From Corynebacterium glutamicum ATCC 13032 (GTDB lineage Bacteria; Actinomycetota; Actinomycetes; Mycobacteriales; Mycobacteriaceae): a stretch of DNA of 32,000 bases. The DNA lies in the NCBI RefSeq assembly GCF_000011325.1, contig NC_003450.3:1080001-1112000 (forward strand), in the 5' to 3' direction. The notes below the pieces were generated by a model. The model ran no database searches and was not told the DNA's origin. It was given only the letters and a program-made list of their open reading frames with translations. Shown piece after piece: positions 1 through 32,000 of the stretch. Made by a program: the position numbers and the translations under genes. Position 1 is the first letter of the stretch. Every line of letters begins with the position of its first letter.

Positions 1-690
1 CGGGAGGAACCGGTGCCCGTCTTTGAGGAAGAAGAATGTGAGCACCAACACCACACCAAGCGTCACGATCACACTGGTTGCAGCGCCCAGGCCCGAGAAG
101 ATTTCTCCAGCAATGGCACCTGCCTGGTTTTGCAGCCACGCGGCGGCCTCGTTGAAGTAGCGGCTCAAATCACCCGAATCCAAGTTCAACGGTGGACCCT
201 GCAGCCAGAGCTGAATGCTCAAAATGCCCTCAAATGCCTGGAAGTACAACACCTGGGATTGTTGGGCGATACTCGGCGCAATTAACCACAAAATAGCACC
301 CACGACGGCAAAAAACGTGCCGATGGTGATAAACGCCGACACCACACTGGGAACTCCATGCTTCCGCAACCATGAGTTTGGTGAGGACAGCACAGTACAG
401 ATGATGATTGCCAAGGTGACCGGCAAAACGCCCTGCCAGAACCGACCAATGACCCACCATAAAATAAAGACAGCGGCGGCGACGAACACCAACCGCAAAC
501 TCCACATGGACACCCTCTTGAAGTAATCACCTATGACCACCGAGCGGTCTACGCGATCAATTGCATCCCGGTGCCGAGCAGAAGTTTTGCTTGGAGTCGG
601 CTCTGCACTGGCAGACTTAACGGGTTCGCCATTTTTGTCGTCTCTGATGCCATGTTGGTCACCGTCAGGGACCTGAGAGAATTCATCCAT
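1..690 (-). CDS. AI-2E family (PerM/YhhT-like) membrane transporter, N-terminal part; the gene continues past the left edge
   Basis: Absent from the ORF track because it has no stop inside the window. My own minus-strand translation from ATG 690 (alternative ATG 507) reads MDEFSQVPDGDQHG...DRSVVIGDYFKRVSMWSLRLVFVAAAVFILWWVIGRFWQGVLPVTLAIIICTVL...VLVLTFFFLKDGHRFLP. It has several hydrophobic helices and the FFFLKDG motif typical of AI-2E/UPF0118 permeases. The start codon is uncertain. Confidence 0.7.
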   Translation of the reverse strand, partial: MDEFSQVPDGDQHGIRDDKNGEPVKSASAEPTPSKTSARHRDAIDRVDRSVVIGDYFKRVSMWSLRLVFVAAAVFILWWVIGRFWQGVLPVTLAIIICTVLSSPNSWLRKHGVPSVVSAFITIGTFFAVVGAILWLIAPSIAQQSQVLYFQAFEGILSIQLWLQGPPLNLDSGDLSRYFNEAAAWLQNQAGAIAGEIFSGLGAATSVIVTLGVVLVLTFFFLKDGHRFLP

Positions 691-736
691 TGTTGCCACA
701 GTTCTCCATTTTGCATGGTTCTTGGTTTTAAAGCAC

Positions 737-770
737 GAAACACTCCCAGCGACTGTGGCGGGAGTGTTTC
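737..770 (-). terminator. Hairpin terminator downstream of the small transporter subunit gene
   Basis: GAAACACTCCC-N12-GGGAGTGTTTC forms a perfect 11-bp stem. It starts 13 nt after the stop at 783 and is followed on the minus strand by GTGCTTT. It lies between the metS-like gene and the AI-2E start. Confidence 0.55.
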
Positions 771-782
771 CTACAGAGATCT

Positions 783-965
783 TTAGGCCGTTGCAGGTCG
801 TTCAGACTCTTGCTCAATAAGAACAGAGTCGGTGGCATATGGAGAGGTTCCAAACAGTCCAACCTTCTCATCTGGTTCGCGTCGAAGTGCGATGGTGGCA
901 TAAACCAGGCCACCCCAAATGATGACCATGAACAACACCATCATGATGATTGCAGTAGTTCCCAT
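783..965 (-). CDS. metS: Small (60 aa) single-TM subunit of the NSS-type methionine/alanine importer (MetS-like)
   Basis: One TM helix (TAIIMMVLFMVIIWGGLVYATIAL). The ATG lies 3 nt after the upstream transporter stop, with AAGGAG 8 nt upstream. The arrangement matches the published C. glutamicum MetPS system. The symbol is assigned by context, not by alignment. Confidence 0.6.
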   Translation of the reverse strand: MGTTAIIMMVLFMVIIWGGLVYATIALRREPDEKVGLFGTSPYATDSVLIEQESERPATA

Positions 966-968
966 GAT

Positions 969-2660
969 TTAGGACTCCTTAGCTTCAGGATTGGTGATTG
1001 CCACGGTAGGGAAGCGTGATGCATCCTCATTGGCATCAAAAGGACTGATCGGGTCATTGGACGCCCAGCGACGCGGGCGGTGCAGCGTACGCTTGAACTC
1101 CGGCAGAACGCCGAAGTCGGAGCCGGGTGGGCCGTCGACAAGCGTGCCCTTTGGCCAAGAAACCATGGGCAAAAGGAATGCAGCCACCAGGATGACAGCC
1201 AGCACGCCCCAGCCAAAGAGGCCATTTTGCAGCACGGTATAACCGCCGTAAGGCTCATTGATCAGGGAGGTGAGCTCAAGAGCAAGGGTGGAGCCCAGAA
1301 CCAAGGTGGTGATGTTGACAACGGAGATGCGCCAAATGGTGTTCACCTTGAATGCGGAGATCGCGTTGAGGTGGGTGGAGAATTCATCGATGCGACGCAG
1401 GACCCAGTCGATGGAAACCACTGCGATCAACGCAACGGCAACAATGCCGATGTTGTTGGTGAACTTGTCCATGATGTCCAGCGTTGCCAGACCAGAGGTG
1501 GTGGAGAACAGACCCAGGGACAGCAGAGCCATGACAACGCCCACGCCAATCGCAGTGGCTTTACGATTCAGACCGAACTTATCCTTCACTGCGGAAACAA
1601 CCACTTCCAACAGAGAGAACAGGGAAGTAAAGCCCGCGATGGTCAATGAGCTGAAGAAGAGGAATCCGAACAGTCCGCCCAGAGGCATTTCGTTGATGAT
1701 CGCAGGGAAAGCAACGAAGGCAAGGCCAATGCCGGAGGTCGCGACTTCATCCACACCAACGCCAGCATTTGCAGCCATGAAGCCCAGCGCTGCGAAAACA
1801 CCGATACCGGCCAGCACCTCGAAAGAGGAGTTCGCAAAACCAGTAACCAAACCAGTGCTGGTGAGGTTGGTGCGAGGCTTCAGGTACGAGGAGTAGGTAA
1901 GCATGATGCCGAATCCCACAGACAGTGAAAAGAAGATCTGGCCGTAAGCAGCGATCCACACGGTCGGGTTCTTCAGAGCTTCCCAGTTAGGAGTAAACAG
2001 CGCATCCAAACCAATTTCAGCACCAGGAAGCAGGACCGCTTGGATAACCACAATGAGGAAGATGATCACCAGCAACGGCATGAACACCATGCTCACACGA
2101 CCAATGCCCTTATCCACACCGATCGCAAGAACCACAATAGCGGCGATCCACACAATAAACAGTGCAATGGCGATCTGCGGAACGATATCCATGGACACAA
2201 CTGCTTCAGAATCAAAGTTCAAGAAGTCAGAGAAGAAATAGGTGTCAGGATCAGCACCCCACGCCTTATTCAAGGACTTGAAAGCATAAAGCCCAGCCCA
2301 GCCAATGATCGCGGCGTAATAAATGGTAATGAAGAAAGCGATTCCGACCTGAATCCAGCCGATGGTTTCGGTTTGTTTCTTGAAACGTCGGAAAGCAAGA
2401 GGCGCCGAACCCCTATAGCGGTGACCGATCGCGAAATCGAGAAACAACAGCGGAATACCCGCGGTGAGCAACGCGATCGCATAAGGAATAAGGAAGGCAC
2501 CGCCACCATTGTCATAAGCGACATAAGGGAAGCGCCAAATATTGCCCAAACCAACCGCAGAACCAATAGCGGCGAGAATAAAGACAGAACGGGATGAGAA
2601 AACTTCGCGGCGTTCGCCCTTCTGAGGGGACGTCGGAGGCGTATGTTGTGGAGCTGACAT
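969..2660 (-). CDS. metP: Sodium-dependent NSS (SNF) family transporter, MetP-like
   Basis: Contains SAVGLGNIWRFPYVAYDNGGGAFLIPY, the NSS signature, and about 12 hydrophobic helices. I trimmed the ORF-track start (2777) to ATG 2660 (MSAPQHTPPTS...), which has GGAGA about 10 nt upstream. Confidence 0.85.
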   Translation of the reverse strand: MSAPQHTPPTSPQKGERREVFSSRSVFILAAIGSAVGLGNIWRFPYVAYDNGGGAFLIPYAIALLTAGIPLLFLDFAIGHRYRGSAPLAFRRFKKQTETIGWIQVGIAFFITIYYAAIIGWAGLYAFKSLNKAWGADPDTYFFSDFLNFDSEAVVSMDIVPQIAIALFIVWIAAIVVLAIGVDKGIGRVSMVFMPLLVIIFLIVVIQAVLLPGAEIGLDALFTPNWEALKNPTVWIAAYGQIFFSLSVGFGIMLTYSSYLKPRTNLTSTGLVTGFANSSFEVLAGIGVFAALGFMAANAGVGVDEVATSGIGLAFVAFPAIINEMPLGGLFGFLFFSSLTIAGFTSLFSLLEVVVSAVKDKFGLNRKATAIGVGVVMALLSLGLFSTTSGLATLDIMDKFTNNIGIVAVALIAVVSIDWVLRRIDEFSTHLNAISAFKVNTIWRISVVNITTLVLGSTLALELTSLINEPYGGYTVLQNGLFGWGVLAVILVAAFLLPMVSWPKGTLVDGPPGSDFGVLPEFKRTLHRPRRWASNDPISPFDANEDASRFPTVAITNPEAKES

Positions 2661-2883
2661 CTTAACGAGTCTCCAGTCATGCACAAAGGACCAATAAGAA
2701 TTCCCCAAGCAAAGGAACAGTCCTGTGTGTGGTCCGAACCTGATGCTCTCCTCGTTCTCAGCCTGATGTGGCCGCAATCTGGAAAATGGGGTGACTAAAA
2801 TACAACTGAAATGATCTTAACAGTGATATAGGGAAGAATTCGCATGGATTTCCATGCTGTGTACGAAATGATGCAAAAACCGC

Positions 2884-2924
2884 AAAAACGCGCTGTCACT
2901 GCAAGGAGTGATAGCGCGTTTGTT
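2884..2924 (-). terminator. Rho-independent terminator after the esterase gene
   Basis: Stem CGCGCTGTCACT / AGTGATAGCGCG (11 of 12 pairs) with loop GCAAGG. It is flanked by an A-run on one side and a T-run on the other. On the minus strand it is followed by TTTTTGCGGTTTTT. Confidence 0.7.
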
Positions 2925-2947
2925 ATCAAACGAATAAGGCCAGTGCT

Positions 2948-4183
2948 CTAGTAAAGAGCGTGCTTGATCGCATCCCAGCCAGGCTGTAACTGTGGATTAA
3001 AGTTGCGCCAATTGTGCGTTCCGGAATCTTTGTAGTCCACCACTTGATGGTTCATGCCGGCCCTGCTCATCGACTCATCCAATGCCTCTGTGCAGCTCAG
3101 CGAACCACGCTCAAGCACTACGCCAGCCAGCAAATTGTAGAAAGGCTCTTTCTCGGAATCCGCCAAATCGATGTCATCTACAACTCCGTTCGCAGCTGAC
3201 AAATAGACAGCCATGTCGCGCAGCCCCTCAGGATTTGATGTGACATCGTGAGCTTTCCAAGTTTCAGAACCAGTGGGACCCCACATATTTTCTACATTGC
3301 CACCGCGAGAATTAACAATTAGTGACACCGTGGTTTGTCCAATGGGATCAAGCGTGGAGTAGCAACCAGAGATGCCAATGACTCCATCAAAGAGATCAGG
3401 GTTCGAGTTAGCTAAATGAACCGCACCAGTAGCACCCATGGATAATCCGCCGATGCCACGGTGACCATTGAAGTTCAGCTCTTCCTCAGCCTCAAGCAGG
3501 GGCGCGAGCTCCTCGACGATAAAAGTTTCCCACTTGATGCGCCCTAGCGCAGGGTCCTCTTCCAACCAATCCGAGTACATGGATGAAGCAGCACCCAACG
3601 GCATTACTACAGTCACATTTTCATCCGCGAAAACCTTCGGACCCTCGCCACCATTGATCCAACCAGAAGAATTCTTATTTCCGCCGATTCCATCAAGCAT
3701 GTACAGCATCGGAGCAGGGGAGTCCGCCTCCGCGGACTTCATGATCTGCACATCCACATTGCGCTGCATCGAAGGCGACGCAACAGACCATTTTTCCAGT
3801 CGAAGACCATTTAAAACACGCTTTTCGACGATTCTTGCCTCAGTAATCGAGGGGTCTGTCTCGAGCGGATAGTTGGAATCACTACTCAAGAGCGGGCCTC
3901 CAAGAGGCAACTGGGACGAACCAATCAGCGACATCGAACTCAGCAAGCCTTCAACAGAACCGCCAGTGAGATCTGGGTTGGCAGTAGAAAGCGCGATGAA
4001 ATCCTGGGCGGAAGATCCGGATTCGGAGCTTTTCTCAAAGTCCTGCTCTGAATTAGTTGCTGAGCTGTCTTCGGAACTTAGTACTGAACTGAGTCCCGAG
4101 CTCTGTGCGGAAGCGAGCGGTGAAGAGAAAAGAGTCAAAGAAACAGTACCGGCGATGAGTGCGCGGGATATGAAGAGCTTCAA
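2948..4183 (-). CDS. Secreted alpha/beta esterase of the esterase-D/antigen-85 (mycolyltransferase-like) family
   Basis: TTG start with GGAGG 10 nt upstream. Signal peptide MKLFISRALIAGTVSLTLFSSPLASA/Q, then a Ser/Glu-rich linker. Nucleophile elbow GLSMGATGA followed by ISGCYS. It resembles the corynomycolyl-transferase (cmt) paralogues, but I cannot assign the specific paralogue. Confidence 0.8.
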   Translation of the reverse strand: MKLFISRALIAGTVSLTLFSSPLASAQSSGLSSVLSSEDSSATNSEQDFEKSSESGSSAQDFIALSTANPDLTGGSVEGLLSSMSLIGSSQLPLGGPLLSSDSNYPLETDPSITEARIVEKRVLNGLRLEKWSVASPSMQRNVDVQIMKSAEADSPAPMLYMLDGIGGNKNSSGWINGGEGPKVFADENVTVVMPLGAASSMYSDWLEEDPALGRIKWETFIVEELAPLLEAEEELNFNGHRGIGGLSMGATGAVHLANSNPDLFDGVIGISGCYSTLDPIGQTTVSLIVNSRGGNVENMWGPTGSETWKAHDVTSNPEGLRDMAVYLSAANGVVDDIDLADSEKEPFYNLLAGVVLERGSLSCTEALDESMSRAGMNHQVVDYKDSGTHNWRNFNPQLQPGWDAIKHALY

Positions 4184-4379
4184 GGAAATGATGCCTCCGG
4201 CAACAATATTAATGAATAAAATATGATAGATAATGTAGCAGTTGTTCGTGCAAGGGTGTAATGGCCGCCAGTTATGTGAAGCGAAATTTCACCTTTTTGG
4301 AGGCAGTCGACAATGCTCTGGGCACTGTTTTGTGCCTCCTGATTAGGTTCTTACCCAACGATTGCTAGGATATGTGCCT

Positions 4380-5465
4380 GTGACCCTTACTCTTGGAATC
4401 GTCGGCCTGCCCAACGTTGGCAAGTCCACCCTGTTCAACGCCCTGACTCGCAATGACGTGCTCGCAGCGAACTACCCGTTCGCCACCATCGAGCCAAACG
4501 TGGGCCTTGTCGAGCTTCCAGACGCTCGCCTTGAACGCCTTTCTGAAATCTTCGGCTCTGAGCGCATCCTGCCAGCAACCGTGTCTTTCGTTGACATCGC
4601 CGGAATCGTTAAGGGAGCTTCCGAAGGCGAAGGAATGGGCAACGCTTTCCTTGCCAACATCCGCGAAGCAGACGCTATCTGTCAGGTTGTGCGCGCATTC
4701 GCTGACGAAAACGTCATTCACGTCGATGGTGAAGTTAACCCAGCAACCGATATCTCTGTGATCAACACCGAGCTGATCCTCGCCGACCTGCAGACCGTGG
4801 AAAAAGCACTCCCACGCCTCGAAAAGGATGCACGCAAAGACAAGGGACTTGGCGAAGTCGTAGATGAGACCAAAAAAGCCCTTGCGATCTTGAGCGATGA
4901 CCGCACCTTGTTCTCTGCAGCAAAAGCTGGCGACATTGATCTGGCCCTCCTGCGCGATCTCCACCTGATGACAGCAAAGCCTTTCCTCTACGTCTTCAAC
5001 TCCGACGAAAAAGTGCTCACCGACGACGCCAAGAAGGACGAACTCCGCGCACTAGTCGCGCCAGCAGACTGCGTATTCCTTGACGCACAAACTGAAACCG
5101 AACTTCTTGAACTCGAAGAAGACGAAGCAGCAGAACTCCTCGAAGCTGTAGGCCAAACGGAACCAGGCCTACACTCCCTCGCACGTGCAGGATTTGAAAC
5201 CCTCGGACTACAGACCTACCTCACCGCGGGTCCTAAGGAATCACGCGCCTGGACCATCCACAAGGGCGACACCGCTCCACAGGCAGCAGGCGTTATCCAT
5301 TCTGACTTCGAACGCGGCTTCATCAAGGCTGAAATCGTCTCCTTCGAAGATCTTGACGCTGCTGGTTCCATGGCGGAAGCCAAGGCCCAGGGCAAAGTCC
5401 GCCAAGAAGGTAAGGACTACGTGATGGTCGATGGCGACGTTGTGGAGTTCCGGTTTAACGTCTAG
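4380..5465 (+). CDS. ychF: Redox-regulated ribosome-binding ATPase YchF (Obg-like)
   Basis: TLTLGIVGLPNVGKSTLFNAL P-loop, and a C-terminal TGS-like end ...DGDVVEFRFNV. The likely start is GTG 4380 (or GTG 4374); the ORF-track TTG 4362 adds residues not typical of YchF. Confidence 0.95.
   Translation: MTLTLGIVGLPNVGKSTLFNALTRNDVLAANYPFATIEPNVGLVELPDARLERLSEIFGSERILPATVSFVDIAGIVKGASEGEGMGNAFLANIREADAICQVVRAFADENVIHVDGEVNPATDISVINTELILADLQTVEKALPRLEKDARKDKGLGEVVDETKKALAILSDDRTLFSAAKAGDIDLALLRDLHLMTAKPFLYVFNSDEKVLTDDAKKDELRALVAPADCVFLDAQTETELLELEEDEAAELLEAVGQTEPGLHSLARAGFETLGLQTYLTAGPKESRAWTIHKGDTAPQAAGVIHSDFERGFIKAEIVSFEDLDAAGSMAEAKAQGKVRQEGKDYVMVDGDVVEFRFNV
5442..5465 (+). repeat. Direct repeat copy A (authentic ychF 3' end, GTGGAGTTCCGGTTTAACGTCTAG)
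   Basis: Encodes VEFRFNV plus the stop codon. The same 24-mer recurs at 6943-6966 and, diverged, at 7620-7643. Confidence 0.9.
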
Positions 5466-5498
5466 CGTTATTGACGCTCCTCGTTATACGCTGGTCTC

Positions 5499-5780
5499 GT
5501 GATCAGATCGTTCGCCGACCGCGACACCGAGTTGGTCTGGTTGCGTGAAGGTGCGAAACGCGTCGATCCGCGAATACACAAAGTGGCGAATCGGAAGCTG
5601 CATCTGCTGGACGCGGCGACGACCCTCGATGCTCTGCGTGTGACTCCGGGGAATCGCCTGGAAACGCTCGAGGGTGATCGAGTCGGTCAGTACAGCATTC
5701 GAGTCAACGACCAGTGGCGGATCTGCTTCCGTTGGAACGACTCGGGCCCCGAAAACGTCGAGATCGTGGATTATCACTGA
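5499..5780 (+). CDS. higB: HigB-type toxin (RelE/ParE superfamily, plasmid-maintenance killer)
   Basis: 93 aa. MIRSFADRDTE...LEGDRVGQYSIRVNDQWRICFRW...VEIVDYH matches the HigB pattern (KxF..., GDR.G.WSIR.N..WRI.F, ..DYH end). GTG start. Confidence 0.85.
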   Translation: MIRSFADRDTELVWLREGAKRVDPRIHKVANRKLHLLDAATTLDALRVTPGNRLETLEGDRVGQYSIRVNDQWRICFRWNDSGPENVEIVDYH

Positions 5781-5790
5781 GGAGGAGACG

Positions 5791-6090
5791 ATGGCTCAGA
5801 AGCTCTACCCGCCGATTCACCCTGGTGAGATTCTCATGGAGGACTTCATCAAGGGCTTCGGCCTCACACAGAACAAGGTCGCCGTATCGATCGGGGTGCC
5901 TCCGCGACGCATCAACGAGATCGTGCACGGCAAGCGATCCATCACGGCCGATACGGCTCTGCGTCTCGGGCGGTACTTCGGTATCGACCCGCAGTTCTGG
6001 CTGAGCCTTCAGACTCAGTACGAGTTGGAGCTCGATCGCGACGCCGGTGCAGCGACTTACGCACAGATCACGCCGCTGAAGGTCGCGTGA
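5791..6090 (+). CDS. higA: HigA-type antitoxin (XRE helix-turn-helix)
   Basis: MAQKLYPPIHPGEILMEDFIKGFGLTQNKVAVSIGVPPRRINEIVHGKRSITADTALRLGRYFG is the classic HigA/VapI motif. GGAGGAG RBS lies 3 nt upstream of ATG 5791, which is 10 nt after the higB stop. Confidence 0.85.
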   Translation: MAQKLYPPIHPGEILMEDFIKGFGLTQNKVAVSIGVPPRRINEIVHGKRSITADTALRLGRYFGIDPQFWLSLQTQYELELDRDAGAATYAQITPLKVA

Positions 6091-6920
6091 GCTCGGTGGC
6101 CAGAAAACATCTGCTCTCCCTGGCAGACTGGAACAGAGGCGAGCTTGAGGCATTATTCGAGCTCGCGGAGCAGTATGAAGCTGGCGGTGGGCCACGATTC
6201 GATGGTGCCGCGGCGATGTTCTTCCCGCCGACGAGTTTGCGTACACGGCTCTCATTCGAGCGTGGGGCAACGGCAATGGGACTCCAGCCGATCACGTTCC
6301 CGTCAGACAGCCTGGACAAGGACGAAGATCTCGTCGACGTCGTCGGCTATCTCTCGCAGTGGGCTGATGTCGTTGTCGTCCGACACCCGCAATTGACGGC
6401 GCTTCAGCGGTTGGCGTCAGCGGATGCAGCGCCCGTGATCAACGCGATGACGAGTGAGAACCATCCGTGCGAAGTCCTCTCGGACTTGTATGCGCTGTCT
6501 CGTCACCATGACATTTCGGCCCTGCGGTACCTGTTTGTCGGTGGCGATGGCAACATCGCCAGGGCCTGGTGGGAGGCGGCCCAAGCGTTCGGCCTCGAGA
6601 TGCGGCAGAGTTGTCCTGAAGAGCTGCGTGTCGTCGGGATGCCGTGGGAGGAGAACCTGCCGCATGCAATTGCATCAGCGGATGTCGTGCTGACGGATGG
6701 GCCAGGTAGACATGCGGAGTTACTCGAGCCGTATCGTGTGACCGCTGCGTTGTTGGATCGCGCGCCCCGTGGAGTGCGGCTCGCGCCCTGCCCGCCGTTC
6801 ATCCGCGGGCGCGAAGTGAGCGCCGATGCGATCGAGCATCCGGCGTTCGTCGGGTACTCGTTCAAGCGTCATCTCATGCCGGTTCAGCAGGCGATTCTGG
6901 CTCGGTCGATCAATGCGTAG
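6087..6920 (+). CDS. Short, divergent aspartate/ornithine carbamoyltransferase-fold protein
   Basis: 277 aa. SLRTRLSFE (compare STRTR), HPCEVLSDL (compare HPxQ), LAPCPPF (compare HCLP). N-terminal KHLLSLADWNRGELEALFELA resembles OTCase. The GTG start overlaps the higA stop (GTGA). Confidence 0.65.
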   Translation: MSSVARKHLLSLADWNRGELEALFELAEQYEAGGGPRFDGAAAMFFPPTSLRTRLSFERGATAMGLQPITFPSDSLDKDEDLVDVVGYLSQWADVVVVRHPQLTALQRLASADAAPVINAMTSENHPCEVLSDLYALSRHHDISALRYLFVGGDGNIARAWWEAAQAFGLEMRQSCPEELRVVGMPWEENLPHAIASADVVLTDGPGRHAELLEPYRVTAALLDRAPRGVRLAPCPPFIRGREVSADAIEHPAFVGYSFKRHLMPVQQAILARSINA

Positions 6921-6942
6921 CGGTTTTCGGTGTCGGAACTCG

Positions 6943-6966
6943 GTGGAGTTTCGGTTTAACGTCTAG
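6943..6966 (+). repeat. Direct repeat copy B of the ychF 3' end (23/24 identical)
   Basis: GTGGAGTTTCGGTTTAACGTCTAG, preceded by CGGAACTCG, which also precedes copy C. A weaker partial echo (GTTCCGGTTCAACC) follows at about 6971-6984. Confidence 0.85.
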
Positions 6967-7040
6967 TCGCGTTCCGGTTCAACCTCTTGCACAAGCGTCG
7001 GCCCCTGAAAGGAGCCGGCGCTGGTGTTCTCAGTTCGCTA

Positions 7041-7544
7041 CTACTCAAACGTCATCCCGAGAACCGTCCGGACGGGAATGTTTCCGCCATGGTCGTCTGC
7101 CAGTCGATGCATACCGAGCTTTCGGGCGACGCGTTCCGAAGCTTCGTTCTCGGGGTGGATGATGGCGACCAACTCGGGTGAGCCTACAACGTCGCGTGCG
7201 TAGTCGCGGCATGCAATGGCGGCTTCGGTCGCGTAACCGAGGCCCTGCCTTGCGGTGACGACGTGGTAGCCGACCTCGAGCTTGGGTGCGCCATTCACCT
7301 CTTGCCACGTGAGGCCGCAGTCGCCAACGAACTCGCCGTGGATCGTCTCGACGATCCATAGGCCGTAGCCGTGCTCCGCGTAGTTCTCTTCATTCCAAGT
7401 GATCCACCTGGCTGCCTGCTCGCGTGTTTTCGCGGAGGGGTAGAAACGCATCACTTCAGGATCCCCGAGCATGTCGGCCATGAGATCGATGTCAGCAGGC
7501 CGCTTGCGGCGGAAGCGGCGGCGTTGGGTATTTGGCGGAGTCAC
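7041..7544 (-). CDS. GNAT family N-acetyltransferase (RimJ/RimL-like)
   Basis: 167 aa. LGDPEVMRFYP...GLWIVE...GEFVGDCGL...VGYHVVTARQGLGYATEAA...HPENEASERVARKLGM is the typical Acetyltransf_3-type motif order. Confidence 0.85.
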   Translation of the reverse strand: MTPPNTQRRRFRRKRPADIDLMADMLGDPEVMRFYPSAKTREQAARWITWNEENYAEHGYGLWIVETIHGEFVGDCGLTWQEVNGAPKLEVGYHVVTARQGLGYATEAAIACRDYARDVVGSPELVAIIHPENEASERVARKLGMHRLADDHGGNIPVRTVLGMTFE

Positions 7545-7619
7545 TGGTTCAGCGTAGTTGCGGGGAGGCCTCGGTCCAAAAGTTGGCTGAGGTTAGAGGT
7601 TGGTATCCGCCGGAACTCG

Positions 7620-7643
7620 GTGGAGTTCAAGTTCAACGTGTGA
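7620..7643 (+). repeat. Direct repeat copy C, a diverged ychF 3' end
   Basis: GTGGAGTTCAAGTTCAACGTGTGA reads VEFKFNV plus a stop, the same peptide tail as ychF with one substitution and silent changes. It is preceded by CGGAACTCG, as copy B is. Confidence 0.75.
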
Positions 7644-7660
7644 CGGGCGCAGAAGAGTGG

Positions 7661-8316
7661 TCAGTCGCGGGGGACGCCAGTCGCTCGAGTGATCACTGGG
7701 TCGAACTGGCGATCGGTGAGGATGTTGCGCGAGGCAATCAGCGGTTTGGCACCGAAGCCGATGGCATAGCGGGTCTTGGGGTGACGTGCCGTCACGGCCT
7801 TTCCAATCGCATCGGCGACAACCGACGGTGGTGAGTTGCGGTTGCTGTTCGCCTCAGATCGCAACGACTTCGATACTGCGTCAGCCTGGCGCTTGTATGC
7901 GCTGTCTTTCGACACTGCGTCGAGATTGTCGGCAGCGATTCCTCCCCACTCGGTGGCGATGCCGCCCGGTTCGATGACAACAACGTCGATGCCGAATGGG
8001 GCGACCTCCAGGCGGAGGGCGTCCGAGAGGGCCTCGAGGGCGAACTTGGTGCCGTGATACCAGCCGCCGAGAGGCGTGTAGATCTTCCCGCCCATCGATG
8101 TGATGTTCACGATCGTCCCCCACTTTTGTTTCTGCATGTGGGGCAGGACGAGTCGGGTGAGGGCCATCGCGCCGAATACATTGACCTCGAACTGGCGACG
8201 GCCTTCATCGATTGTCATCGGTGACGTCCATCTCGAGGGGGTGGATCCCGTCTGAAGCGAGCTTTTGGGGGCGCTCTGTCCTGCGGGCAGCACCGTAGAC
8301 GGTGAAGCCGAGTGAT
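7661..8316 (-). pseudogene. Short-chain dehydrogenase/reductase (classical SDR), decayed
   Basis: The C-terminal two thirds are intact (RRQFEVNVFG...NITSMGG...YHGTKFALEAL...VVVIEPGGI). An upstream piece, SLGFTVYGAARR...LEMDVTDDN, lies in another frame with about 35 codons missing between them. The TGxxxGIG N-terminus is cut off at 8316 by the ISL3 repeat. Confidence 0.8.
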
Positions 8317-8358
8317 GGCTCTTCCGGTTTTAGAGTGCACTCTAAAACCGGAAGAGCC
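8317..8358. repeat. Perfect 42-bp palindrome made of two ISL3-type terminal inverted repeats with no body between them
   Basis: GGCTCTTCCGGTTTTAGAGTGCACTCTAAAACCGGAAGAGCC. Its first 22 nt are identical to the terminal repeat of the ISL3 remnant at 15371-15392. The flanking 8-mers differ (CGAGTGAT versus ACTAAAAC), so there is no target duplication. Confidence 0.8.
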
Positions 8359-8361
8359 ACT

Positions 8362-9940
8362 AAAACCCCTGTGTCCACTTTCCGGGGGGTGTTCCTATAT
8401 AGGTTGTCAACTCCGTGGGTGAGGTTGCTGGGGGTGTGAAGGGGTTCTGCTTCACGCTGCGGATGTTGTTTTCGGGCATGCTGAAGAGCCGATTGGGCTT
8501 CCTGCACAATCGGCTTCGGGGCTTGTAGGGGCTAGGCCGCTGCGGCCTCCTGGGCTGTGGGGATGTCTCTGTAGAGCTCTCCGCTGCGCATCATGGCGAA
8601 GAGGACGTTGAGGCGTCGGCGTGCGAGCGCGACGACTGCGGCGTTGTGTCTTTTGCCTTCGTTGCGTTTTCGTTCATAGAATTGCCGGGAACGCTCGTGG
8701 AATCTGATCGATGCAAAAGACGACTGCCATAGGGCGTTCTTCAATTTCTTGTTGCCGGCCCGGTTGGGCGAATTCGACATGATCGACGTTCCCGACTGAT
8801 TTGTCTGCGGCGACAGGCCTGCATAGGACGCCAGGTGCGCTGCATCGGGAAAGTCGGACATATCGCCGACGGTCATAAGGATTTGCGCGGCGCTACGTGG
8901 GCCGATGCCGGGCATGGACAAGAGAATCTCGGTCTGAGGAATGTCCTGGATCAGCTCGAGTACCTGGCCTTCAATCTCTTTGCGGTGCTCCAGCTTGGCT
9001 AGTGCATCTTTGGCGGACATTGCTACGCCAAGTTCCGCGTATTCTGCGCCGGCGATGGATACCGTCTGGCCGTGGATCGCAGCAAGCATGGCATCGATAA
9101 CTGGCTCAGGATTACGTGCCCTGTGACCACGTGCGAAAGCTGCCAGCCGTGCTTTGCCGACGCGTCGAATCTTGGTGGGGCCACCGTATTTCGCCAGAAG
9201 GTGGAGAATCCACTTGCGGTGAATCATCTGCCCACGCAGGACATGTTCGAATGCGGGGTAGGTGCCCACGAGCGCGGATTGCATCTGGTTGATCAGGCGT
9301 GTGTAGGCGCGGGCGAGGTCTTCGTCGATACCGTTGAGGACTTTCAGCTGGAGGAAGACTTCCTCAACGCGGTCGACGCTACGCAGGGCATCCGGAAGGT
9401 TGAGGCCGGCATGGGCGATGACATAAGCGTCCCGTACATCGGTCTTGGAGTTGCCGACGTGGATACGTGAAAGTTGTCGCATGGCAAGCCCGGGGAGGTA
9501 GCGAACGTCGGCTCCCATTGCTTGGGCGACTGCGACGGTTAGCCTGCCGATGTTGTTGGGCTGATCGACGACGACAAGGACCTCGGCGTCATTGGCCAGG
9601 AATTTGTCGAAGAGCTTGCGTAGCGAGCCTTCGTGTTGGTTGATGCGTTTGGATAGGACTTGTCTGCCCTGGGGATCGAGGACGCAGGCGTGGTGGAAGT
9701 ATTTGCCGACGTCCATTCCAATGACGAAGTCATAGGCCATGAGTCTGTGCCTCCTAGCGATGAGTAGGGAGTTGGATTATTTACGCTTCATCGCTGGGGT
9801 GGTCGGACATACTTGTGCTGGCATCCACATTACTGTGAGACCTCGTGCCTCCTGGGCCGGGTCAGGTTCCTATTAGCAGTTTGAGTATGTCACTGTCTTC
9901 GGCGGCATCACCCCCCGGATCATTTTCAGACAGGGACAGG
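8362..9940 (-). mobile_element. IS110-family insertion sequence; ends approximate
   Basis: One DEDD-type transposase gene. It is bracketed by an 11-bp perfect inverted repeat, TCCGGGGGGTG 8381-8391 versus CACCCCCCGGA 9909-9919. The repeat extends imperfectly outward (CCCTGTGT 8367-8374 versus the reverse complement of 9927-9934, CCCTGTCT). The size, about 1.58 kb, is typical for the family. Confidence 0.75.
8532..9740 (-). CDS. IS110 family transposase/recombinase (DEDD RuvC-like N-domain plus C-terminal transposase_20 domain)
   Basis: 402 aa. MAYDFVIGMDVGKYFHHACVLD...VVVDQPNNIG...KTDVRDAYVIA...MPGIGPRSAAQIL...LASYAGLSPQTNQSGTS...GNKKLKNALW are hallmark IS110 motifs. Confidence 0.95.
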   Translation of the reverse strand: MAYDFVIGMDVGKYFHHACVLDPQGRQVLSKRINQHEGSLRKLFDKFLANDAEVLVVVDQPNNIGRLTVAVAQAMGADVRYLPGLAMRQLSRIHVGNSKTDVRDAYVIAHAGLNLPDALRSVDRVEEVFLQLKVLNGIDEDLARAYTRLINQMQSALVGTYPAFEHVLRGQMIHRKWILHLLAKYGGPTKIRRVGKARLAAFARGHRARNPEPVIDAMLAAIHGQTVSIAGAEYAELGVAMSAKDALAKLEHRKEIEGQVLELIQDIPQTEILLSMPGIGPRSAAQILMTVGDMSDFPDAAHLASYAGLSPQTNQSGTSIMSNSPNRAGNKKLKNALWQSSFASIRFHERSRQFYERKRNEGKRHNAAVVALARRRLNVLFAMMRSGELYRDIPTAQEAAAA

Positions 9941-10162
9941 AATAAACCATACCGAAGCCAGCGACTAGTTCCACTGTCCTTTCGGACGGCGGGAACGGAC
10001 ATAAACATAGTCCGCCCTCTCGGGTGGACGGACTATGAATCTTCGGTGCCCTGGGGTGGAACTGCTAACAACGTAATGGGCAGGCCCAAAAGAATACTTT
10101 AAAAGGATAAGATTTATATGACAGCCTGATTCACATTGTAAAAGCCCTATTCTCCGTGAAGG

Positions 10163-13100
10163 ATGACGATTGCTGTGAATACGACCAGTCGTTGGCTACT
10201 TGCCAATTCCAGTGACCCCTTGTTGTATCGAGACAGTTCACTGCTGGTTGCTTTGTTGCGTCAGATTGTCTTTGCGTTCGCGTATTTGATTGCTGTAATT
10301 GGCTCATACTCACTGGTATACGGCGATTCGTTAGTCGCAATTGTGTGGCCATCAGTGGGAATCGCTGTGTGGTGGGCCGTGACCTGCAGAAGCTGGAAAA
10401 ACTTCGCCCTGATTTGTGGATACGTGTTTCTAGTCCCAGCCATATACCTGCACTTTTTTGCGGAAACCTCCCTCAGGGGAGTGATTCTGGCAGGAATTGC
10501 GCACGCTATCGCAGGTCCTGGCGTTGCACTGGTTATGGCATTCATGGAAAATGCGCAATTGCCAGAACTGTTGCGTAAACGGCATGCATTCGCACCCTTC
10601 TCCCATATTCGCCTTCCAGGCGATGTATTCCGGCTCCTCGTCGCGGGCATTGTCATGGTCGCAATATCCAAATTGATTGTGATTCTTGCTTATGCACTGG
10701 CAGATTTGCCGTATTCATTCACCCTTTATCTGACGATGGCCCTTCGTGACTTGACTGGCATTATTGTGGTTGCCGGGCCCGGAATTGCACTTTCGACGCC
10801 GCTGGTACTAAATATTCACCGATCAGCATGGCGCGAGTTCGCAGTTGTTATCATAGCTACGGTCGGAGTGCTGGCGCTCATTTTCGGATTTGCTGTGGAT
10901 CTTCCGACGGTCTACTTGGCAATGTTGCCATTGTATTGGAGTGCAACCCGTCTTCCAGTGCTTTTAGCCGTTCTTCATGCGGTGTTTACTTCAGCAATAG
11001 TCGTAATTCTGTATTTCCTATTAGGTACCGGATCTTTTGCGATTACGGATGAATCCATACTGGTGCAGGCAACGACAATTCAGCTTTTTGTTCTGATGTG
11101 TATCTTGTTGTCGCTAGTTGTGTCAACGACAGTCCAGCAGACATCAGCACTGGTTGAAGAGCTAGAGGTGGTAGCGAAGACCCTTCCTGATGCGCTTTTT
11201 ATCGTAAACAAAAATGGAACAGCATTTCCTGTTAACGCAGGCGCGAAAAATTTCGTCAAGCAATCACCGGATGGGCATTATTCCATGCCGAAACTACAGA
11301 ATATAGACGGTGAACCCATGGATGAGAAAGAAAGTCCGAGCAGTATGGCCTTGCGTGGACAAGGTGTCGAAGGAGTATTAGCCAAGTTAGGTGAAGTACT
11401 GGGAGAAGATCCGGACTTGGCGCGTCGAATCTTCGAAATTAGTGCCTCACCGATGTATCTGCGTGGAGAAACTGAACCGGGTCATGCGCTCGTGATTTGG
11501 CATGACAGTACTAATGAGTATTACACGATGCAACAATTGACGCTTGCATATGAAGAATCGCGGCTGCTATTTGAAAAAGCCCCTCAAGGGATTGCCATGC
11601 TGGACCCTTCGGGAGAAATCGTAATGGCGAATCGATCCTTTGGTGACTTGGTGGGAACGACTCCTGTTCGACTCCTAGGACGAAATCTAGAGGATTTCGG
11701 AGTAGAGGAGGGAACCATGGAATACGTGACCCCTGTTCTGTCGGACCCAGAAGCCGTTGTGCACTTAGATCGTTCGCTCGAAACATTGAGAGGTAAACAG
11801 AAAAACGTTGCTATGTCATTTAGCTCGATGGGCAATGTTGGAGGCAGAATCGGAACTTTACTCGTTAATGTTGTCGATGTAACCGAGCGCCAAGAACTCA
11901 TCGAGCTTGTGGAGCATTTGGCGGATCATGACTCCCTGACAGGATTGGTCAATCGCAGGCGGCTGGAATCTGATATCGAAGAGCTTATCCTCAAGAATGA
12001 ACGCGATTCGACCGATAGTGCATTGTTGCTTTTGGATCTGGATTACTTCAAGGAAGTTAATGATTCCCTCGGCCATGAGGCTGGTGACCAGTTGCTTATT
12101 GAGTTTGCTGAGATCCTCAAAGACAGCGTGAGGGATTCCGACATTGTCGGACGCATCGGCGGCGATGAATTCGTTATTGTTTTGCCTGACACAGACAGGG
12201 ATGGCGCTGAAGCAATCGGTATAAGAATTATTGAGTTGGTCAATCAGCACTTCAAAGGCCGAGGAAAAGTGTTATCGCGGGTGTCAGTAAGTATCGGCGG
12301 GACGCTCTTTTCTGATGCTCGTGCCCAAGGTGTGAATCCATTCATTCTTGCTGATCAGCTGCTTTACGATGCTAAGCACGCAGGTAGAAATCGGGTTGCG
12401 GTGCGCAGAGCTGAAAACACCATTGTCCGCTCAGCTAAGCCCGCATTCTCAGTTGAGGAACTTTCGGAGATCCTGGAGTCACATTCTATTCGCCTCGAGC
12501 TGCAGCCGATCCTAGAACTTGAAACAGGTCGGGTGGGTGCAGCCGAAGGTCTGCTCCGAATCAACTTGGATGGCACCGATGTTCCTACGGGGCAGTTTGT
12601 TCAGTCGGTTGAACAGGCCGGGCTAGCCCCGAAGCTTGATATCGCAGTCATGAGAGAAGGAATTAATCATATTGAGAGGCTGAGAGCTGTGTGTCCGACT
12701 TTCAGCCTCGCTTTGAATCTGTCGGGCTATTCTCTGAGCTCGGCGAAAATACGGGAGGAACTAAGAGCCGAATTTAGAGCTCGCGATCTGCCAAGGGGAT
12801 CAATTAGGTTTGAGATTACTGAGACCGCTCCGATTGAAGACATTGACGCGGCAAAAGAGTTTGTGCAGATGTTGAAAGATTTTGGCTTCCACATCGTAAT
12901 CGATGACTTTGGCGCAGGACATGAGCCTTATCAATATCTAAAGAAGTTCGACTTTAGCGTGCTGAAGATTGCAGGTGAATTCATAGAAGGTATGGTCACC
13001 AACCGCGTGGACCGAAGCATCGTCGAATCTATTGCTCAACTTGCTAAGGATGAGGAGATGGAAACTGTCGCCGAGTTTGTTTCAAGCAAGGAGATTTTGG

Positions 13101-13219
13101 AGGCGGTACGAGAGATAGGCGTAACGTACGCCCAGGGTTTCCATATTGGTAAATCTAAGCCGATTGATGAATTTATAGCTACTTATCTCGAGACGAACCA
13201 AACCGCTACCTGGGGGTAG
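10163..13219 (+). CDS. Membrane sensor diguanylate cyclase/phosphodiesterase (MASE1-like 8-10 TM domain, 2 PAS, GGDEF, EAL)
   Basis: 1018 aa. The N-terminal polytopic domain has VAIVWPSVGIAVWWAV (MASE1-like). PAS-like LFEKAPQGIAMLDPSGEIVMANRSF. RIGGDEFVIV with an RDSD I-site 5 residues upstream. EAL domain motifs EITETA, DDFGAGHEPYQYL, LKIAGEF, QGFHIGKSKP. Confidence 0.9.
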   Translation: MTIAVNTTSRWLLANSSDPLLYRDSSLLVALLRQIVFAFAYLIAVIGSYSLVYGDSLVAIVWPSVGIAVWWAVTCRSWKNFALICGYVFLVPAIYLHFFAETSLRGVILAGIAHAIAGPGVALVMAFMENAQLPELLRKRHAFAPFSHIRLPGDVFRLLVAGIVMVAISKLIVILAYALADLPYSFTLYLTMALRDLTGIIVVAGPGIALSTPLVLNIHRSAWREFAVVIIATVGVLALIFGFAVDLPTVYLAMLPLYWSATRLPVLLAVLHAVFTSAIVVILYFLLGTGSFAITDESILVQATTIQLFVLMCILLSLVVSTTVQQTSALVEELEVVAKTLPDALFIVNKNGTAFPVNAGAKNFVKQSPDGHYSMPKLQNIDGEPMDEKESPSSMALRGQGVEGVLAKLGEVLGEDPDLARRIFEISASPMYLRGETEPGHALVIWHDSTNEYYTMQQLTLAYEESRLLFEKAPQGIAMLDPSGEIVMANRSFGDLVGTTPVRLLGRNLEDFGVEEGTMEYVTPVLSDPEAVVHLDRSLETLRGKQKNVAMSFSSMGNVGGRIGTLLVNVVDVTERQELIELVEHLADHDSLTGLVNRRRLESDIEELILKNERDSTDSALLLLDLDYFKEVNDSLGHEAGDQLLIEFAEILKDSVRDSDIVGRIGGDEFVIVLPDTDRDGAEAIGIRIIELVNQHFKGRGKVLSRVSVSIGGTLFSDARAQGVNPFILADQLLYDAKHAGRNRVAVRRAENTIVRSAKPAFSVEELSEILESHSIRLELQPILELETGRVGAAEGLLRINLDGTDVPTGQFVQSVEQAGLAPKLDIAVMREGINHIERLRAVCPTFSLALNLSGYSLSSAKIREELRAEFRARDLPRGSIRFEITETAPIEDIDAAKEFVQMLKDFGFHIVIDDFGAGHEPYQYLKKFDFSVLKIAGEFIEGMVTNRVDRSIVESIAQLAKDEEMETVAEFVSSKEILEAVREIGVTYAQGFHIGKSKPIDEFIATYLETNQTATWG

Positions 13220-13226
13220 GAAGAAT

Positions 13227-14696
13227 ATGAAAAAGAAGAGCTTTCCAATCGCAAGAGTCATCGGTATCGGCGTCCTTGGCATCGCCGGGATGGGAATATT
13301 GTTGCTATGGCTTGCAGTTACCCTGTCTGATCCAGCATCACCGGGTGCCAAAGAAACCGAAGTCTTTGATAGGTGGAAAGTGCTCTTTGATGACTATATT
13401 CCACCAGTCAGGGTATTGGTTGCTGCGATTATCGTTGCATTAATTTTCGTCTTTATCGCTGCCACAGTGGAACGAACCGTAACCAACCGCTACCGAAGCT
13501 CCGTAGACGGCGAAAGAGTGCCATTAGCGCCGAAGATTGTGATGGCAGAAACCCGAGGGGTATTTCATGGACCGATTACCATTAACGTGCTCGTGCCAGC
13601 ACACAATGAGGCGGAAAGAATTACTGGAACAATTCAGGCATTGAAATCACAACATGAGCCTCCAGAACGCATCGTTGTAGTTGCCGATAATTGCACTGAT
13701 GAAACTACGGAATTAGCCCGTGCTGAGGGAGTGGAGGTCTTGGAAACAGTCAATAATAAGTTTAAGAAGGCCGGAGGACTCAATCAGGCTTTGAGCCGGA
13801 TGCTTCCCACATTGGGGGAGAATGACATTGTGATGATCGTTGACGCTGATACAGCACTTGATCAAGGTTTCCTCAAGGAAGCACGGCGCCGCTTTGAGTC
13901 TGATCGCGCTCTAATGGCCGTGGGCGGATTGTTCTACGGTGAGTCAGGCTCCGGATGGCTTGGCCAATATCAGCGCAACGAATACACCCGTTATAGCCGT
14001 GACATCTATCGACGCCGCGGACGTGTGTTTGTTTTGACTGGAACAGCGTCGGCTTTTCGGCCACGCGGCCTGCGGACAGTAGCGGAATCACGCGGGACAT
14101 TGATCCCCGGACGTAAAGGCGATGTTTATGACACCGCGGCGTTGACCGAAGATAATGAGTTGACCCTGGCTTTGAAATCACTCGGAGGGCTTATGGTGTC
14201 ACCCAATGAGTGCTCAGTAGTGACAGAAGTGATGCCGACTTGGAGAGAATTATGGCATCAAAGGCTTCGATGGCAACGCGGTGCGCTGGAAAACCTCGGT
14301 GCTTATGGCATCACACCACAAACGACACGGTATTGGTTCCAGCAGCTGGGAATCGGTTACGGCGCATTAGCCTTGGTCGCCTATTTCGCAGTCATTATCA
14401 TTACGTTTCTCGCCCGCGATCAATGGATCTGGTATCCATTCTGGATGCTGCTGGGACTGTTGTTCATGATTGAACGCGTGCTAACGGTGTGGAGATCCAC
14501 ATGGTTTGCCAGGTTTGTTGCTGCGTTATTAATCCCAGAGCTCATCTACGCCAGCTATCTCAACCTGGTATTTCTCAAAGGCGTTGTGGATATTCTATTG
14601 GCCAAGCAAGCTCACTGGGGTGAGCATGGTGACAAGACAATGCAGGTAGCCGATGCAGCTGCCGAAATTAACGATGAAGGGGAGGAACGCCGATGA
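13227..14696 (+). CDS. Membrane-embedded processive family-2 glycosyltransferase (PgaC/IcaA/NodC/cellulose-synthase-like polysaccharide synthase)
   Basis: 489 aa. Two N-terminal TM helices. VLVPAHNE, VVVADNCTDET, IVDADT (DxD), LTEDNELT (TED), HQRLRWQRGALE (QxxRW), then 3-4 C-terminal TM helices. The start is 8 nt after the sensor gene stop, with AGGAAG as RBS. Confidence 0.9.
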   Translation: MKKKSFPIARVIGIGVLGIAGMGILLLWLAVTLSDPASPGAKETEVFDRWKVLFDDYIPPVRVLVAAIIVALIFVFIAATVERTVTNRYRSSVDGERVPLAPKIVMAETRGVFHGPITINVLVPAHNEAERITGTIQALKSQHEPPERIVVVADNCTDETTELARAEGVEVLETVNNKFKKAGGLNQALSRMLPTLGENDIVMIVDADTALDQGFLKEARRRFESDRALMAVGGLFYGESGSGWLGQYQRNEYTRYSRDIYRRRGRVFVLTGTASAFRPRGLRTVAESRGTLIPGRKGDVYDTAALTEDNELTLALKSLGGLMVSPNECSVVTEVMPTWRELWHQRLRWQRGALENLGAYGITPQTTRYWFQQLGIGYGALALVAYFAVIIITFLARDQWIWYPFWMLLGLLFMIERVLTVWRSTWFARFVAALLIPELIYASYLNLVFLKGVVDILLAKQAHWGEHGDKTMQVADAAAEINDEGEERR

Positions 14697-14914
14697 TCTT
14701 TTCAGAAGAGATTCTCCATACCGACTGGTTCGCAGCACTTGCTGCTTTCGTCGCGATTAACACAACAATCTATGTGGTTCTTGCTATTGCCAAGACGCTG
14801 CCGAAGATTTATGTCACTGACTACTTACCGCGGAATTATGAGCGTGCTGAGACACGCAGCATTTATCCAGACGTTGAAGAACCGAAAAGGAAGAAGTCTG
14901 AGAAGAAGGATTAG
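14693..14914 (+). CDS. Small (73 aa) single-TM protein with a Lys/Glu-rich tail, translationally coupled to the glycosyltransferase
   Basis: ATGA start/stop overlap with the upstream gene and GGAGGA 6 nt upstream. TM segment WFAALAAFVAINTTIYVVLAIA. I recognise no family. Confidence 0.6.
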   Translation: MIFSEEILHTDWFAALAAFVAINTTIYVVLAIAKTLPKIYVTDYLPRNYERAETRSIYPDVEEPKRKKSEKKD

Positions 14915-15051
14915 GGCGGATAACGAATGCGCACGGCTTCAACCATTGTTTAGGCAACTCCCGACGATAATTCAGGTACCTCGTTCCTTCAATTTGAGGT
15001 CGTCGTTCGACTAGGTAGCAAGCAGTAGATTGAGTCCATTAGAGGGTTGAG

Positions 15052-15370
15052 ATGGCTACTTCGGCACTGAAATTTTTGCTGCTTGGGTTTGGCGCGATTG
15101 GTCGCCAACTTGTTACGCTCTTCGACGAGGGAGAGTTTGGAGTCGAGGCGTTTACCCGTGCTGTCTCCCCACACATTGCGCATGGGACTTTGGGAATTGA
15201 GCTGTATGACGACCAACTGCCCAAGCTCATCGCAGACAGCGGCAGTGTGGTCGAAGTAGCACACGGCAAGGATCTCGTTCTGACGTCGGTGGGCGCGCTA
15301 GCTGAGCAGGTCGTGCGACAAGCGCTACTTGTAGGTTCCGGGAAAGTGCACGTGACTTCGGGCGCAATCG
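15052..15370 (+). pseudogene. Aspartate-dehydrogenase-like (NAD-binding, DUF108-type) gene, 3'-truncated by the ISL3 end
   Basis: LLLGFGAIGRQL Rossmann start ...LTSVGALAEQ...VHVTSGAIG. The reading frame then runs straight into the ISL3 terminal repeat at 15371, and the remainder of the gene is absent. Confidence 0.6.
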
Positions 15371-16340
15371 GGCTCTTCCGGTTTTAGAGTGCGTTGATTT
15401 TGTGGGTGAGTTGTCCGGAGTGGATGAGACAGTGCAGGATGTAGTGGTTGAGGTTGCGAAATCCTAGGGCGATTCCGCGGAGGTGTTCGAGTCGTCCGTT
15501 GATTGCTTCTACGGGTCCGTTAGAGATTCCGACATCGAAATACGCCAGGATGTCACCGAGGCGTTTGTGTAGGCTGCGGCCTAGTTGTGCAAGTTCTCGA
15601 TTCGCTTGTCCTTTCAGTAGCCGCATCTGGTCAACAATCTCGCGCATCATGGTCTTTGCGCGGCGTTTATCGGCCATGTTGTATCAGTCAATAATGCCTT
15701 GATACGCCTGCCACATCAGTTGCAGTGCCGCGTAGTCTTTATCAAAGCTAAACAACTCATCAAGACGCTTTGCTTTTTCTTACTCAACCATTTTTGCGTG
15801 GTCAGCAAGGTTTTCCGGTTCTTATACAACGGGTCATCATGCAAACCCCGCCGGTGGTATTTTTCCTGCTGCAAACGTTGTCGGCATCGGGTGAGTTTAT
15901 CGCCGGCGAGGAGTACCACGTGGAAAGGATCCATGACTCGGCGTGCGGCGGGCAGAAGTTGTTTGCTGGTTGTGGCATAGCCTTGGAATCCATCCATAGT
16001 TACAATGCGTACTTGGTGTCGAAATGCTGGGCTTCGGCGTGCAAGCCACGCCCGCAACGCATCAGCACTGCGGCCTTCGACTACATCAAGCAACCTCGCT
16101 GGGGACGTGGCATCGCGGTGGAAGGCTGGTCATATTAACAATGACGGTGACATAGCCATCACCATGTTTTAATCGGTTATGAGATCATTTGTGCTCATCG
16201 ACGCCAATAACGTGCACAATTTCTAGGTGGGTGGGGTCGTAGTAGATGAGTTCGTGGCACATATCTAGGGCTAGTTGGCAGGTGAGATCCCAGCCTAGAC
16301 CGAGGGCTTTCGCGGTTGCTGCGATACTCATACGGTCGAT
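15371..16340 (-). mobile_element. ISL3-family insertion sequence remnant (IS31831-like); one end intact, the other deleted
   Basis: Terminal repeat GGCTCTTCCGGTTTTAGAGTGC at 15371-15392. Transposase fragments lie on the minus strand in three frames. The N-terminal third of the transposase (about 125 aa) and the second terminal repeat are missing. Confidence 0.85.
15384..16335 (-). pseudogene. ISL3 family transposase, multiply disrupted
   Basis: Fragments: RLDIDRMSIAATAKALGLGWD...VIGVDEHKW; (frameshift near 16095) LLDVVEGRSADALRAWL...MDGFQGY...MDPFHVV; (frameshift in an A-run near 15775) ...LQLMWQAYQGIID; TGA at 15684-15686 where Trp is expected; then YNMADKRR...SNGPVEAINGRLEHLRGIALGFRNLNHYILHCLIHSGQL. 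Confidence 0.85.
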
Positions 16341-16750
16341 GTCGAGGCGTTACAATCGATGTTGTCGAATAAGGCGATTTCGAGTTTGAAAACTGTGTGA
16401 CCATTGCGTTCGTAGAGGATATTTGGATTTCTGGCATCAAGCATTGCTTGGTCATGTTCATCGACGAACATGTTGTCGTAGCCGTGTTTCCCGCCGTCGA
16501 AAACCGTGATTTCTTCGTCGGTGTCAGTCGCCTTCGCGATGACAATGATCGGCTCGTCATCTGTGCGGACAAGAAGCTCGTAATGTTCGAAGATAGTGCC
16601 GTTGTGCTACAGCTCGAACTTCGTGCCGCTGTTTGAAGAATGCAAGGTTAGCGTGCGACCGAAATCTTGGGTGGTTAATGTGGCGTGACCTCCAAGGTGT
16701 GATGGAATTGGCTCGTTCCAAGTCGAATTCTGTCCAGCTGTTTTAGGCAT
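16340..16750 (-). pseudogene. Unknown protein gene coupled to the SUKH gene; in-frame TAG and 3' truncation
   Basis: ATG 16750 overlaps the SUKH gene end by 8 nt. Reads MPKTAGQNSTWNEPIPSHLGGHATLTTQDFGRTLTLHSSNSGTKFEL, then TAG (16607-16609), then HNGTIFEHYELLVRTDDEPIIVIAKATDTDEEITVFDGGKHGYDNMFVDEHDQAMLDARNPNILYERNGHTVFKLEIALFDNID. It ends abruptly at the ISL3 fragment. Confidence 0.5.
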
Positions 16751-17111
16751 CCTCAAGTTCAGTTTCGATCAGGGGTTCATCTTCGTGCGACCAGATGTAG
16801 AAAGCATCATCGTCGGGAAGCAGAATTATTAAGTCGCCCGTTCCGTCATTTGCAATTGCGATCGCATTTTCGGGGAAATTGTCCCATTCACGTGCAGATT
16901 CGGTCTCGCGGATGATGTCGTTGGCAGTTCGGACAAGCCTTTTTCGGTCGCTGTCATCACGAACTGGATGGAGAATCCAGTCGTTGTTTTCATTGTCGAT
17001 GACTTCGCCACCATTGTTTTGAAGTAGTCGTTCGCGCAAAGTTTCGGGGAGGCGCCTGCCAAGGGTTTCCTCAGCTGCCAGGATTTTGTCTTCTGTCACG
17101 GGGAAAGCCAT
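16743..17111 (-). CDS. SMI1/KNR4 (SUKH-1) family protein, immunity-protein type
   Basis: 122 aa. ILAAEETLGRRLPETLRERLLQNNGGEV...WILHPV...IAIANDGTGDLIILLPDDDAFYIWSHE matches the SUKH-1 pattern (LP..Y..FL...NGG, ...IPFA.DG.GN..C.D). Confidence 0.8.
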   Translation of the reverse strand: MAFPVTEDKILAAEETLGRRLPETLRERLLQNNGGEVIDNENNDWILHPVRDDSDRKRLVRTANDIIRETESAREWDNFPENAIAIANDGTGDLIILLPDDDAFYIWSHEDEPLIETELEDA

Positions 17112-17228
17112 GCCACCATAATACGGGCCAAAAGCGTTAAAAGATGTTTGCTTTTCGACGCCACGACCCTCCCATTTCTACAATAAGTAGAGTGTAAGCA
17201 GCCTCAAGGACAAGGAAGTGATCAGAAG

Positions 17229-17729
17229 GTGGCGTCGCCAGAGAATATTCTCTTGTATCTTCCCGAAAAGGAAGAACAGCAGGTGCGGGAGGTGTTTGCT
17301 GGTCTGGAGGAGCAAGGGTTTCCCGTCCAGAATCAAAAACCACACATCACTATTACTTTTTCTCCCTCGATGCCAGACGATGTTGTGCAGCGAGCCTCGG
17401 AGCTGCTTCCACCTGTGATGCCAGCCAGATTCGCGCGCGTTGGAACAGTGGTATTTGGAACCAAGCGAAAACAAACCGTGGCGTGGCTGTTGGAAACATC
17501 TGAAGAACTAGAGGAAGTTGCGAGGAATATTAGCGCACTTAATCCGAACGGGCGTGGGCAACGTTGGGTTCCTCACTTAACTATGGGGTTGCGGCTTCCG
17601 AGGGAGATTGTTCCCGATTACATTCGAGCCTTGGATGAGGTGACGTCGCCGCATTTCAAAGAGTTCACCGCAACAACGGCTGCATATTGGCGACCTAAAA
17701 TTCATCACCTCACCGTTTTTAAGGCTTAG
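17229..17729 (+). CDS. 2H phosphoesterase superfamily protein (LigT/2'-5' RNA ligase-like cyclic phosphodiesterase)
   Basis: 166 aa with the two diagnostic Hx(T/S) motifs, PHITITF and PHLTMGL, at the expected spacing. GTG start. Confidence 0.7.
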   Translation: MASPENILLYLPEKEEQQVREVFAGLEEQGFPVQNQKPHITITFSPSMPDDVVQRASELLPPVMPARFARVGTVVFGTKRKQTVAWLLETSEELEEVARNISALNPNGRGQRWVPHLTMGLRLPREIVPDYIRALDEVTSPHFKEFTATTAAYWRPKIHHLTVFKA

Positions 17730-17749
17730 AAAAATAGCAGTGTTGGGAT

Positions 17750-18595
17750 GTGAATATCCATTTATGCTGCTGTAGTCGGCTATGTGGACGCATGGTGGCA
17801 ACCTCTCAGTTTATCGATGACAGCGAGGCTGCCCAGGCGGTACGCGCAGCTATTGTTGCAGGATACCGAAACATTGATACTGCCCTAGCGTATGGAAACG
17901 AGCGCGGCGTTGGCGAAGGCATTCGCACCGCTGGAGTGCCCCGCGAGGAGCTCTTTATTTCCACCAAGCTAGCTGCAGAAATCAAAGATTACGATGGAGC
18001 AGTCGCCGCGATTGATGAGTCTTTGGCGAAAATTGGCTTGGATTATGTCGATCTGATGCTCATTCACTCCCCACAACCATGGAGTGATTTCCGTGGTGGG
18101 GACTATTCAGAGGGAAACCGTGAAGCGTGGCGCGCGCTGGAAGATGCCTACAAAGCCGGAAAGATTCGATCCATTGGTGTCTCGAACTTCCTGGAGGCCG
18201 ATCTGGAGAATATCTTAGACTCCGCGACGGTTGCTCCTCACGTTAATCAGCTTCTTGTGCATGTTGGAAACACCCCAAGCGAGTTAATCAGTTTCTGCGA
18301 TTCCAAGGGCATTCTGGTCGAAGCATATTCACCCATCGCCCACGGAGAGATGCTGAAGAACCAGCAGGTCAAGGCGATTGCTGACAAGTACAACGTGAGC
18401 ATTCCGCAGCTATGCATTCGGTACACAATTCAACTGGGAACGGTGTCTTTGCCAAAGACTGCCAACCCAGATCATATGAGCTCCAATGCGCAGATCGACT
18501 TTGAAATTTCCGAGGAAGACATGGCGGCACTTCAAGAAGTGACCGCCCGCGATTATGGCGAGCACAGCGGTTTTCCTGTGTATTCCGGCAAGTAG
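17750..18595 (+). CDS. Aldo/keto reductase (2,5-diketo-D-gluconate reductase-like); N-terminus atypical
   Basis: GYRNIDTALAYGNE (Asp, Tyr), ISTKL (Lys), LIHSP (His), IGVSNF. The first 15 residues of the ORF do not look AKR-like, and the usual N-terminal hairpin appears only in another frame (see findings). Confidence 0.8.
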   Translation: MNIHLCCCSRLCGRMVATSQFIDDSEAAQAVRAAIVAGYRNIDTALAYGNERGVGEGIRTAGVPREELFISTKLAAEIKDYDGAVAAIDESLAKIGLDYVDLMLIHSPQPWSDFRGGDYSEGNREAWRALEDAYKAGKIRSIGVSNFLEADLENILDSATVAPHVNQLLVHVGNTPSELISFCDSKGILVEAYSPIAHGEMLKNQQVKAIADKYNVSIPQLCIRYTIQLGTVSLPKTANPDHMSSNAQIDFEISEEDMAALQEVTARDYGEHSGFPVYSGK

Positions 18596-18608
18596 AAAGA
18601 TTTTTATC

Positions 18609-18932
18609 ATGGGACAAAAAGTAACCGCAGGTCGTGACATCCTAGGAGAGTTTGCACCTAAGTCCGCTGAACTCAACGATGATGTCCTCTTTGGCCAGGT
18701 GTGGTCGAGGGAATCAGAGCTTTCCCCACGTGACCGAAGCATCGTGATCGTGACAATGTTGATGGCAAGTGGCGTGCTGGATAGTGCTTTTGAAAGCCAC
18801 GTTCAGCGAGCCAAAGACAACGGTGTCACTGCTGAAGAAATCGCAGAGATCATCACCCACGTGGCCTTTTATGCAGGTTGGCCAAAGGCTTGGGCTGCGT
18901 TCCGCATCGCAAAGGACATTTACACCAAGTAA
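18609..18932 (+). CDS. Carboxymuconolactone decarboxylase (CMD/AhpD-like) family protein
   Basis: 107 aa from ATG 18609. LSPRDRSIVIVTMLMA...AEEIAEIITHVAFYAGWPKAWAA is the typical CMD domain core. Confidence 0.85.
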   Translation: MGQKVTAGRDILGEFAPKSAELNDDVLFGQVWSRESELSPRDRSIVIVTMLMASGVLDSAFESHVQRAKDNGVTAEEIAEIITHVAFYAGWPKAWAAFRIAKDIYTK

Positions 18933-18952
18933 TAGCGAGGCAGAAAACACAT

Positions 18953-18993
18953 GAAGGTGGGCGTCGAAAAGCATGCTTCTCGACGCCACCTTC
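18953..18993. terminator. Bidirectional hairpin terminator between convergent genes
   Basis: GAAGGTGGGCGTCGAAAAGCATGCTTCTCGACGCCACCTTC forms a stem of about 18 bp with one bulge around a palindromic centre. It sits between the CMD gene (stop 18932) and the minus-strand NAD(P)-binding gene. Confidence 0.75.
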
Positions 18994-19111
18994 AGCTGCA
19001 GGGCCTAGGCGCTAGGCAGAAACGCTGGCTAGATCTGTTTGGAATAGTGGGGCAGTGGATTCCACAGGAACGATATTGGAATCGAGGATGCCGTCAATAT
19101 CATCGGTATCG

Positions 19112-19768
19112 TCAGCCCGAAGTGCTGCAAAAGTTGCGGTCAGGCTTTCCTTGGGCAGGTCCATAAGTGGCAGAAAGCTCGAAGGTTTTGTTTCGTGCTT
19201 TTGCATCATTCAAACTGCTAACCAAAACTCGCGCGATTTGATCACGCGCAATCACGCCATCGGCTGGGCCACCCGACTGATTGGTGTCGCCTTGAAGCAT
19301 GACGATCTGACGCTCGTCATCGTTGTTGTAATCAAACCAACCAGGGCGAACAATGGTGTAACCGTGTCCGCTAGCTCGAACAAGTTGCTCGCCATGTCGC
19401 TTCCACTCGGCATAAGCCACACCTGGGCGGGTCGTTCCAACGGCGGTCATCAGCACAATTTTTACATCTTTTCCCTTGACTGCCTTCAACGTGTTGGCAA
19501 CGCCGGTGTAATCAACATCCCGCACATCGCTTTTACGAGTGGAGGTGCCGTGAGTGAAAATGATTCCCTCGACGCCTTTTACAGCTTTCTCAATCGAGGA
19601 AGGATCAAGCAGGTCTCCTACGATAATCTCTGCCTCAGCTGGAAGCACCCGTGCACGGGACTTGCTACGGACAAATGCCTTAACTTGGTATCCCTGGTTA
19701 AGTGCTTCCGAGACAACATGTCGGCCTATGCTTCCTGTTGCTCCTATGACTAAAACTGTCTCACTCAT
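19112..19768 (-). CDS. NAD(P)H-binding atypical SDR (NmrA/SDR_a5-like); apparent 3' frameshift
   Basis: VLVIGATGSIGRHVV Rossmann motif ...YTIVRPGWF. The expected C-terminal tail (ESLTATFAALRADDTDD...) continues in another frame down to 19012. Confidence 0.85.
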   Translation of the reverse strand: MSETVLVIGATGSIGRHVVSEALNQGYQVKAFVRSKSRARVLPAEAEIIVGDLLDPSSIEKAVKGVEGIIFTHGTSTRKSDVRDVDYTGVANTLKAVKGKDVKIVLMTAVGTTRPGVAYAEWKRHGEQLVRASGHGYTIVRPGWFDYNNDDERQIVMLQGDTNQSGGPADGVIARDQIARVLVSSLNDAKARNKTFELSATYGPAQGKPDRNFCSTSG

Positions 19769-19916
19769 AATGTTCTCCTAGGTTCTTTGGGTTTGGGATG
19801 TTCCCTCAATCCATCTAATCCGTGTTTCAATTGCCCTGGGAGTGGCTGTTTACCCTGGTATTAGCAAAACTTCTTAAAGAGCCTTTTTGTGCCTTTATCC
19901 GAGTATCTTTAAAAGC

Positions 19917-21656
19917 ATGAGTATTAAGTGGGCGCGCTTTGTACCGGGGATAACCGCGATGCGGGGCTATCAACGATCCTGGTTGAAGGGTGATGTCATC
20001 GCGGGTATAACCGTGGCCGCGTACTTGGTTCCACAAGTCATGGCTTATGCCGTCATTGCGGGGCTGCCAGCTGTCGTTGGTCTGTGGGGAGTTCTGGCTC
20101 CCATGGCGCTGTACTTTTTCTTGGGCACGTCTCGAAATCTCTCGGTTGGTCCTGAATCAACCACCGCTCTGATGACGGCTGCAGGTGTGGGAGCTTTAGT
20201 CGGGGCAGCTGGCGGGCCTGAACGATACGCAGAAGTAGCGGCACTATTGGCTATTGCAGTGGGCATTGTATGCGCTGTTGGTTTTATTGGCCGATTGGGA
20301 TTTCTTACCAGGCTGTTGTCTCGACCGGTGCTCGTTGGATATTTGATCGGTATTGCAGTCTTGATGATCGTCAGTCAGCTGTCCAAAGTCACCCAGGTGA
20401 ATGTGGAGAGCGGTCAGACGTGGCAGGAAATAATATCGTTTATCAAAGTAGCTGGCCAGGCACATATTCCTACAGTGATTTTGGCAGTCGTGGTGTTGAG
20501 CTTGCTGTATCTGGCAAATTGGTTGACGCCTAAATTTCCCAGCACACTCATGGTTCTTCTGCTTTCGGCAGCCGCGGTGGGGTTTTTTCATCTGGATAGG
20601 TTTGGTCTTGAGGTCATTGGTGAGGTGCCCCGTGGCCTGCCTCAACCAAGTATTCCCTCGATTGGCGATCTAGAGATCTGGTCGTTGTTGCCCTATGCCG
20701 TGGGTATTGCCATCGTTGGTTTTTCAGACAATGTGTTGACTGCTCGTGCATTCGCGTCGGGAAAAGATGAGGTGATTGATTCCAACCAGGAGCTGCTCGC
20801 ACTGGGAACCGCAAACCTGGCGAATGGGTTCTTCCAGGGATTTCCTGTGTCATCGAGTGGCTCCCGAACTGTTCTTGGAGACACGGCAGGTGCTCGCACT
20901 CAGGTGCATTCACTTGTCGTGGTGGCGCTGGTGATCATGGTGCTGTTGTTTGCTGGTCCTGTGCTCGAGTCTTTCCCAGATGCGGCACTTGGCGCCTTAG
21001 TTATTTATGCAGCAACGCAGTTGATTGATATCGCAGAGATCAAAAGGATCGCACGTTTCCGCAAGAGCGAGTTGGTCATCACAGCGGCTACTGCTGCATC
21101 CGTTGTGGCTTCTGGCGTGCTCGCGGGGATCGGCGTTGCGGTTACGTTGTCCATCTTGGATCTCATCAGACGTATTACCCGACCTTATGCCGATGTCCTA
21201 GGATATACGCCGGGCATGGCTGGAATGCACAGCTTGGAGGATTATCCTGAGTCGACAGCAGTCGAAGGGCTCGTGGTTTTTAGATACGATTCCCCACTGT
21301 TTTTCGCCAACGCTGATGATTTTTCCAAACGTGCCATCGAAGCCGTTGATGAAGCAACTCAACCCGTGCATTGGTTTTTACTGAATGCTGAAGCGAATAC
21401 GGAAGTTGATCTCACGGCCGTCGATGCCATGGAAGCACTTCGCAAAACCCTGGAGGAACGGGGTATCCGATTTGCGATGGCCCGGGTGAAGCAAGATCTA
21501 CGCCGAAGCCTCGAGCCTGCAGGTTTCATTGAATCCGTGGGGGAGGAGTACATTTTCGCCACACTCCCCACTGCAGTCAAGGGGTATTCCGTGGAGTTTC
21601 GCGATCGTTTTGGAAACTATCCAGAAGGCGTTCCGAAAGAAATTTTGGAACTTTAA
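19917..21656 (+). CDS. SulP family anion (sulfate/bicarbonate) permease with C-terminal STAS domain
   Basis: WLKGDVIAGITVAAYLVPQVMAYAVIAGLP...LSVGPESTTALM... is the polytopic core. STAS-like tail VVFRYDSPLFFANADDF...WFLLNAEANTEVDLTAVDAM. ATG 19917 is preferred over the ORF-track start. Confidence 0.9.
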   Translation: MSIKWARFVPGITAMRGYQRSWLKGDVIAGITVAAYLVPQVMAYAVIAGLPAVVGLWGVLAPMALYFFLGTSRNLSVGPESTTALMTAAGVGALVGAAGGPERYAEVAALLAIAVGIVCAVGFIGRLGFLTRLLSRPVLVGYLIGIAVLMIVSQLSKVTQVNVESGQTWQEIISFIKVAGQAHIPTVILAVVVLSLLYLANWLTPKFPSTLMVLLLSAAAVGFFHLDRFGLEVIGEVPRGLPQPSIPSIGDLEIWSLLPYAVGIAIVGFSDNVLTARAFASGKDEVIDSNQELLALGTANLANGFFQGFPVSSSGSRTVLGDTAGARTQVHSLVVVALVIMVLLFAGPVLESFPDAALGALVIYAATQLIDIAEIKRIARFRKSELVITAATAASVVASGVLAGIGVAVTLSILDLIRRITRPYADVLGYTPGMAGMHSLEDYPESTAVEGLVVFRYDSPLFFANADDFSKRAIEAVDEATQPVHWFLLNAEANTEVDLTAVDAMEALRKTLEERGIRFAMARVKQDLRRSLEPAGFIESVGEEYIFATLPTAVKGYSVEFRDRFGNYPEGVPKEILEL

Positions 21657-22042
21657 GCTGCCTGGTTGGCGGACTTAGTCATGAATCAACTTGTTGGATT
21701 TCATCTCTTTAATGAGGATTACAACGTCAATGATCATCTGCGAAATACGGCCTTCAGCCATGTTTAGTTTCCCTTCGAAATGAATCAATAGATTTTCACA
21801 GTATTCTGAACTCTAGGTTCAAATCACTCCATCCCAGCCACCGGAATCTAAAATCTCAAGCATCTTGACCTTCGAGAGATTCAAGTTCTGCAGTAGCTAA
21901 CCAGCGGGAGAACTCTTCAATCAGATAACAGAGTCTGGCCAGCTCTGCACACGTTTTATTGATTGTGCAGCAATAAATCGAGGTTCAAAACATAGGACCG
22001 CATTAGCGATTAGCGCGCGCTGAGCTTTAGTTTACAGCTAAC

Positions 22043-23195
22043 ATGAGGTGCATAAACAAAACGGTAGATCAGCAAATCGCACTGTTTGGGCAATCGGGAA
22101 GCGGAAAAACTGCATTATTGTGCTCTTTTTATGGTACCGCACGGGAATCCTCGCAAGAGGACGTGAAATTATTCGAGATCTCTGCCGAAGATGATCGACA
22201 CACAGAATTGATGAGACTGTATCTGGGAATGAGAGATGATTCGCTTTTCCCACCTGCGAATCGATTTGAGTCAAAAAATACAGTCTTTTCTCTGAAACAA
22301 AAAGGTGTTCCGATTAAAGAAGCACGGAAGGCAGATCAGGTCCGGGTGACCTGGAATGATTATCCTGGCGAGTGGTTCGAGGGAGGGGCCACGACGGAAT
22401 CAGAAAAACAGGACAAGATCAATACTTTTAGAAACCTGTTGGGTTCAGACGTAGCACTCTTTTTGGTTGATGGGCAAAGGCTTCATGACTATGCCGATGA
22501 TGAGGAGCGCTATCTTACGTACCTTTTTGATAGCTTCACTGAATCCTTGAGCCAAATCAAAGAGGCGATTTTGGAGGATGGTACACCGCTCCAACAGTTC
22601 CCTCGCATCTGGGTGATTGCTTTGTCTAAAGCTGATTTATAGCCGGATCTCACGGTTACAGAATTCGAAAATCTGCTAATTAAAAAGGCAGGCAATGAAA
22701 TCAATGAACTGCGTTCAAAGCTGCTCGAATTTATCGATAATGATGAAGCCTTCTCATTTGGAAAAGACTTCCTACTTTTATCATCAGCGAAATTCACTCC
22801 CGGGACATACTGATCTCAGCCAGCGCAAGGGCGTCGATGTGCTCCTACCTCTGGCTTGTGTTCTGCCGATCCAGCACCAGCTCTGGTGGCAGGAGCTGAG
22901 AGTTTTGCCAATTAACTTGGCGAACAGACTTGTTGGAAATGAATTTGTCAAGAATGGCATGAAGATCATCTTCAAAATGGCTAGTAACAAGTTCATCGAC
23001 AACAAAAAGGGGCTGGCTATGCTAGTTTTTGCCGAACTTGTGATGGAAATGCTTGATCAGCCTGAAGAACAACTTCATAATGTGCGTGGAGTGGCTATTG
23101 AGAAGCGGGAGTTCCTCAAAGCTCTCACCGCTGATTTCACCAGCAGACTTAAACAAGCTCAAACCGATAAGATTCTTGTTTGGGATTTCGCATGA
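22043..23195 (+). pseudogene. P-loop small-GTPase-like NTPase with helical C-terminal region, inactivated
   Basis: Walker A GQSGSGKT, DYPGEW (DxxG-like), ALFLVDG, ALSKAD (NKxD-like). The frame is broken by TAG at 22640-22642. It continues PDLTVTEFENLLIKKAGNEINELRSKLLEF...SSAKFTPG, then shifts +1 near 22790-22811 into ...TDLSQRKGVDVLLPL...KILVWDFA. Confidence 0.6.
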
Positions 23196-23527
23196 CTATT
23201 ATGTGGGCGACCCGTGGAAAAAATTGGGGTTTCCGATTCCTCGCCGACGGTGCCGAAAGTGATCCACTTCCTACCTATACGAAAGCTTTTGAAAATCGGG
23301 AGTGGGAAAGAGAATTTATTCGGACGAGTCCAGAATTCACAGCTGCTCGCATTGACGACCCGCTCGATCGCACCGACAACGTCGGTCGGACCATACCGCA
23401 TGATTTTGTTCTTCGTGGGCAGTTTGCGGAGGGTATCAACACACTAGAGGATGTCCGCGAGATCATTTGGCCACTAGTCGCGCAACAGTATGAAGACATA
23501 TGGGATCAACCAATTAACTCTGATTAA
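23192..23527 (+). CDS. Hypothetical 111-aa protein translationally coupled to the GTPase-like gene
   Basis: ATGA overlap with the upstream frame. MTIMWATRGKNWGFRFLADGAESDPLPTYTKAFENREWEREFIRTSPEF... I recognise no family. It is soluble and acidic. Confidence 0.5.
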   Translation: MTIMWATRGKNWGFRFLADGAESDPLPTYTKAFENREWEREFIRTSPEFTAARIDDPLDRTDNVGRTIPHDFVLRGQFAEGINTLEDVREIIWPLVAQQYEDIWDQPINSD

Positions 23528-23711
23528 TCCTGACGCCACTAGAGATAAACATTCGGATTTTTAGACACTTTCAACACAGTTGCTGTTGTCATCAACCTCA
23601 CCACGGAATCTATTTTGTTCCCGTGTTGCTCGTTTTTTGATTCGCAGATACCTGTGAGCAAAGCGTGAAAATCCAGAGTCGTAGTCCTACATAGTAACGG
23701 TTAAAGTCTCG

Positions 23712-23975
23712 TTAGCATGGCCTTTCCTCCTTCGGAACGGTAACTCCGGAGTAGATCAGCCAGATAAACAGAACCACTTCGCCCACGAATGTGAACTCAG
23801 AAATGCCAGGATTTGGGGAGCCTAGGAGCACTGCCACTGCATCGACTAAATATCCTATGCCTGTGATGACCGCTAGGGTGCCGATGATCGTAGGAACCTT
23901 AAGGGATAGGCACAGCAGCACGCCTATGAGGATGAGATGGACTCCAAATATTGCCAGGTTTAACCGTTGATTGGG
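23712..23975 (-). pseudogene. C-terminal remnant of a DUF4386-like membrane protein
   Basis: LAIFGVHLILIGVLLCLSLKVPTIIGTLAVITGIGYLVDAVAVLL...ISEFTFVGEVVLFIWLIYSG resembles the last two or three helices of that family. There is no room for the N-terminal half before the VWA gene stop at 24100. Confidence 0.4.
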
Positions 23976-24099
23976 ACACTTTGTTAGACCCCTATGATTC
24001 TGAGCAGAGTGTTGTTGTGTGGACTGGTAAGCCAGGCAGCAATACCCACAAATCACTCATGGTTCTTGCTGGCCTGGCTAAGGCGAAAACGTCCAATGC

Positions 24100-26058
24100 T
24101 CAGTAGCGGTGTCGTAAATACTCGCCCACGACTGCGGCGCCGAGTCCGTCCAGATCGGGAGCCACCACGGTGCCGCCAACACGGTCGGCTAGTTGGTTGA
24201 GAAAGTGCTCTAATCCTTGATCATGTCCCAGTCGGAAGAGTGTGGTGTGGGTTCCTCGCTTGGTTACTTTATCTAGTTGGGTGACGGTCTTGAACATGGT
24301 TTCTGGGTCAGTGGGCCAGTTGAACCAGGCGTGTCCATCGGCTTCGAGGTGAGCTGTGGGTTCGCCATCTGTGACAATGAGCAGGCTTGCTTTCATGGAG
24401 GGATGGCGAGCAAAGAACCGTTCTGCCAGCAGTAATGCGTGGTGGAGATTAGTTCCTTGTTCGTGAACCGGTGGCAGTGCAGTCAGTTCCTCGATGTCCA
24501 TGTTTTGGGCATGTCGACCAAAAGTGATTAGTGCTAGTTCATCTCCTCTAAACCGGGTGGATACCAGGTGGTGGAGGGCAAGCGCTGTTTGCTTCATGGG
24601 CACCCAGCGGCCTTCGGCAGCCATGGAATAACTGGTGTCTACTAGCAGTGCCACGGCGTTGAGGGTGCGGGCTTCAGTTTCAATGACTTCCACATCATCT
24701 AAGTTGATGCGCAGCGGACCTTCCGTATCTGTTCCGGCTGTTCGCTGCAGAGCATTGGTGATGGTGCGGGTGACATCCCATGGTTGGGTGTCTCCGAAAA
24801 CATAAGGTCGGGATGCTCCCGTCGCTTCACCGTTTGCTCCTGCCAACCGGGAGTCTCGCGAGCCTGGGCGGGACGATAATTGTTCGCTGGCGGCGTCGAG
24901 AAGCGCTTTCCCTAGACGGCGCATGGCCTGGGGGCTGAGCTTCAATGAGCCATCGGGGTTGCGGCGAAGAAGGCCGCTGTCGCGGAGCGCGCGCTCCAGT
25001 TTGGCCAAAGTTTCGGCAGAGACAGCGGCGTCATCGCCGAGTTGGCGGCGAATCGCATCAATGTCGAGGTCGGTGTGGGAGTTGCTCAGTTGTTCAGCAA
25101 GGTTGTCGAGTTCGGCGAGGTCCTGCATGGCGCCGGTGCCATCACCAAGTCCCATGCCTTCGTCGCCGGAGAATTGTTCGGAGCCATCCCAGTTGAGGTC
25201 GGGGCGCAGACCTTGGAGGTTTCCAGCCAGGTCACCGAGCAATTCCTGCAGCTCTGGGGATCCGAAAGCTTGGGCAGATAGTTTCATGAGTTCGCGGCGT
25301 TGTTCCTCTGATATGGAGTTGAACATGCGACTGGCTGCGGCGGAACGGGCTGCGAGGGCATCGATGAGCTCATTGATGTCGCGCGGCTGCTCGGGGAAGT
25401 GCTCGCCGTGTTTGGCCATAAAATTGGCGAAATCGGTGGGAGTGTCCGTTCCCTCGCGGTGTTTGGAGAGCAGGTCGTTGAGATCGCGCAGCATTTCGGC
25501 GATGGCTGCTTTGTCCTCGTCGGAGGCACCTTCCATGGCTTGTTTCATGCCGGAGAATTGCTGATCTAACATTTCACGGCCAAGCAGGTCACGGATTTGT
25601 TCAAACTTTTGGCGTGCTTCTTGGGATTGCCAATCGTAGGAATTTAGCTCGGAAACGGCAGCGGCGGTGGATTCAGGGAGGTTGCTGATCTGCATTTCGC
25701 GGAATGCTCGATCGGTGTCATCCATATCGATATCGCGGGCCAGTTGAGCGCGTTCCAGCTTGAGGCCTTCATCGAGAAGCTTGCGAACCTCAGCGAGTGT
25801 GCCACCGAGGTTGTTTCGGCTAAGTAATTCTCGGCGGCGTTCGGCTGCACGCCAGGCTAGATCATCGAGGCCTTCCTGTCCTCGGGCGCCTCTGCGCAGG
25901 TATTCACGTAGTGCCTGCTCAGGGGAATAACCAGCCATGACATCATCAGCAATATCGCGCAGGGCATCGCTGAGATCCACTGGAGGTGCCAGCGGATCTG
26001 GGCCTCCGGTGTAGCGTCCGTAACGGCTGCGGCGGGGTCGTGAATGTGAAGTGGCCAT
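24100..26058 (-). CDS. von Willebrand factor A (VWA) domain protein with long acidic helical N-terminal region
   Basis: 652 aa. MIDAS motif LLVDTSYSM ...ALITFG...LLIVTDGEPTA near the C-terminus. AAGGAG RBS. The start is 24 nt after the upstream ATPase stop. It resembles the mycobacterial Rv0959-type partner of Rv0958 (from memory). Confidence 0.9.
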   Translation of the reverse strand: MATSHSRPRRSRYGRYTGGPDPLAPPVDLSDALRDIADDVMAGYSPEQALREYLRRGARGQEGLDDLAWRAAERRRELLSRNNLGGTLAEVRKLLDEGLKLERAQLARDIDMDDTDRAFREMQISNLPESTAAAVSELNSYDWQSQEARQKFEQIRDLLGREMLDQQFSGMKQAMEGASDEDKAAIAEMLRDLNDLLSKHREGTDTPTDFANFMAKHGEHFPEQPRDINELIDALAARSAAASRMFNSISEEQRRELMKLSAQAFGSPELQELLGDLAGNLQGLRPDLNWDGSEQFSGDEGMGLGDGTGAMQDLAELDNLAEQLSNSHTDLDIDAIRRQLGDDAAVSAETLAKLERALRDSGLLRRNPDGSLKLSPQAMRRLGKALLDAASEQLSSRPGSRDSRLAGANGEATGASRPYVFGDTQPWDVTRTITNALQRTAGTDTEGPLRINLDDVEVIETEARTLNAVALLVDTSYSMAAEGRWVPMKQTALALHHLVSTRFRGDELALITFGRHAQNMDIEELTALPPVHEQGTNLHHALLLAERFFARHPSMKASLLIVTDGEPTAHLEADGHAWFNWPTDPETMFKTVTQLDKVTKRGTHTTLFRLGHDQGLEHFLNQLADRVGGTVVAPDLDGLGAAVVGEYLRHRY

Positions 26059-26082
26059 GGCTGTGGTGCTCCTTAAAACCAG

Positions 26083-27447
26083 TTAACCGTAAATGGTTTC
26101 ACCTTCGCCAGAATCCTTGGCAATTTTTCGGGAAAGGTAAAGACCTTCCAAAGCAAGCTCAATGGCCATCGCGCGAGTACTTGGTGTGGTGGCACCAAAA
26201 GCTTGAGCGATGTCGTCATATAGCGTGCTTTCGCCGAGTTCGGGGAGCGAAGCCAAAAATTCTGACGCGGTGATGTTCGTGCCAGTGGAAACGGTGATGC
26301 TGCCGTCTAATGCTGCGATGAGCGGGGTGAGATCCAGCGAGCGCAGAGTGGAACGCAGCGCTTCTGCGGTTGCGGTGCGCAGGAGATAATCAAGGATTTC
26401 CCATTCGCGTCCTTCTTCGCCGGATTCAAATTCAATCTTGCCGCCGAGGACTTCCACGGCTGCTTCCAAATCAACCAGGCGGGCAACGGCCTCATCTTCG
26501 CCGAACACTGCTGCGCGTCGAAGAGCTGCTGCGGCCACAGTTTCTGCACCTGCAATGGAGAAACGAGCAGACACACCAGAACGCTGATTCACCGATGAGG
26601 ATTCACGAAGCGCTCGGGTGTAGCGGGCAAGAATTTCAACCAAGATATCAGGGACTTGCGCAACAAGCTCTGCTTCCTGGCGGATAATTGCCACTTCATC
26701 GTCCAACTCAAGTGGGTAGTGGGTGCGGATTTCTGCACCGAAGCGGTCTTTGAGCGGAGTGATAATTCGGCCACGGTTGGTGTAATCCTCAGGGTTGGCT
26801 GAGGCAACAACCAGCACATCCAAGTCCAAACGAATGTTGTAGCCACGAATCTGCACATCACGTTCCTCCATGACGTTGAGCATGGCAACCTGGATGCGTT
26901 CAGCGAGGTCAGGAAGCTCGTTGATCGCCACGATGCCACGGTTGGCGCGAGGAATCAGACCGTAGTGAATGGTTTCTAGATCACCGAGGCTGCGGCCTTC
27001 AGCAACACGCATTGGGTCAACATCACCGATAAGATCAGCCACGGAAGTATCTGGGGTGGCAAGTTTCTCGGTATAGCGCGCATCGCGGTGTACCCATTCA
27101 ATGGGCTGATCATCGGAGATCTCTACGTTTGGCGCAAGAGGGTGTTCTGGAACGTCGCGCCCGGGAATGATCGGGGACCACTCGTCGAGAAGCGTTATTA
27201 ACGTGCGGAGCAGGCGGGTTTTACCCTGGCCGCGTTCGCCGAGCAGCACGATGTCGTGGCCGGCGATGAGCGCGCGTTCAAGCTGCGGGATGACCGTGTA
27301 GTTCAGGCCGTGCAGGCCTGGCCACGGATCTTCGCCGCTGCGAAGTTTGGCTAGGAGGTTGTCGCGGATTTCTACGCGCAAAGGTCGGTAGATGTGGCCG
27401 GCGGCCTTCAGCTCACCGACAGTTTGTACATTTGGTGGAAGACTCAC
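26083..27447 (-). CDS. AAA+ ATPase of the ChlI/MoxR-like ('magnesium chelatase'-annotated) group
   Basis: Walker A LLGERGQGKTRLL, then GIVAINELPDLAERIQVAMLNVMEERDVQIRG. The probable start is GTG 27447 (MSLPPNVQTVGELKAAGH). The ORF-track ATG 27516 would overlap the divergent gene. Confidence 0.9.
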   Translation of the reverse strand: MSLPPNVQTVGELKAAGHIYRPLRVEIRDNLLAKLRSGEDPWPGLHGLNYTVIPQLERALIAGHDIVLLGERGQGKTRLLRTLITLLDEWSPIIPGRDVPEHPLAPNVEISDDQPIEWVHRDARYTEKLATPDTSVADLIGDVDPMRVAEGRSLGDLETIHYGLIPRANRGIVAINELPDLAERIQVAMLNVMEERDVQIRGYNIRLDLDVLVVASANPEDYTNRGRIITPLKDRFGAEIRTHYPLELDDEVAIIRQEAELVAQVPDILVEILARYTRALRESSSVNQRSGVSARFSIAGAETVAAAALRRAAVFGEDEAVARLVDLEAAVEVLGGKIEFESGEEGREWEILDYLLRTATAEALRSTLRSLDLTPLIAALDGSITVSTGTNITASEFLASLPELGESTLYDDIAQAFGATTPSTRAMAIELALEGLYLSRKIAKDSGEGETIYG

Positions 27448-27502
27448 ACCCCACACCCTAGACCTTTTTTTAAGTGGGCGGTCAGGAATTTTTCGCACAG
27501 GT

Positions 27503-28204
27503 ATGCTGCATGTCATGAAGCCGGGTTCACACGCAGCTGCCGAAAAGACTCAATCCACTGTGGTTTTACTCATTCGGCATGGGCAAACCCCAACAACTGG
27601 TCAGGTTCTGCCTGGTCAGACGCCGGGTTTACACCTGTCTGATAAGGGTGAAGAGCAGGCGCGGGAGGTGGCACAGCGTCTGGCGGAGGTGCCGATTACC
27701 GCTGTGTATTCATCGCCGATGGAGCGTGCGCAGGAAACAGCAGCACCGACGGTCAGCGCTCATGGCCTCGAGTTGACGGTGGAACCTGGGCTTATTGAAT
27801 GCGATTTCGGCGAGTGGACGGGCCGGAAACTAACTGAGCTCAATGCCCTAGAGGAGTGGAAAGCGGTGCAGAAGACACCGTCTACCTTCAGGTTTCCAGG
27901 TGGTGAGAGTTTCGTGGAAATGCAGGATCGGATGGTGGAGGCTATCGGCAACATTGCGCAGCAGCATCCGGGAGAAATCGTTGCTGCGTTTAGTCATGCC
28001 GACACGATCAAGGCTGCGGTGGCTCATTTTGTAGGCACTCCACTGGATTCTTTTCAGCGCATTTTCATCGACACGGCGTCAATTTCCGCAGTGGAATTTA
28101 CCGGGAAATCTTCAGGCGTCTCCTCCCATATGCTGCTGACAAATTCCAGAACAGGATCGTTGGGATACCTTCGAGACAAACTTCCGAAAGCTCCGCAACC
28201 ATGA
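27503..28204 (+). CDS. Histidine phosphatase (phosphoglycerate-mutase-like) family protein
   Basis: VVLLIRHGQT (RHG motif), SSPMERAQETA, AFSHADTIKA (second catalytic His). The start is ATG 27503 or 27515. Confidence 0.85.
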   Translation: MLHVMKPGSHAAAEKTQSTVVLLIRHGQTPTTGQVLPGQTPGLHLSDKGEEQAREVAQRLAEVPITAVYSSPMERAQETAAPTVSAHGLELTVEPGLIECDFGEWTGRKLTELNALEEWKAVQKTPSTFRFPGGESFVEMQDRMVEAIGNIAQQHPGEIVAAFSHADTIKAAVAHFVGTPLDSFQRIFIDTASISAVEFTGKSSGVSSHMLLTNSRTGSLGYLRDKLPKAPQP

Positions 28205-28908
28205 TCACCTCACCATTTGAGCGCGAGCTGAAGCTGCTCAACGAGGGGGAACTGGGTATTGTCCAGCAGTTGGTGGAATCAAGCAACATCGGATTCATCG
28301 TCGATCTTGAATTAGATGGCGATTATGGGTGGGCGGTCTACAAACCGGAATTGGGGGAGCAACCCCTGTGGGATTTCCCTCCTGGCCTGTACAAACGTGA
28401 ACGTGCAGCCTTTGTGATCAGTGAGTTTTTGGGTTGGAACATCGTGCCTCCAACGGTGATCATGCACGATGCCCCGGCTGGTGTGGGCTCGGTGCAGTGG
28501 TTTATTGAAAACAATGGCGAACACTATTTTCCACTGTTTGACACCCGCGCTGACCTGCATCCGCAGTTTGTCCGCATGGCTGTGTTTGATCTGTTGTGCA
28601 ACAACACTGACCGGAAAGCGGGCCATGTGTTGTTAGACGGCGATCATATTTGGGGCATCGATCACGGGTTGTGTTTTTCCGTCGAACCGAAGCTGCGCAC
28701 GGTGATTTGGGATTTCGCAGGCTGCACCATTCCAGATGACTTGGTGACAGATGTTGAGCAGCTTTTGGAGGACGTCCCGGAAGAACTTCATCAGCTTCTT
28801 CATCCCGCAGAAATTGATGCGCTGCAGCGCCGTGCCTCAAGAATCAGCAGGTTACCGTTCCTTCCGCAGGCGAAATCGCATCGTCAATTCCCTTGGCCAC
28901 TTGTTTGA
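28201..28908 (+). CDS. SCO1664-family protein (PI3/PI4-kinase-like catalytic fold)
   Basis: 235 aa. AVYKPELGEQPLWDFPPGLYKRERAAFVISEFLGW, LLCNNTDRKAGHVL and GIDHGLCF (kinase catalytic-loop and DFG-like motifs). ATGA overlap with the phosphatase gene. Confidence 0.8.
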   Translation: MITSPFERELKLLNEGELGIVQQLVESSNIGFIVDLELDGDYGWAVYKPELGEQPLWDFPPGLYKRERAAFVISEFLGWNIVPPTVIMHDAPAGVGSVQWFIENNGEHYFPLFDTRADLHPQFVRMAVFDLLCNNTDRKAGHVLLDGDHIWGIDHGLCFSVEPKLRTVIWDFAGCTIPDDLVTDVEQLLEDVPEELHQLLHPAEIDALQRRASRISRLPFLPQAKSHRQFPWPLV

Positions 28909-28992
28909 GTAGGCTGGCGGGCAGGTGCTTGAAATACTCTGATTAGTTCCAAGCAAATTAGCACAACTTCACACTTTATTTAGGAGCATGTT

Positions 28993-29757
28993 ATGTCTGA
29001 CCTGAAGTCACTTGCCACGAAATTTGCTAGCGATCATGAATCCGGAAAGCTGCTGGTCCTGCCTACCGTCTGGGATACCTGGAGCGCGGGGCTCGTAGAA
29101 GAAGCAGGATTTAGTGGCCTGACCATTGGTAGCCACCCAGTCGCGGATGCGACAGGAAGCTCCGATGGTGAAAACATGAATTTTGCAGATTATATGGCGG
29201 TGGTCAAGAAGATCACCTCGGCGGTATCCATCCCCGTAAGCGTTGATGTGGAATCCGGTTATGGTCTCTCGCCTGCGGATTTGATCGCACAGATTTTGGA
29301 AGCTGGCGCAGTGGGCATCAATGTGGAAGATGTTGTGCACAGCGAGGGTAAGCGTGTTCGTGAGGCGCAGGAGCACGCTGATTACATCGCTGCGGCACGT
29401 CAAGCTGCCGATGTGGCAGGTGTAGATGTGGTGATCAACGGTCGCACGGATGCCGTCAAACTTGGTGCAGACGTTTTTGAAGATCCGATGGTGGAGGCCA
29501 TCAAGCGCATCAAGCTCATGGAACAGGCAGGCGCGCGTTCGGTGTACCCCGTGGGTCTGAGCACCGCCGAGCAGGTTGAGCGCCTGGTGGACGCTGTGTC
29601 AGTGCCGGTCAACATCACCGCGCACCCGGTTGATGGGCACGGCGCAGGCGATCTGGCCACCCTCGCAGGCCTTGGCGTGCGCCGCGTGACCTTCGGTCCG
29701 CTCTGGCAAAAATGGCTGGCTGCCACCTCGGCGCAGCAGCTTAAGGGCTGGGCTTAA
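28993..29757 (+). CDS. Isocitrate lyase/PEP mutase superfamily enzyme (methylisocitrate lyase / carboxyvinyl-carboxyphosphonate phosphorylmutase-like)
   Basis: 254 aa. LVLPTVWDTWSAGLVEEAGF...PVSVDVESGYG...GAVGINVED...VINGRTDA follows the family motif order. Confidence 0.85.
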   Translation: MSDLKSLATKFASDHESGKLLVLPTVWDTWSAGLVEEAGFSGLTIGSHPVADATGSSDGENMNFADYMAVVKKITSAVSIPVSVDVESGYGLSPADLIAQILEAGAVGINVEDVVHSEGKRVREAQEHADYIAAARQAADVAGVDVVINGRTDAVKLGADVFEDPMVEAIKRIKLMEQAGARSVYPVGLSTAEQVERLVDAVSVPVNITAHPVDGHGAGDLATLAGLGVRRVTFGPLWQKWLAATSAQQLKGWA

Positions 29758-29791
29758 ATTGCTTGTCGACGCCTAGTGCCACAATGGAGAC

Positions 29792-31435
29792 ATGACCGAA
29801 ACACTTGTGGTGAATGGCCTTGCAGGCGGCTATGGGCACCGCACATTATTTAACGATGTGAATCTCACCGTAGCTGCCGGCGATGTCGTGGGCGTTGTCG
29901 GCGTCAATGGCGCTGGTAAATCCACATTTCTAAAAATTCTGGCGGGCGTGGAAAAGCCACTGGCTGGAACTATCGCGCTTTCGCCAGCCGATGCTTTTGT
30001 GGGCTACTTGCCACAGGAACACACCCGCACGTCTGGAGAGACGATCGCAGTTTACATTGCTCGTCGAACCGGCTGCCAAGCTGCAACAACTGCCATGGAT
30101 GACACCGCCGAAGCGTTTGGTGCGGATCCAGACAACGCTGCCTTGGCCGATGCATACGCCGAGGCGCTGGATCGGTGGATGGCCAGTGGCGCAGCCGATT
30201 TGGATGAACGCATCCCCATCGTGCTCGCTGATTTGGGCTTTGAGCTTCCCACCTCGACGCTGATGGAAGGACTTTCAGGCGGGCAGGCAGCCCGGGTCGG
30301 GCTGGCGGCGTTACTGTTGTCACGTTTTGACATTGTGCTTCTCGACGAGCCCACCAACGATTTGGATCTCGACGGTCTTGAGCAACTGGAGAATTTTGTT
30401 CAGGGGCTTCGCGGGGGAGTCGTACTGGTCAGCCATGATCGTGAGTTTCTTTCCAGGTGTGTGACCACTGTGCTGGAACTCGATCTGCACCAAAATTCCC
30501 ACCATGTTTATGGCGGTGGATATGATTCCTACCTTGAGGAACGCGCAGTGCTACGCCAGCACGCCCGTGACCAATATGAGGAATTTGCGGAAAAGAAGAA
30601 GGACCTTGTGGCACGTGCTCGAACGCAGCGTGAATGGTCTAGTCACGGTGTCCGCAATGCTATTAAACGTGCACCTGACAACGACAAACTTCGGAAGAAA
30701 GCCGCTGCGGAATCCAGTGAAAAGCAGGCTCAAAAAGTCCGCCAGATGGAAAGCCGCATCGCTCGGTTAGAAGAAGTTGAAGAGCCACGTAAAGAATGGA
30801 AACTGCAGTTCAGCGTCGGTAAGGCGTCGCGGTCAAGTTCTGTTGTTTCCACGTTGAATGATGCAAGCTTCACCCAAGGCGATTTCACCTTGGGACCAGT
30901 ATCCATCCAAGTAAATGCTGGCGATCGCATTGGCATCACAGGACCCAACGGTGCTGGTAAATCCACATTGCTGCGCGGACTATTGGGAAACCAAGAACCC
31001 ACCAGCGGTACTGCCACGATGGGCACGAGCGTGGCGATCGGAGAAATCGATCAGGCACGAGCGTTACTTGATCCACAGTTGCCACTGATTTCTGCGTTTG
31101 AAAAGCATGTTCCAGACTTACCGATCAGTGAGGTGCGCACACTGCTCGCGAAATTTGGGCTGAATGATAATCATGTGGAACGGGACGTCGAAAAGCTATC
31201 TCCTGGCGAGCGCACGCGCGCCGGACTTGCGCTGCTACAGGTGCGGGGCGTCAACGTGCTTGTTCTTGATGAGCCCACCAACCACCTTGACCTGGAGGCC
31301 ATCGAGCAATTGGAGCAAGCGTTGGCCTCGTATGATGGTGTGTTGCTGCTGGTCACGCACGATCGTCGCATGTTGGACGCTGTGCAGACCAATCGTCGTT
31401 GGCATGTCGAGGCTGGCGAAGTTAGGGAGCTATAA
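29792..31435 (+). CDS. ABC-F family ATPase (two tandem ABC cassettes, no TM domain)
   Basis: GVNGAGKST / LSGGQ / LLLDEPTNDLD, and GPNGAGKST / LSPGE / VLVLDEPTNHLD, separated by a charged linker (EFAEKKKDLVARARTQREW...). Confidence 0.9.
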   Translation: MTETLVVNGLAGGYGHRTLFNDVNLTVAAGDVVGVVGVNGAGKSTFLKILAGVEKPLAGTIALSPADAFVGYLPQEHTRTSGETIAVYIARRTGCQAATTAMDDTAEAFGADPDNAALADAYAEALDRWMASGAADLDERIPIVLADLGFELPTSTLMEGLSGGQAARVGLAALLLSRFDIVLLDEPTNDLDLDGLEQLENFVQGLRGGVVLVSHDREFLSRCVTTVLELDLHQNSHHVYGGGYDSYLEERAVLRQHARDQYEEFAEKKKDLVARARTQREWSSHGVRNAIKRAPDNDKLRKKAAAESSEKQAQKVRQMESRIARLEEVEEPRKEWKLQFSVGKASRSSSVVSTLNDASFTQGDFTLGPVSIQVNAGDRIGITGPNGAGKSTLLRGLLGNQEPTSGTATMGTSVAIGEIDQARALLDPQLPLISAFEKHVPDLPISEVRTLLAKFGLNDNHVERDVEKLSPGERTRAGLALLQVRGVNVLVLDEPTNHLDLEAIEQLEQALASYDGVLLLVTHDRRMLDAVQTNRRWHVEAGEVREL

Positions 31436-31820
31436 CCGTTTCCGTATTGATGCCATGGTGAATTGATCGCTTCACAGAACACAGGCGATCAATTTTCTTC
31501 GCGGCGCTGGCAATAAGTTTGTCCTGCGCCTGCTGATCGAGGCCTGCCATATCAACTTGCAACGTGTACAGCAGATCAGTGATCAGCCCTGTGGTCTCCG
31601 TGGATTCGACAGTCGCGCTCGCAGTGAAATCCTGGCCCAACTGGTGCGCGAGCTGAGCCTCTGCCGACAAAGAAGCGCAGCCAACAACAGCGGCCTGCAA
31701 TAATTCACCCGGGGAAAACGTCCCAGGAACTCCCGGCGCGCTGACTTTAAGTTCGGCTCCGAAATCATTAACCACAGTGTAAGTGTTTGGGCTGGTGCGG
31801 GTTGCTTTAATGGAGGTCAT
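31422..31820 (-). CDS. OsmC/Ohr family peroxiredoxin-like protein
   Basis: 132 aa. SPGELLQAAVVGCASLS and IDRLCSVKRS hold the two conserved Cys. The 3' end overlaps the ABC-F gene by 14 nt (convergent). Confidence 0.85.
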   Translation of the reverse strand: MTSIKATRTSPNTYTVVNDFGAELKVSAPGVPGTFSPGELLQAAVVGCASLSAEAQLAHQLGQDFTASATVESTETTGLITDLLYTLQVDMAGLDQQAQDKLIASAAKKIDRLCSVKRSIHHGINTETVIAP

Positions 31821-31888
31821 GCTCGCAGGCTAACAGAATTGGTGGTTTTAGTGCTGTTACCAGGGACATCGGCTAGAATCTGCTGAAT

Positions 31889-32000
31889 ATGTCTGATCAA
31901 TTAGCTCCCTGCCCTGAGTGCAGCAGTGAATATACCTACGAAAACGGCGGCGTTCTGGTCTGCCCAATGTGTGCCCACGAATGGGTCGAAGGTGAAGTAG
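31889..32000 (+). CDS. phnA: PhnA/YjdM zinc-ribbon protein, N-terminal part; runs off the right edge
   Basis: My own translation: MSDQLAPCPECSSEYTYENGGVLVCPMCAHEWVEGEV. This is the CPxC...CPxC zinc ribbon characteristic of PhnA/YjdM. It is not in the ORF track because there is no stop in the window. Confidence 0.8.
   Translation, partial: MSDQLAPCPECSSEYTYENGGVLVCPMCAHEWVEGEV

Follow-up and report, generated by a model that had tools for sequence, protein, structure and literature searches.

Short gene cassettes behind ychF in Corynebacterium glutamicum and other Actinomycetota, and a probable large-serine-recombinase attachment site in the tail of the gene

The window analysed here is a stretch of 32,000 nucleotides from C. 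glutamicum ATCC 13032, in which ychF, identical to the gene in BX927147 from the same strain, is flanked by an esterase gene and higB, with no intI (Table 1). As stated in the original prediction, the last 24 nucleotides of the gene occur three times, as the true end (copy A) and as copies B and C downstream; at up to three mismatches 0.00 matches to the 24-mer are expected by chance (100 shuffles of the window). Copy C differs from copy A at six of the 24 bases and encodes VEFKFNV and a stop. There are no further occurrences elsewhere in the 32 kb, so the 24-mer is not a dispersed repeat unrelated to ychF, an alternative that had been raised, and in other genomes ychF lies upstream on the same strand at every locus that shows it (39 of 39). 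Intact versions of the degenerate fourth tail copy encode VAFRFNV and a stop elsewhere; the sequence found in the window is also present 3' of a tail in Glutamicibacter (L115), with related forms in L061 and L066.

Table 1. Features at and downstream of ychF, numbered from the first nucleotide of the window.
Feature	Position	Strand	Basis or remark
ychF, target gene, 361 aa	4380..5465	+	Pfam MMR_HSR1 + YchF-GTPase_C
attB-like site, TGATGGTC-GAT-GGCGACGTT-[GT]-GGAGTTCCG-GTT-TAACGTCT-AG	5422..5465	+	sequence; geometry against 145-site consensus, A118/LI integrase model
Copy A, true ychF end, GTGGAGTTCCGGTTTAACGTCTAG	5442-5465	+	sequence
Cassette 1 body: higB 5499-5780, higA 5791-6090, OTCase-like gene 6087-6920	5466..6917	+	Pfam; GC 0.61
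P-type (element-side) arm of cassette 1, 3' end CGGAACTCG, outer motif degenerate	6918..6942	+	position-by-position comparison with consensus
Copy B, one base different from copy A	6943-6966	+	with preceding arm, putative attR-type junction (P arm + GT + B' tail)
Degenerate fourth tail copy, GTCGCGTTCCGGTTCAACCTCTTG	6966-6989	+	directly 3' of copy B; travels with GNAT cassette
Cassette 2 body: GNAT acetyltransferase 7041-7544	6967..7594	-	Pfam Acetyltransf_3; GC 0.61
P-type arm of cassette 2, AGAGGTTG-GTATCCGC-CGGAACTCG, outer motif at half-site bp 18-25	7595..7619	+	consensus comparison
Copy C, GTGGAGTTCAAGTTCAACGTGTGA	7620-7643	+	former functional ychF tail of the lineage, now putative attR-type junction
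SDR remnant, N-terminally truncated, 93-nt internal deletion	7644..8315	-	Pfam adh_short from profile position 93; L032 alignment
44-bp perfect palindrome, two abutted ISL3-type terminal inverted repeats	8316..8359	.	repeat analysis, L032 comparison
IS110-family insertion sequence, transposase 8532-9740	8388..10079	-	Pfam DEDD_Tnp_IS110 + Transposase_20

The tail copies bound two short cassettes. Pfam assigns the products of the first to HigB, an HTH_3 antitoxin and an OTCace_N/OTCace protein of 277 aa, and this cassette is absent from strains of both the L032 and the L028 type. The second has a close relative in Glutamicibacter sp. JC586 (L115), a member of a different order: positions 6930-7627 are 98.4% identical over 698 nt, the body itself has 6 mismatches in ~660 nt (~99% identity), the arm is identical, and the flanking sites are of the same kind. 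Both cassettes are richer in GC (0.609 and 0.614) than the DNA upstream of ychF (0.519) and region 10080-16741 (0.499), as had been noticed, though the difference is not confined to them; the SDR remnant reaches 0.622, so that the GC-rich block extends to ~9800, beyond the two islets. The sequence CGGAACTCG precedes copies B and C and is absent before copy A, as predicted, but the shared arm is not the 9 bp then recognised but ~26 nt long. Before copy C it reads AGAGGTTGGTATCCGCCGGAACTCG and is conserved across the phylum; the arm before copy B is a weaker version of the same motif. CGGAACTC is an inverted repeat of the tail's GAGTTCCG.

Related strains show how the locus looked without the cassettes. 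Where YchF has the tail VVEFKFNV (L032, L035 and others), ychF ends in the exact copy-C sequence and is followed by the same DNA as follows copy C in the window (7620-8212 against L032 11063-11655, 98.0% identity), beginning directly with a full-length SDR gene and lacking both cassettes. The proposal that copy C is the tail of another ychF allele is thus borne out, and since other C. glutamicum strains pass from this ychF end to the SDR gene, ATCC 13032 has gained two cassettes exactly at the ychF tail. Strain L028 is homologous as far as 5434, and the last 31 nucleotides of ychF include 12 differences. Judged from these alignments, copies A, B and C are real recombination scars bounding two short foreign cassettes at the ychF end. 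There is no empty site of the kind anticipated, with ychF followed by the sequence at about 10080: the DNA up to 10079 is the end of the IS110 element, which is missing from L032 and is a later insertion outside the cassette system. The palindrome marks a loss of 3.2 kb, a stretch that in L032 contains TetR and a further arm-plus-tail junction (copy D).

The pattern AACTCGGTGGAGTTYNNNTTNAAYGT was found in 97 species genomes against ~0.3 expected by chance; all but two MAG records are labelled Actinomycetota, and dozens of genera are represented. Two to four sites are present in 36 of the 97 8-kb pieces. The 91 doubly bounded cassettes have a median length of 1444 nt. Their cargo includes toxin-antitoxin, GNAT, defence and resistance genes, with no integrase among the Pfam matches listed (top 25 families). 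Elsewhere, cassettes begin most often with HigBA directly 3' of a tail (34 of 37 higB copies). The same right end of a cassette is found beside many different neighbours across genera, and conserved P arms are shared by more than 140 cassettes whose cargo is unrelated. Neither a recurrent recombinase cluster nor a recurring tyrosine recombinase was found among the 97 loci. Integrase-less cassette arrays behind ychF recur in dozens of actinobacterial genera.

It had been supposed that ychF was undescribed as an integration site. The gene is in fact named once in the literature searched, as the integration site of pipolins encoding a large serine recombinase (LSR) in Actinomycetota (PMC11551731). 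These pipolins share target gene, recombinase class and phylum with the ychF arrays, but in that study the site is derived from gene context only, with no att sequence, no site anatomy and no cassette arrays. No piPolB or other polymerase family was seen among the Pfam matches listed (top families) for the islet genes, the cassettes and the LSR loci.

The consensus of 145 sites, AGAGGTTG-N8-CGGAACTCG-[GT]-GGAGTTCCG-N3-CAACGTCT, is an imperfect dyad about a non-palindromic GT (CGGAACTC-G[GT]G-GAGTTCCG, with outer motifs) and is conserved in sequence at up to 2 bits per position. The outer motif occupies bp 18-25 of the half-site on the arm and bp 13-20 in the tail and on the ychF side, a shift of 5 bp. 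The attB-like site is formed by the last 44 bp of ychF, which include copy A, with the central GT at 5442-5443 and outer motifs at bp 13-20 on both sides (B-type spacing), whereas P'-type tails in L029, L070 and L141 have the motif at bp 18-25. In serine integrases, attP-type half-sites likewise differ from attB-type ones by a 5-bp offset of the zinc-ribbon-domain (ZD) motif (PMC3783163). The reconstructed attB and attP measure 42 and 52 bp, close to the ~40 and ~50 bp of phage serine integrases (A118/LI, Bxb1, phiC31), whose sites share the non-palindromic central dinucleotide and the 5-bp ZD-motif shift (PMC3783163). The ychF-site elements differ in not being phages; one scan of viral contigs gave a chance match only, and no free attP (P-GT-P') was found in metagenome contigs. 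The geometry, as read from sequence, is that expected for an LSR.

The breakpoint was located from the 16 nt that follow GTGGAGTT at 149 sites. Mean identity of this tail is 0.90 between sites that share the right-hand body and 0.69 between those that share only the left-hand body, against a background of 0.72. Because the 16 nt travel with the right-hand DNA, the breakpoint maps to GTGGAGTT, between CTCG and tail base nine, and insertion at the ychF 3' end is site-specific, as had been proposed.

Genes of one LSR family adjoin these sites in Nonomuraea, Nocardia and Promicromonospora. In L084 the start codon of an LSR (Pfam Resolvase + Recombinase) directly adjoins the P arm; in L137/L138 an LSR of 70% identity is separated from a homologous arm by 17 nt; in L141 the LSR starts 18 nt 3' of a ychF with the tail GT-CGAGTTCCG-N8-CAACCTCT, a P'-type half-site whose reverse complement is the P-arm consensus. 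Elements combining recombinase and core (L084, L137, L141) thus exist, and the islets of the window are without recombinase, both in line with the original prediction; tblastn detected no LSR gene in the 32 kb. The order in L136 is ychF with a P'-type tail, 9.5 kb, LSR, then arm and tail. LSRs are also found at the related locus L139, where at least one LSR element has a relaxase, and LSR fragments in C. glutamicum L029. P'-type ychF tails accompany an LSR or LSR fragments in L029, L070, L136 and L141, and no LSR match was obtained at any locus whose visible ychF tail is normal. The LSRs compared are only 53-70% identical pairwise, so we infer their shared specificity from position.

It would seem probable that the ychF 3' end serves an LSR family across Actinomycetota as its chromosomal attB (~42 bp), and that these enzymes drive the movement of the cassettes. 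Strand exchange would take place at the GT starting the codon run GTG GAG TTC. Copies B and C with their arms would, as first suggested, be attR-type, each with a P half-site, GT and a former ychF tail as B' half-site. Copy A, which had been taken for an attL-type junction, is in serine-recombinase terms attB-like (B + B') and may be a regenerated site made of the ychF B half-site and a B'-type tail from cassette 1; a true attL here gives YchF an end of the '...EFRxGxTSGGKK' type. A cassette unit would comprise the remainder of a tail, one to three genes and a P arm, with the newest unit next to ychF, and as each insertion supplies a new in-frame tail and stop, YchF would stay intact. In ATCC 13032 the higBA-OTCase-like and GNAT cassettes would have been inserted at the tail of an L032-like ancestor and, the window being free of recombinase genes, the enzyme would have acted in trans.

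Recombinase-bearing elements probably brought the cassettes in and then left them in place. An LSR-bearing integrative element may enter at attB and later excise by attL x attR, pairing with an attR more distal or proximal than its own; downstream cassettes would then be taken from one host and left in the next, attB being regenerated each time. The concept behind this hitch-hiking comes from ICESt1/ICESt3 and CIMEs of Streptococcus thermophilus, which undergo accretion and cis-mobilisation at the fda 3' end, where integrase-less att-flanked elements in tandem with an integrase-bearing one are co-excised via alternative att pairs. Those are large decayed ICEs with a tyrosine integrase, as opposed to gene-sized cassettes. 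Some findings speak against the LSR model. On its left side each cassette has an attB-like junction and not an attL, which canonical integration of a free cassette by attP x attB cannot give, and the hitch-hiking route was therefore built to fit. The tail immediately to the left of the GNAT cassette has not been inherited together with the cassette: its 13 nt contain 4 synonymous differences, compared with the 6 in ~660 nt of the body, and this would fit the simple model only with an assumed extra body-less tail unit. In addition, the outer motif is poor in the arm before copy B, the 32 kb gave no LSR of this family, the metagenome contigs gave no free attP, the LSRs compared are of limited identity, and the first acquisition of a P arm by a new cassette has no account in the model.

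The attB-like left and attR-like right ends of every cassette are the substrates and products expected if units were autonomous, each excising as a small P-GT-B' circle and re-inserting singly at the ychF attB, in a reversible, integron-like reaction performed in trans by an LSR, perhaps with a directionality factor, or by a specialised relative. The joining of the same right end to many different neighbours in different genera, cassette sizes like those of integrons and the frequency of toxin-antitoxin cassettes, as in chromosomal integrons, also agree with autonomous movement. We nevertheless regard it as unlikely, since no circular form was seen and serine integrases are reported to recombine no pairings except attP x attB and, given a directionality factor, attL x attR, with attR-type sites regarded as self-inhibited (PMC3783163). 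Were the junctions instead only the scars of separate full-length LSR elements, later decayed by deletion and never mobilised in trans, the LSR pseudogene fragments in some arrays (L029/L030, L058, L070, L083, L099) and the IS-mediated deletions evident in the window would be accounted for. Such decay should, however, leave P'-type (TSGGKK-like) tails beside ychF, and all classified ychF tails but two (L060, L070) are without a P'-type half-site, most being of normal B'-type. The 0.66-kb cassette that two orders share at 99% identity, precisely ended and free of LSR debris, and the retention of P arms beside unrelated cargo also argue against decay, and as no attB is left after one integration, independent serial integrations are impossible for a serine integrase; we consider this explanation improbable.

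Arm and tail can also pair as an imperfect, attC-like hairpin (CCGGAACTC/GAGTTCCGG, AGAGGTTG/CAACGTCT) and no enzyme is encoded in cis, so one might think of other machinery that uses a folded hairpin or a short stretch of homology, such as XerCD or a tyrosine recombinase of integron type on the single-stranded palindrome, or a RecA-type process on the 24-nt tail. This appears highly improbable to us. Conservation is of sequence, would-be bulge positions included, and goes beyond structure alone, and an Rfam search gave no match. The consensus site has neither a GTTRRRY core nor a motif like dif, the consensus of which is a 28-bp site of 11-6-11 form. The breakpoint falls sharply where identity stops and is not smeared over the 24 nt, the arrays have no recurring tyrosine recombinase nearby, and it is LSR genes that adjoin the site.

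The arrays also resemble those of integrons. Both have promoter-poor cassettes of 0.5-2 kb that each end in a conserved imperfect palindrome, with the newest beside the entry site and diverse cargo including many toxin-antitoxin cassettes. The ychF arrays differ in being without an intI tyrosine recombinase or an attI/Pc platform, and their entry site lies in the tail of a coding gene and has the anatomy of a serine integrase site. Integron attC sites are structure-conserved with RYYYAAC/GTTRRRY cores, whereas the ychF site is sequence-conserved and the cores are absent. Actinomycetota are, to our knowledge, regarded as a phylum without integrons. We raise as a tentative possibility that the ychF attB renews itself as an entry site and that Actinomycetota have a gene-cassette platform of their own, operated by LSRs in trans. 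If this were true, hundreds of different cassettes of 0.3-3 kb, each ending in a P-type half-site, would be captured, shuffled and exchanged singly between genera, and a non-canonical P-GT-B' x B-GT-B' reaction would be among those involved.

A further parallel is SCCmec/SCC of staphylococci, which the CcrAB/CcrC LSRs insert at the 3' end of rlmH/orfX and which includes pseudo-SCC elements without ccr. In SCC, and by the proposed reading also behind ychF, the final codons of a conserved housekeeping gene are the target of a serine recombinase, the element restores the gene end, and direct repeats of the gene tail bound units that stack in tandem (copies A-C in the window, copy D in L032), some of them recombinase-less and dependent on an enzyme in trans. 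SCC is staphylococcal, with Ccr and rlmH, whereas the ychF arrays belong to Actinomycetota and another LSR lineage; SCC units are tens of kb long, whereas those behind ychF have a median of 1.4 kb and one to three genes, are far more numerous and occur in dozens of genera. Unlike in SCC, the half-site geometry of the ychF arrays can be read, and the junction on the gene side is attB-like.

Behind ychF lies a widespread cassette array, probably of serine-recombinase type, of which no description was found in the literature searched. In the window, copies B and C of the 24-nt ychF tail (Table) stand where the original prediction had placed them, the chance expectation of tail copies being 0.00, and both have CGGAACTCG directly on their 5′ side. 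The segments between the tail copies encode HigB/HigA with an OTCase-fold protein (cassette 1) and a GNAT protein (cassette 2), and their GC of 0.61, compared with 0.50–0.52 in the flanks, agrees with the enrichment that had been noted. Ornithine and aspartate carbamoyltransferases are typically longer (>300 aa) than this OTCase-fold protein. For 5300–10200 there was no plasmid match by megablast, and the sole Rfam match was a sub-threshold miRNA on the ISL3 palindrome; a literature search for cg1172–cg1175 turned up only human methylation probes.

Table. Positions of features in the window (bare coordinates) and in compared loci (L-numbers)
Feature	Position	Remarks
ychF	4380–5465	
Putative attB	5422–5463	42 bp
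Tail copy A	5442–5465	actual ychF end
OTCase-fold protein	6087–6920	277 aa
GNAT cassette	6930–7627	
Tail copy B	6943–6966	1 mismatch to A
Further tail copy	6966–6989	degenerate
Tail copy C	7620–7643	6 mismatches to A; translation VEFKFNV + stop
Perfect palindrome	8316–8359	44 bp; two abutted ISL3-type terminal inverted repeats (GGCTCTTCCGGTTTTAGAGTG)
IS110-family element	8388–10079	transposase 8532–9740, minus strand; non-coding end 9741–10079
MASE1-PAS-GGDEF-EAL gene	10163–13219	
Third ISL3-type repeat copy	15371–15391	
OTCase-like pseudogene	L032:12750–13560	C. glutamicum
Unrelated DNA	L028:11056–12847	C. glutamicum, JYEG01000010
Translated P′-type half-site	L029:11060–11104	C. glutamicum
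P′-type ychF tail	L141:9950–9991	Promicromonospora
Thoeris ThsA/ThsB + HIT protein	L139:7917–9735	with relaxase and NikA
Trypsin-STAND-TPR protein	L084:3712–7608	1298 aa

Every contig carrying the islet proteins is an ATCC 13032 derivative. The YchF proteins of natural C. glutamicum strains vary only in their last residues, which read IVDFKFNV, VVEFKFNV, VVEFRFNV (ATCC 13032) or VVEFRSGLTSGGKK. In the VVEFKFNV strains (L032, L035 and others) the exact copy-C sequence closes ychF, as anticipated by the proposal that copy C is the tail of another ychF allele; a full-length SDR gene follows 17 nt past ychF, then a TetR gene, and after it the junction GGAACTCG-GTGGAGTTTAAGTTAAACGTTTAG (copy D) and an OTCase-like pseudogene. 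Window 7620–8212 matches the L032 DNA at 98.0%. ATCC 13032 is thus an L032-like arrangement that has gained 2.18 kb, the two cassettes, exactly at the tail, and copy C is the displaced earlier tail of ychF. Later damage in ATCC 13032 cost 3.2 kb beside an ISL3 remnant and added the IS110 element. In L032-type strains the pseudogene (67–71% similar) stands where an older cassette would be, so such a cassette would have entered the locus at least twice.

In the C. glutamicum strain L028, whose tail is low in GC and whose genes are unrelated, window homology ends at 5434 and restarts at 16742, so that the ychF end marks the edge of a variable region. This strain-variable region is far larger than the two islets. 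The 11.3 kb missing from L028 (window 5435–16741) includes the MASE1-PAS-GGDEF-EAL gene and a GT2 glycosyltransferase, and is replaced by 1.8 kb holding a nucleoside deoxyribosyltransferase-like gene and a ParD fragment. Two apparent empty sites (L013/L015 and L017) were rejected as natural ones, being those of engineered chassis strains: the chassis deletion begins exactly at 5463/5464 and brings nadS up to ychF, while 8335–9922 is missing from the IS-free strain. Such genome-reduced and IS-free assemblies (CP017995, CP080542) mimic natural empty sites and could mislead automated comparisons of the ychF locus.

A scan for the pattern AACTCGGTGGAGTTYNNNTTNAAYGT, with each species represented by one genome, matched 97 loci, against ~0.3 expected by chance, in genera among them Brachybacterium, Microbacterium, Brevibacterium, Arthrobacter, Glutamicibacter, Kocuria, Corynebacterium, Nocardioides, Mycobacterium, Rhodococcus, Amycolatopsis, Saccharopolyspora, Nonomuraea and several propionibacteria. 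Wherever the 8-kb piece includes ychF (39 loci), the gene is upstream and on the same strand, and 36 of the 97 pieces hold 2–4 sites. Doubly bounded cassettes (n = 91) span 327–6074 nt (median 1444 nt) and are highly diverse in content (237 ORFs in 186 clusters). Their Pfam families include GNAT, AAA_33, TetR, SDR, glyoxalase, PIN, HigBA, AAA_13, ApeA, Abi_2, AbiH, GmrSD, beta-lactamase, APH and MatE, a census that is a lower bound because, in high-GC loci, many antisense artefacts arose when the longest ORF was chosen, and GC3-based picking improved on this only in part. Toxin–antitoxin, acetyltransferase, anti-phage defence, beta-lactamase, APH and efflux genes are among the cargo, and industrial, cheese-rind, skin and clinical Actinomycetota among the hosts. 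The islets had been described as lacking an integrase; in the wider set of loci the 34 longest cassette ORFs likewise included none, and no recombinase cluster recurred across the 97 loci. The single match in viral contigs was a chance one, without tail, ychF or large serine recombinase (LSR).

Over 698 nt the GNAT cassette shares 98.4% identity with DNA of Glutamicibacter sp. JC586, and its ends are identical. The arm, as the element-side half-site is called here, measures ~26 nt 5′ of B and C; in Corynebacterium, Brachybacterium, Aeromicrobium and Microbacterium one and the same arm adjoins differing tails. Pairwise comparison across 149 sites covered the 16 nt after GTGGAGTT: mean identity was 0.90 for pairs with only the downstream body in common (n = 92) and 0.69 for those sharing only the upstream body and arm (n = 22), against a background of 0.72 (n = 10,690). 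That one arm meets different tails, and that tail identity tracks the downstream body, places the exchange point between ...CTCG and the ninth tail base. Tandem tails without a body also occur (a tail, then TCGCGTTCCGG...). The predicted site-specific integration at the ychF 3′ end was essentially right; comparison across loci shows insertion at the GT of the tail to have been precise, repeated and site-specific.

The consensus of 145 distinct sites, cAGAGGTTG-N8-CGGAACTCG-[GT]-GGAGTTCCG-N3-CAACGTCT, forms a dyad about a non-palindromic central GT, with inner motifs that mirror each other. The outer motif lies at half-site bp 18–25 on the arm and at bp 13–20 in the tail; on the ychF side the outer motif TGATGGTC likewise falls at bp 13–20. 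In serine integrases a 5-bp shift of the outer motif separates attP-type from attB-type half-sites (PMC3783163). The same 5-bp shift on the arm suggests that arm plus tail would be an attR and the ychF end a 42-bp attB. A palindrome inside this attB, GACGTT...AACGTC, was taken as chance because other species do not conserve it.

Elements joining a recombinase to a ychF-tail core, a search for which had been proposed originally, do exist. In Nonomuraea (L084) the start codon of an intact 489-aa LSR (Pfam Resolvase and Recombinase; tblastn) abuts the arm, and in Promicromonospora (L141) an LSR starts 18 nt past a ychF whose tail, GT-CGAGTTCCG-GCACGGAG-CAACCTCT, is a P′-type half-site with the arm consensus as its reverse complement. 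This mirroring suggests that attP would be a 52-bp near-palindrome, reconstructed as AGAGGTTG-N8-CGGAACTCG-GT-CGAGTTCCG-N8-CAACCTCT; a metagenome scan found no free attP (P-GT-P′). In Nocardia (L137/L138) a 70%-identical LSR stands 17 nt away from a homologous arm, a Microbacterium locus (L136) has ychF with a P′-type tail, 9.5 kb, an LSR and arm plus tail, and a Cryobacterium locus (L139) has an LSR, a relaxase and Thoeris genes beside three sites. The family has 1521 relatives (E ≤ 1e-30), and among the best 120 all those with an organism name are Actinomycetota. Judged by sequence, a cognate-looking LSR family clearly occupies the same ychF site as the integrase-less cassettes. LSR elements at ychF also bear anti-phage cargo (L139, L084). 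From gene context only, ychF has been reported as a site of LSR-encoding pipolins in Actinomycetota (PMC11551731).

The array of C. glutamicum L029 contains a truncated LSR copy, and its YchF ends in ...RSGLTSGGKK, which is a translated P′-type half-site. Among the top 120 YchF clusters, ~8% have TSGGKK-type endings. The C-termini VVEFRSGLTSGGKK, VVEFRHGATSKK and the like (P0124 and others) are translated element-derived P′-type half-sites, not natural variants. This accounts for the odd '...TSGGKK' endings in the annotation of YchF proteins, through which an integrated serine-recombinase element becomes visible in the proteome. The 'B-like' arms of L029 were rejected as ychF fragments, since they match a GACGTG-type P arm abutting the Nocardia LSR.

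At every cassette the left junction is attB-like and the right one of attR type, from which we infer that free cassettes cannot have entered by canonical attP × attB recombination. The route that would need canonical reactions only is one of capture and leaving behind: an LSR element would integrate at the ychF attB, and attL × attR excision would capture cassettes if it used a distal attR or leave them behind if it used a proximal one, restoring attB at every round. In its logic of accretion and mobilisation the proposed route resembles SCC composite islands and ICE/CIME systems, the ychF arrays being SCC-like in accretion and integron-like in their cassette arrays. The arrays would give bacteria a second, mechanistically different route beside integrons for stockpiling and trading single-gene cassettes, and they explain why the reference genome of the industrial ATCC 13032 is variable here. 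They also pose the testable question of whether serine integrases can act on hybrid sites, and for a family of serine integrases they provide a defined putative attB/attP pair that has many natural variants and may be useful for engineering actinobacterial genomes.

HigB was found in 30 loci, invariably in the ychF orientation, with 34 of 37 copies beginning ≤80 nt from a tail. HigBA cassettes nearly always start right after a tail ...TTTAACGTCTAG (window 5454–5500; L059, L068, L134 and others), which with the next bases forms a palindrome, TTAACG-TCTAG-CGTTAA, overlapping the ychF stop codon and followed 3′ by a promoter-like stretch, TTGACG...TATAC. It would seem likely that the stop codon lies inside a putative HigA operator.

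The IS110-family element, missing from L032-type strains, inserted between ...ctttccgggg and gcaggcccaaaag; an apparent fourth tail at 10052–10075 (GTGGAACTGCTAACAACGTAA) was rejected as the end of this insertion. In some ATCC 13032-derived strains (L002, L016) 8338–15371 is deleted between ISL3-type repeats, which takes out the MASE1-GGDEF-EAL gene and a glycosyltransferase.

What the first reader, a model, noticed from the sequence alone, without database searches (positions are those of the whole stretch)
8362..9940. IS110-family element with subterminal inverted repeats, lodged next to the ISL3 repeat, whose non-coding ends contain short matches suggestive of a guide (bridge) RNA
IS110-family recombinases are now known to be programmed by an element-encoded bridge RNA. 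Its loops pair with the donor ends and with the target. This RNA lies in the 5' non-coding end in the IS110 group and in the 3' end in the IS1111 group.

Here the transposase gene is flanked by about 200 nt (9741-9940) and about 170 nt (8362-8531) of non-coding, strongly structured DNA. I see the following in the sequence:
- An 11-bp perfect inverted repeat, 8381-8391 versus 9909-9919, extended imperfectly outward. This is IS1111-like.
- GAAGAGCC at 8483-8490 inside the 3' non-coding end, partly in the 3' arm of hairpin 8488-8514. It is identical to the tip of the ISL3 terminal repeat at 8351-8358, which lies only a few nt outside the inferred IS end.
- GTTCCTAT at both 8391-8398 and 9866-9873.
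- An 8-bp long-range stem (GACATACT 9805-9812 with 9884-9891) closing a domain of about 70 nt in the 5' end.

Some relatives (the IS4321/IS5075 type) specifically target the terminal repeats of other transposons. The adjacency plus the 8-mer match raises the possibility that this element is RNA-guided to ISL3 ends.
Basis: partly seen in the sequence, partly recalled or inferred. Interest (0 to 1): 0.65.

Follow-up and report, generated by a model that had tools for sequence, protein, structure and literature searches.

The report
ISCg9 element and its bridge RNA
This is ISCg9, a catalogued IS110-family jumping gene of Corynebacterium glutamicum, whose upstream non-coding end makes a small structured RNA built like the "bridge" guide RNAs of this family; it is an ordinary member of a known kind and is not aimed at the neighbouring ISL3 repeat.

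Summary
The window is C. glutamicum ATCC 13032 and the element is ISCg9 (IS110 family, single copy).

**Ends.** Comparison with about 120 other copies puts the element at 8384-10080, not 8362-9940. That gives a 340-nt 5' end (LE) and a 147-nt 3' end.

- The "11-bp subterminal inverted repeat" has one arm 160 nt inside the LE. The other arm straddles the right junction (8 element bases including the core, 3 flank bases).
- It fits the 3' strand of a target-binding loop (right target guide, core, handshake guide).
- GTTCCTAT and the GACATACT stem belong to a donor-binding loop.

**RNA evidence.**
- The LE is more conserved than the coding sequence.
- It folds as a 5' hairpin plus two arms, with compensatory changes.
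- A published small-RNA survey lists cgb_11785 starting at window 9996.

**ISL3 targeting is refuted.** GAAGAGCC survives in only 4 of 36 variants of the 3' end, and about 60 other insertion sites are unrelated to ISL3 ends.

**Oddity.** Natural targets are almost unconserved beyond a CC core and a pyrimidine-rich left side.

**Verdict.** New member of a known kind; modest interest.

The parts
8384..10080 (-). ISCg9, an IS110-family insertion sequence of 1697 bp, counted with a CC core copy at each junction (10079-10080 and 8384-8385)
   Evidence: The homology breakpoints are shared by about 120 copies that have different flanks. The identity as ISCg9 comes from the CR101 deletion primer 9_d3, which matches the junction in L070.
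8532..9740 (-). Transposase (cg1178), 402 aa, with a DEDD-type RuvC domain and a Tnp domain carrying the serine motif
   Evidence: PF01548 and PF02371. NF033542. PDB hits to ISCro4 (9t56) at 4e-15 and IS621 (8wt6) at 1e-13. Motifs found: D10, D59 (aligned with the E of ISCro4), D101, D104 and QSGTS at 315-319.
9741..10080 (-). Left end (LE), the 340-nt 5' non-coding region. LE position n corresponds to window 10081-n.
   Evidence: LE1-294 is 80-82% identical in relatives whose whole element is only 74-75% identical. The alignment is A1.
10006..10037 (-). Hairpin H1 (LE44-75). It is terminator-like, and its 3' arm overlaps the -10 box TATGTT (10004-10009).
   Evidence: Terminator-like scan hit. 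The hairpin is kept in most variants despite sequence differences (helix 1). A published readthrough transcript, 1091776-1091502, ends here.
9968..9996 (-). Hairpin H2 (LE85-113), the 5' stem-loop of the RNA. The transcription start of sRNA cgb_11785 is at 9996.
   Evidence: Mentz 2013 Additional file 4 lists start 1091465 (minus strand, SigA promoter), an alternative start 59 nt downstream, and stop 1091372. The coordinate offset was verified with the cg1179 start site. The interior of the hairpin covaries.
9897..9957 (-). Putative target-binding arm (LE124-184). The stem is CUUCGGU/GCCGAAG and it encloses a 47-nt loop.
   Evidence: 99.6% of cells are paired, with one compensatory pair. Also predicted by alifold and by the minimum-free-energy fold.
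9929..9940 (-). Candidate left target guide: tandem CCUGUC CCUGUC (LE141-152). The first unit is the part that varies between subfamilies.
   Evidence: It equals the window's left flank plus core, CCTG+CC (10081-10084 and 10079-10080). Elements with the window-type loop have CCTG at the junction in 3 of 15 sites against a 0.27% background, P=8e-6. Sites match their own element's guide better than other subfamilies' guides, permutation p=0.009.
9909..9919 (-). UCC-GG-GGGGUG (LE162-172): candidate right target guide, core-binding GG and handshake guide.
   Evidence: It is the reverse complement of the right-junction top strand CACCCC-CC-GGA at 8381-8391. GGGGGGUG is invariant or nearly so in 39 LEs. 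The layout matches that described for IS621.
9806..9891 (-). Putative donor-binding arm (LE190-275).
   Evidence: The basal stem is 98.7% paired. The inner hairpin has compensatory changes (4 and 10 sequences) and refolds in most of its 17 sequence variants.
9866..9873 (-). AUAGGAAC (LE208-215), the candidate left donor guide on the 5' side of the donor-arm loop
Evidence: Both are invariant.
9825..9833 (-). GUAAUG(U)GG (LE248-256), the candidate right donor guide on the 3' side of the donor-arm loop
   Evidence: It is the reverse complement of core plus left-end start, CC-CATTAC (10073-10080), with one bulged U. It is invariant or nearly so in A1.
9791..9797 (-). CCAGCGA (LE284-290). It pairs with UCGCUGG (LE117-123, window 9958-9964) to close the two-arm junction. 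It can alternatively pair with CAUCGCU (9756-9762) just upstream of the ribosome-binding site.
   Evidence: 99.6% paired, with one G-C to A-U double change in L021. This is also the minimum-free-energy architecture.
8385..8531 (-). Right end (RE), the 147-nt 3' non-coding region. It holds a conserved hairpin after the coding sequence (8488-8514), a TTGACA (8405-8410), and a conserved terminal stretch of about 40 nt ending ATAGGAACACCCC+CC.
   Evidence: Alignment of 36 distinct right ends. Folding z-score -3.05. The hairpin was predicted as the cg1178 terminator by Pfeifer-Sancar 2013.

Best explanation
The element at 8384-10080 (minus strand) is ISCg9, an IS110-group member of the IS110 family. 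Its DEDD/serine recombinase is most likely guided by a bridge RNA encoded in the 340-nt left end.

**Shown.**
- Family membership.
- The true ends.
- An RNA (cgb_11785) starts at window 9996 from a conserved promoter inside the left end.
- The region folds as a 5' hairpin plus two arms, and compensatory changes maintain that fold.
- The loop strands match the element's own ends.

**Inferred mechanism, by analogy with IS621.**
- The element excises as a circle, joining ...ATAGGAACACCCC-CC-CATTACG....
- The second arm holds this donor junction. [quoted passage not shown] - The first arm holds the target. [quoted passage not shown] - After top-strand exchange, the adjoining GGGGUG pairs with the incoming right-end tail CACCCC, as a long handshake guide.
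- The window copy is an on-target insertion at CCTG-CC-GGA.

The family as a whole tolerates very loose targets. The adjacent ISL3 palindrome is a neighbour, not the target.
For: **Family and identity.**
- Pfam, NCBIfam and PDB hits.
- The window matches C. glutamicum ATCC 13032, record BX927147. The ISCg9 deletion primer matches the CR101 junction.

**Ends.**
- Set by about 120 copies with different flanks.
- A circularly permuted contig, L096, carries a right-end to left-end junction.

**RNA.**
- sRNA cgb_11785 is listed on the minus strand from 1091465 to 1091372 with a SigA promoter. That is window 9996-9903.
- The left end is more conserved than the coding sequence.
- 92.8-94.3% of cells are paired, against 32-44% in the slid controls. 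Seven or eight pairs carry double changes; 0-2 of 500 shuffles reach that.
- Hairpins persist with different sequences.
- The fold is a 5' stem-loop plus two arms, the architecture reported for IS110 bridge RNAs.

**Complementarity.**
- ATAGGAAC (same sense), and GTAATG and GGGGGGTG (antisense), match the donor junction and sit on the expected sides of the two loops.

**Target.**
- Window-type elements show CCTG at the junction, P=8e-6.
- Sites match their own element's guide better than other guides, p=0.009.
Against: **Target recognition is weakly supported.**
- Across 58 left and 60 right distinct flanks the logo is nearly flat. No position exceeds 0.25 bits on the left, and nothing beyond one C appears on the right.
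- The right target guide has no population support.
- The own-guide effect is small: 1.56 of 4 positions against 1.28 for other subfamilies' guides.

**Donor recognition departs from IS621.**
- The left-donor match is 8 nt but is separated from the core by ACCC. In IS621 every guide includes the core.
- The element ends are invariant in all relatives found, so guide-donor covariation could not be tested.

**Expression and activity.**
- The catalogued sRNA stops at LE178. It covers the 5' hairpin and the first arm only, and the donor arm is not shown to be transcribed as a small RNA.
- No sigma-70-type promoter forms at the circle junction (sequence inspection).
- No Rfam model exists to score the RNA.
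- No jump of ISCg9 is among those reported during construction of the IS-free strain.
- Nothing was tested biochemically.
Confidence: 0.72

Rival explanations
1. The RNA recognises mainly the donor and supplies the handshake. Target choice is largely not RNA-programmed. It would depend on a CC core within a pyrimidine-rich or hairpin-adjacent context, read by the protein or by DNA structure. On this view the window's CCTG...GGA match is partly luck.
For: - The target logos are flat.
- There is no right-target signal even though the UCC segment is invariant.
- Two insertions lie 9 nt apart in one polypyrimidine tract.
- Several targets lie in or beside palindromes, for example L003 with GACCTT-CC-AAGGTC.
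Against: - CCTG is enriched specifically in elements whose loop reads CCUG, P=8e-6.
- Sites match their own guide better than other guides, p=0.009-0.016.
- Three sites (window, L013, L008) combine a left CCTG-like sequence with GGA on the right.
Confidence: 0.2
2. The conserved left-end structure is only a 5' leader that regulates transposase expression, through an insulating terminator and a hairpin that occludes the ribosome-binding site. The matches to the ends are coincidental.
For: - H1 is terminator-like, and an incoming transcript ends there.
- AGCGAUG/CAUCGCU pairs just upstream of the AGGAGG ribosome-binding site (helix 6).
- Each individual match is only moderately unlikely: for the longest same-sense match, 45 of 500 shuffles reach 8 nt.
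Against: - The matches fall on the correct strands and the correct sides of two separate internal loops, and they are invariant across 39 left ends.
- The family is known to be RNA-guided.
- A discrete small RNA starts 256 nt upstream of the ATG.
Confidence: 0.06
3. One reading: an IS1111-like element with 11-bp subterminal inverted repeats and a guide in the 3' end, RNA-directed to ISL3 terminal repeats in the way IS4321 and IS5075 target Tn21 ends.
For: - The element lies 25 nt from an ISL3 inverted-repeat palindrome.
- GAAGAGCC is shared between the 3' end and the tip of the ISL3 repeat.
- The 3' end is structured, with z = -3.05.
Against: - With the true ends there is no subterminal repeat: 5 bp is the best, equal to the shuffle median. 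IS1111 repeats are 11-13 bp, with 7-bp and 3-bp terminal extensions.
- The 5' end is longer than the 3' end.
- The 8-mer survives in 4 of 36 right ends and is expected 1.2 times per window by chance.
- Only 1 of 121 other flanks has the 8-mer within 60 nt. The two other ISL3 repeats nearby are at 112 nt and 143 nt, in different geometry.
Confidence: 0.02

Closest known systems
IS621 and other IS110-group bridge-RNA recombinases (Durrant et al. 2024, PMC11208160; Hiraizumi et al. 2024, PMC11208158)
   Same: - DEDD RuvC domain plus serine Tnp domain.
- No terminal inverted repeats.
- The long non-coding end lies upstream of the gene.
[quoted passage not shown]
- The 3' loop strands are complementary to the top strand of core plus right half.
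- A handshake segment follows the core-binding bases.
- The right donor guide pairs discontiguously, through one bulged base.
   Different: - The core is CC inside a C-run, not CT.
- The handshake-like segment is 6 nt, against 2 nt in IS621.
- The left-donor match is 4 nt away from the core.
- The RNA promoter lies wholly inside the left end and is active in the integrated copy. It is not rebuilt across the circle junction.
- The left end is 340 nt and carries an extra upstream hairpin.
- Natural targets are nearly unconserved.
- Protein similarity to IS621 and ISCro4 is detectable only in the C-terminal domain (1e-13 to 4e-15).
IS1111 group and seekRNA elements, including IS4321/IS5075, which target Tn21 terminal repeats (Siddiquee et al. 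2024, PMC11187229)
   Same: - Same transposase superfamily.
- Target choice is RNA-guided.
- A short RNA of 70-100 nt carrying the target-recognition regions is the abundant species. The 94-nt cgb_11785 resembles this.
   Different: - IS1111 elements have 11-13-bp subterminal inverted repeats, 7 bp and 3 bp from the tips, and keep the guide downstream of the gene. ISCg9 has neither feature.
- There is no evidence that ISCg9 targets another transposon's ends.
ISCg9 as catalogued for C. glutamicum ATCC 13032 (Linder et al. 2021, PMC8715038) and sRNA cgb_11785 (Mentz et al. 2013, PMC4046766)
   Same: This is the same physical locus. The IS was listed as an IS110-family element, and the sRNA was listed as a trans-encoded sRNA between cg1178 and cg1179.
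   Different: - The held literature does not connect the two. The deletion used to make the 'IS-free' strain leaves LE1-154 in place.
- A full-text search for 'ISCg9' returned four papers, none of whose titles concerns bridge RNA. The supplements of two bridge/seek-RNA papers do not contain the name.
Actinobacterial IS110-family elements with loose consensus targets, such as IS900 and IS901 of Mycobacterium avium (recalled from memory, not tested here)
   Same: They come from high-GC Gram-positive hosts. Their insertion sites are short, degenerate and pyrimidine-rich, rather than long unique sequences.
   Different: No sequence comparison was made. This is a lead only.

Membership tests
IS110 family (ISfinder sense) | [quoted passage not shown] | tested here: met
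   PF01548 at 2.4e-41 and PF02371 at 2.9e-25. NF033542 at 205 bits against a cut-off of 140. Residues D10, D59, D101 and D104 and the QSGTS motif are present.
IS110 family (ISfinder sense) | No terminal inverted repeats. A short core sequence is present at both junctions. | tested here: met
   The longest inverted repeat between the first and last 60 nt is 5 bp, equal to the shuffle median. CC is at both junctions within C-runs. The core length of 1-3 nt is not resolved.
IS110 family (ISfinder sense) | A circular intermediate with abutted ends | tested here: inconclusive
   One metagenome contig (L096, 1737 bp, 49-nt terminal overlap) joins right end to left end as ATAGGAACA-C7-ATTACG. It could be a circle or a tandem copy. 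It comes from a relative, not from the window copy.
IS110 group (as opposed to the IS1111 group) | The longer non-coding region lies upstream of the transposase gene, and there are no long subterminal inverted repeats | tested here: met
   The left end is 340 nt and the right end 147 nt. No subterminal repeat was found.
IS1111 group | Subterminal inverted repeats of 11-13 bp (range 7-17), placed 6-7 bp and 3 bp from the tips | tested here: not met
Its three outermost bases (GGA) are flank sequence specific to this site.
Bridge RNA (IS110-type guide RNA) | A non-coding RNA transcribed from the long non-coding end | tested here: met
   From the published sRNA-seq catalogue: cgb_11785, window 9996-9903, minus strand, SigA promoter. 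Only the 5' hairpin and the first arm are covered.
Bridge RNA (IS110-type guide RNA) | [quoted passage not shown] | tested here: met
   Minimum-free-energy fold and alifold. 94.3% of cells are paired, 8 pairs carry double changes, and 0 of 500 shuffles reach that. Hairpins persist despite sequence change.
Bridge RNA (IS110-type guide RNA) | Donor loop: the 5' strand matches left donor plus core (pairing with the bottom strand), and the 3' strand complements core plus right donor (top strand) | tested here: inconclusive
   The 3' strand GUAAUG(U)GG complements CC-CATTAC, including the core. The 5' strand AUAGGAAC equals the right end, but 4 nt from the core. The ends are invariant, so no covariation test was possible.
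Bridge RNA (IS110-type guide RNA) | The target loop matches the natural insertion sites and covaries with them | tested here: inconclusive
   The window site matches: CCTG-CC on the left and GGA on the right. The CCTG enrichment in window-type elements has P=8e-6, and own-guide matching has p=0.009. The overall logo is nearly flat and there is no right-target signal.
Bridge RNA (IS110-type guide RNA) | The recombinase binds the RNA and needs it for recombination | not testable with these tools
   This needs biochemistry or genetics.
Transposon-end-targeting IS (IS4321/IS5075 type) | Independent copies are inserted at a fixed position in the terminal repeat of another transposon | tested here: not met
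   Of 121 other flanks, 1 has the ISL3 tip 8-mer within 60 nt. ISL3 repeats lie 112 nt from L094 and 143 nt from L117, in different geometry.

The most novel reading that the evidence does not exclude
The ISCg9 clade is a naturally relaxed-specificity bridge recombinase.

- Its RNA would fix the donor firmly.
- It would use an unusually long (6-nt) handshake guide against the element's own CACCCC tail.
- It would specify only about 4 nt of left target plus a CC core, and essentially nothing on the right.
- The element could then land at many pyrimidine-rich CC sites.

This would be a natural example of half-site or minimal-guide bridge recombination. A 2026 preprint titled 'Half-match recombination drives bridge RNA-guided excision and off-target insertion' was listed but could not be read.
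Probability: 0.25. Interest if true: 0.5.

Novelty: new member of a known kind. Interest (0 to 1): 0.3.

Why it matters
- It assigns a likely function to an orphan small RNA (cgb_11785) of the industrial model organism C. glutamicum.
- It corrects the working boundaries of ISCg9. The published "IS-free" chassis strain CR101 still carries 154 nt of the element, including the sRNA promoter.
- It adds an actinobacterial bridge-RNA candidate whose natural targets are unusually loose. If the looseness is real, the clade would be a convenient natural system for asking how much target pairing a bridge recombinase actually needs.
- It removes an attractive but unsupported idea, that this element is RNA-guided into ISL3 ends.

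Tried and rejected
- **Rfam scan of 7500-11000 at E up to 10.** Only noise; no match to any bridge-RNA or IS-related family.
- **Plasmid megablast.** No match.
- **Search for an empty site.**
  - The only C. glutamicum locus without the gene (L070, CP080542.1) is the engineered CR101 deletion, not a pre-insertion site.
  - Blast of all flanks against all held loci found no clean uninterrupted target. An earlier attempt timed out.
- **More distant relatives.** I wanted them to test guide-end covariation. L147-L158 (52-60% aa identity) all turned out to be one orthologous decayed locus, so their ends could not be mapped.
- **Alternative boundary model.** I considered a core of AC, with CCCATTAC and ACCCCC belonging to a conserved target. 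I rejected it because about 60 unrelated sites cannot all share a 14-mer, and these bases are nearly invariant.
- **Register scan of loop against left flank.** It is dominated by trivial CCC-to-CCC alignment and is uninformative. An earlier scoring run had a one-base register error.
- **Wobble-tolerant scoring.** No significant own-guide effect, p=0.12-0.23.
- **G-run length in the loop (5-8) against C-run length at junctions.** No correlation by eye.
- **Extra complementarities.** LE200-208 and LE107-114 complement LE13-25, but they do not covary in subfamilies where LE13-21 changes.
- **Promoter at the circle junction.** TTGACA lies 19 nt from the right-end tip, but no -10-like hexamer follows at 16-19 nt (inspection).
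- **Global RNAalifold on the whole left end.** It gave a poor long-range fold, and MAFFT misaligns H1 and H2.
Full report
**What is there**

The ORF at 8532-9740 (minus strand, 402 aa) is an IS110-family transposase.
- Pfam gives PF01548 at 2.4e-41 and PF02371 at 2.9e-25.
- NCBIfam gives NF033542, 'IS110 family RNA-guided transposase', at 205 bits against a cut-off of 140.
- The only solved relatives are the bridge recombinases ISCro4 (9t56, 4e-15) and IS621 (8wt6, 1e-13).
- The catalytic motifs are in place: D10, D59 (aligned with the glutamate of ISCro4), D101, D104 and QSGTS at 315-319.

The exact proteins of the window occur in C. glutamicum ATCC 13032, record BX927147.

One locus, L070 (CP080542.1), lacks the gene.
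- Its junction reads GATGGCTCTTCCGGTTTT|CAGACAGGGACAGG.
- That is the sequence of primer 9_d3, used to delete ISCg9 when the IS-free strain CR101 was built (PMC8715038 supplement).
- The same supplement lists IS110 among the IS families of the strain.

The element is therefore ISCg9, a catalogued IS110-family element that the deletion list names only once, with no a/b copies.

**Checking the observation**

GACATACT is one base off: 9806-9813 rather than 9805-9812.
- The 11-mer TCCGGGGGGTG occurs twice, against 0.01 expected.
- GTTCCTAT occurs twice, against 0.32 expected.
- GAAGAGCC occurs five times, against 1.2 expected. Three of the five are ISL3 repeat tips, so the other two are what chance gives.

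The boundaries are wrong. I ran blastn of 8000-10300 against 66 Corynebacterium genome loci. Homology stops at window 10080 on one side and at 8384/8385 on the other, whatever the flank. Eighty metagenome loci confirmed this.
- In transposase orientation the element starts CCCATTACGTTGTTAGCAGTTCC.
- It ends CTATATAGGAACACCCCC(C).
- The 5' non-coding end (LE) is therefore 340 nt (9741-10080). The 3' end (RE) is 147 nt (8385-8531).

I number the LE from window 10080, so LE position n is window 10081-n.

**Is it IS1111-like?**

No.
- With the true ends, the longest inverted repeat between the first and last 60 nt is 5 bp. That is the median for shuffled sequence.
- IS1111-group repeats are 11-13 bp and lie 6-7 bp and 3 bp from the tips. 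Their long non-coding region is downstream of the gene (PMC11187229).
The other covers the last six bases of the element proper, the CC core and three flank bases specific to this site.

**The left end encodes a transcribed, structured RNA**

Three lines of evidence support this.

1. Conservation.
   - In relatives whose whole element is 74-75% identical, LE1-294 is 80-82% identical.
   - In the alignment of 39 distinct LEs (A1), long stretches are invariant.
2. Structure.
   - The minimum-free-energy fold of LE85-292 has four parts: a 5' hairpin (H2, LE85-113), a closing stem (LE117-123 with 284-290) and two arms (LE124-184 and LE190-275). Its z-score is -2.0.
   - On A1 this structure has 94.3% of cells paired, against 33-41% when the partners are slid.
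   - Eight pairs carry changes on both sides, and 0 of 500 shuffles reach that number.
   - A variant in which LE116-122 pairs with 186-192 does almost as well. These stems are nearly invariant, so I cannot choose between the two.
   - H1 (LE44-75), H2 and the inner hairpin of the second arm have different sequences in different subfamilies, yet in most variants still fold as hairpins.
3. Expression.
   - Additional file 4 of Mentz et al. 2013 lists the trans-encoded sRNA cgb_11785 on the minus strand. It gives start 1091465, an alternative start 59 nt downstream, a SigA promoter and stop 1091372, between cg1178 and cg1179.
   - I fixed the offset (genome = window + 1,081,469) with the published cg1179 start site and its 43-nt leader.
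   - The start is then window 9996, which is LE85, the first base of H2. The alternative start is 9937 and the stop is 9903 (LE178).
   - A TAnnnT box, TATGTT at LE72-77, lies 7 nt upstream and is conserved.

The architecture of a 5' stem-loop plus two further stem-loops with internal loops is the one described for IS110 bridge RNAs (PMC11208160).

**Do the loops match donor and target?**

I took the rules from the literature.
- The 5' strand of each loop has the sequence of the left half plus core, and so pairs with the bottom strand.
- The 3' strand is complementary to core plus right half.
- Just 3' of the core-binding bases sits a handshake guide. After strand exchange it pairs with the last bases of the other DNA's left half (PMC11208158).

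In the second arm:
- The 5' loop strand carries AUAGGAAC (9866-9873).
- The 3' loop strand carries GUAAUG(U)GG (9825-9833). This is complementary to CC-CATTAC at the start of the left end.

In the first arm:
- The 3' strand reads UCC-GG-GGGGUG (9919-9909).
- It is the complement of CACCCC-CC-GGA, which is the right-end tail, the core and the first three flank bases.
I read it as right target guide, core and a 6-nt handshake guide.
- The 5' strand carries CCUGUC twice (9940-9929). The window's left flank plus core is CCTG-CC, allowing one U-G wobble.

All these RNA segments, and both element ends, are invariant or nearly so. Because the ends never vary, guide-donor covariation could not be tested. 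The left-donor match lies 4 nt from the core, unlike IS621, where every guide includes the core.

**Targets**

This is the weak point.
- I collected 58 distinct left flanks and 60 distinct right flanks.
- The logo is almost flat. There is a pyrimidine-rich left side (no position above 0.25 bits) and a C that extends the right-end C-run in 41 of 60 sites.
- A circularly permuted metagenome contig, L096, has a 49-nt terminal overlap and a 1688-bp unit. It joins right end to left end as ATAGGAACA-C7-ATTACG.
- With the usual 3 C at the left junction and 6 C at the right, this implies a core of about CC.
- I could not find an uninterrupted target to settle the core length.

Some RNA-target link does exist.
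- Elements whose loop reads ...UUCCUGUC have CCTG at the junction in 3 of 15 sites, against a 0.27% background (P=8e-6). Other subfamilies have it in 1 of 40.
- Over all sites, the four bases 5' of the core match the element's own variable loop segment better than other subfamilies' segments: 1.56 against 1.28, permutation p=0.009.
- No such signal exists on the right side.

The window copy is one of a minority of well-matched sites. The family either tolerates minimal pairing, or I have mis-assigned part of the target loop.

**The ISL3 idea**

The 42-bp perfect palindrome at 8317-8358 consists of two ISL3-type inverted repeats fused back to back. A third copy at 15371-15392 starts a decayed ISL3 element. 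ISCg9 ends 25 nt from the palindrome.
- The shared 8-mer (GGCTCTTC in transposase sense) lies beside the hairpin that follows the coding sequence. It is kept in only 4 of 36 distinct right ends; elsewhere it reads GGCTCCTC, GGCTAGCA and so on.
- Among 121 other flanks, one has the 8-mer within 60 nt.
- Full ISL3 repeats occur near two other copies. One is 112 nt beyond the right end (L094). The other copy sits 143 nt inside an ISL3 element (L117).
- This is the clustering of insertion sequences, not targeting.

The hairpin itself (8488-8514) is conserved with covariation. It was predicted as the cg1178 terminator by Pfeifer-Sancar et al..

**Comparison with what is known**

The element meets the tested family criteria for IS110 and for the IS110 group, and fails the IS1111 criterion. 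As a bridge-RNA system it meets the transcript and architecture criteria. The guide-pairing criteria are only partly met, and function is untested.

It differs from IS621 in these respects:
- a CC core inside a C-run;
- a handshake-like segment of 6 nt rather than 2;
- a left-donor match offset from the core;
- a promoter wholly inside the left end and active in the integrated copy, with no sigma-70-type -10 at the circle junction despite a TTGACA at 8405-8410;
- an extra terminator-like hairpin (H1) upstream, where a published incoming transcript ends;
- loose natural targets.

A full-text search for 'ISCg9' returned four papers, none of whose titles concerns bridge RNA. The supplements of the two founding papers do not contain the name. 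The link between cgb_11785 and ISCg9 therefore appears to be unrecorded in the library I could search.

**Verdict**

This is a known insertion sequence of a known RNA-guided family, with a plausible and expressed bridge RNA. I rate it a new member of a known kind, with interest 0.3.

The one feature worth a specialist's attention is the near absence of target conservation. I give 0.25 probability to the reading that this reflects genuinely minimal target guiding.

Noticed in passing
window 8317-8358 and 15371-15392: A perfect 42-bp palindrome made of two ISL3 (ISCg1-type) terminal repeats fused back to back, with nothing between them. A third identical repeat starts a decayed ISL3 element that carries PF01610 fragments.
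   Followed up: partly
window 7661-8293 (minus strand): The short-chain dehydrogenase gene appears to lack its N-terminal region (judged by eye from the translation). It breaks off at the ISL3 palindrome. The region looks like a scar of an older rearrangement.
   Followed up: no
window 5433-5461, 6934-6962, 7611-7639: A 29-nt repeat (76-86% identical) of the 3' end of the ychF-like GTPase gene (...VEFRFNV stop). It brackets a HigB/HigA plus carbamoyltransferase-like block and an acetyltransferase gene. It looks like att-type repeats left by small islands integrated at the gene's 3' end.
   Followed up: no
window 10083-10120: The published start site of cg1179 (the GGDEF-EAL gene) is at 10120. 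Its -35 (GGCCCA, 10083-10088) lies two bases outside the ISCg9 left boundary, so the insertion sits directly against that promoter.
   Followed up: partly
L070 (CP080542.1, strain CR101), equivalent to window 9927-10080: The engineered 'IS-free' strain retains LE1-154 of ISCg9. That stretch includes the sRNA promoter, the start site, hairpin H2 and the 5' half of the first arm.
   Followed up: yes
L096 (ODLS01000019.1), whole contig: A 1737-bp metagenome contig with a 49-nt terminal overlap. It is circularly permuted and joins right end to left end with a run of seven C. This is evidence for a circular or tandem form of a relative.
   Followed up: partly
window 9910-9915 and the same position in related loci: The G-run in the first arm's 3' loop strand varies from 5 to 8 G among copies. 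By eye, its length does not track the C-run length at the junctions. It could be slippage with an effect on guide register.
   Followed up: partly
L065/L066 against L088: Two insertions, one of them a truncated copy, lie 9 nt apart in the same polypyrimidine tract (CACCCTTCTCC / CCCCTCTC) of an orthologous locus.
   Followed up: no
window 9873-9881 and 9967-9974 against 10056-10068: LE200-208 (AACUGCUAA) and LE107-114 (GUGGAACU) are complementary to LE13-25 near the left tip. This would extend RNA-donor pairing, or would sequester the donor loop in a full-length leader. It does not covary.
   Followed up: partly
L023, L024, L112, L113: Copies in which most of the left end is missing (homology begins at about LE318). 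An ISL3-like repeat with 5 mismatches lies about 400 nt upstream of the gene. These are probably elements disrupted by another IS.
   Followed up: no

Follow-up and report, generated by a model that had tools for sequence, protein, structure and literature searches.

A gene block in Corynebacterium glutamicum encoding a c-di-GMP turnover enzyme, a GT2 synthase and a small membrane protein: a candidate module for polysaccharide synthesis

In this study we describe three adjacent genes of Corynebacterium glutamicum which probably form one operon and would together constitute a self-contained c-di-GMP signalling-and-output module. They encode a membrane-bound protein for c-di-GMP turnover, a membrane-integrated GT2 synthase and a 73-aa membrane protein. 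Control of the synthase by c-di-GMP is suggested by the linkage of the genes, and we assign this explanation as a whole a probability of about 0.6. An earlier interpretation, made from the DNA alone and called here the sequence-only reading, had proposed such a machine, and comparison of genome sequences supports it as a candidate. The features of the block and its flanks are listed in Table 1; the window is the whole 32-kb stretch of DNA that was analysed.

Table 1. Features of the gene block and its flanks (positions counted from the first letter of the window)
Feature	Position	Strand	Evidence
IS110-family transposase (cg1178), upstream boundary of block	8532..9740	-	DEDD_Tnp_IS110 + Transposase_20
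Apparent mobile unit	10089..15231	.	blastn
Membrane-bound c-di-GMP turnover protein, MASE1-PAS-GGDEF-EAL, 1018 aa	10163..13219	+	ORF, Pfam, exact match
MASE1 integral-membrane sensor domain, aa 32-327	10256..11143	+	PF05231, 172 bits, E = 2e-50
PAS domain, aa 467-577	11561..11893	+	Pfam PAS_4, PAS_9, PAS, PAS_8 matches
GGDEF diguanylate cyclase domain, aa 587-744	11921..12394	+	PF00990, 142 bits
EAL phosphodiesterase domain, aa 765-997	12455..13153	+	PF00563, 183 bits; ortholog alignment
Membrane-integrated processive-type GT2 synthase, 489 aa	13227..14696	+	ORF, Pfam, AF2, Foldseek, hhalign, exact match
N-terminal TM helix pair, aa 8-33 + 61-90, beta-hairpin between	13248..13496	+	AF2 secondary structure
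GT-A catalytic domain + interface helix, aa 118-360	13578..14306	+	pLDDT >90 (co-fold), invariant columns, E. coli PgaC alignment
C-terminal TM helices, aa 364-457, presumed polymer channel	14316..14597	+	AF2 helices 364-397, 402-422, 426-465
73-aa single-TM partner protein (cg1182)	14693..14914	+	ORF, alignment, exact match
TM helix of 73-aa protein, aa 12-35	14726..14797	+	alignment; helix 500-524 of concatenated model
Tail motif R51-A-E-T-R55-S-I-Y-P-D60, includes RxxxR	14843..14872	+	alignment, motif scan
ISL3-family transposase in two ORFs (cg1184), downstream of block	15384..16093	-	DDE_Tnp_ISL3

The three genes and their products

The block extends from the gene following cg1178 (locus tag from PMC12113857) through cg1182. 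The sequence-only reading had described three co-oriented genes of 1018, 489 and 73 aa in a Corynebacterium-type genome, and indeed all three ORFs lie on the plus strand and their products are identical to C. glutamicum entries. Of the junctions that it gave as 8 and -4 nt, the second is a 4-nt ATGA overlap as stated, whereas the first is a gap of 7 nt (13220-13226). Because of this short gap, the overlap, the Shine-Dalgarno-like sequences before the second (AGGAAG) and third (GGGGAGGAA) start codons, and the lack of terminator-like sites at either junction or directly past the small ORF, we take the genes to form one operon. Within the genes, the number of weak 5-6-bp hairpin matches is close to expectation (9 versus 4.9 +/- 2.0 in shuffles), and no c-di-GMP riboswitch was found.

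The first product is identical to AGT05032.1 of strain MB001, whose annotation reads putative membrane protein or EAL domain protein. The score of its MASE1 domain lies above the gathering cutoff of 29.8. Two PAS domains had been expected from the sequence; MASE1, one PAS, GGDEF and EAL were recovered, but the second PAS (about aa 340-460) has no Pfam match. Both catalytic sites look intact at the sequence level. The GGDEF motif is unaltered and follows an RxxD I-site (RDSD) placed five residues upstream; among 12 aligned orthologs the motif (RIGGDEF or equivalent) is intact in all and the I-site is lost in only two. The canonical EAL catalytic set (E, R, N, ExxE, DD, K, E, Q), at positions assigned as catalytic after RocR and TBD1265, is complete and kept across the ortholog alignment, where the EAL motif itself reads EGL, EAL or EVL.

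The second product, cg1181, is identical to AGT05033.1 and probably corresponds to cg1180+cg1181 of the old reference annotation. It matches the Pfam models Glyco_tranf_2_3, Glycos_transf_2 and Glyco_trans_2_3. The hallmarks of synthase-translocases noticed earlier (DxD, TED, QRLRW, TM helices on both sides of the catalytic domain) were all recovered. D154/D158, D206-A-D208, T307-E308-D309 and Q345-R-L-R-W349 do not vary among 41 homologs, and hhalign places them on the corresponding motifs of PgaC and BcsA; they lie in the GT-A domain, as does an Arg cluster (R262-R264/R266). In the AF2 model (pTM 0.72) two N-terminal and three to four C-terminal helices flank the catalytic domain, and the N-terminal pair is followed by a conserved basic juxtamembrane linker with invariant E82, R90, R91 and S92, then PLAPKxVMxxTRG. 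Since pLDDT is 43-75 in the C-terminal helices, confidence there is low to moderate. The best Foldseek matches were BcsA (E = 2.6e-12), Xenopus and Chlorella-virus hyaluronan synthases, PcManGT and chitin synthase 2 (Chs2), at E values of 1e-12 to 1e-8 and TM-scores of 0.43-0.51, with only moderate confidence in the TM region. With hhalign, E. coli PgaC reached 98.7% probability (E = 2.4e-16), BcsA 92.8% over the GT core only, and NfrB 7%. By both methods the protein groups with processive membrane synthases and not with soluble or non-processive GT2s, the non-processive cell-wall glycosyltransferases considered in the sequence-only reading included. With this fold and these motifs it would act as a processive synthase-translocase. 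The best NCBIfam model is PgaC_IcaA, and assignment as a PgaC_IcaA equivalog (TIGR03937) was rejected at 67.8 bits versus a cutoff of 422.3. Cellulose synthase was rejected as well (CelA model, 21 bits versus a cutoff of 699; no PilZ, no BcsB).

The third product is identical to AGT05034.1 and is translationally coupled to the GT2 by the ATGA overlap. In agreement with its first description as a single-TM protein with a tail, it has one TM helix with the conserved core L-A-A-F-V-A-I-N-T-x-x-Y, followed by a conserved R-x-E-T-R-S-I-Y-P-D tail, for which the positive-inside rule predicts a cytoplasmic location. Conservation within the protein is highest in the tail motif (R51, T54, R55, I57 and P59 invariant; E53, S56, Y58 and D60 at least 90% conserved), which was found in 17 loci in a motif scan. 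The protein defines an actinobacterial family that has no name yet and comprises about 300 clusters (308 among 1.84 billion representatives), nearly all of which are standalone proteins of 50-170 aa. A homolog lies directly 3' of every subfamily GT2 whose downstream DNA is on the contig, and in loci L014-L017 the GT2 C-terminus continues in frame into the equivalent TM segment. In a co-fold with the GT2 the partner helix reaches a pLDDT of about 60 and the tail less than 50, and therefore the co-fold does not place the tail motif. A relationship to PgaD was rejected (hhalign probability 1.7%).

As had been noted at the outset, PilZ, deacetylase and export genes are absent from the 32-kb window, and BcsB has no match there either. 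Anchoring or modification genes were found neither in the operon nor in the window, and polysaccharide deacetylases of the PgaB/IcaB type neither among the window ORFs nor in related loci with Pfam calls. Pfam and NCBIfam searches for a recognised c-di-GMP receptor domain (PilZ, MshEN, degenerate GGDEF/EAL) gave no match.

Conservation, linkage and transfer

Co-conservation of the three genes outside C. glutamicum, on which the sequence-only reading had laid weight, is seen in several actinobacterial genera: the trio is present in other Corynebacterium species, Brevibacterium, Dietzia, Epidermidibacterium, Aestuariimicrobium, Nocardioides and uncultured Actinomycetota. A GGDEF-EAL gene adjoins the pair of GT2 and small protein in 16 of the 19 assessable loci of the subfamily with the tail motif versus 0 of 24 loci of distant subfamilies without it, the loci of neither group being phylogenetically independent. 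This adjacency extends over at least four orders. The sensor part varies by lineage (MASE1-PAS, or PAS only) and in Dietzia kunjamensis the GGDEF-EAL gene is divergently oriented. Microlunatus (L009), Acidimicrobiia (L036) and Nocardioides BP30 (L082) have the pair with the tail motif and no adjacent GGDEF-EAL gene. The identities of GGDEF-EAL and GT2 proteins co-vary (r = 0.68; Mantel 0/5000), and dN/dS relative to Corynebacterium sp. J010B-136 (L002) is 0.30 for the sensor, 0.21 for the GT2 and 0.19 for the 73-aa protein. The module is under purifying selection and its partners co-diverge.

The segment listed in Table 1 as an apparent mobile unit is 96% identical in nucleotide sequence to Corynebacterium sp. 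J010B-136 by blastn, as against 71-77% for the syntenic flanking genes. The module has been recently exchanged between Corynebacterium species, and the block appears to move as one unit. It lies between IS elements, as the sequence-only reading had it, with the IS110-family element upstream and ISL3 fragments downstream; the ISL3 element is strain-variable in C. glutamicum (missing from L090 and L091, present in L092). The block had also been called AT-richer than the backbone. This holds in relation to the DNA just upstream (58-62% GC versus 47-52% in the block) but not to the downstream flank, which has about 51% GC. Most members of the family occur in monoderm actinobacteria.

Proposed mechanism and competing explanations

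We propose that the MASE1-PAS-GGDEF-EAL protein is a membrane sensor capable of both synthesis and breakdown of c-di-GMP. The GT2 would polymerise a nucleotide sugar at the cytoplasmic face and thread the chain through its own TM channel. The 73-aa protein would be an obligatory extra subunit, with one TM helix packed on the synthase and a short cytoplasmic tail, a role that we infer because of its universal co-occurrence, the translational coupling and the natural in-frame fusions. Most likely c-di-GMP would act post-translationally on the complex of GT2 and small protein, as in PgaCD, and candidate contacts are the RxETRSIYPD tail and the basic loop of the GT2 corresponding to PgaC R222. The product would most likely be a beta-linked homopolymer; PgaC makes poly-beta-1,6-GlcNAc but is too remote, so that the sugar cannot be named. 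The module may have been acquired and recently exchanged horizontally among Corynebacterium species, and in mycolate-free actinobacteria it lies among housekeeping genes. Overexpression of SigD in C. glutamicum raises cg1181 expression and leads to aggregation and secretion of insoluble carbohydrate, data which are correlative, two other glycosyltransferases being induced as well (PMC5508688).

More tentatively, the tail of the 73-aa protein might be a new minimal c-di-GMP-sensing element acting in trans, which would gate or stabilise the synthase when c-di-GMP rises. One TM helix and a tail of about 25 residues would then do the job of BcsA TM8-RxxxR-PilZ or of PgaD. Rather unlikely, in our view, is the same machine with a purely structural 73-aa protein, i.e. 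an IcaD-like helper or a detachable last TM helix, in which c-di-GMP would be sensed by the basic loop of the GT2 or through direct, local contact of the GGDEF-EAL protein with the synthase, as for DgcJ-NfrB. The natural fusions fit such a helper, as they retain the TM segment and drop the RxETRSIYPD tail. R262-R264 and R266, which vary little or not at all, align beside PgaC R222 (PMC10333796), but the cluster is partly kept in subfamilies without a DGC neighbour and is therefore not diagnostic. The MASE1-bearing DGC and the synthase are both membrane proteins encoded side by side, and locally acting DGC-synthase pairs have precedent (PMC8669469). However, the tail motif is the best-conserved part of the 73-aa protein and is confined to the subfamily with GGDEF-EAL neighbours, which would be unexpected for a mere structural helix.

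It is distinctly improbable that the genes are only neighbours, with a c-di-GMP-independent synthase, a GGDEF-EAL protein that controls other targets (e.g. GlgX-type enzymes or transcription factors) and a GT2/small-protein pair regulated by transcription alone, for example within a SigD cell-envelope regulon. The lack of a recognisable receptor domain and the three subfamily loci without an adjacent DGC would agree with this, as would the response of cg1181 to SigD overexpression (PMC5508688), the function of staphylococcal IcaAD, a PgaC-like synthase with a small partner, without c-di-GMP (PMC8461298), and the reportedly widespread c-di-GMP control of GlgX in Actinobacteria (PMC9530166). Yet the genes have stayed adjacent in at least four orders even where the sensor domain or the orientation was swapped, GGDEF-EAL and GT2 co-diverge, the whole block transfers as one unit, and the window holds no match to a putative SigD-type promoter consensus. 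We consider it very unlikely that the GT2 makes a glycan retained in the cell envelope or periplasm (an OpgH-like osmoregulated glucan, for example, or a glycoconjugate anchored in the membrane) instead of a secreted exopolysaccharide, with c-di-GMP tuning envelope properties rather than a biofilm matrix. Such a product would suit an operon and window free of export, modification and anchoring genes, a host whose mycolic-acid outer membrane offers no obvious conduit, the C. glutamicum annotation of the GT2 as 'probably involved in cell wall biogenesis' and its co-induction with mycomembrane genes by SigD (PMC5508688). Against it, a translocated product would already be extracellular in the monoderm actinobacteria that hold most of the family, the biofilm polymer made by PgaC, its closest characterised relative, is a secreted one, and the carbohydrate obtained with SigD overexpression is secreted and accompanied by aggregation (PMC5508688).

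Relevance and relation to known systems

Synthase-dependent systems activated by c-di-GMP (Bcs, Pga, Pel, Alg, Nfr, Bgs, Pss) have a central place in biofilm biology, and how c-di-GMP activates PilZ-less synthases is still unresolved, PgaCD included (PMC8461298). In corynebacteria, c-di-GMP-dependent polysaccharide synthesis had been presumed uncharacterised, and our literature search found no such study and no published c-di-GMP study of C. glutamicum. The module described here is very small (one bifunctional enzyme, one synthase, one 73-aa partner) and widely conserved in Actinomycetota, and C. glutamicum is a non-pathogenic industrial host that is genetically easy to handle. Hence two questions could become directly testable: the role of c-di-GMP in Corynebacteriales, and the way in which a minimal synthase complex without PilZ reads the signal. 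If the tail indeed senses c-di-GMP, the three genes would make up the smallest c-di-GMP circuit for polysaccharide synthesis that is complete from input to output, and corynebacteria would have their first defined c-di-GMP output. There is practical interest as well: aggregation, foaming and surface polysaccharide have an influence on fermentations with C. glutamicum and on engineered production of hyaluronan (PMC7305114, PMC5508688). Even a c-di-GMP-independent module would provide a new small-subunit family for actinobacterial GT2 synthases.

The first gene has the same MASE1-PAS-GGDEF-EAL domain order as E. coli DgcE, whose model (PRK09776) is its best NCBIfam match, at 313 bits far under the cutoff of 1135 set for equivalogs. 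The EAL domain of DgcE is degenerate, whereas the EAL residues of the C. glutamicum protein are intact. The analogy to PgaCD drawn in the sequence-only reading is useful for the mode of working but fails for family membership. Both systems have a GT2 with a pair of TM helices on its N-terminal side and about three on its C-terminal side, a small membrane partner encoded immediately downstream, the QRLRW, TED and DxD motifs, and no PilZ. PgaC is the best-scoring characterised relative, yet with 24% identity over 262 aa, and PgaD, which has two TM helices, is unrelated to the single-helix 73-aa protein. The DGC gene dgcT stands beside the E. coli operon, whereas the C. glutamicum DGC/PDE gene is inside it, and the PgaB deacetylase and PgaA porin of the Pga system have no counterpart in the block. 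In E. coli, c-di-GMP binds the PgaC/PgaD complex and PgaC R222 is required (PMC8461298; PMC10333796).

BcsA is the best structural match of the GT2 and shares its catalytic motifs, but the C. glutamicum protein has neither the PilZ beta-barrel nor BcsB. In both systems an RxxxR follows the last TM helix, in C. glutamicum within the tail of a separately encoded last helix. In BcsA it is said, with reference to work of Morgan et al. from 2013/2014, to be the TM8-PilZ linker. NfrB uses a C-terminal MshEN domain, which is absent from the C. glutamicum GT2, as is the C-terminal domain of BgsA. E. coli NfrB-DgcJ and rhizobial BgsA are GT2 synthases that c-di-GMP activates via such non-PilZ elements, NfrB through a dedicated local DGC (PMC8669469) and BgsA through its own C-terminal domain (PMC5567048).

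By their description, dgcA-pdeA / gtsA-gtsB-pdeB of Lactobacillus acidophilus and Pss of Listeria are similar compact Gram-positive c-di-GMP clusters. They have dedicated receptors, in L. acidophilus the degenerate EAL protein PdeB and in Listeria PssE, a degenerate GGDEF protein, whereas the C. glutamicum trio has no recognisable one. These clusters combine c-di-GMP enzymes with a BcsA/PgaC-like GT2 and a domain-less membrane protein, which are thought to form a PgaCD-like complex (PMC6123363; PMC4125290). They rely on separate DGC and PDE proteins, whereas C. glutamicum has one bifunctional enzyme.

A compact operon between IS elements

The module is a compact operon. The sequence-only reading had described three co-oriented genes, and we found them as three forward-strand ORFs. 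It had put their junctions at 8 nt and -4 nt; the first proved to be a gap of 7 nt, while the second is indeed an overlap, formed by an ATGA stop/start. Sequences at Shine-Dalgarno distance precede the second start codon (AGGAAG) and the third (GGGGAGGAA). No terminator-like site was found at either junction or immediately 3' of the small ORF, and the weak intragenic hairpin matches were about as numerous as expected from shuffled sequences. Of the two PAS domains proposed for the first protein, Pfam recovered one and did not detect the second, at about residues 340-460. A PilZ or export gene, said to be missing, is indeed not present in the 32-kb window, nor is any other polysaccharide or c-di-GMP gene. 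The search for a c-di-GMP riboswitch or other RNA element gave none at E up to 0.1. A scan of the window for a SigD-type promoter (consensus GTAACR-N15-19-GAT) gave no match.

Features of the module and the adjoining IS elements (window numbering)
Feature	Position	Strand	Assignment or remark
MASE1-PAS-GGDEF-EAL protein, 1018 aa	10163-13219	+	ORF; Pfam
GT2 glycosyltransferase, 489 aa	13227-14696	+	ORF; three overlapping GT2 Pfam models
Small protein, 73 aa	14693-14914	+	ORF; nothing credible in Pfam
Intact IS110-family transposase, cg1178	8532-9740	-	Pfam; upstream of block
ISL3 transposase, two fragments of 97 and 125 aa, cg1184	15384-16093	-	downstream of block

All three proteins are identical to C. 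glutamicum entries (AGT05032, AGT05033 and AGT05034 of strain MB001), in agreement with the Corynebacterium-type genome recognised from the sequence; C. stationis and Corynebacterium sp. J010B-136 have versions that share 90% identity or more. In published tables cg1178 is the IS110 transposase, cg1181 a glycosyltransferase, cg1182 (the small ORF) a 'putative membrane protein', cg1183 a truncated 111-aa ORF and cg1184 the ISL3 transposase. The older reference record of C. glutamicum ATCC 13032 (BX927147) contains a 223-aa 'partial' glycosyltransferase, CAF19742.1, that equals residues 1-223 of the GT2 (window 13227-13895). Hence the GT2 gene, intact in the window, seems to have been divided into cg1180 and cg1181 in that record, whether by an error of sequencing or by a true frameshift of the stock used.

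As had been claimed, IS elements lie on both sides of the block, an IS110-family transposase upstream and ISL3 fragments downstream. The block was also said to be AT-richer than the backbone. This is the case relative to the DNA directly upstream (GC 47-52% versus 58-62%), but not relative to the downstream DNA (about 51%). Several other features of the surroundings were noted. An inverted repeat with a 12-bp stem (7 G-C pairs) at 10006-10037, about 125 nt 5' of the GGDEF-EAL start codon, could either be a repeat that belongs to an IS element or serve as terminator for the IS110 gene region on the minus strand. The ORF cg1183 (15052-15387, +; 'predicted dinucleotide-utilizing enzyme') has an NAD-binding-type N-terminus (LLGFGAIG) and no Pfam match, and its 3' end meets the start of the ISL3 fragment; it looks like a gene cut short by the ISL3 insertion. 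Just past the IS remnants lie genes for a SUKH/SMI1-KNR4 immunity-type protein (16743-17111, -) and a LigT-like 2'-5' RNA ligase/phosphoesterase (17229-17729, +). Further along, a stretch of low GC (21500-23500, 45-47%) may be another acquired islet; it holds an ORF of 199 aa that partly matches Double-GTPase 2 (22043-22642) and another that belongs to no assigned family (22695-23195). At 24100-27516 (-) an AAA_5 (MoxR-like) ATPase of 477 aa adjoins a VWA-domain protein of 652 aa.

The glycosyltransferase and its one-helix partner

The positions D154/D158, D206xD208, T307-E-D309 and Q345RLRW349 are invariant among 41 GT2 homologs. In sequence, all PDB entries were remote from the GT2; single sequence and profile alike gave weak matches in the N-terminal half of its GT domain only, and we therefore relied on a fold search for its placement. 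In the AlphaFold2 model (pLDDT 72, pTM 0.72) two helices precede the GT-A domain, and an interface helix and then three to four C-terminal helices follow it. With its invariant motifs and TM helices on both sides of the GT-A domain, the protein carries the synthase-translocase hallmarks first read from its sequence. Foldseek against the PDB ranked Rhodobacter and E. coli BcsA at the top (E about 1e-12), followed by vertebrate and Chlorella-virus hyaluronan synthases, the archaeal membrane mannosyltransferase PcManGT and chitin synthase 2, while soluble GT2s matched in the GT-A core only. In hhalign comparisons the GT2 family profile matched E. coli PgaC with 98.7% probability (E = 2.4e-16), BcsA with 92.8% and NfrB with 7%. 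The top NCBIfam model, PgaC_IcaA, scored 67.8 bits (cutoff 422), and BLASTP identity to PgaC was 24%. As to the clade, processive or non-processive, fold and profile matches favour membrane synthases. The fold matches, the hallmark motifs and the remote profile match to PgaC together lead us to regard the GT2 as a processive-type synthase of a separate actinobacterial family, with its activity predicted. PgaC is its nearest characterised relative, a relationship too remote to name the sugar.

For the 73-aa protein a word-indexed search returned 139 relatives and an exhaustive profile search 308 clusters. These relatives are nearly all 50-170 aa long, none has a Pfam domain, and where the source gives any name it is 'hypothetical protein' almost throughout. 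Among the 308 clusters no bigger domain was found around the tail motif; a lone 368-aa match looks like a frameshifted assembly. The alignment runs from a short N-terminal segment through one TM helix (LAAFVAINTxxY) and LPKIYxxD to the invariant tail R51-x-E-T-R55-S-I-Y-P-D, and the charge distribution suggests that this tail is cytoplasmic. Homology to PgaD was rejected by hhalign comparison.

The small protein is a conserved partner of the synthase. It lies directly 3' of the GT2 in every locus of the tail-motif subfamily with downstream DNA on the contig, and the two genes often overlap by 4 or 8 nt. In a sister subfamily, four genomes (Nocardioides sp. URHA0032 and uncultured Actinomycetota, L014-L017) have an equivalent TM segment joined in frame to the C-terminus of the GT2; the resulting proteins have 578-597 aa and no RxETRSIYPD tail, and their loci have no GGDEF-EAL neighbour. 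By the Rosetta-stone argument these natural fusions suggest that the small protein is part of the synthase. Downstream of more distant GT2s (35-47% identity; L024, L027-L029, L032, L033, L035) lies another kind of mini TM protein, about 50-70 aa long (99 aa in L032) and often beginning MYG, MYN or MYD. Since these distant GT2s have such a protein too, the pairing of a synthase with a one-helix protein seems to be a design used repeatedly in Actinomycetota.

Linkage to a c-di-GMP enzyme

The GGDEF domain of the window protein carries the GGDEF motif, the RxxD I-site and the residues for Mg and GTP binding, and the EAL domain retains E, R, N, ExxE, DD, K, E and Q. In an alignment of 12 orthologs the I-site is the one element that is sometimes lost. 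With the catalytic positions of both domains intact, the protein is probably a bifunctional c-di-GMP enzyme.

Its linkage to the synthase is conserved. A GGDEF-EAL gene adjoins the pair in 16 of the 19 tail-motif loci with enough flanking DNA and in 0 of 24 loci of distant subfamilies lacking the motif, the loci not being phylogenetically independent in either set. The trio is thus co-conserved beyond C. glutamicum, in several genera of Actinomycetota: the linked loci come from Corynebacterium species, Brevibacterium, two Dietzia, Epidermidibacterium, Aestuariimicrobium, Nocardioides sediminis and uncultured lineages. Loci of Microlunatus, Acidimicrobiia and Nocardioides BP30 have the GT2/small-protein pair and no neighbouring diguanylate cyclase gene. 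The neighbour's sensor part is MASE1-PAS in some loci and PAS only in others, and the GGDEF-EAL gene of Dietzia kunjamensis is divergent from the pair; this variation in sensor and orientation speaks for selection that keeps the genes paired and against frozen synteny. Between pairs of loci, identity in the GGDEF-EAL core correlates with identity in the GT2 (r = 0.68), a value reached by none of 5000 Mantel permutations.

As a mechanism we propose that the sensor protein would set c-di-GMP levels, that c-di-GMP would activate or stabilise the GT2/small-protein complex, and that this complex would polymerise and translocate a beta-linked polymer. Two sites might contact the nucleotide. In BcsA the RxxxR linker comes after TM8, and by analogy the small-protein tail, which contains RxxxR and likewise lies C-terminal to a TM helix, is one candidate. 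The other candidate is the GT2 loop R262-R264/R266, which aligns beside PgaC R222, a residue that a secondary review lists as necessary for PgaCD to bind c-di-GMP (PMC10333796). The Arg cluster was rejected as a marker of c-di-GMP-linked members, the basic patch being partly conserved in subfamilies without a diguanylate cyclase neighbour. In a co-fold of the concatenated GT2 and small protein, with alignment rows limited to distant GT2 homologs, the partner helix had a pLDDT of about 60 and the tail below 50; because the prediction is confident for the catalytic domain alone and leaves the tail unplaced, we draw no structural conclusion from it.

Published expression data touch the same genes. 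SigD overexpression in C. glutamicum induces cg1181, together with cg0420 and cg0532, and leads to aggregation and a secreted insoluble carbohydrate (PMC5508688), a correlative hint. In one of two comparisons of an MprAB study, cg1178, cg1182, cg1183 and cg1184 were all about 4-fold down together (PMC12113857), the region responding as one block; co-regulation may lie behind this, or a difference in the genomes of the strains under comparison.

Selection, mobility and comparison with known systems

Is the window copy a decaying remnant of horizontal acquisition? We rejected this possibility: the ORFs are intact, and the dN/dS values against Corynebacterium sp. J010B-136 are 0.30 (GGDEF-EAL gene), 0.21 (GT2) and 0.19 (small gene). 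In comparisons with distant orthologs, synonymous sites were saturated and pN remained at 0.14-0.42. A plasmid origin was likewise rejected, as megablast of the block against PLSDB gave no match. Window 10089-15231 is 96% identical in nucleotides to 4863-10004 of the J010B-136 locus, the inverted repeat at 10006-10037 sitting just outside, whereas the syntenic flanks at 4366-5487 and 17230-17656 are 77% and 71% identical. This difference indicates that the module was lately exchanged between Corynebacterium species at a syntenic site. Purifying dN/dS, block-wide identity and IS surroundings together point to a functional module with recent movement among corynebacteria.

The C. kalinowskii copy also has IS elements around it. 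In Epidermidibacterium the module lies near aroQ, among housekeeping genes, and in Aestuariimicrobium likewise, less close. The downstream ISL3 element, absent from two C. glutamicum genomes (L090, L091) and present in a third (L092), is a strain-specific insertion and probably a dead one, given this patchy presence and its split into two ORFs. Two other copies look like modules in decay: in Corynebacterium sp. L4757 (1448-5235 of the locus) MASE1 is missing from the GGDEF-EAL gene and the small ORF no longer has its start codon, and in locus L004 (6563-6593) the GGDEF-EAL gene is split over two frames around residue 545-553.

The sequence-only reading knew of no characterised c-di-GMP-dependent polysaccharide synthesis in corynebacteria, and in an incomplete coverage of the literature we too came across no publication that deals with this operon or with c-di-GMP in C. 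glutamicum. Being minimal and hosted by a tractable model organism, the module has its appeal, and the surprise to a specialist is moderate. Among known systems, PgaCD is its closest functional likeness. However, it falls below the PgaCD/IcaAD HMM cutoff, its small protein is not a PgaD homolog, and it lacks the deacetylase, as had been noticed from the sequence. It differs from BcsA in having neither PilZ nor BcsB. The compact Lactobacillus dgcA-pdeA/gts cluster and the Listeria Pss system are functionally similar as well. In E. coli K-12 (1084000-1094000) dgcT adjoins pgaABCD divergently, a looser linkage of cyclase and synthase than in the module. What is new here is the small-subunit family of a c-di-GMP-linked synthase system that has one bifunctional enzyme and no recognisable receptor domain.
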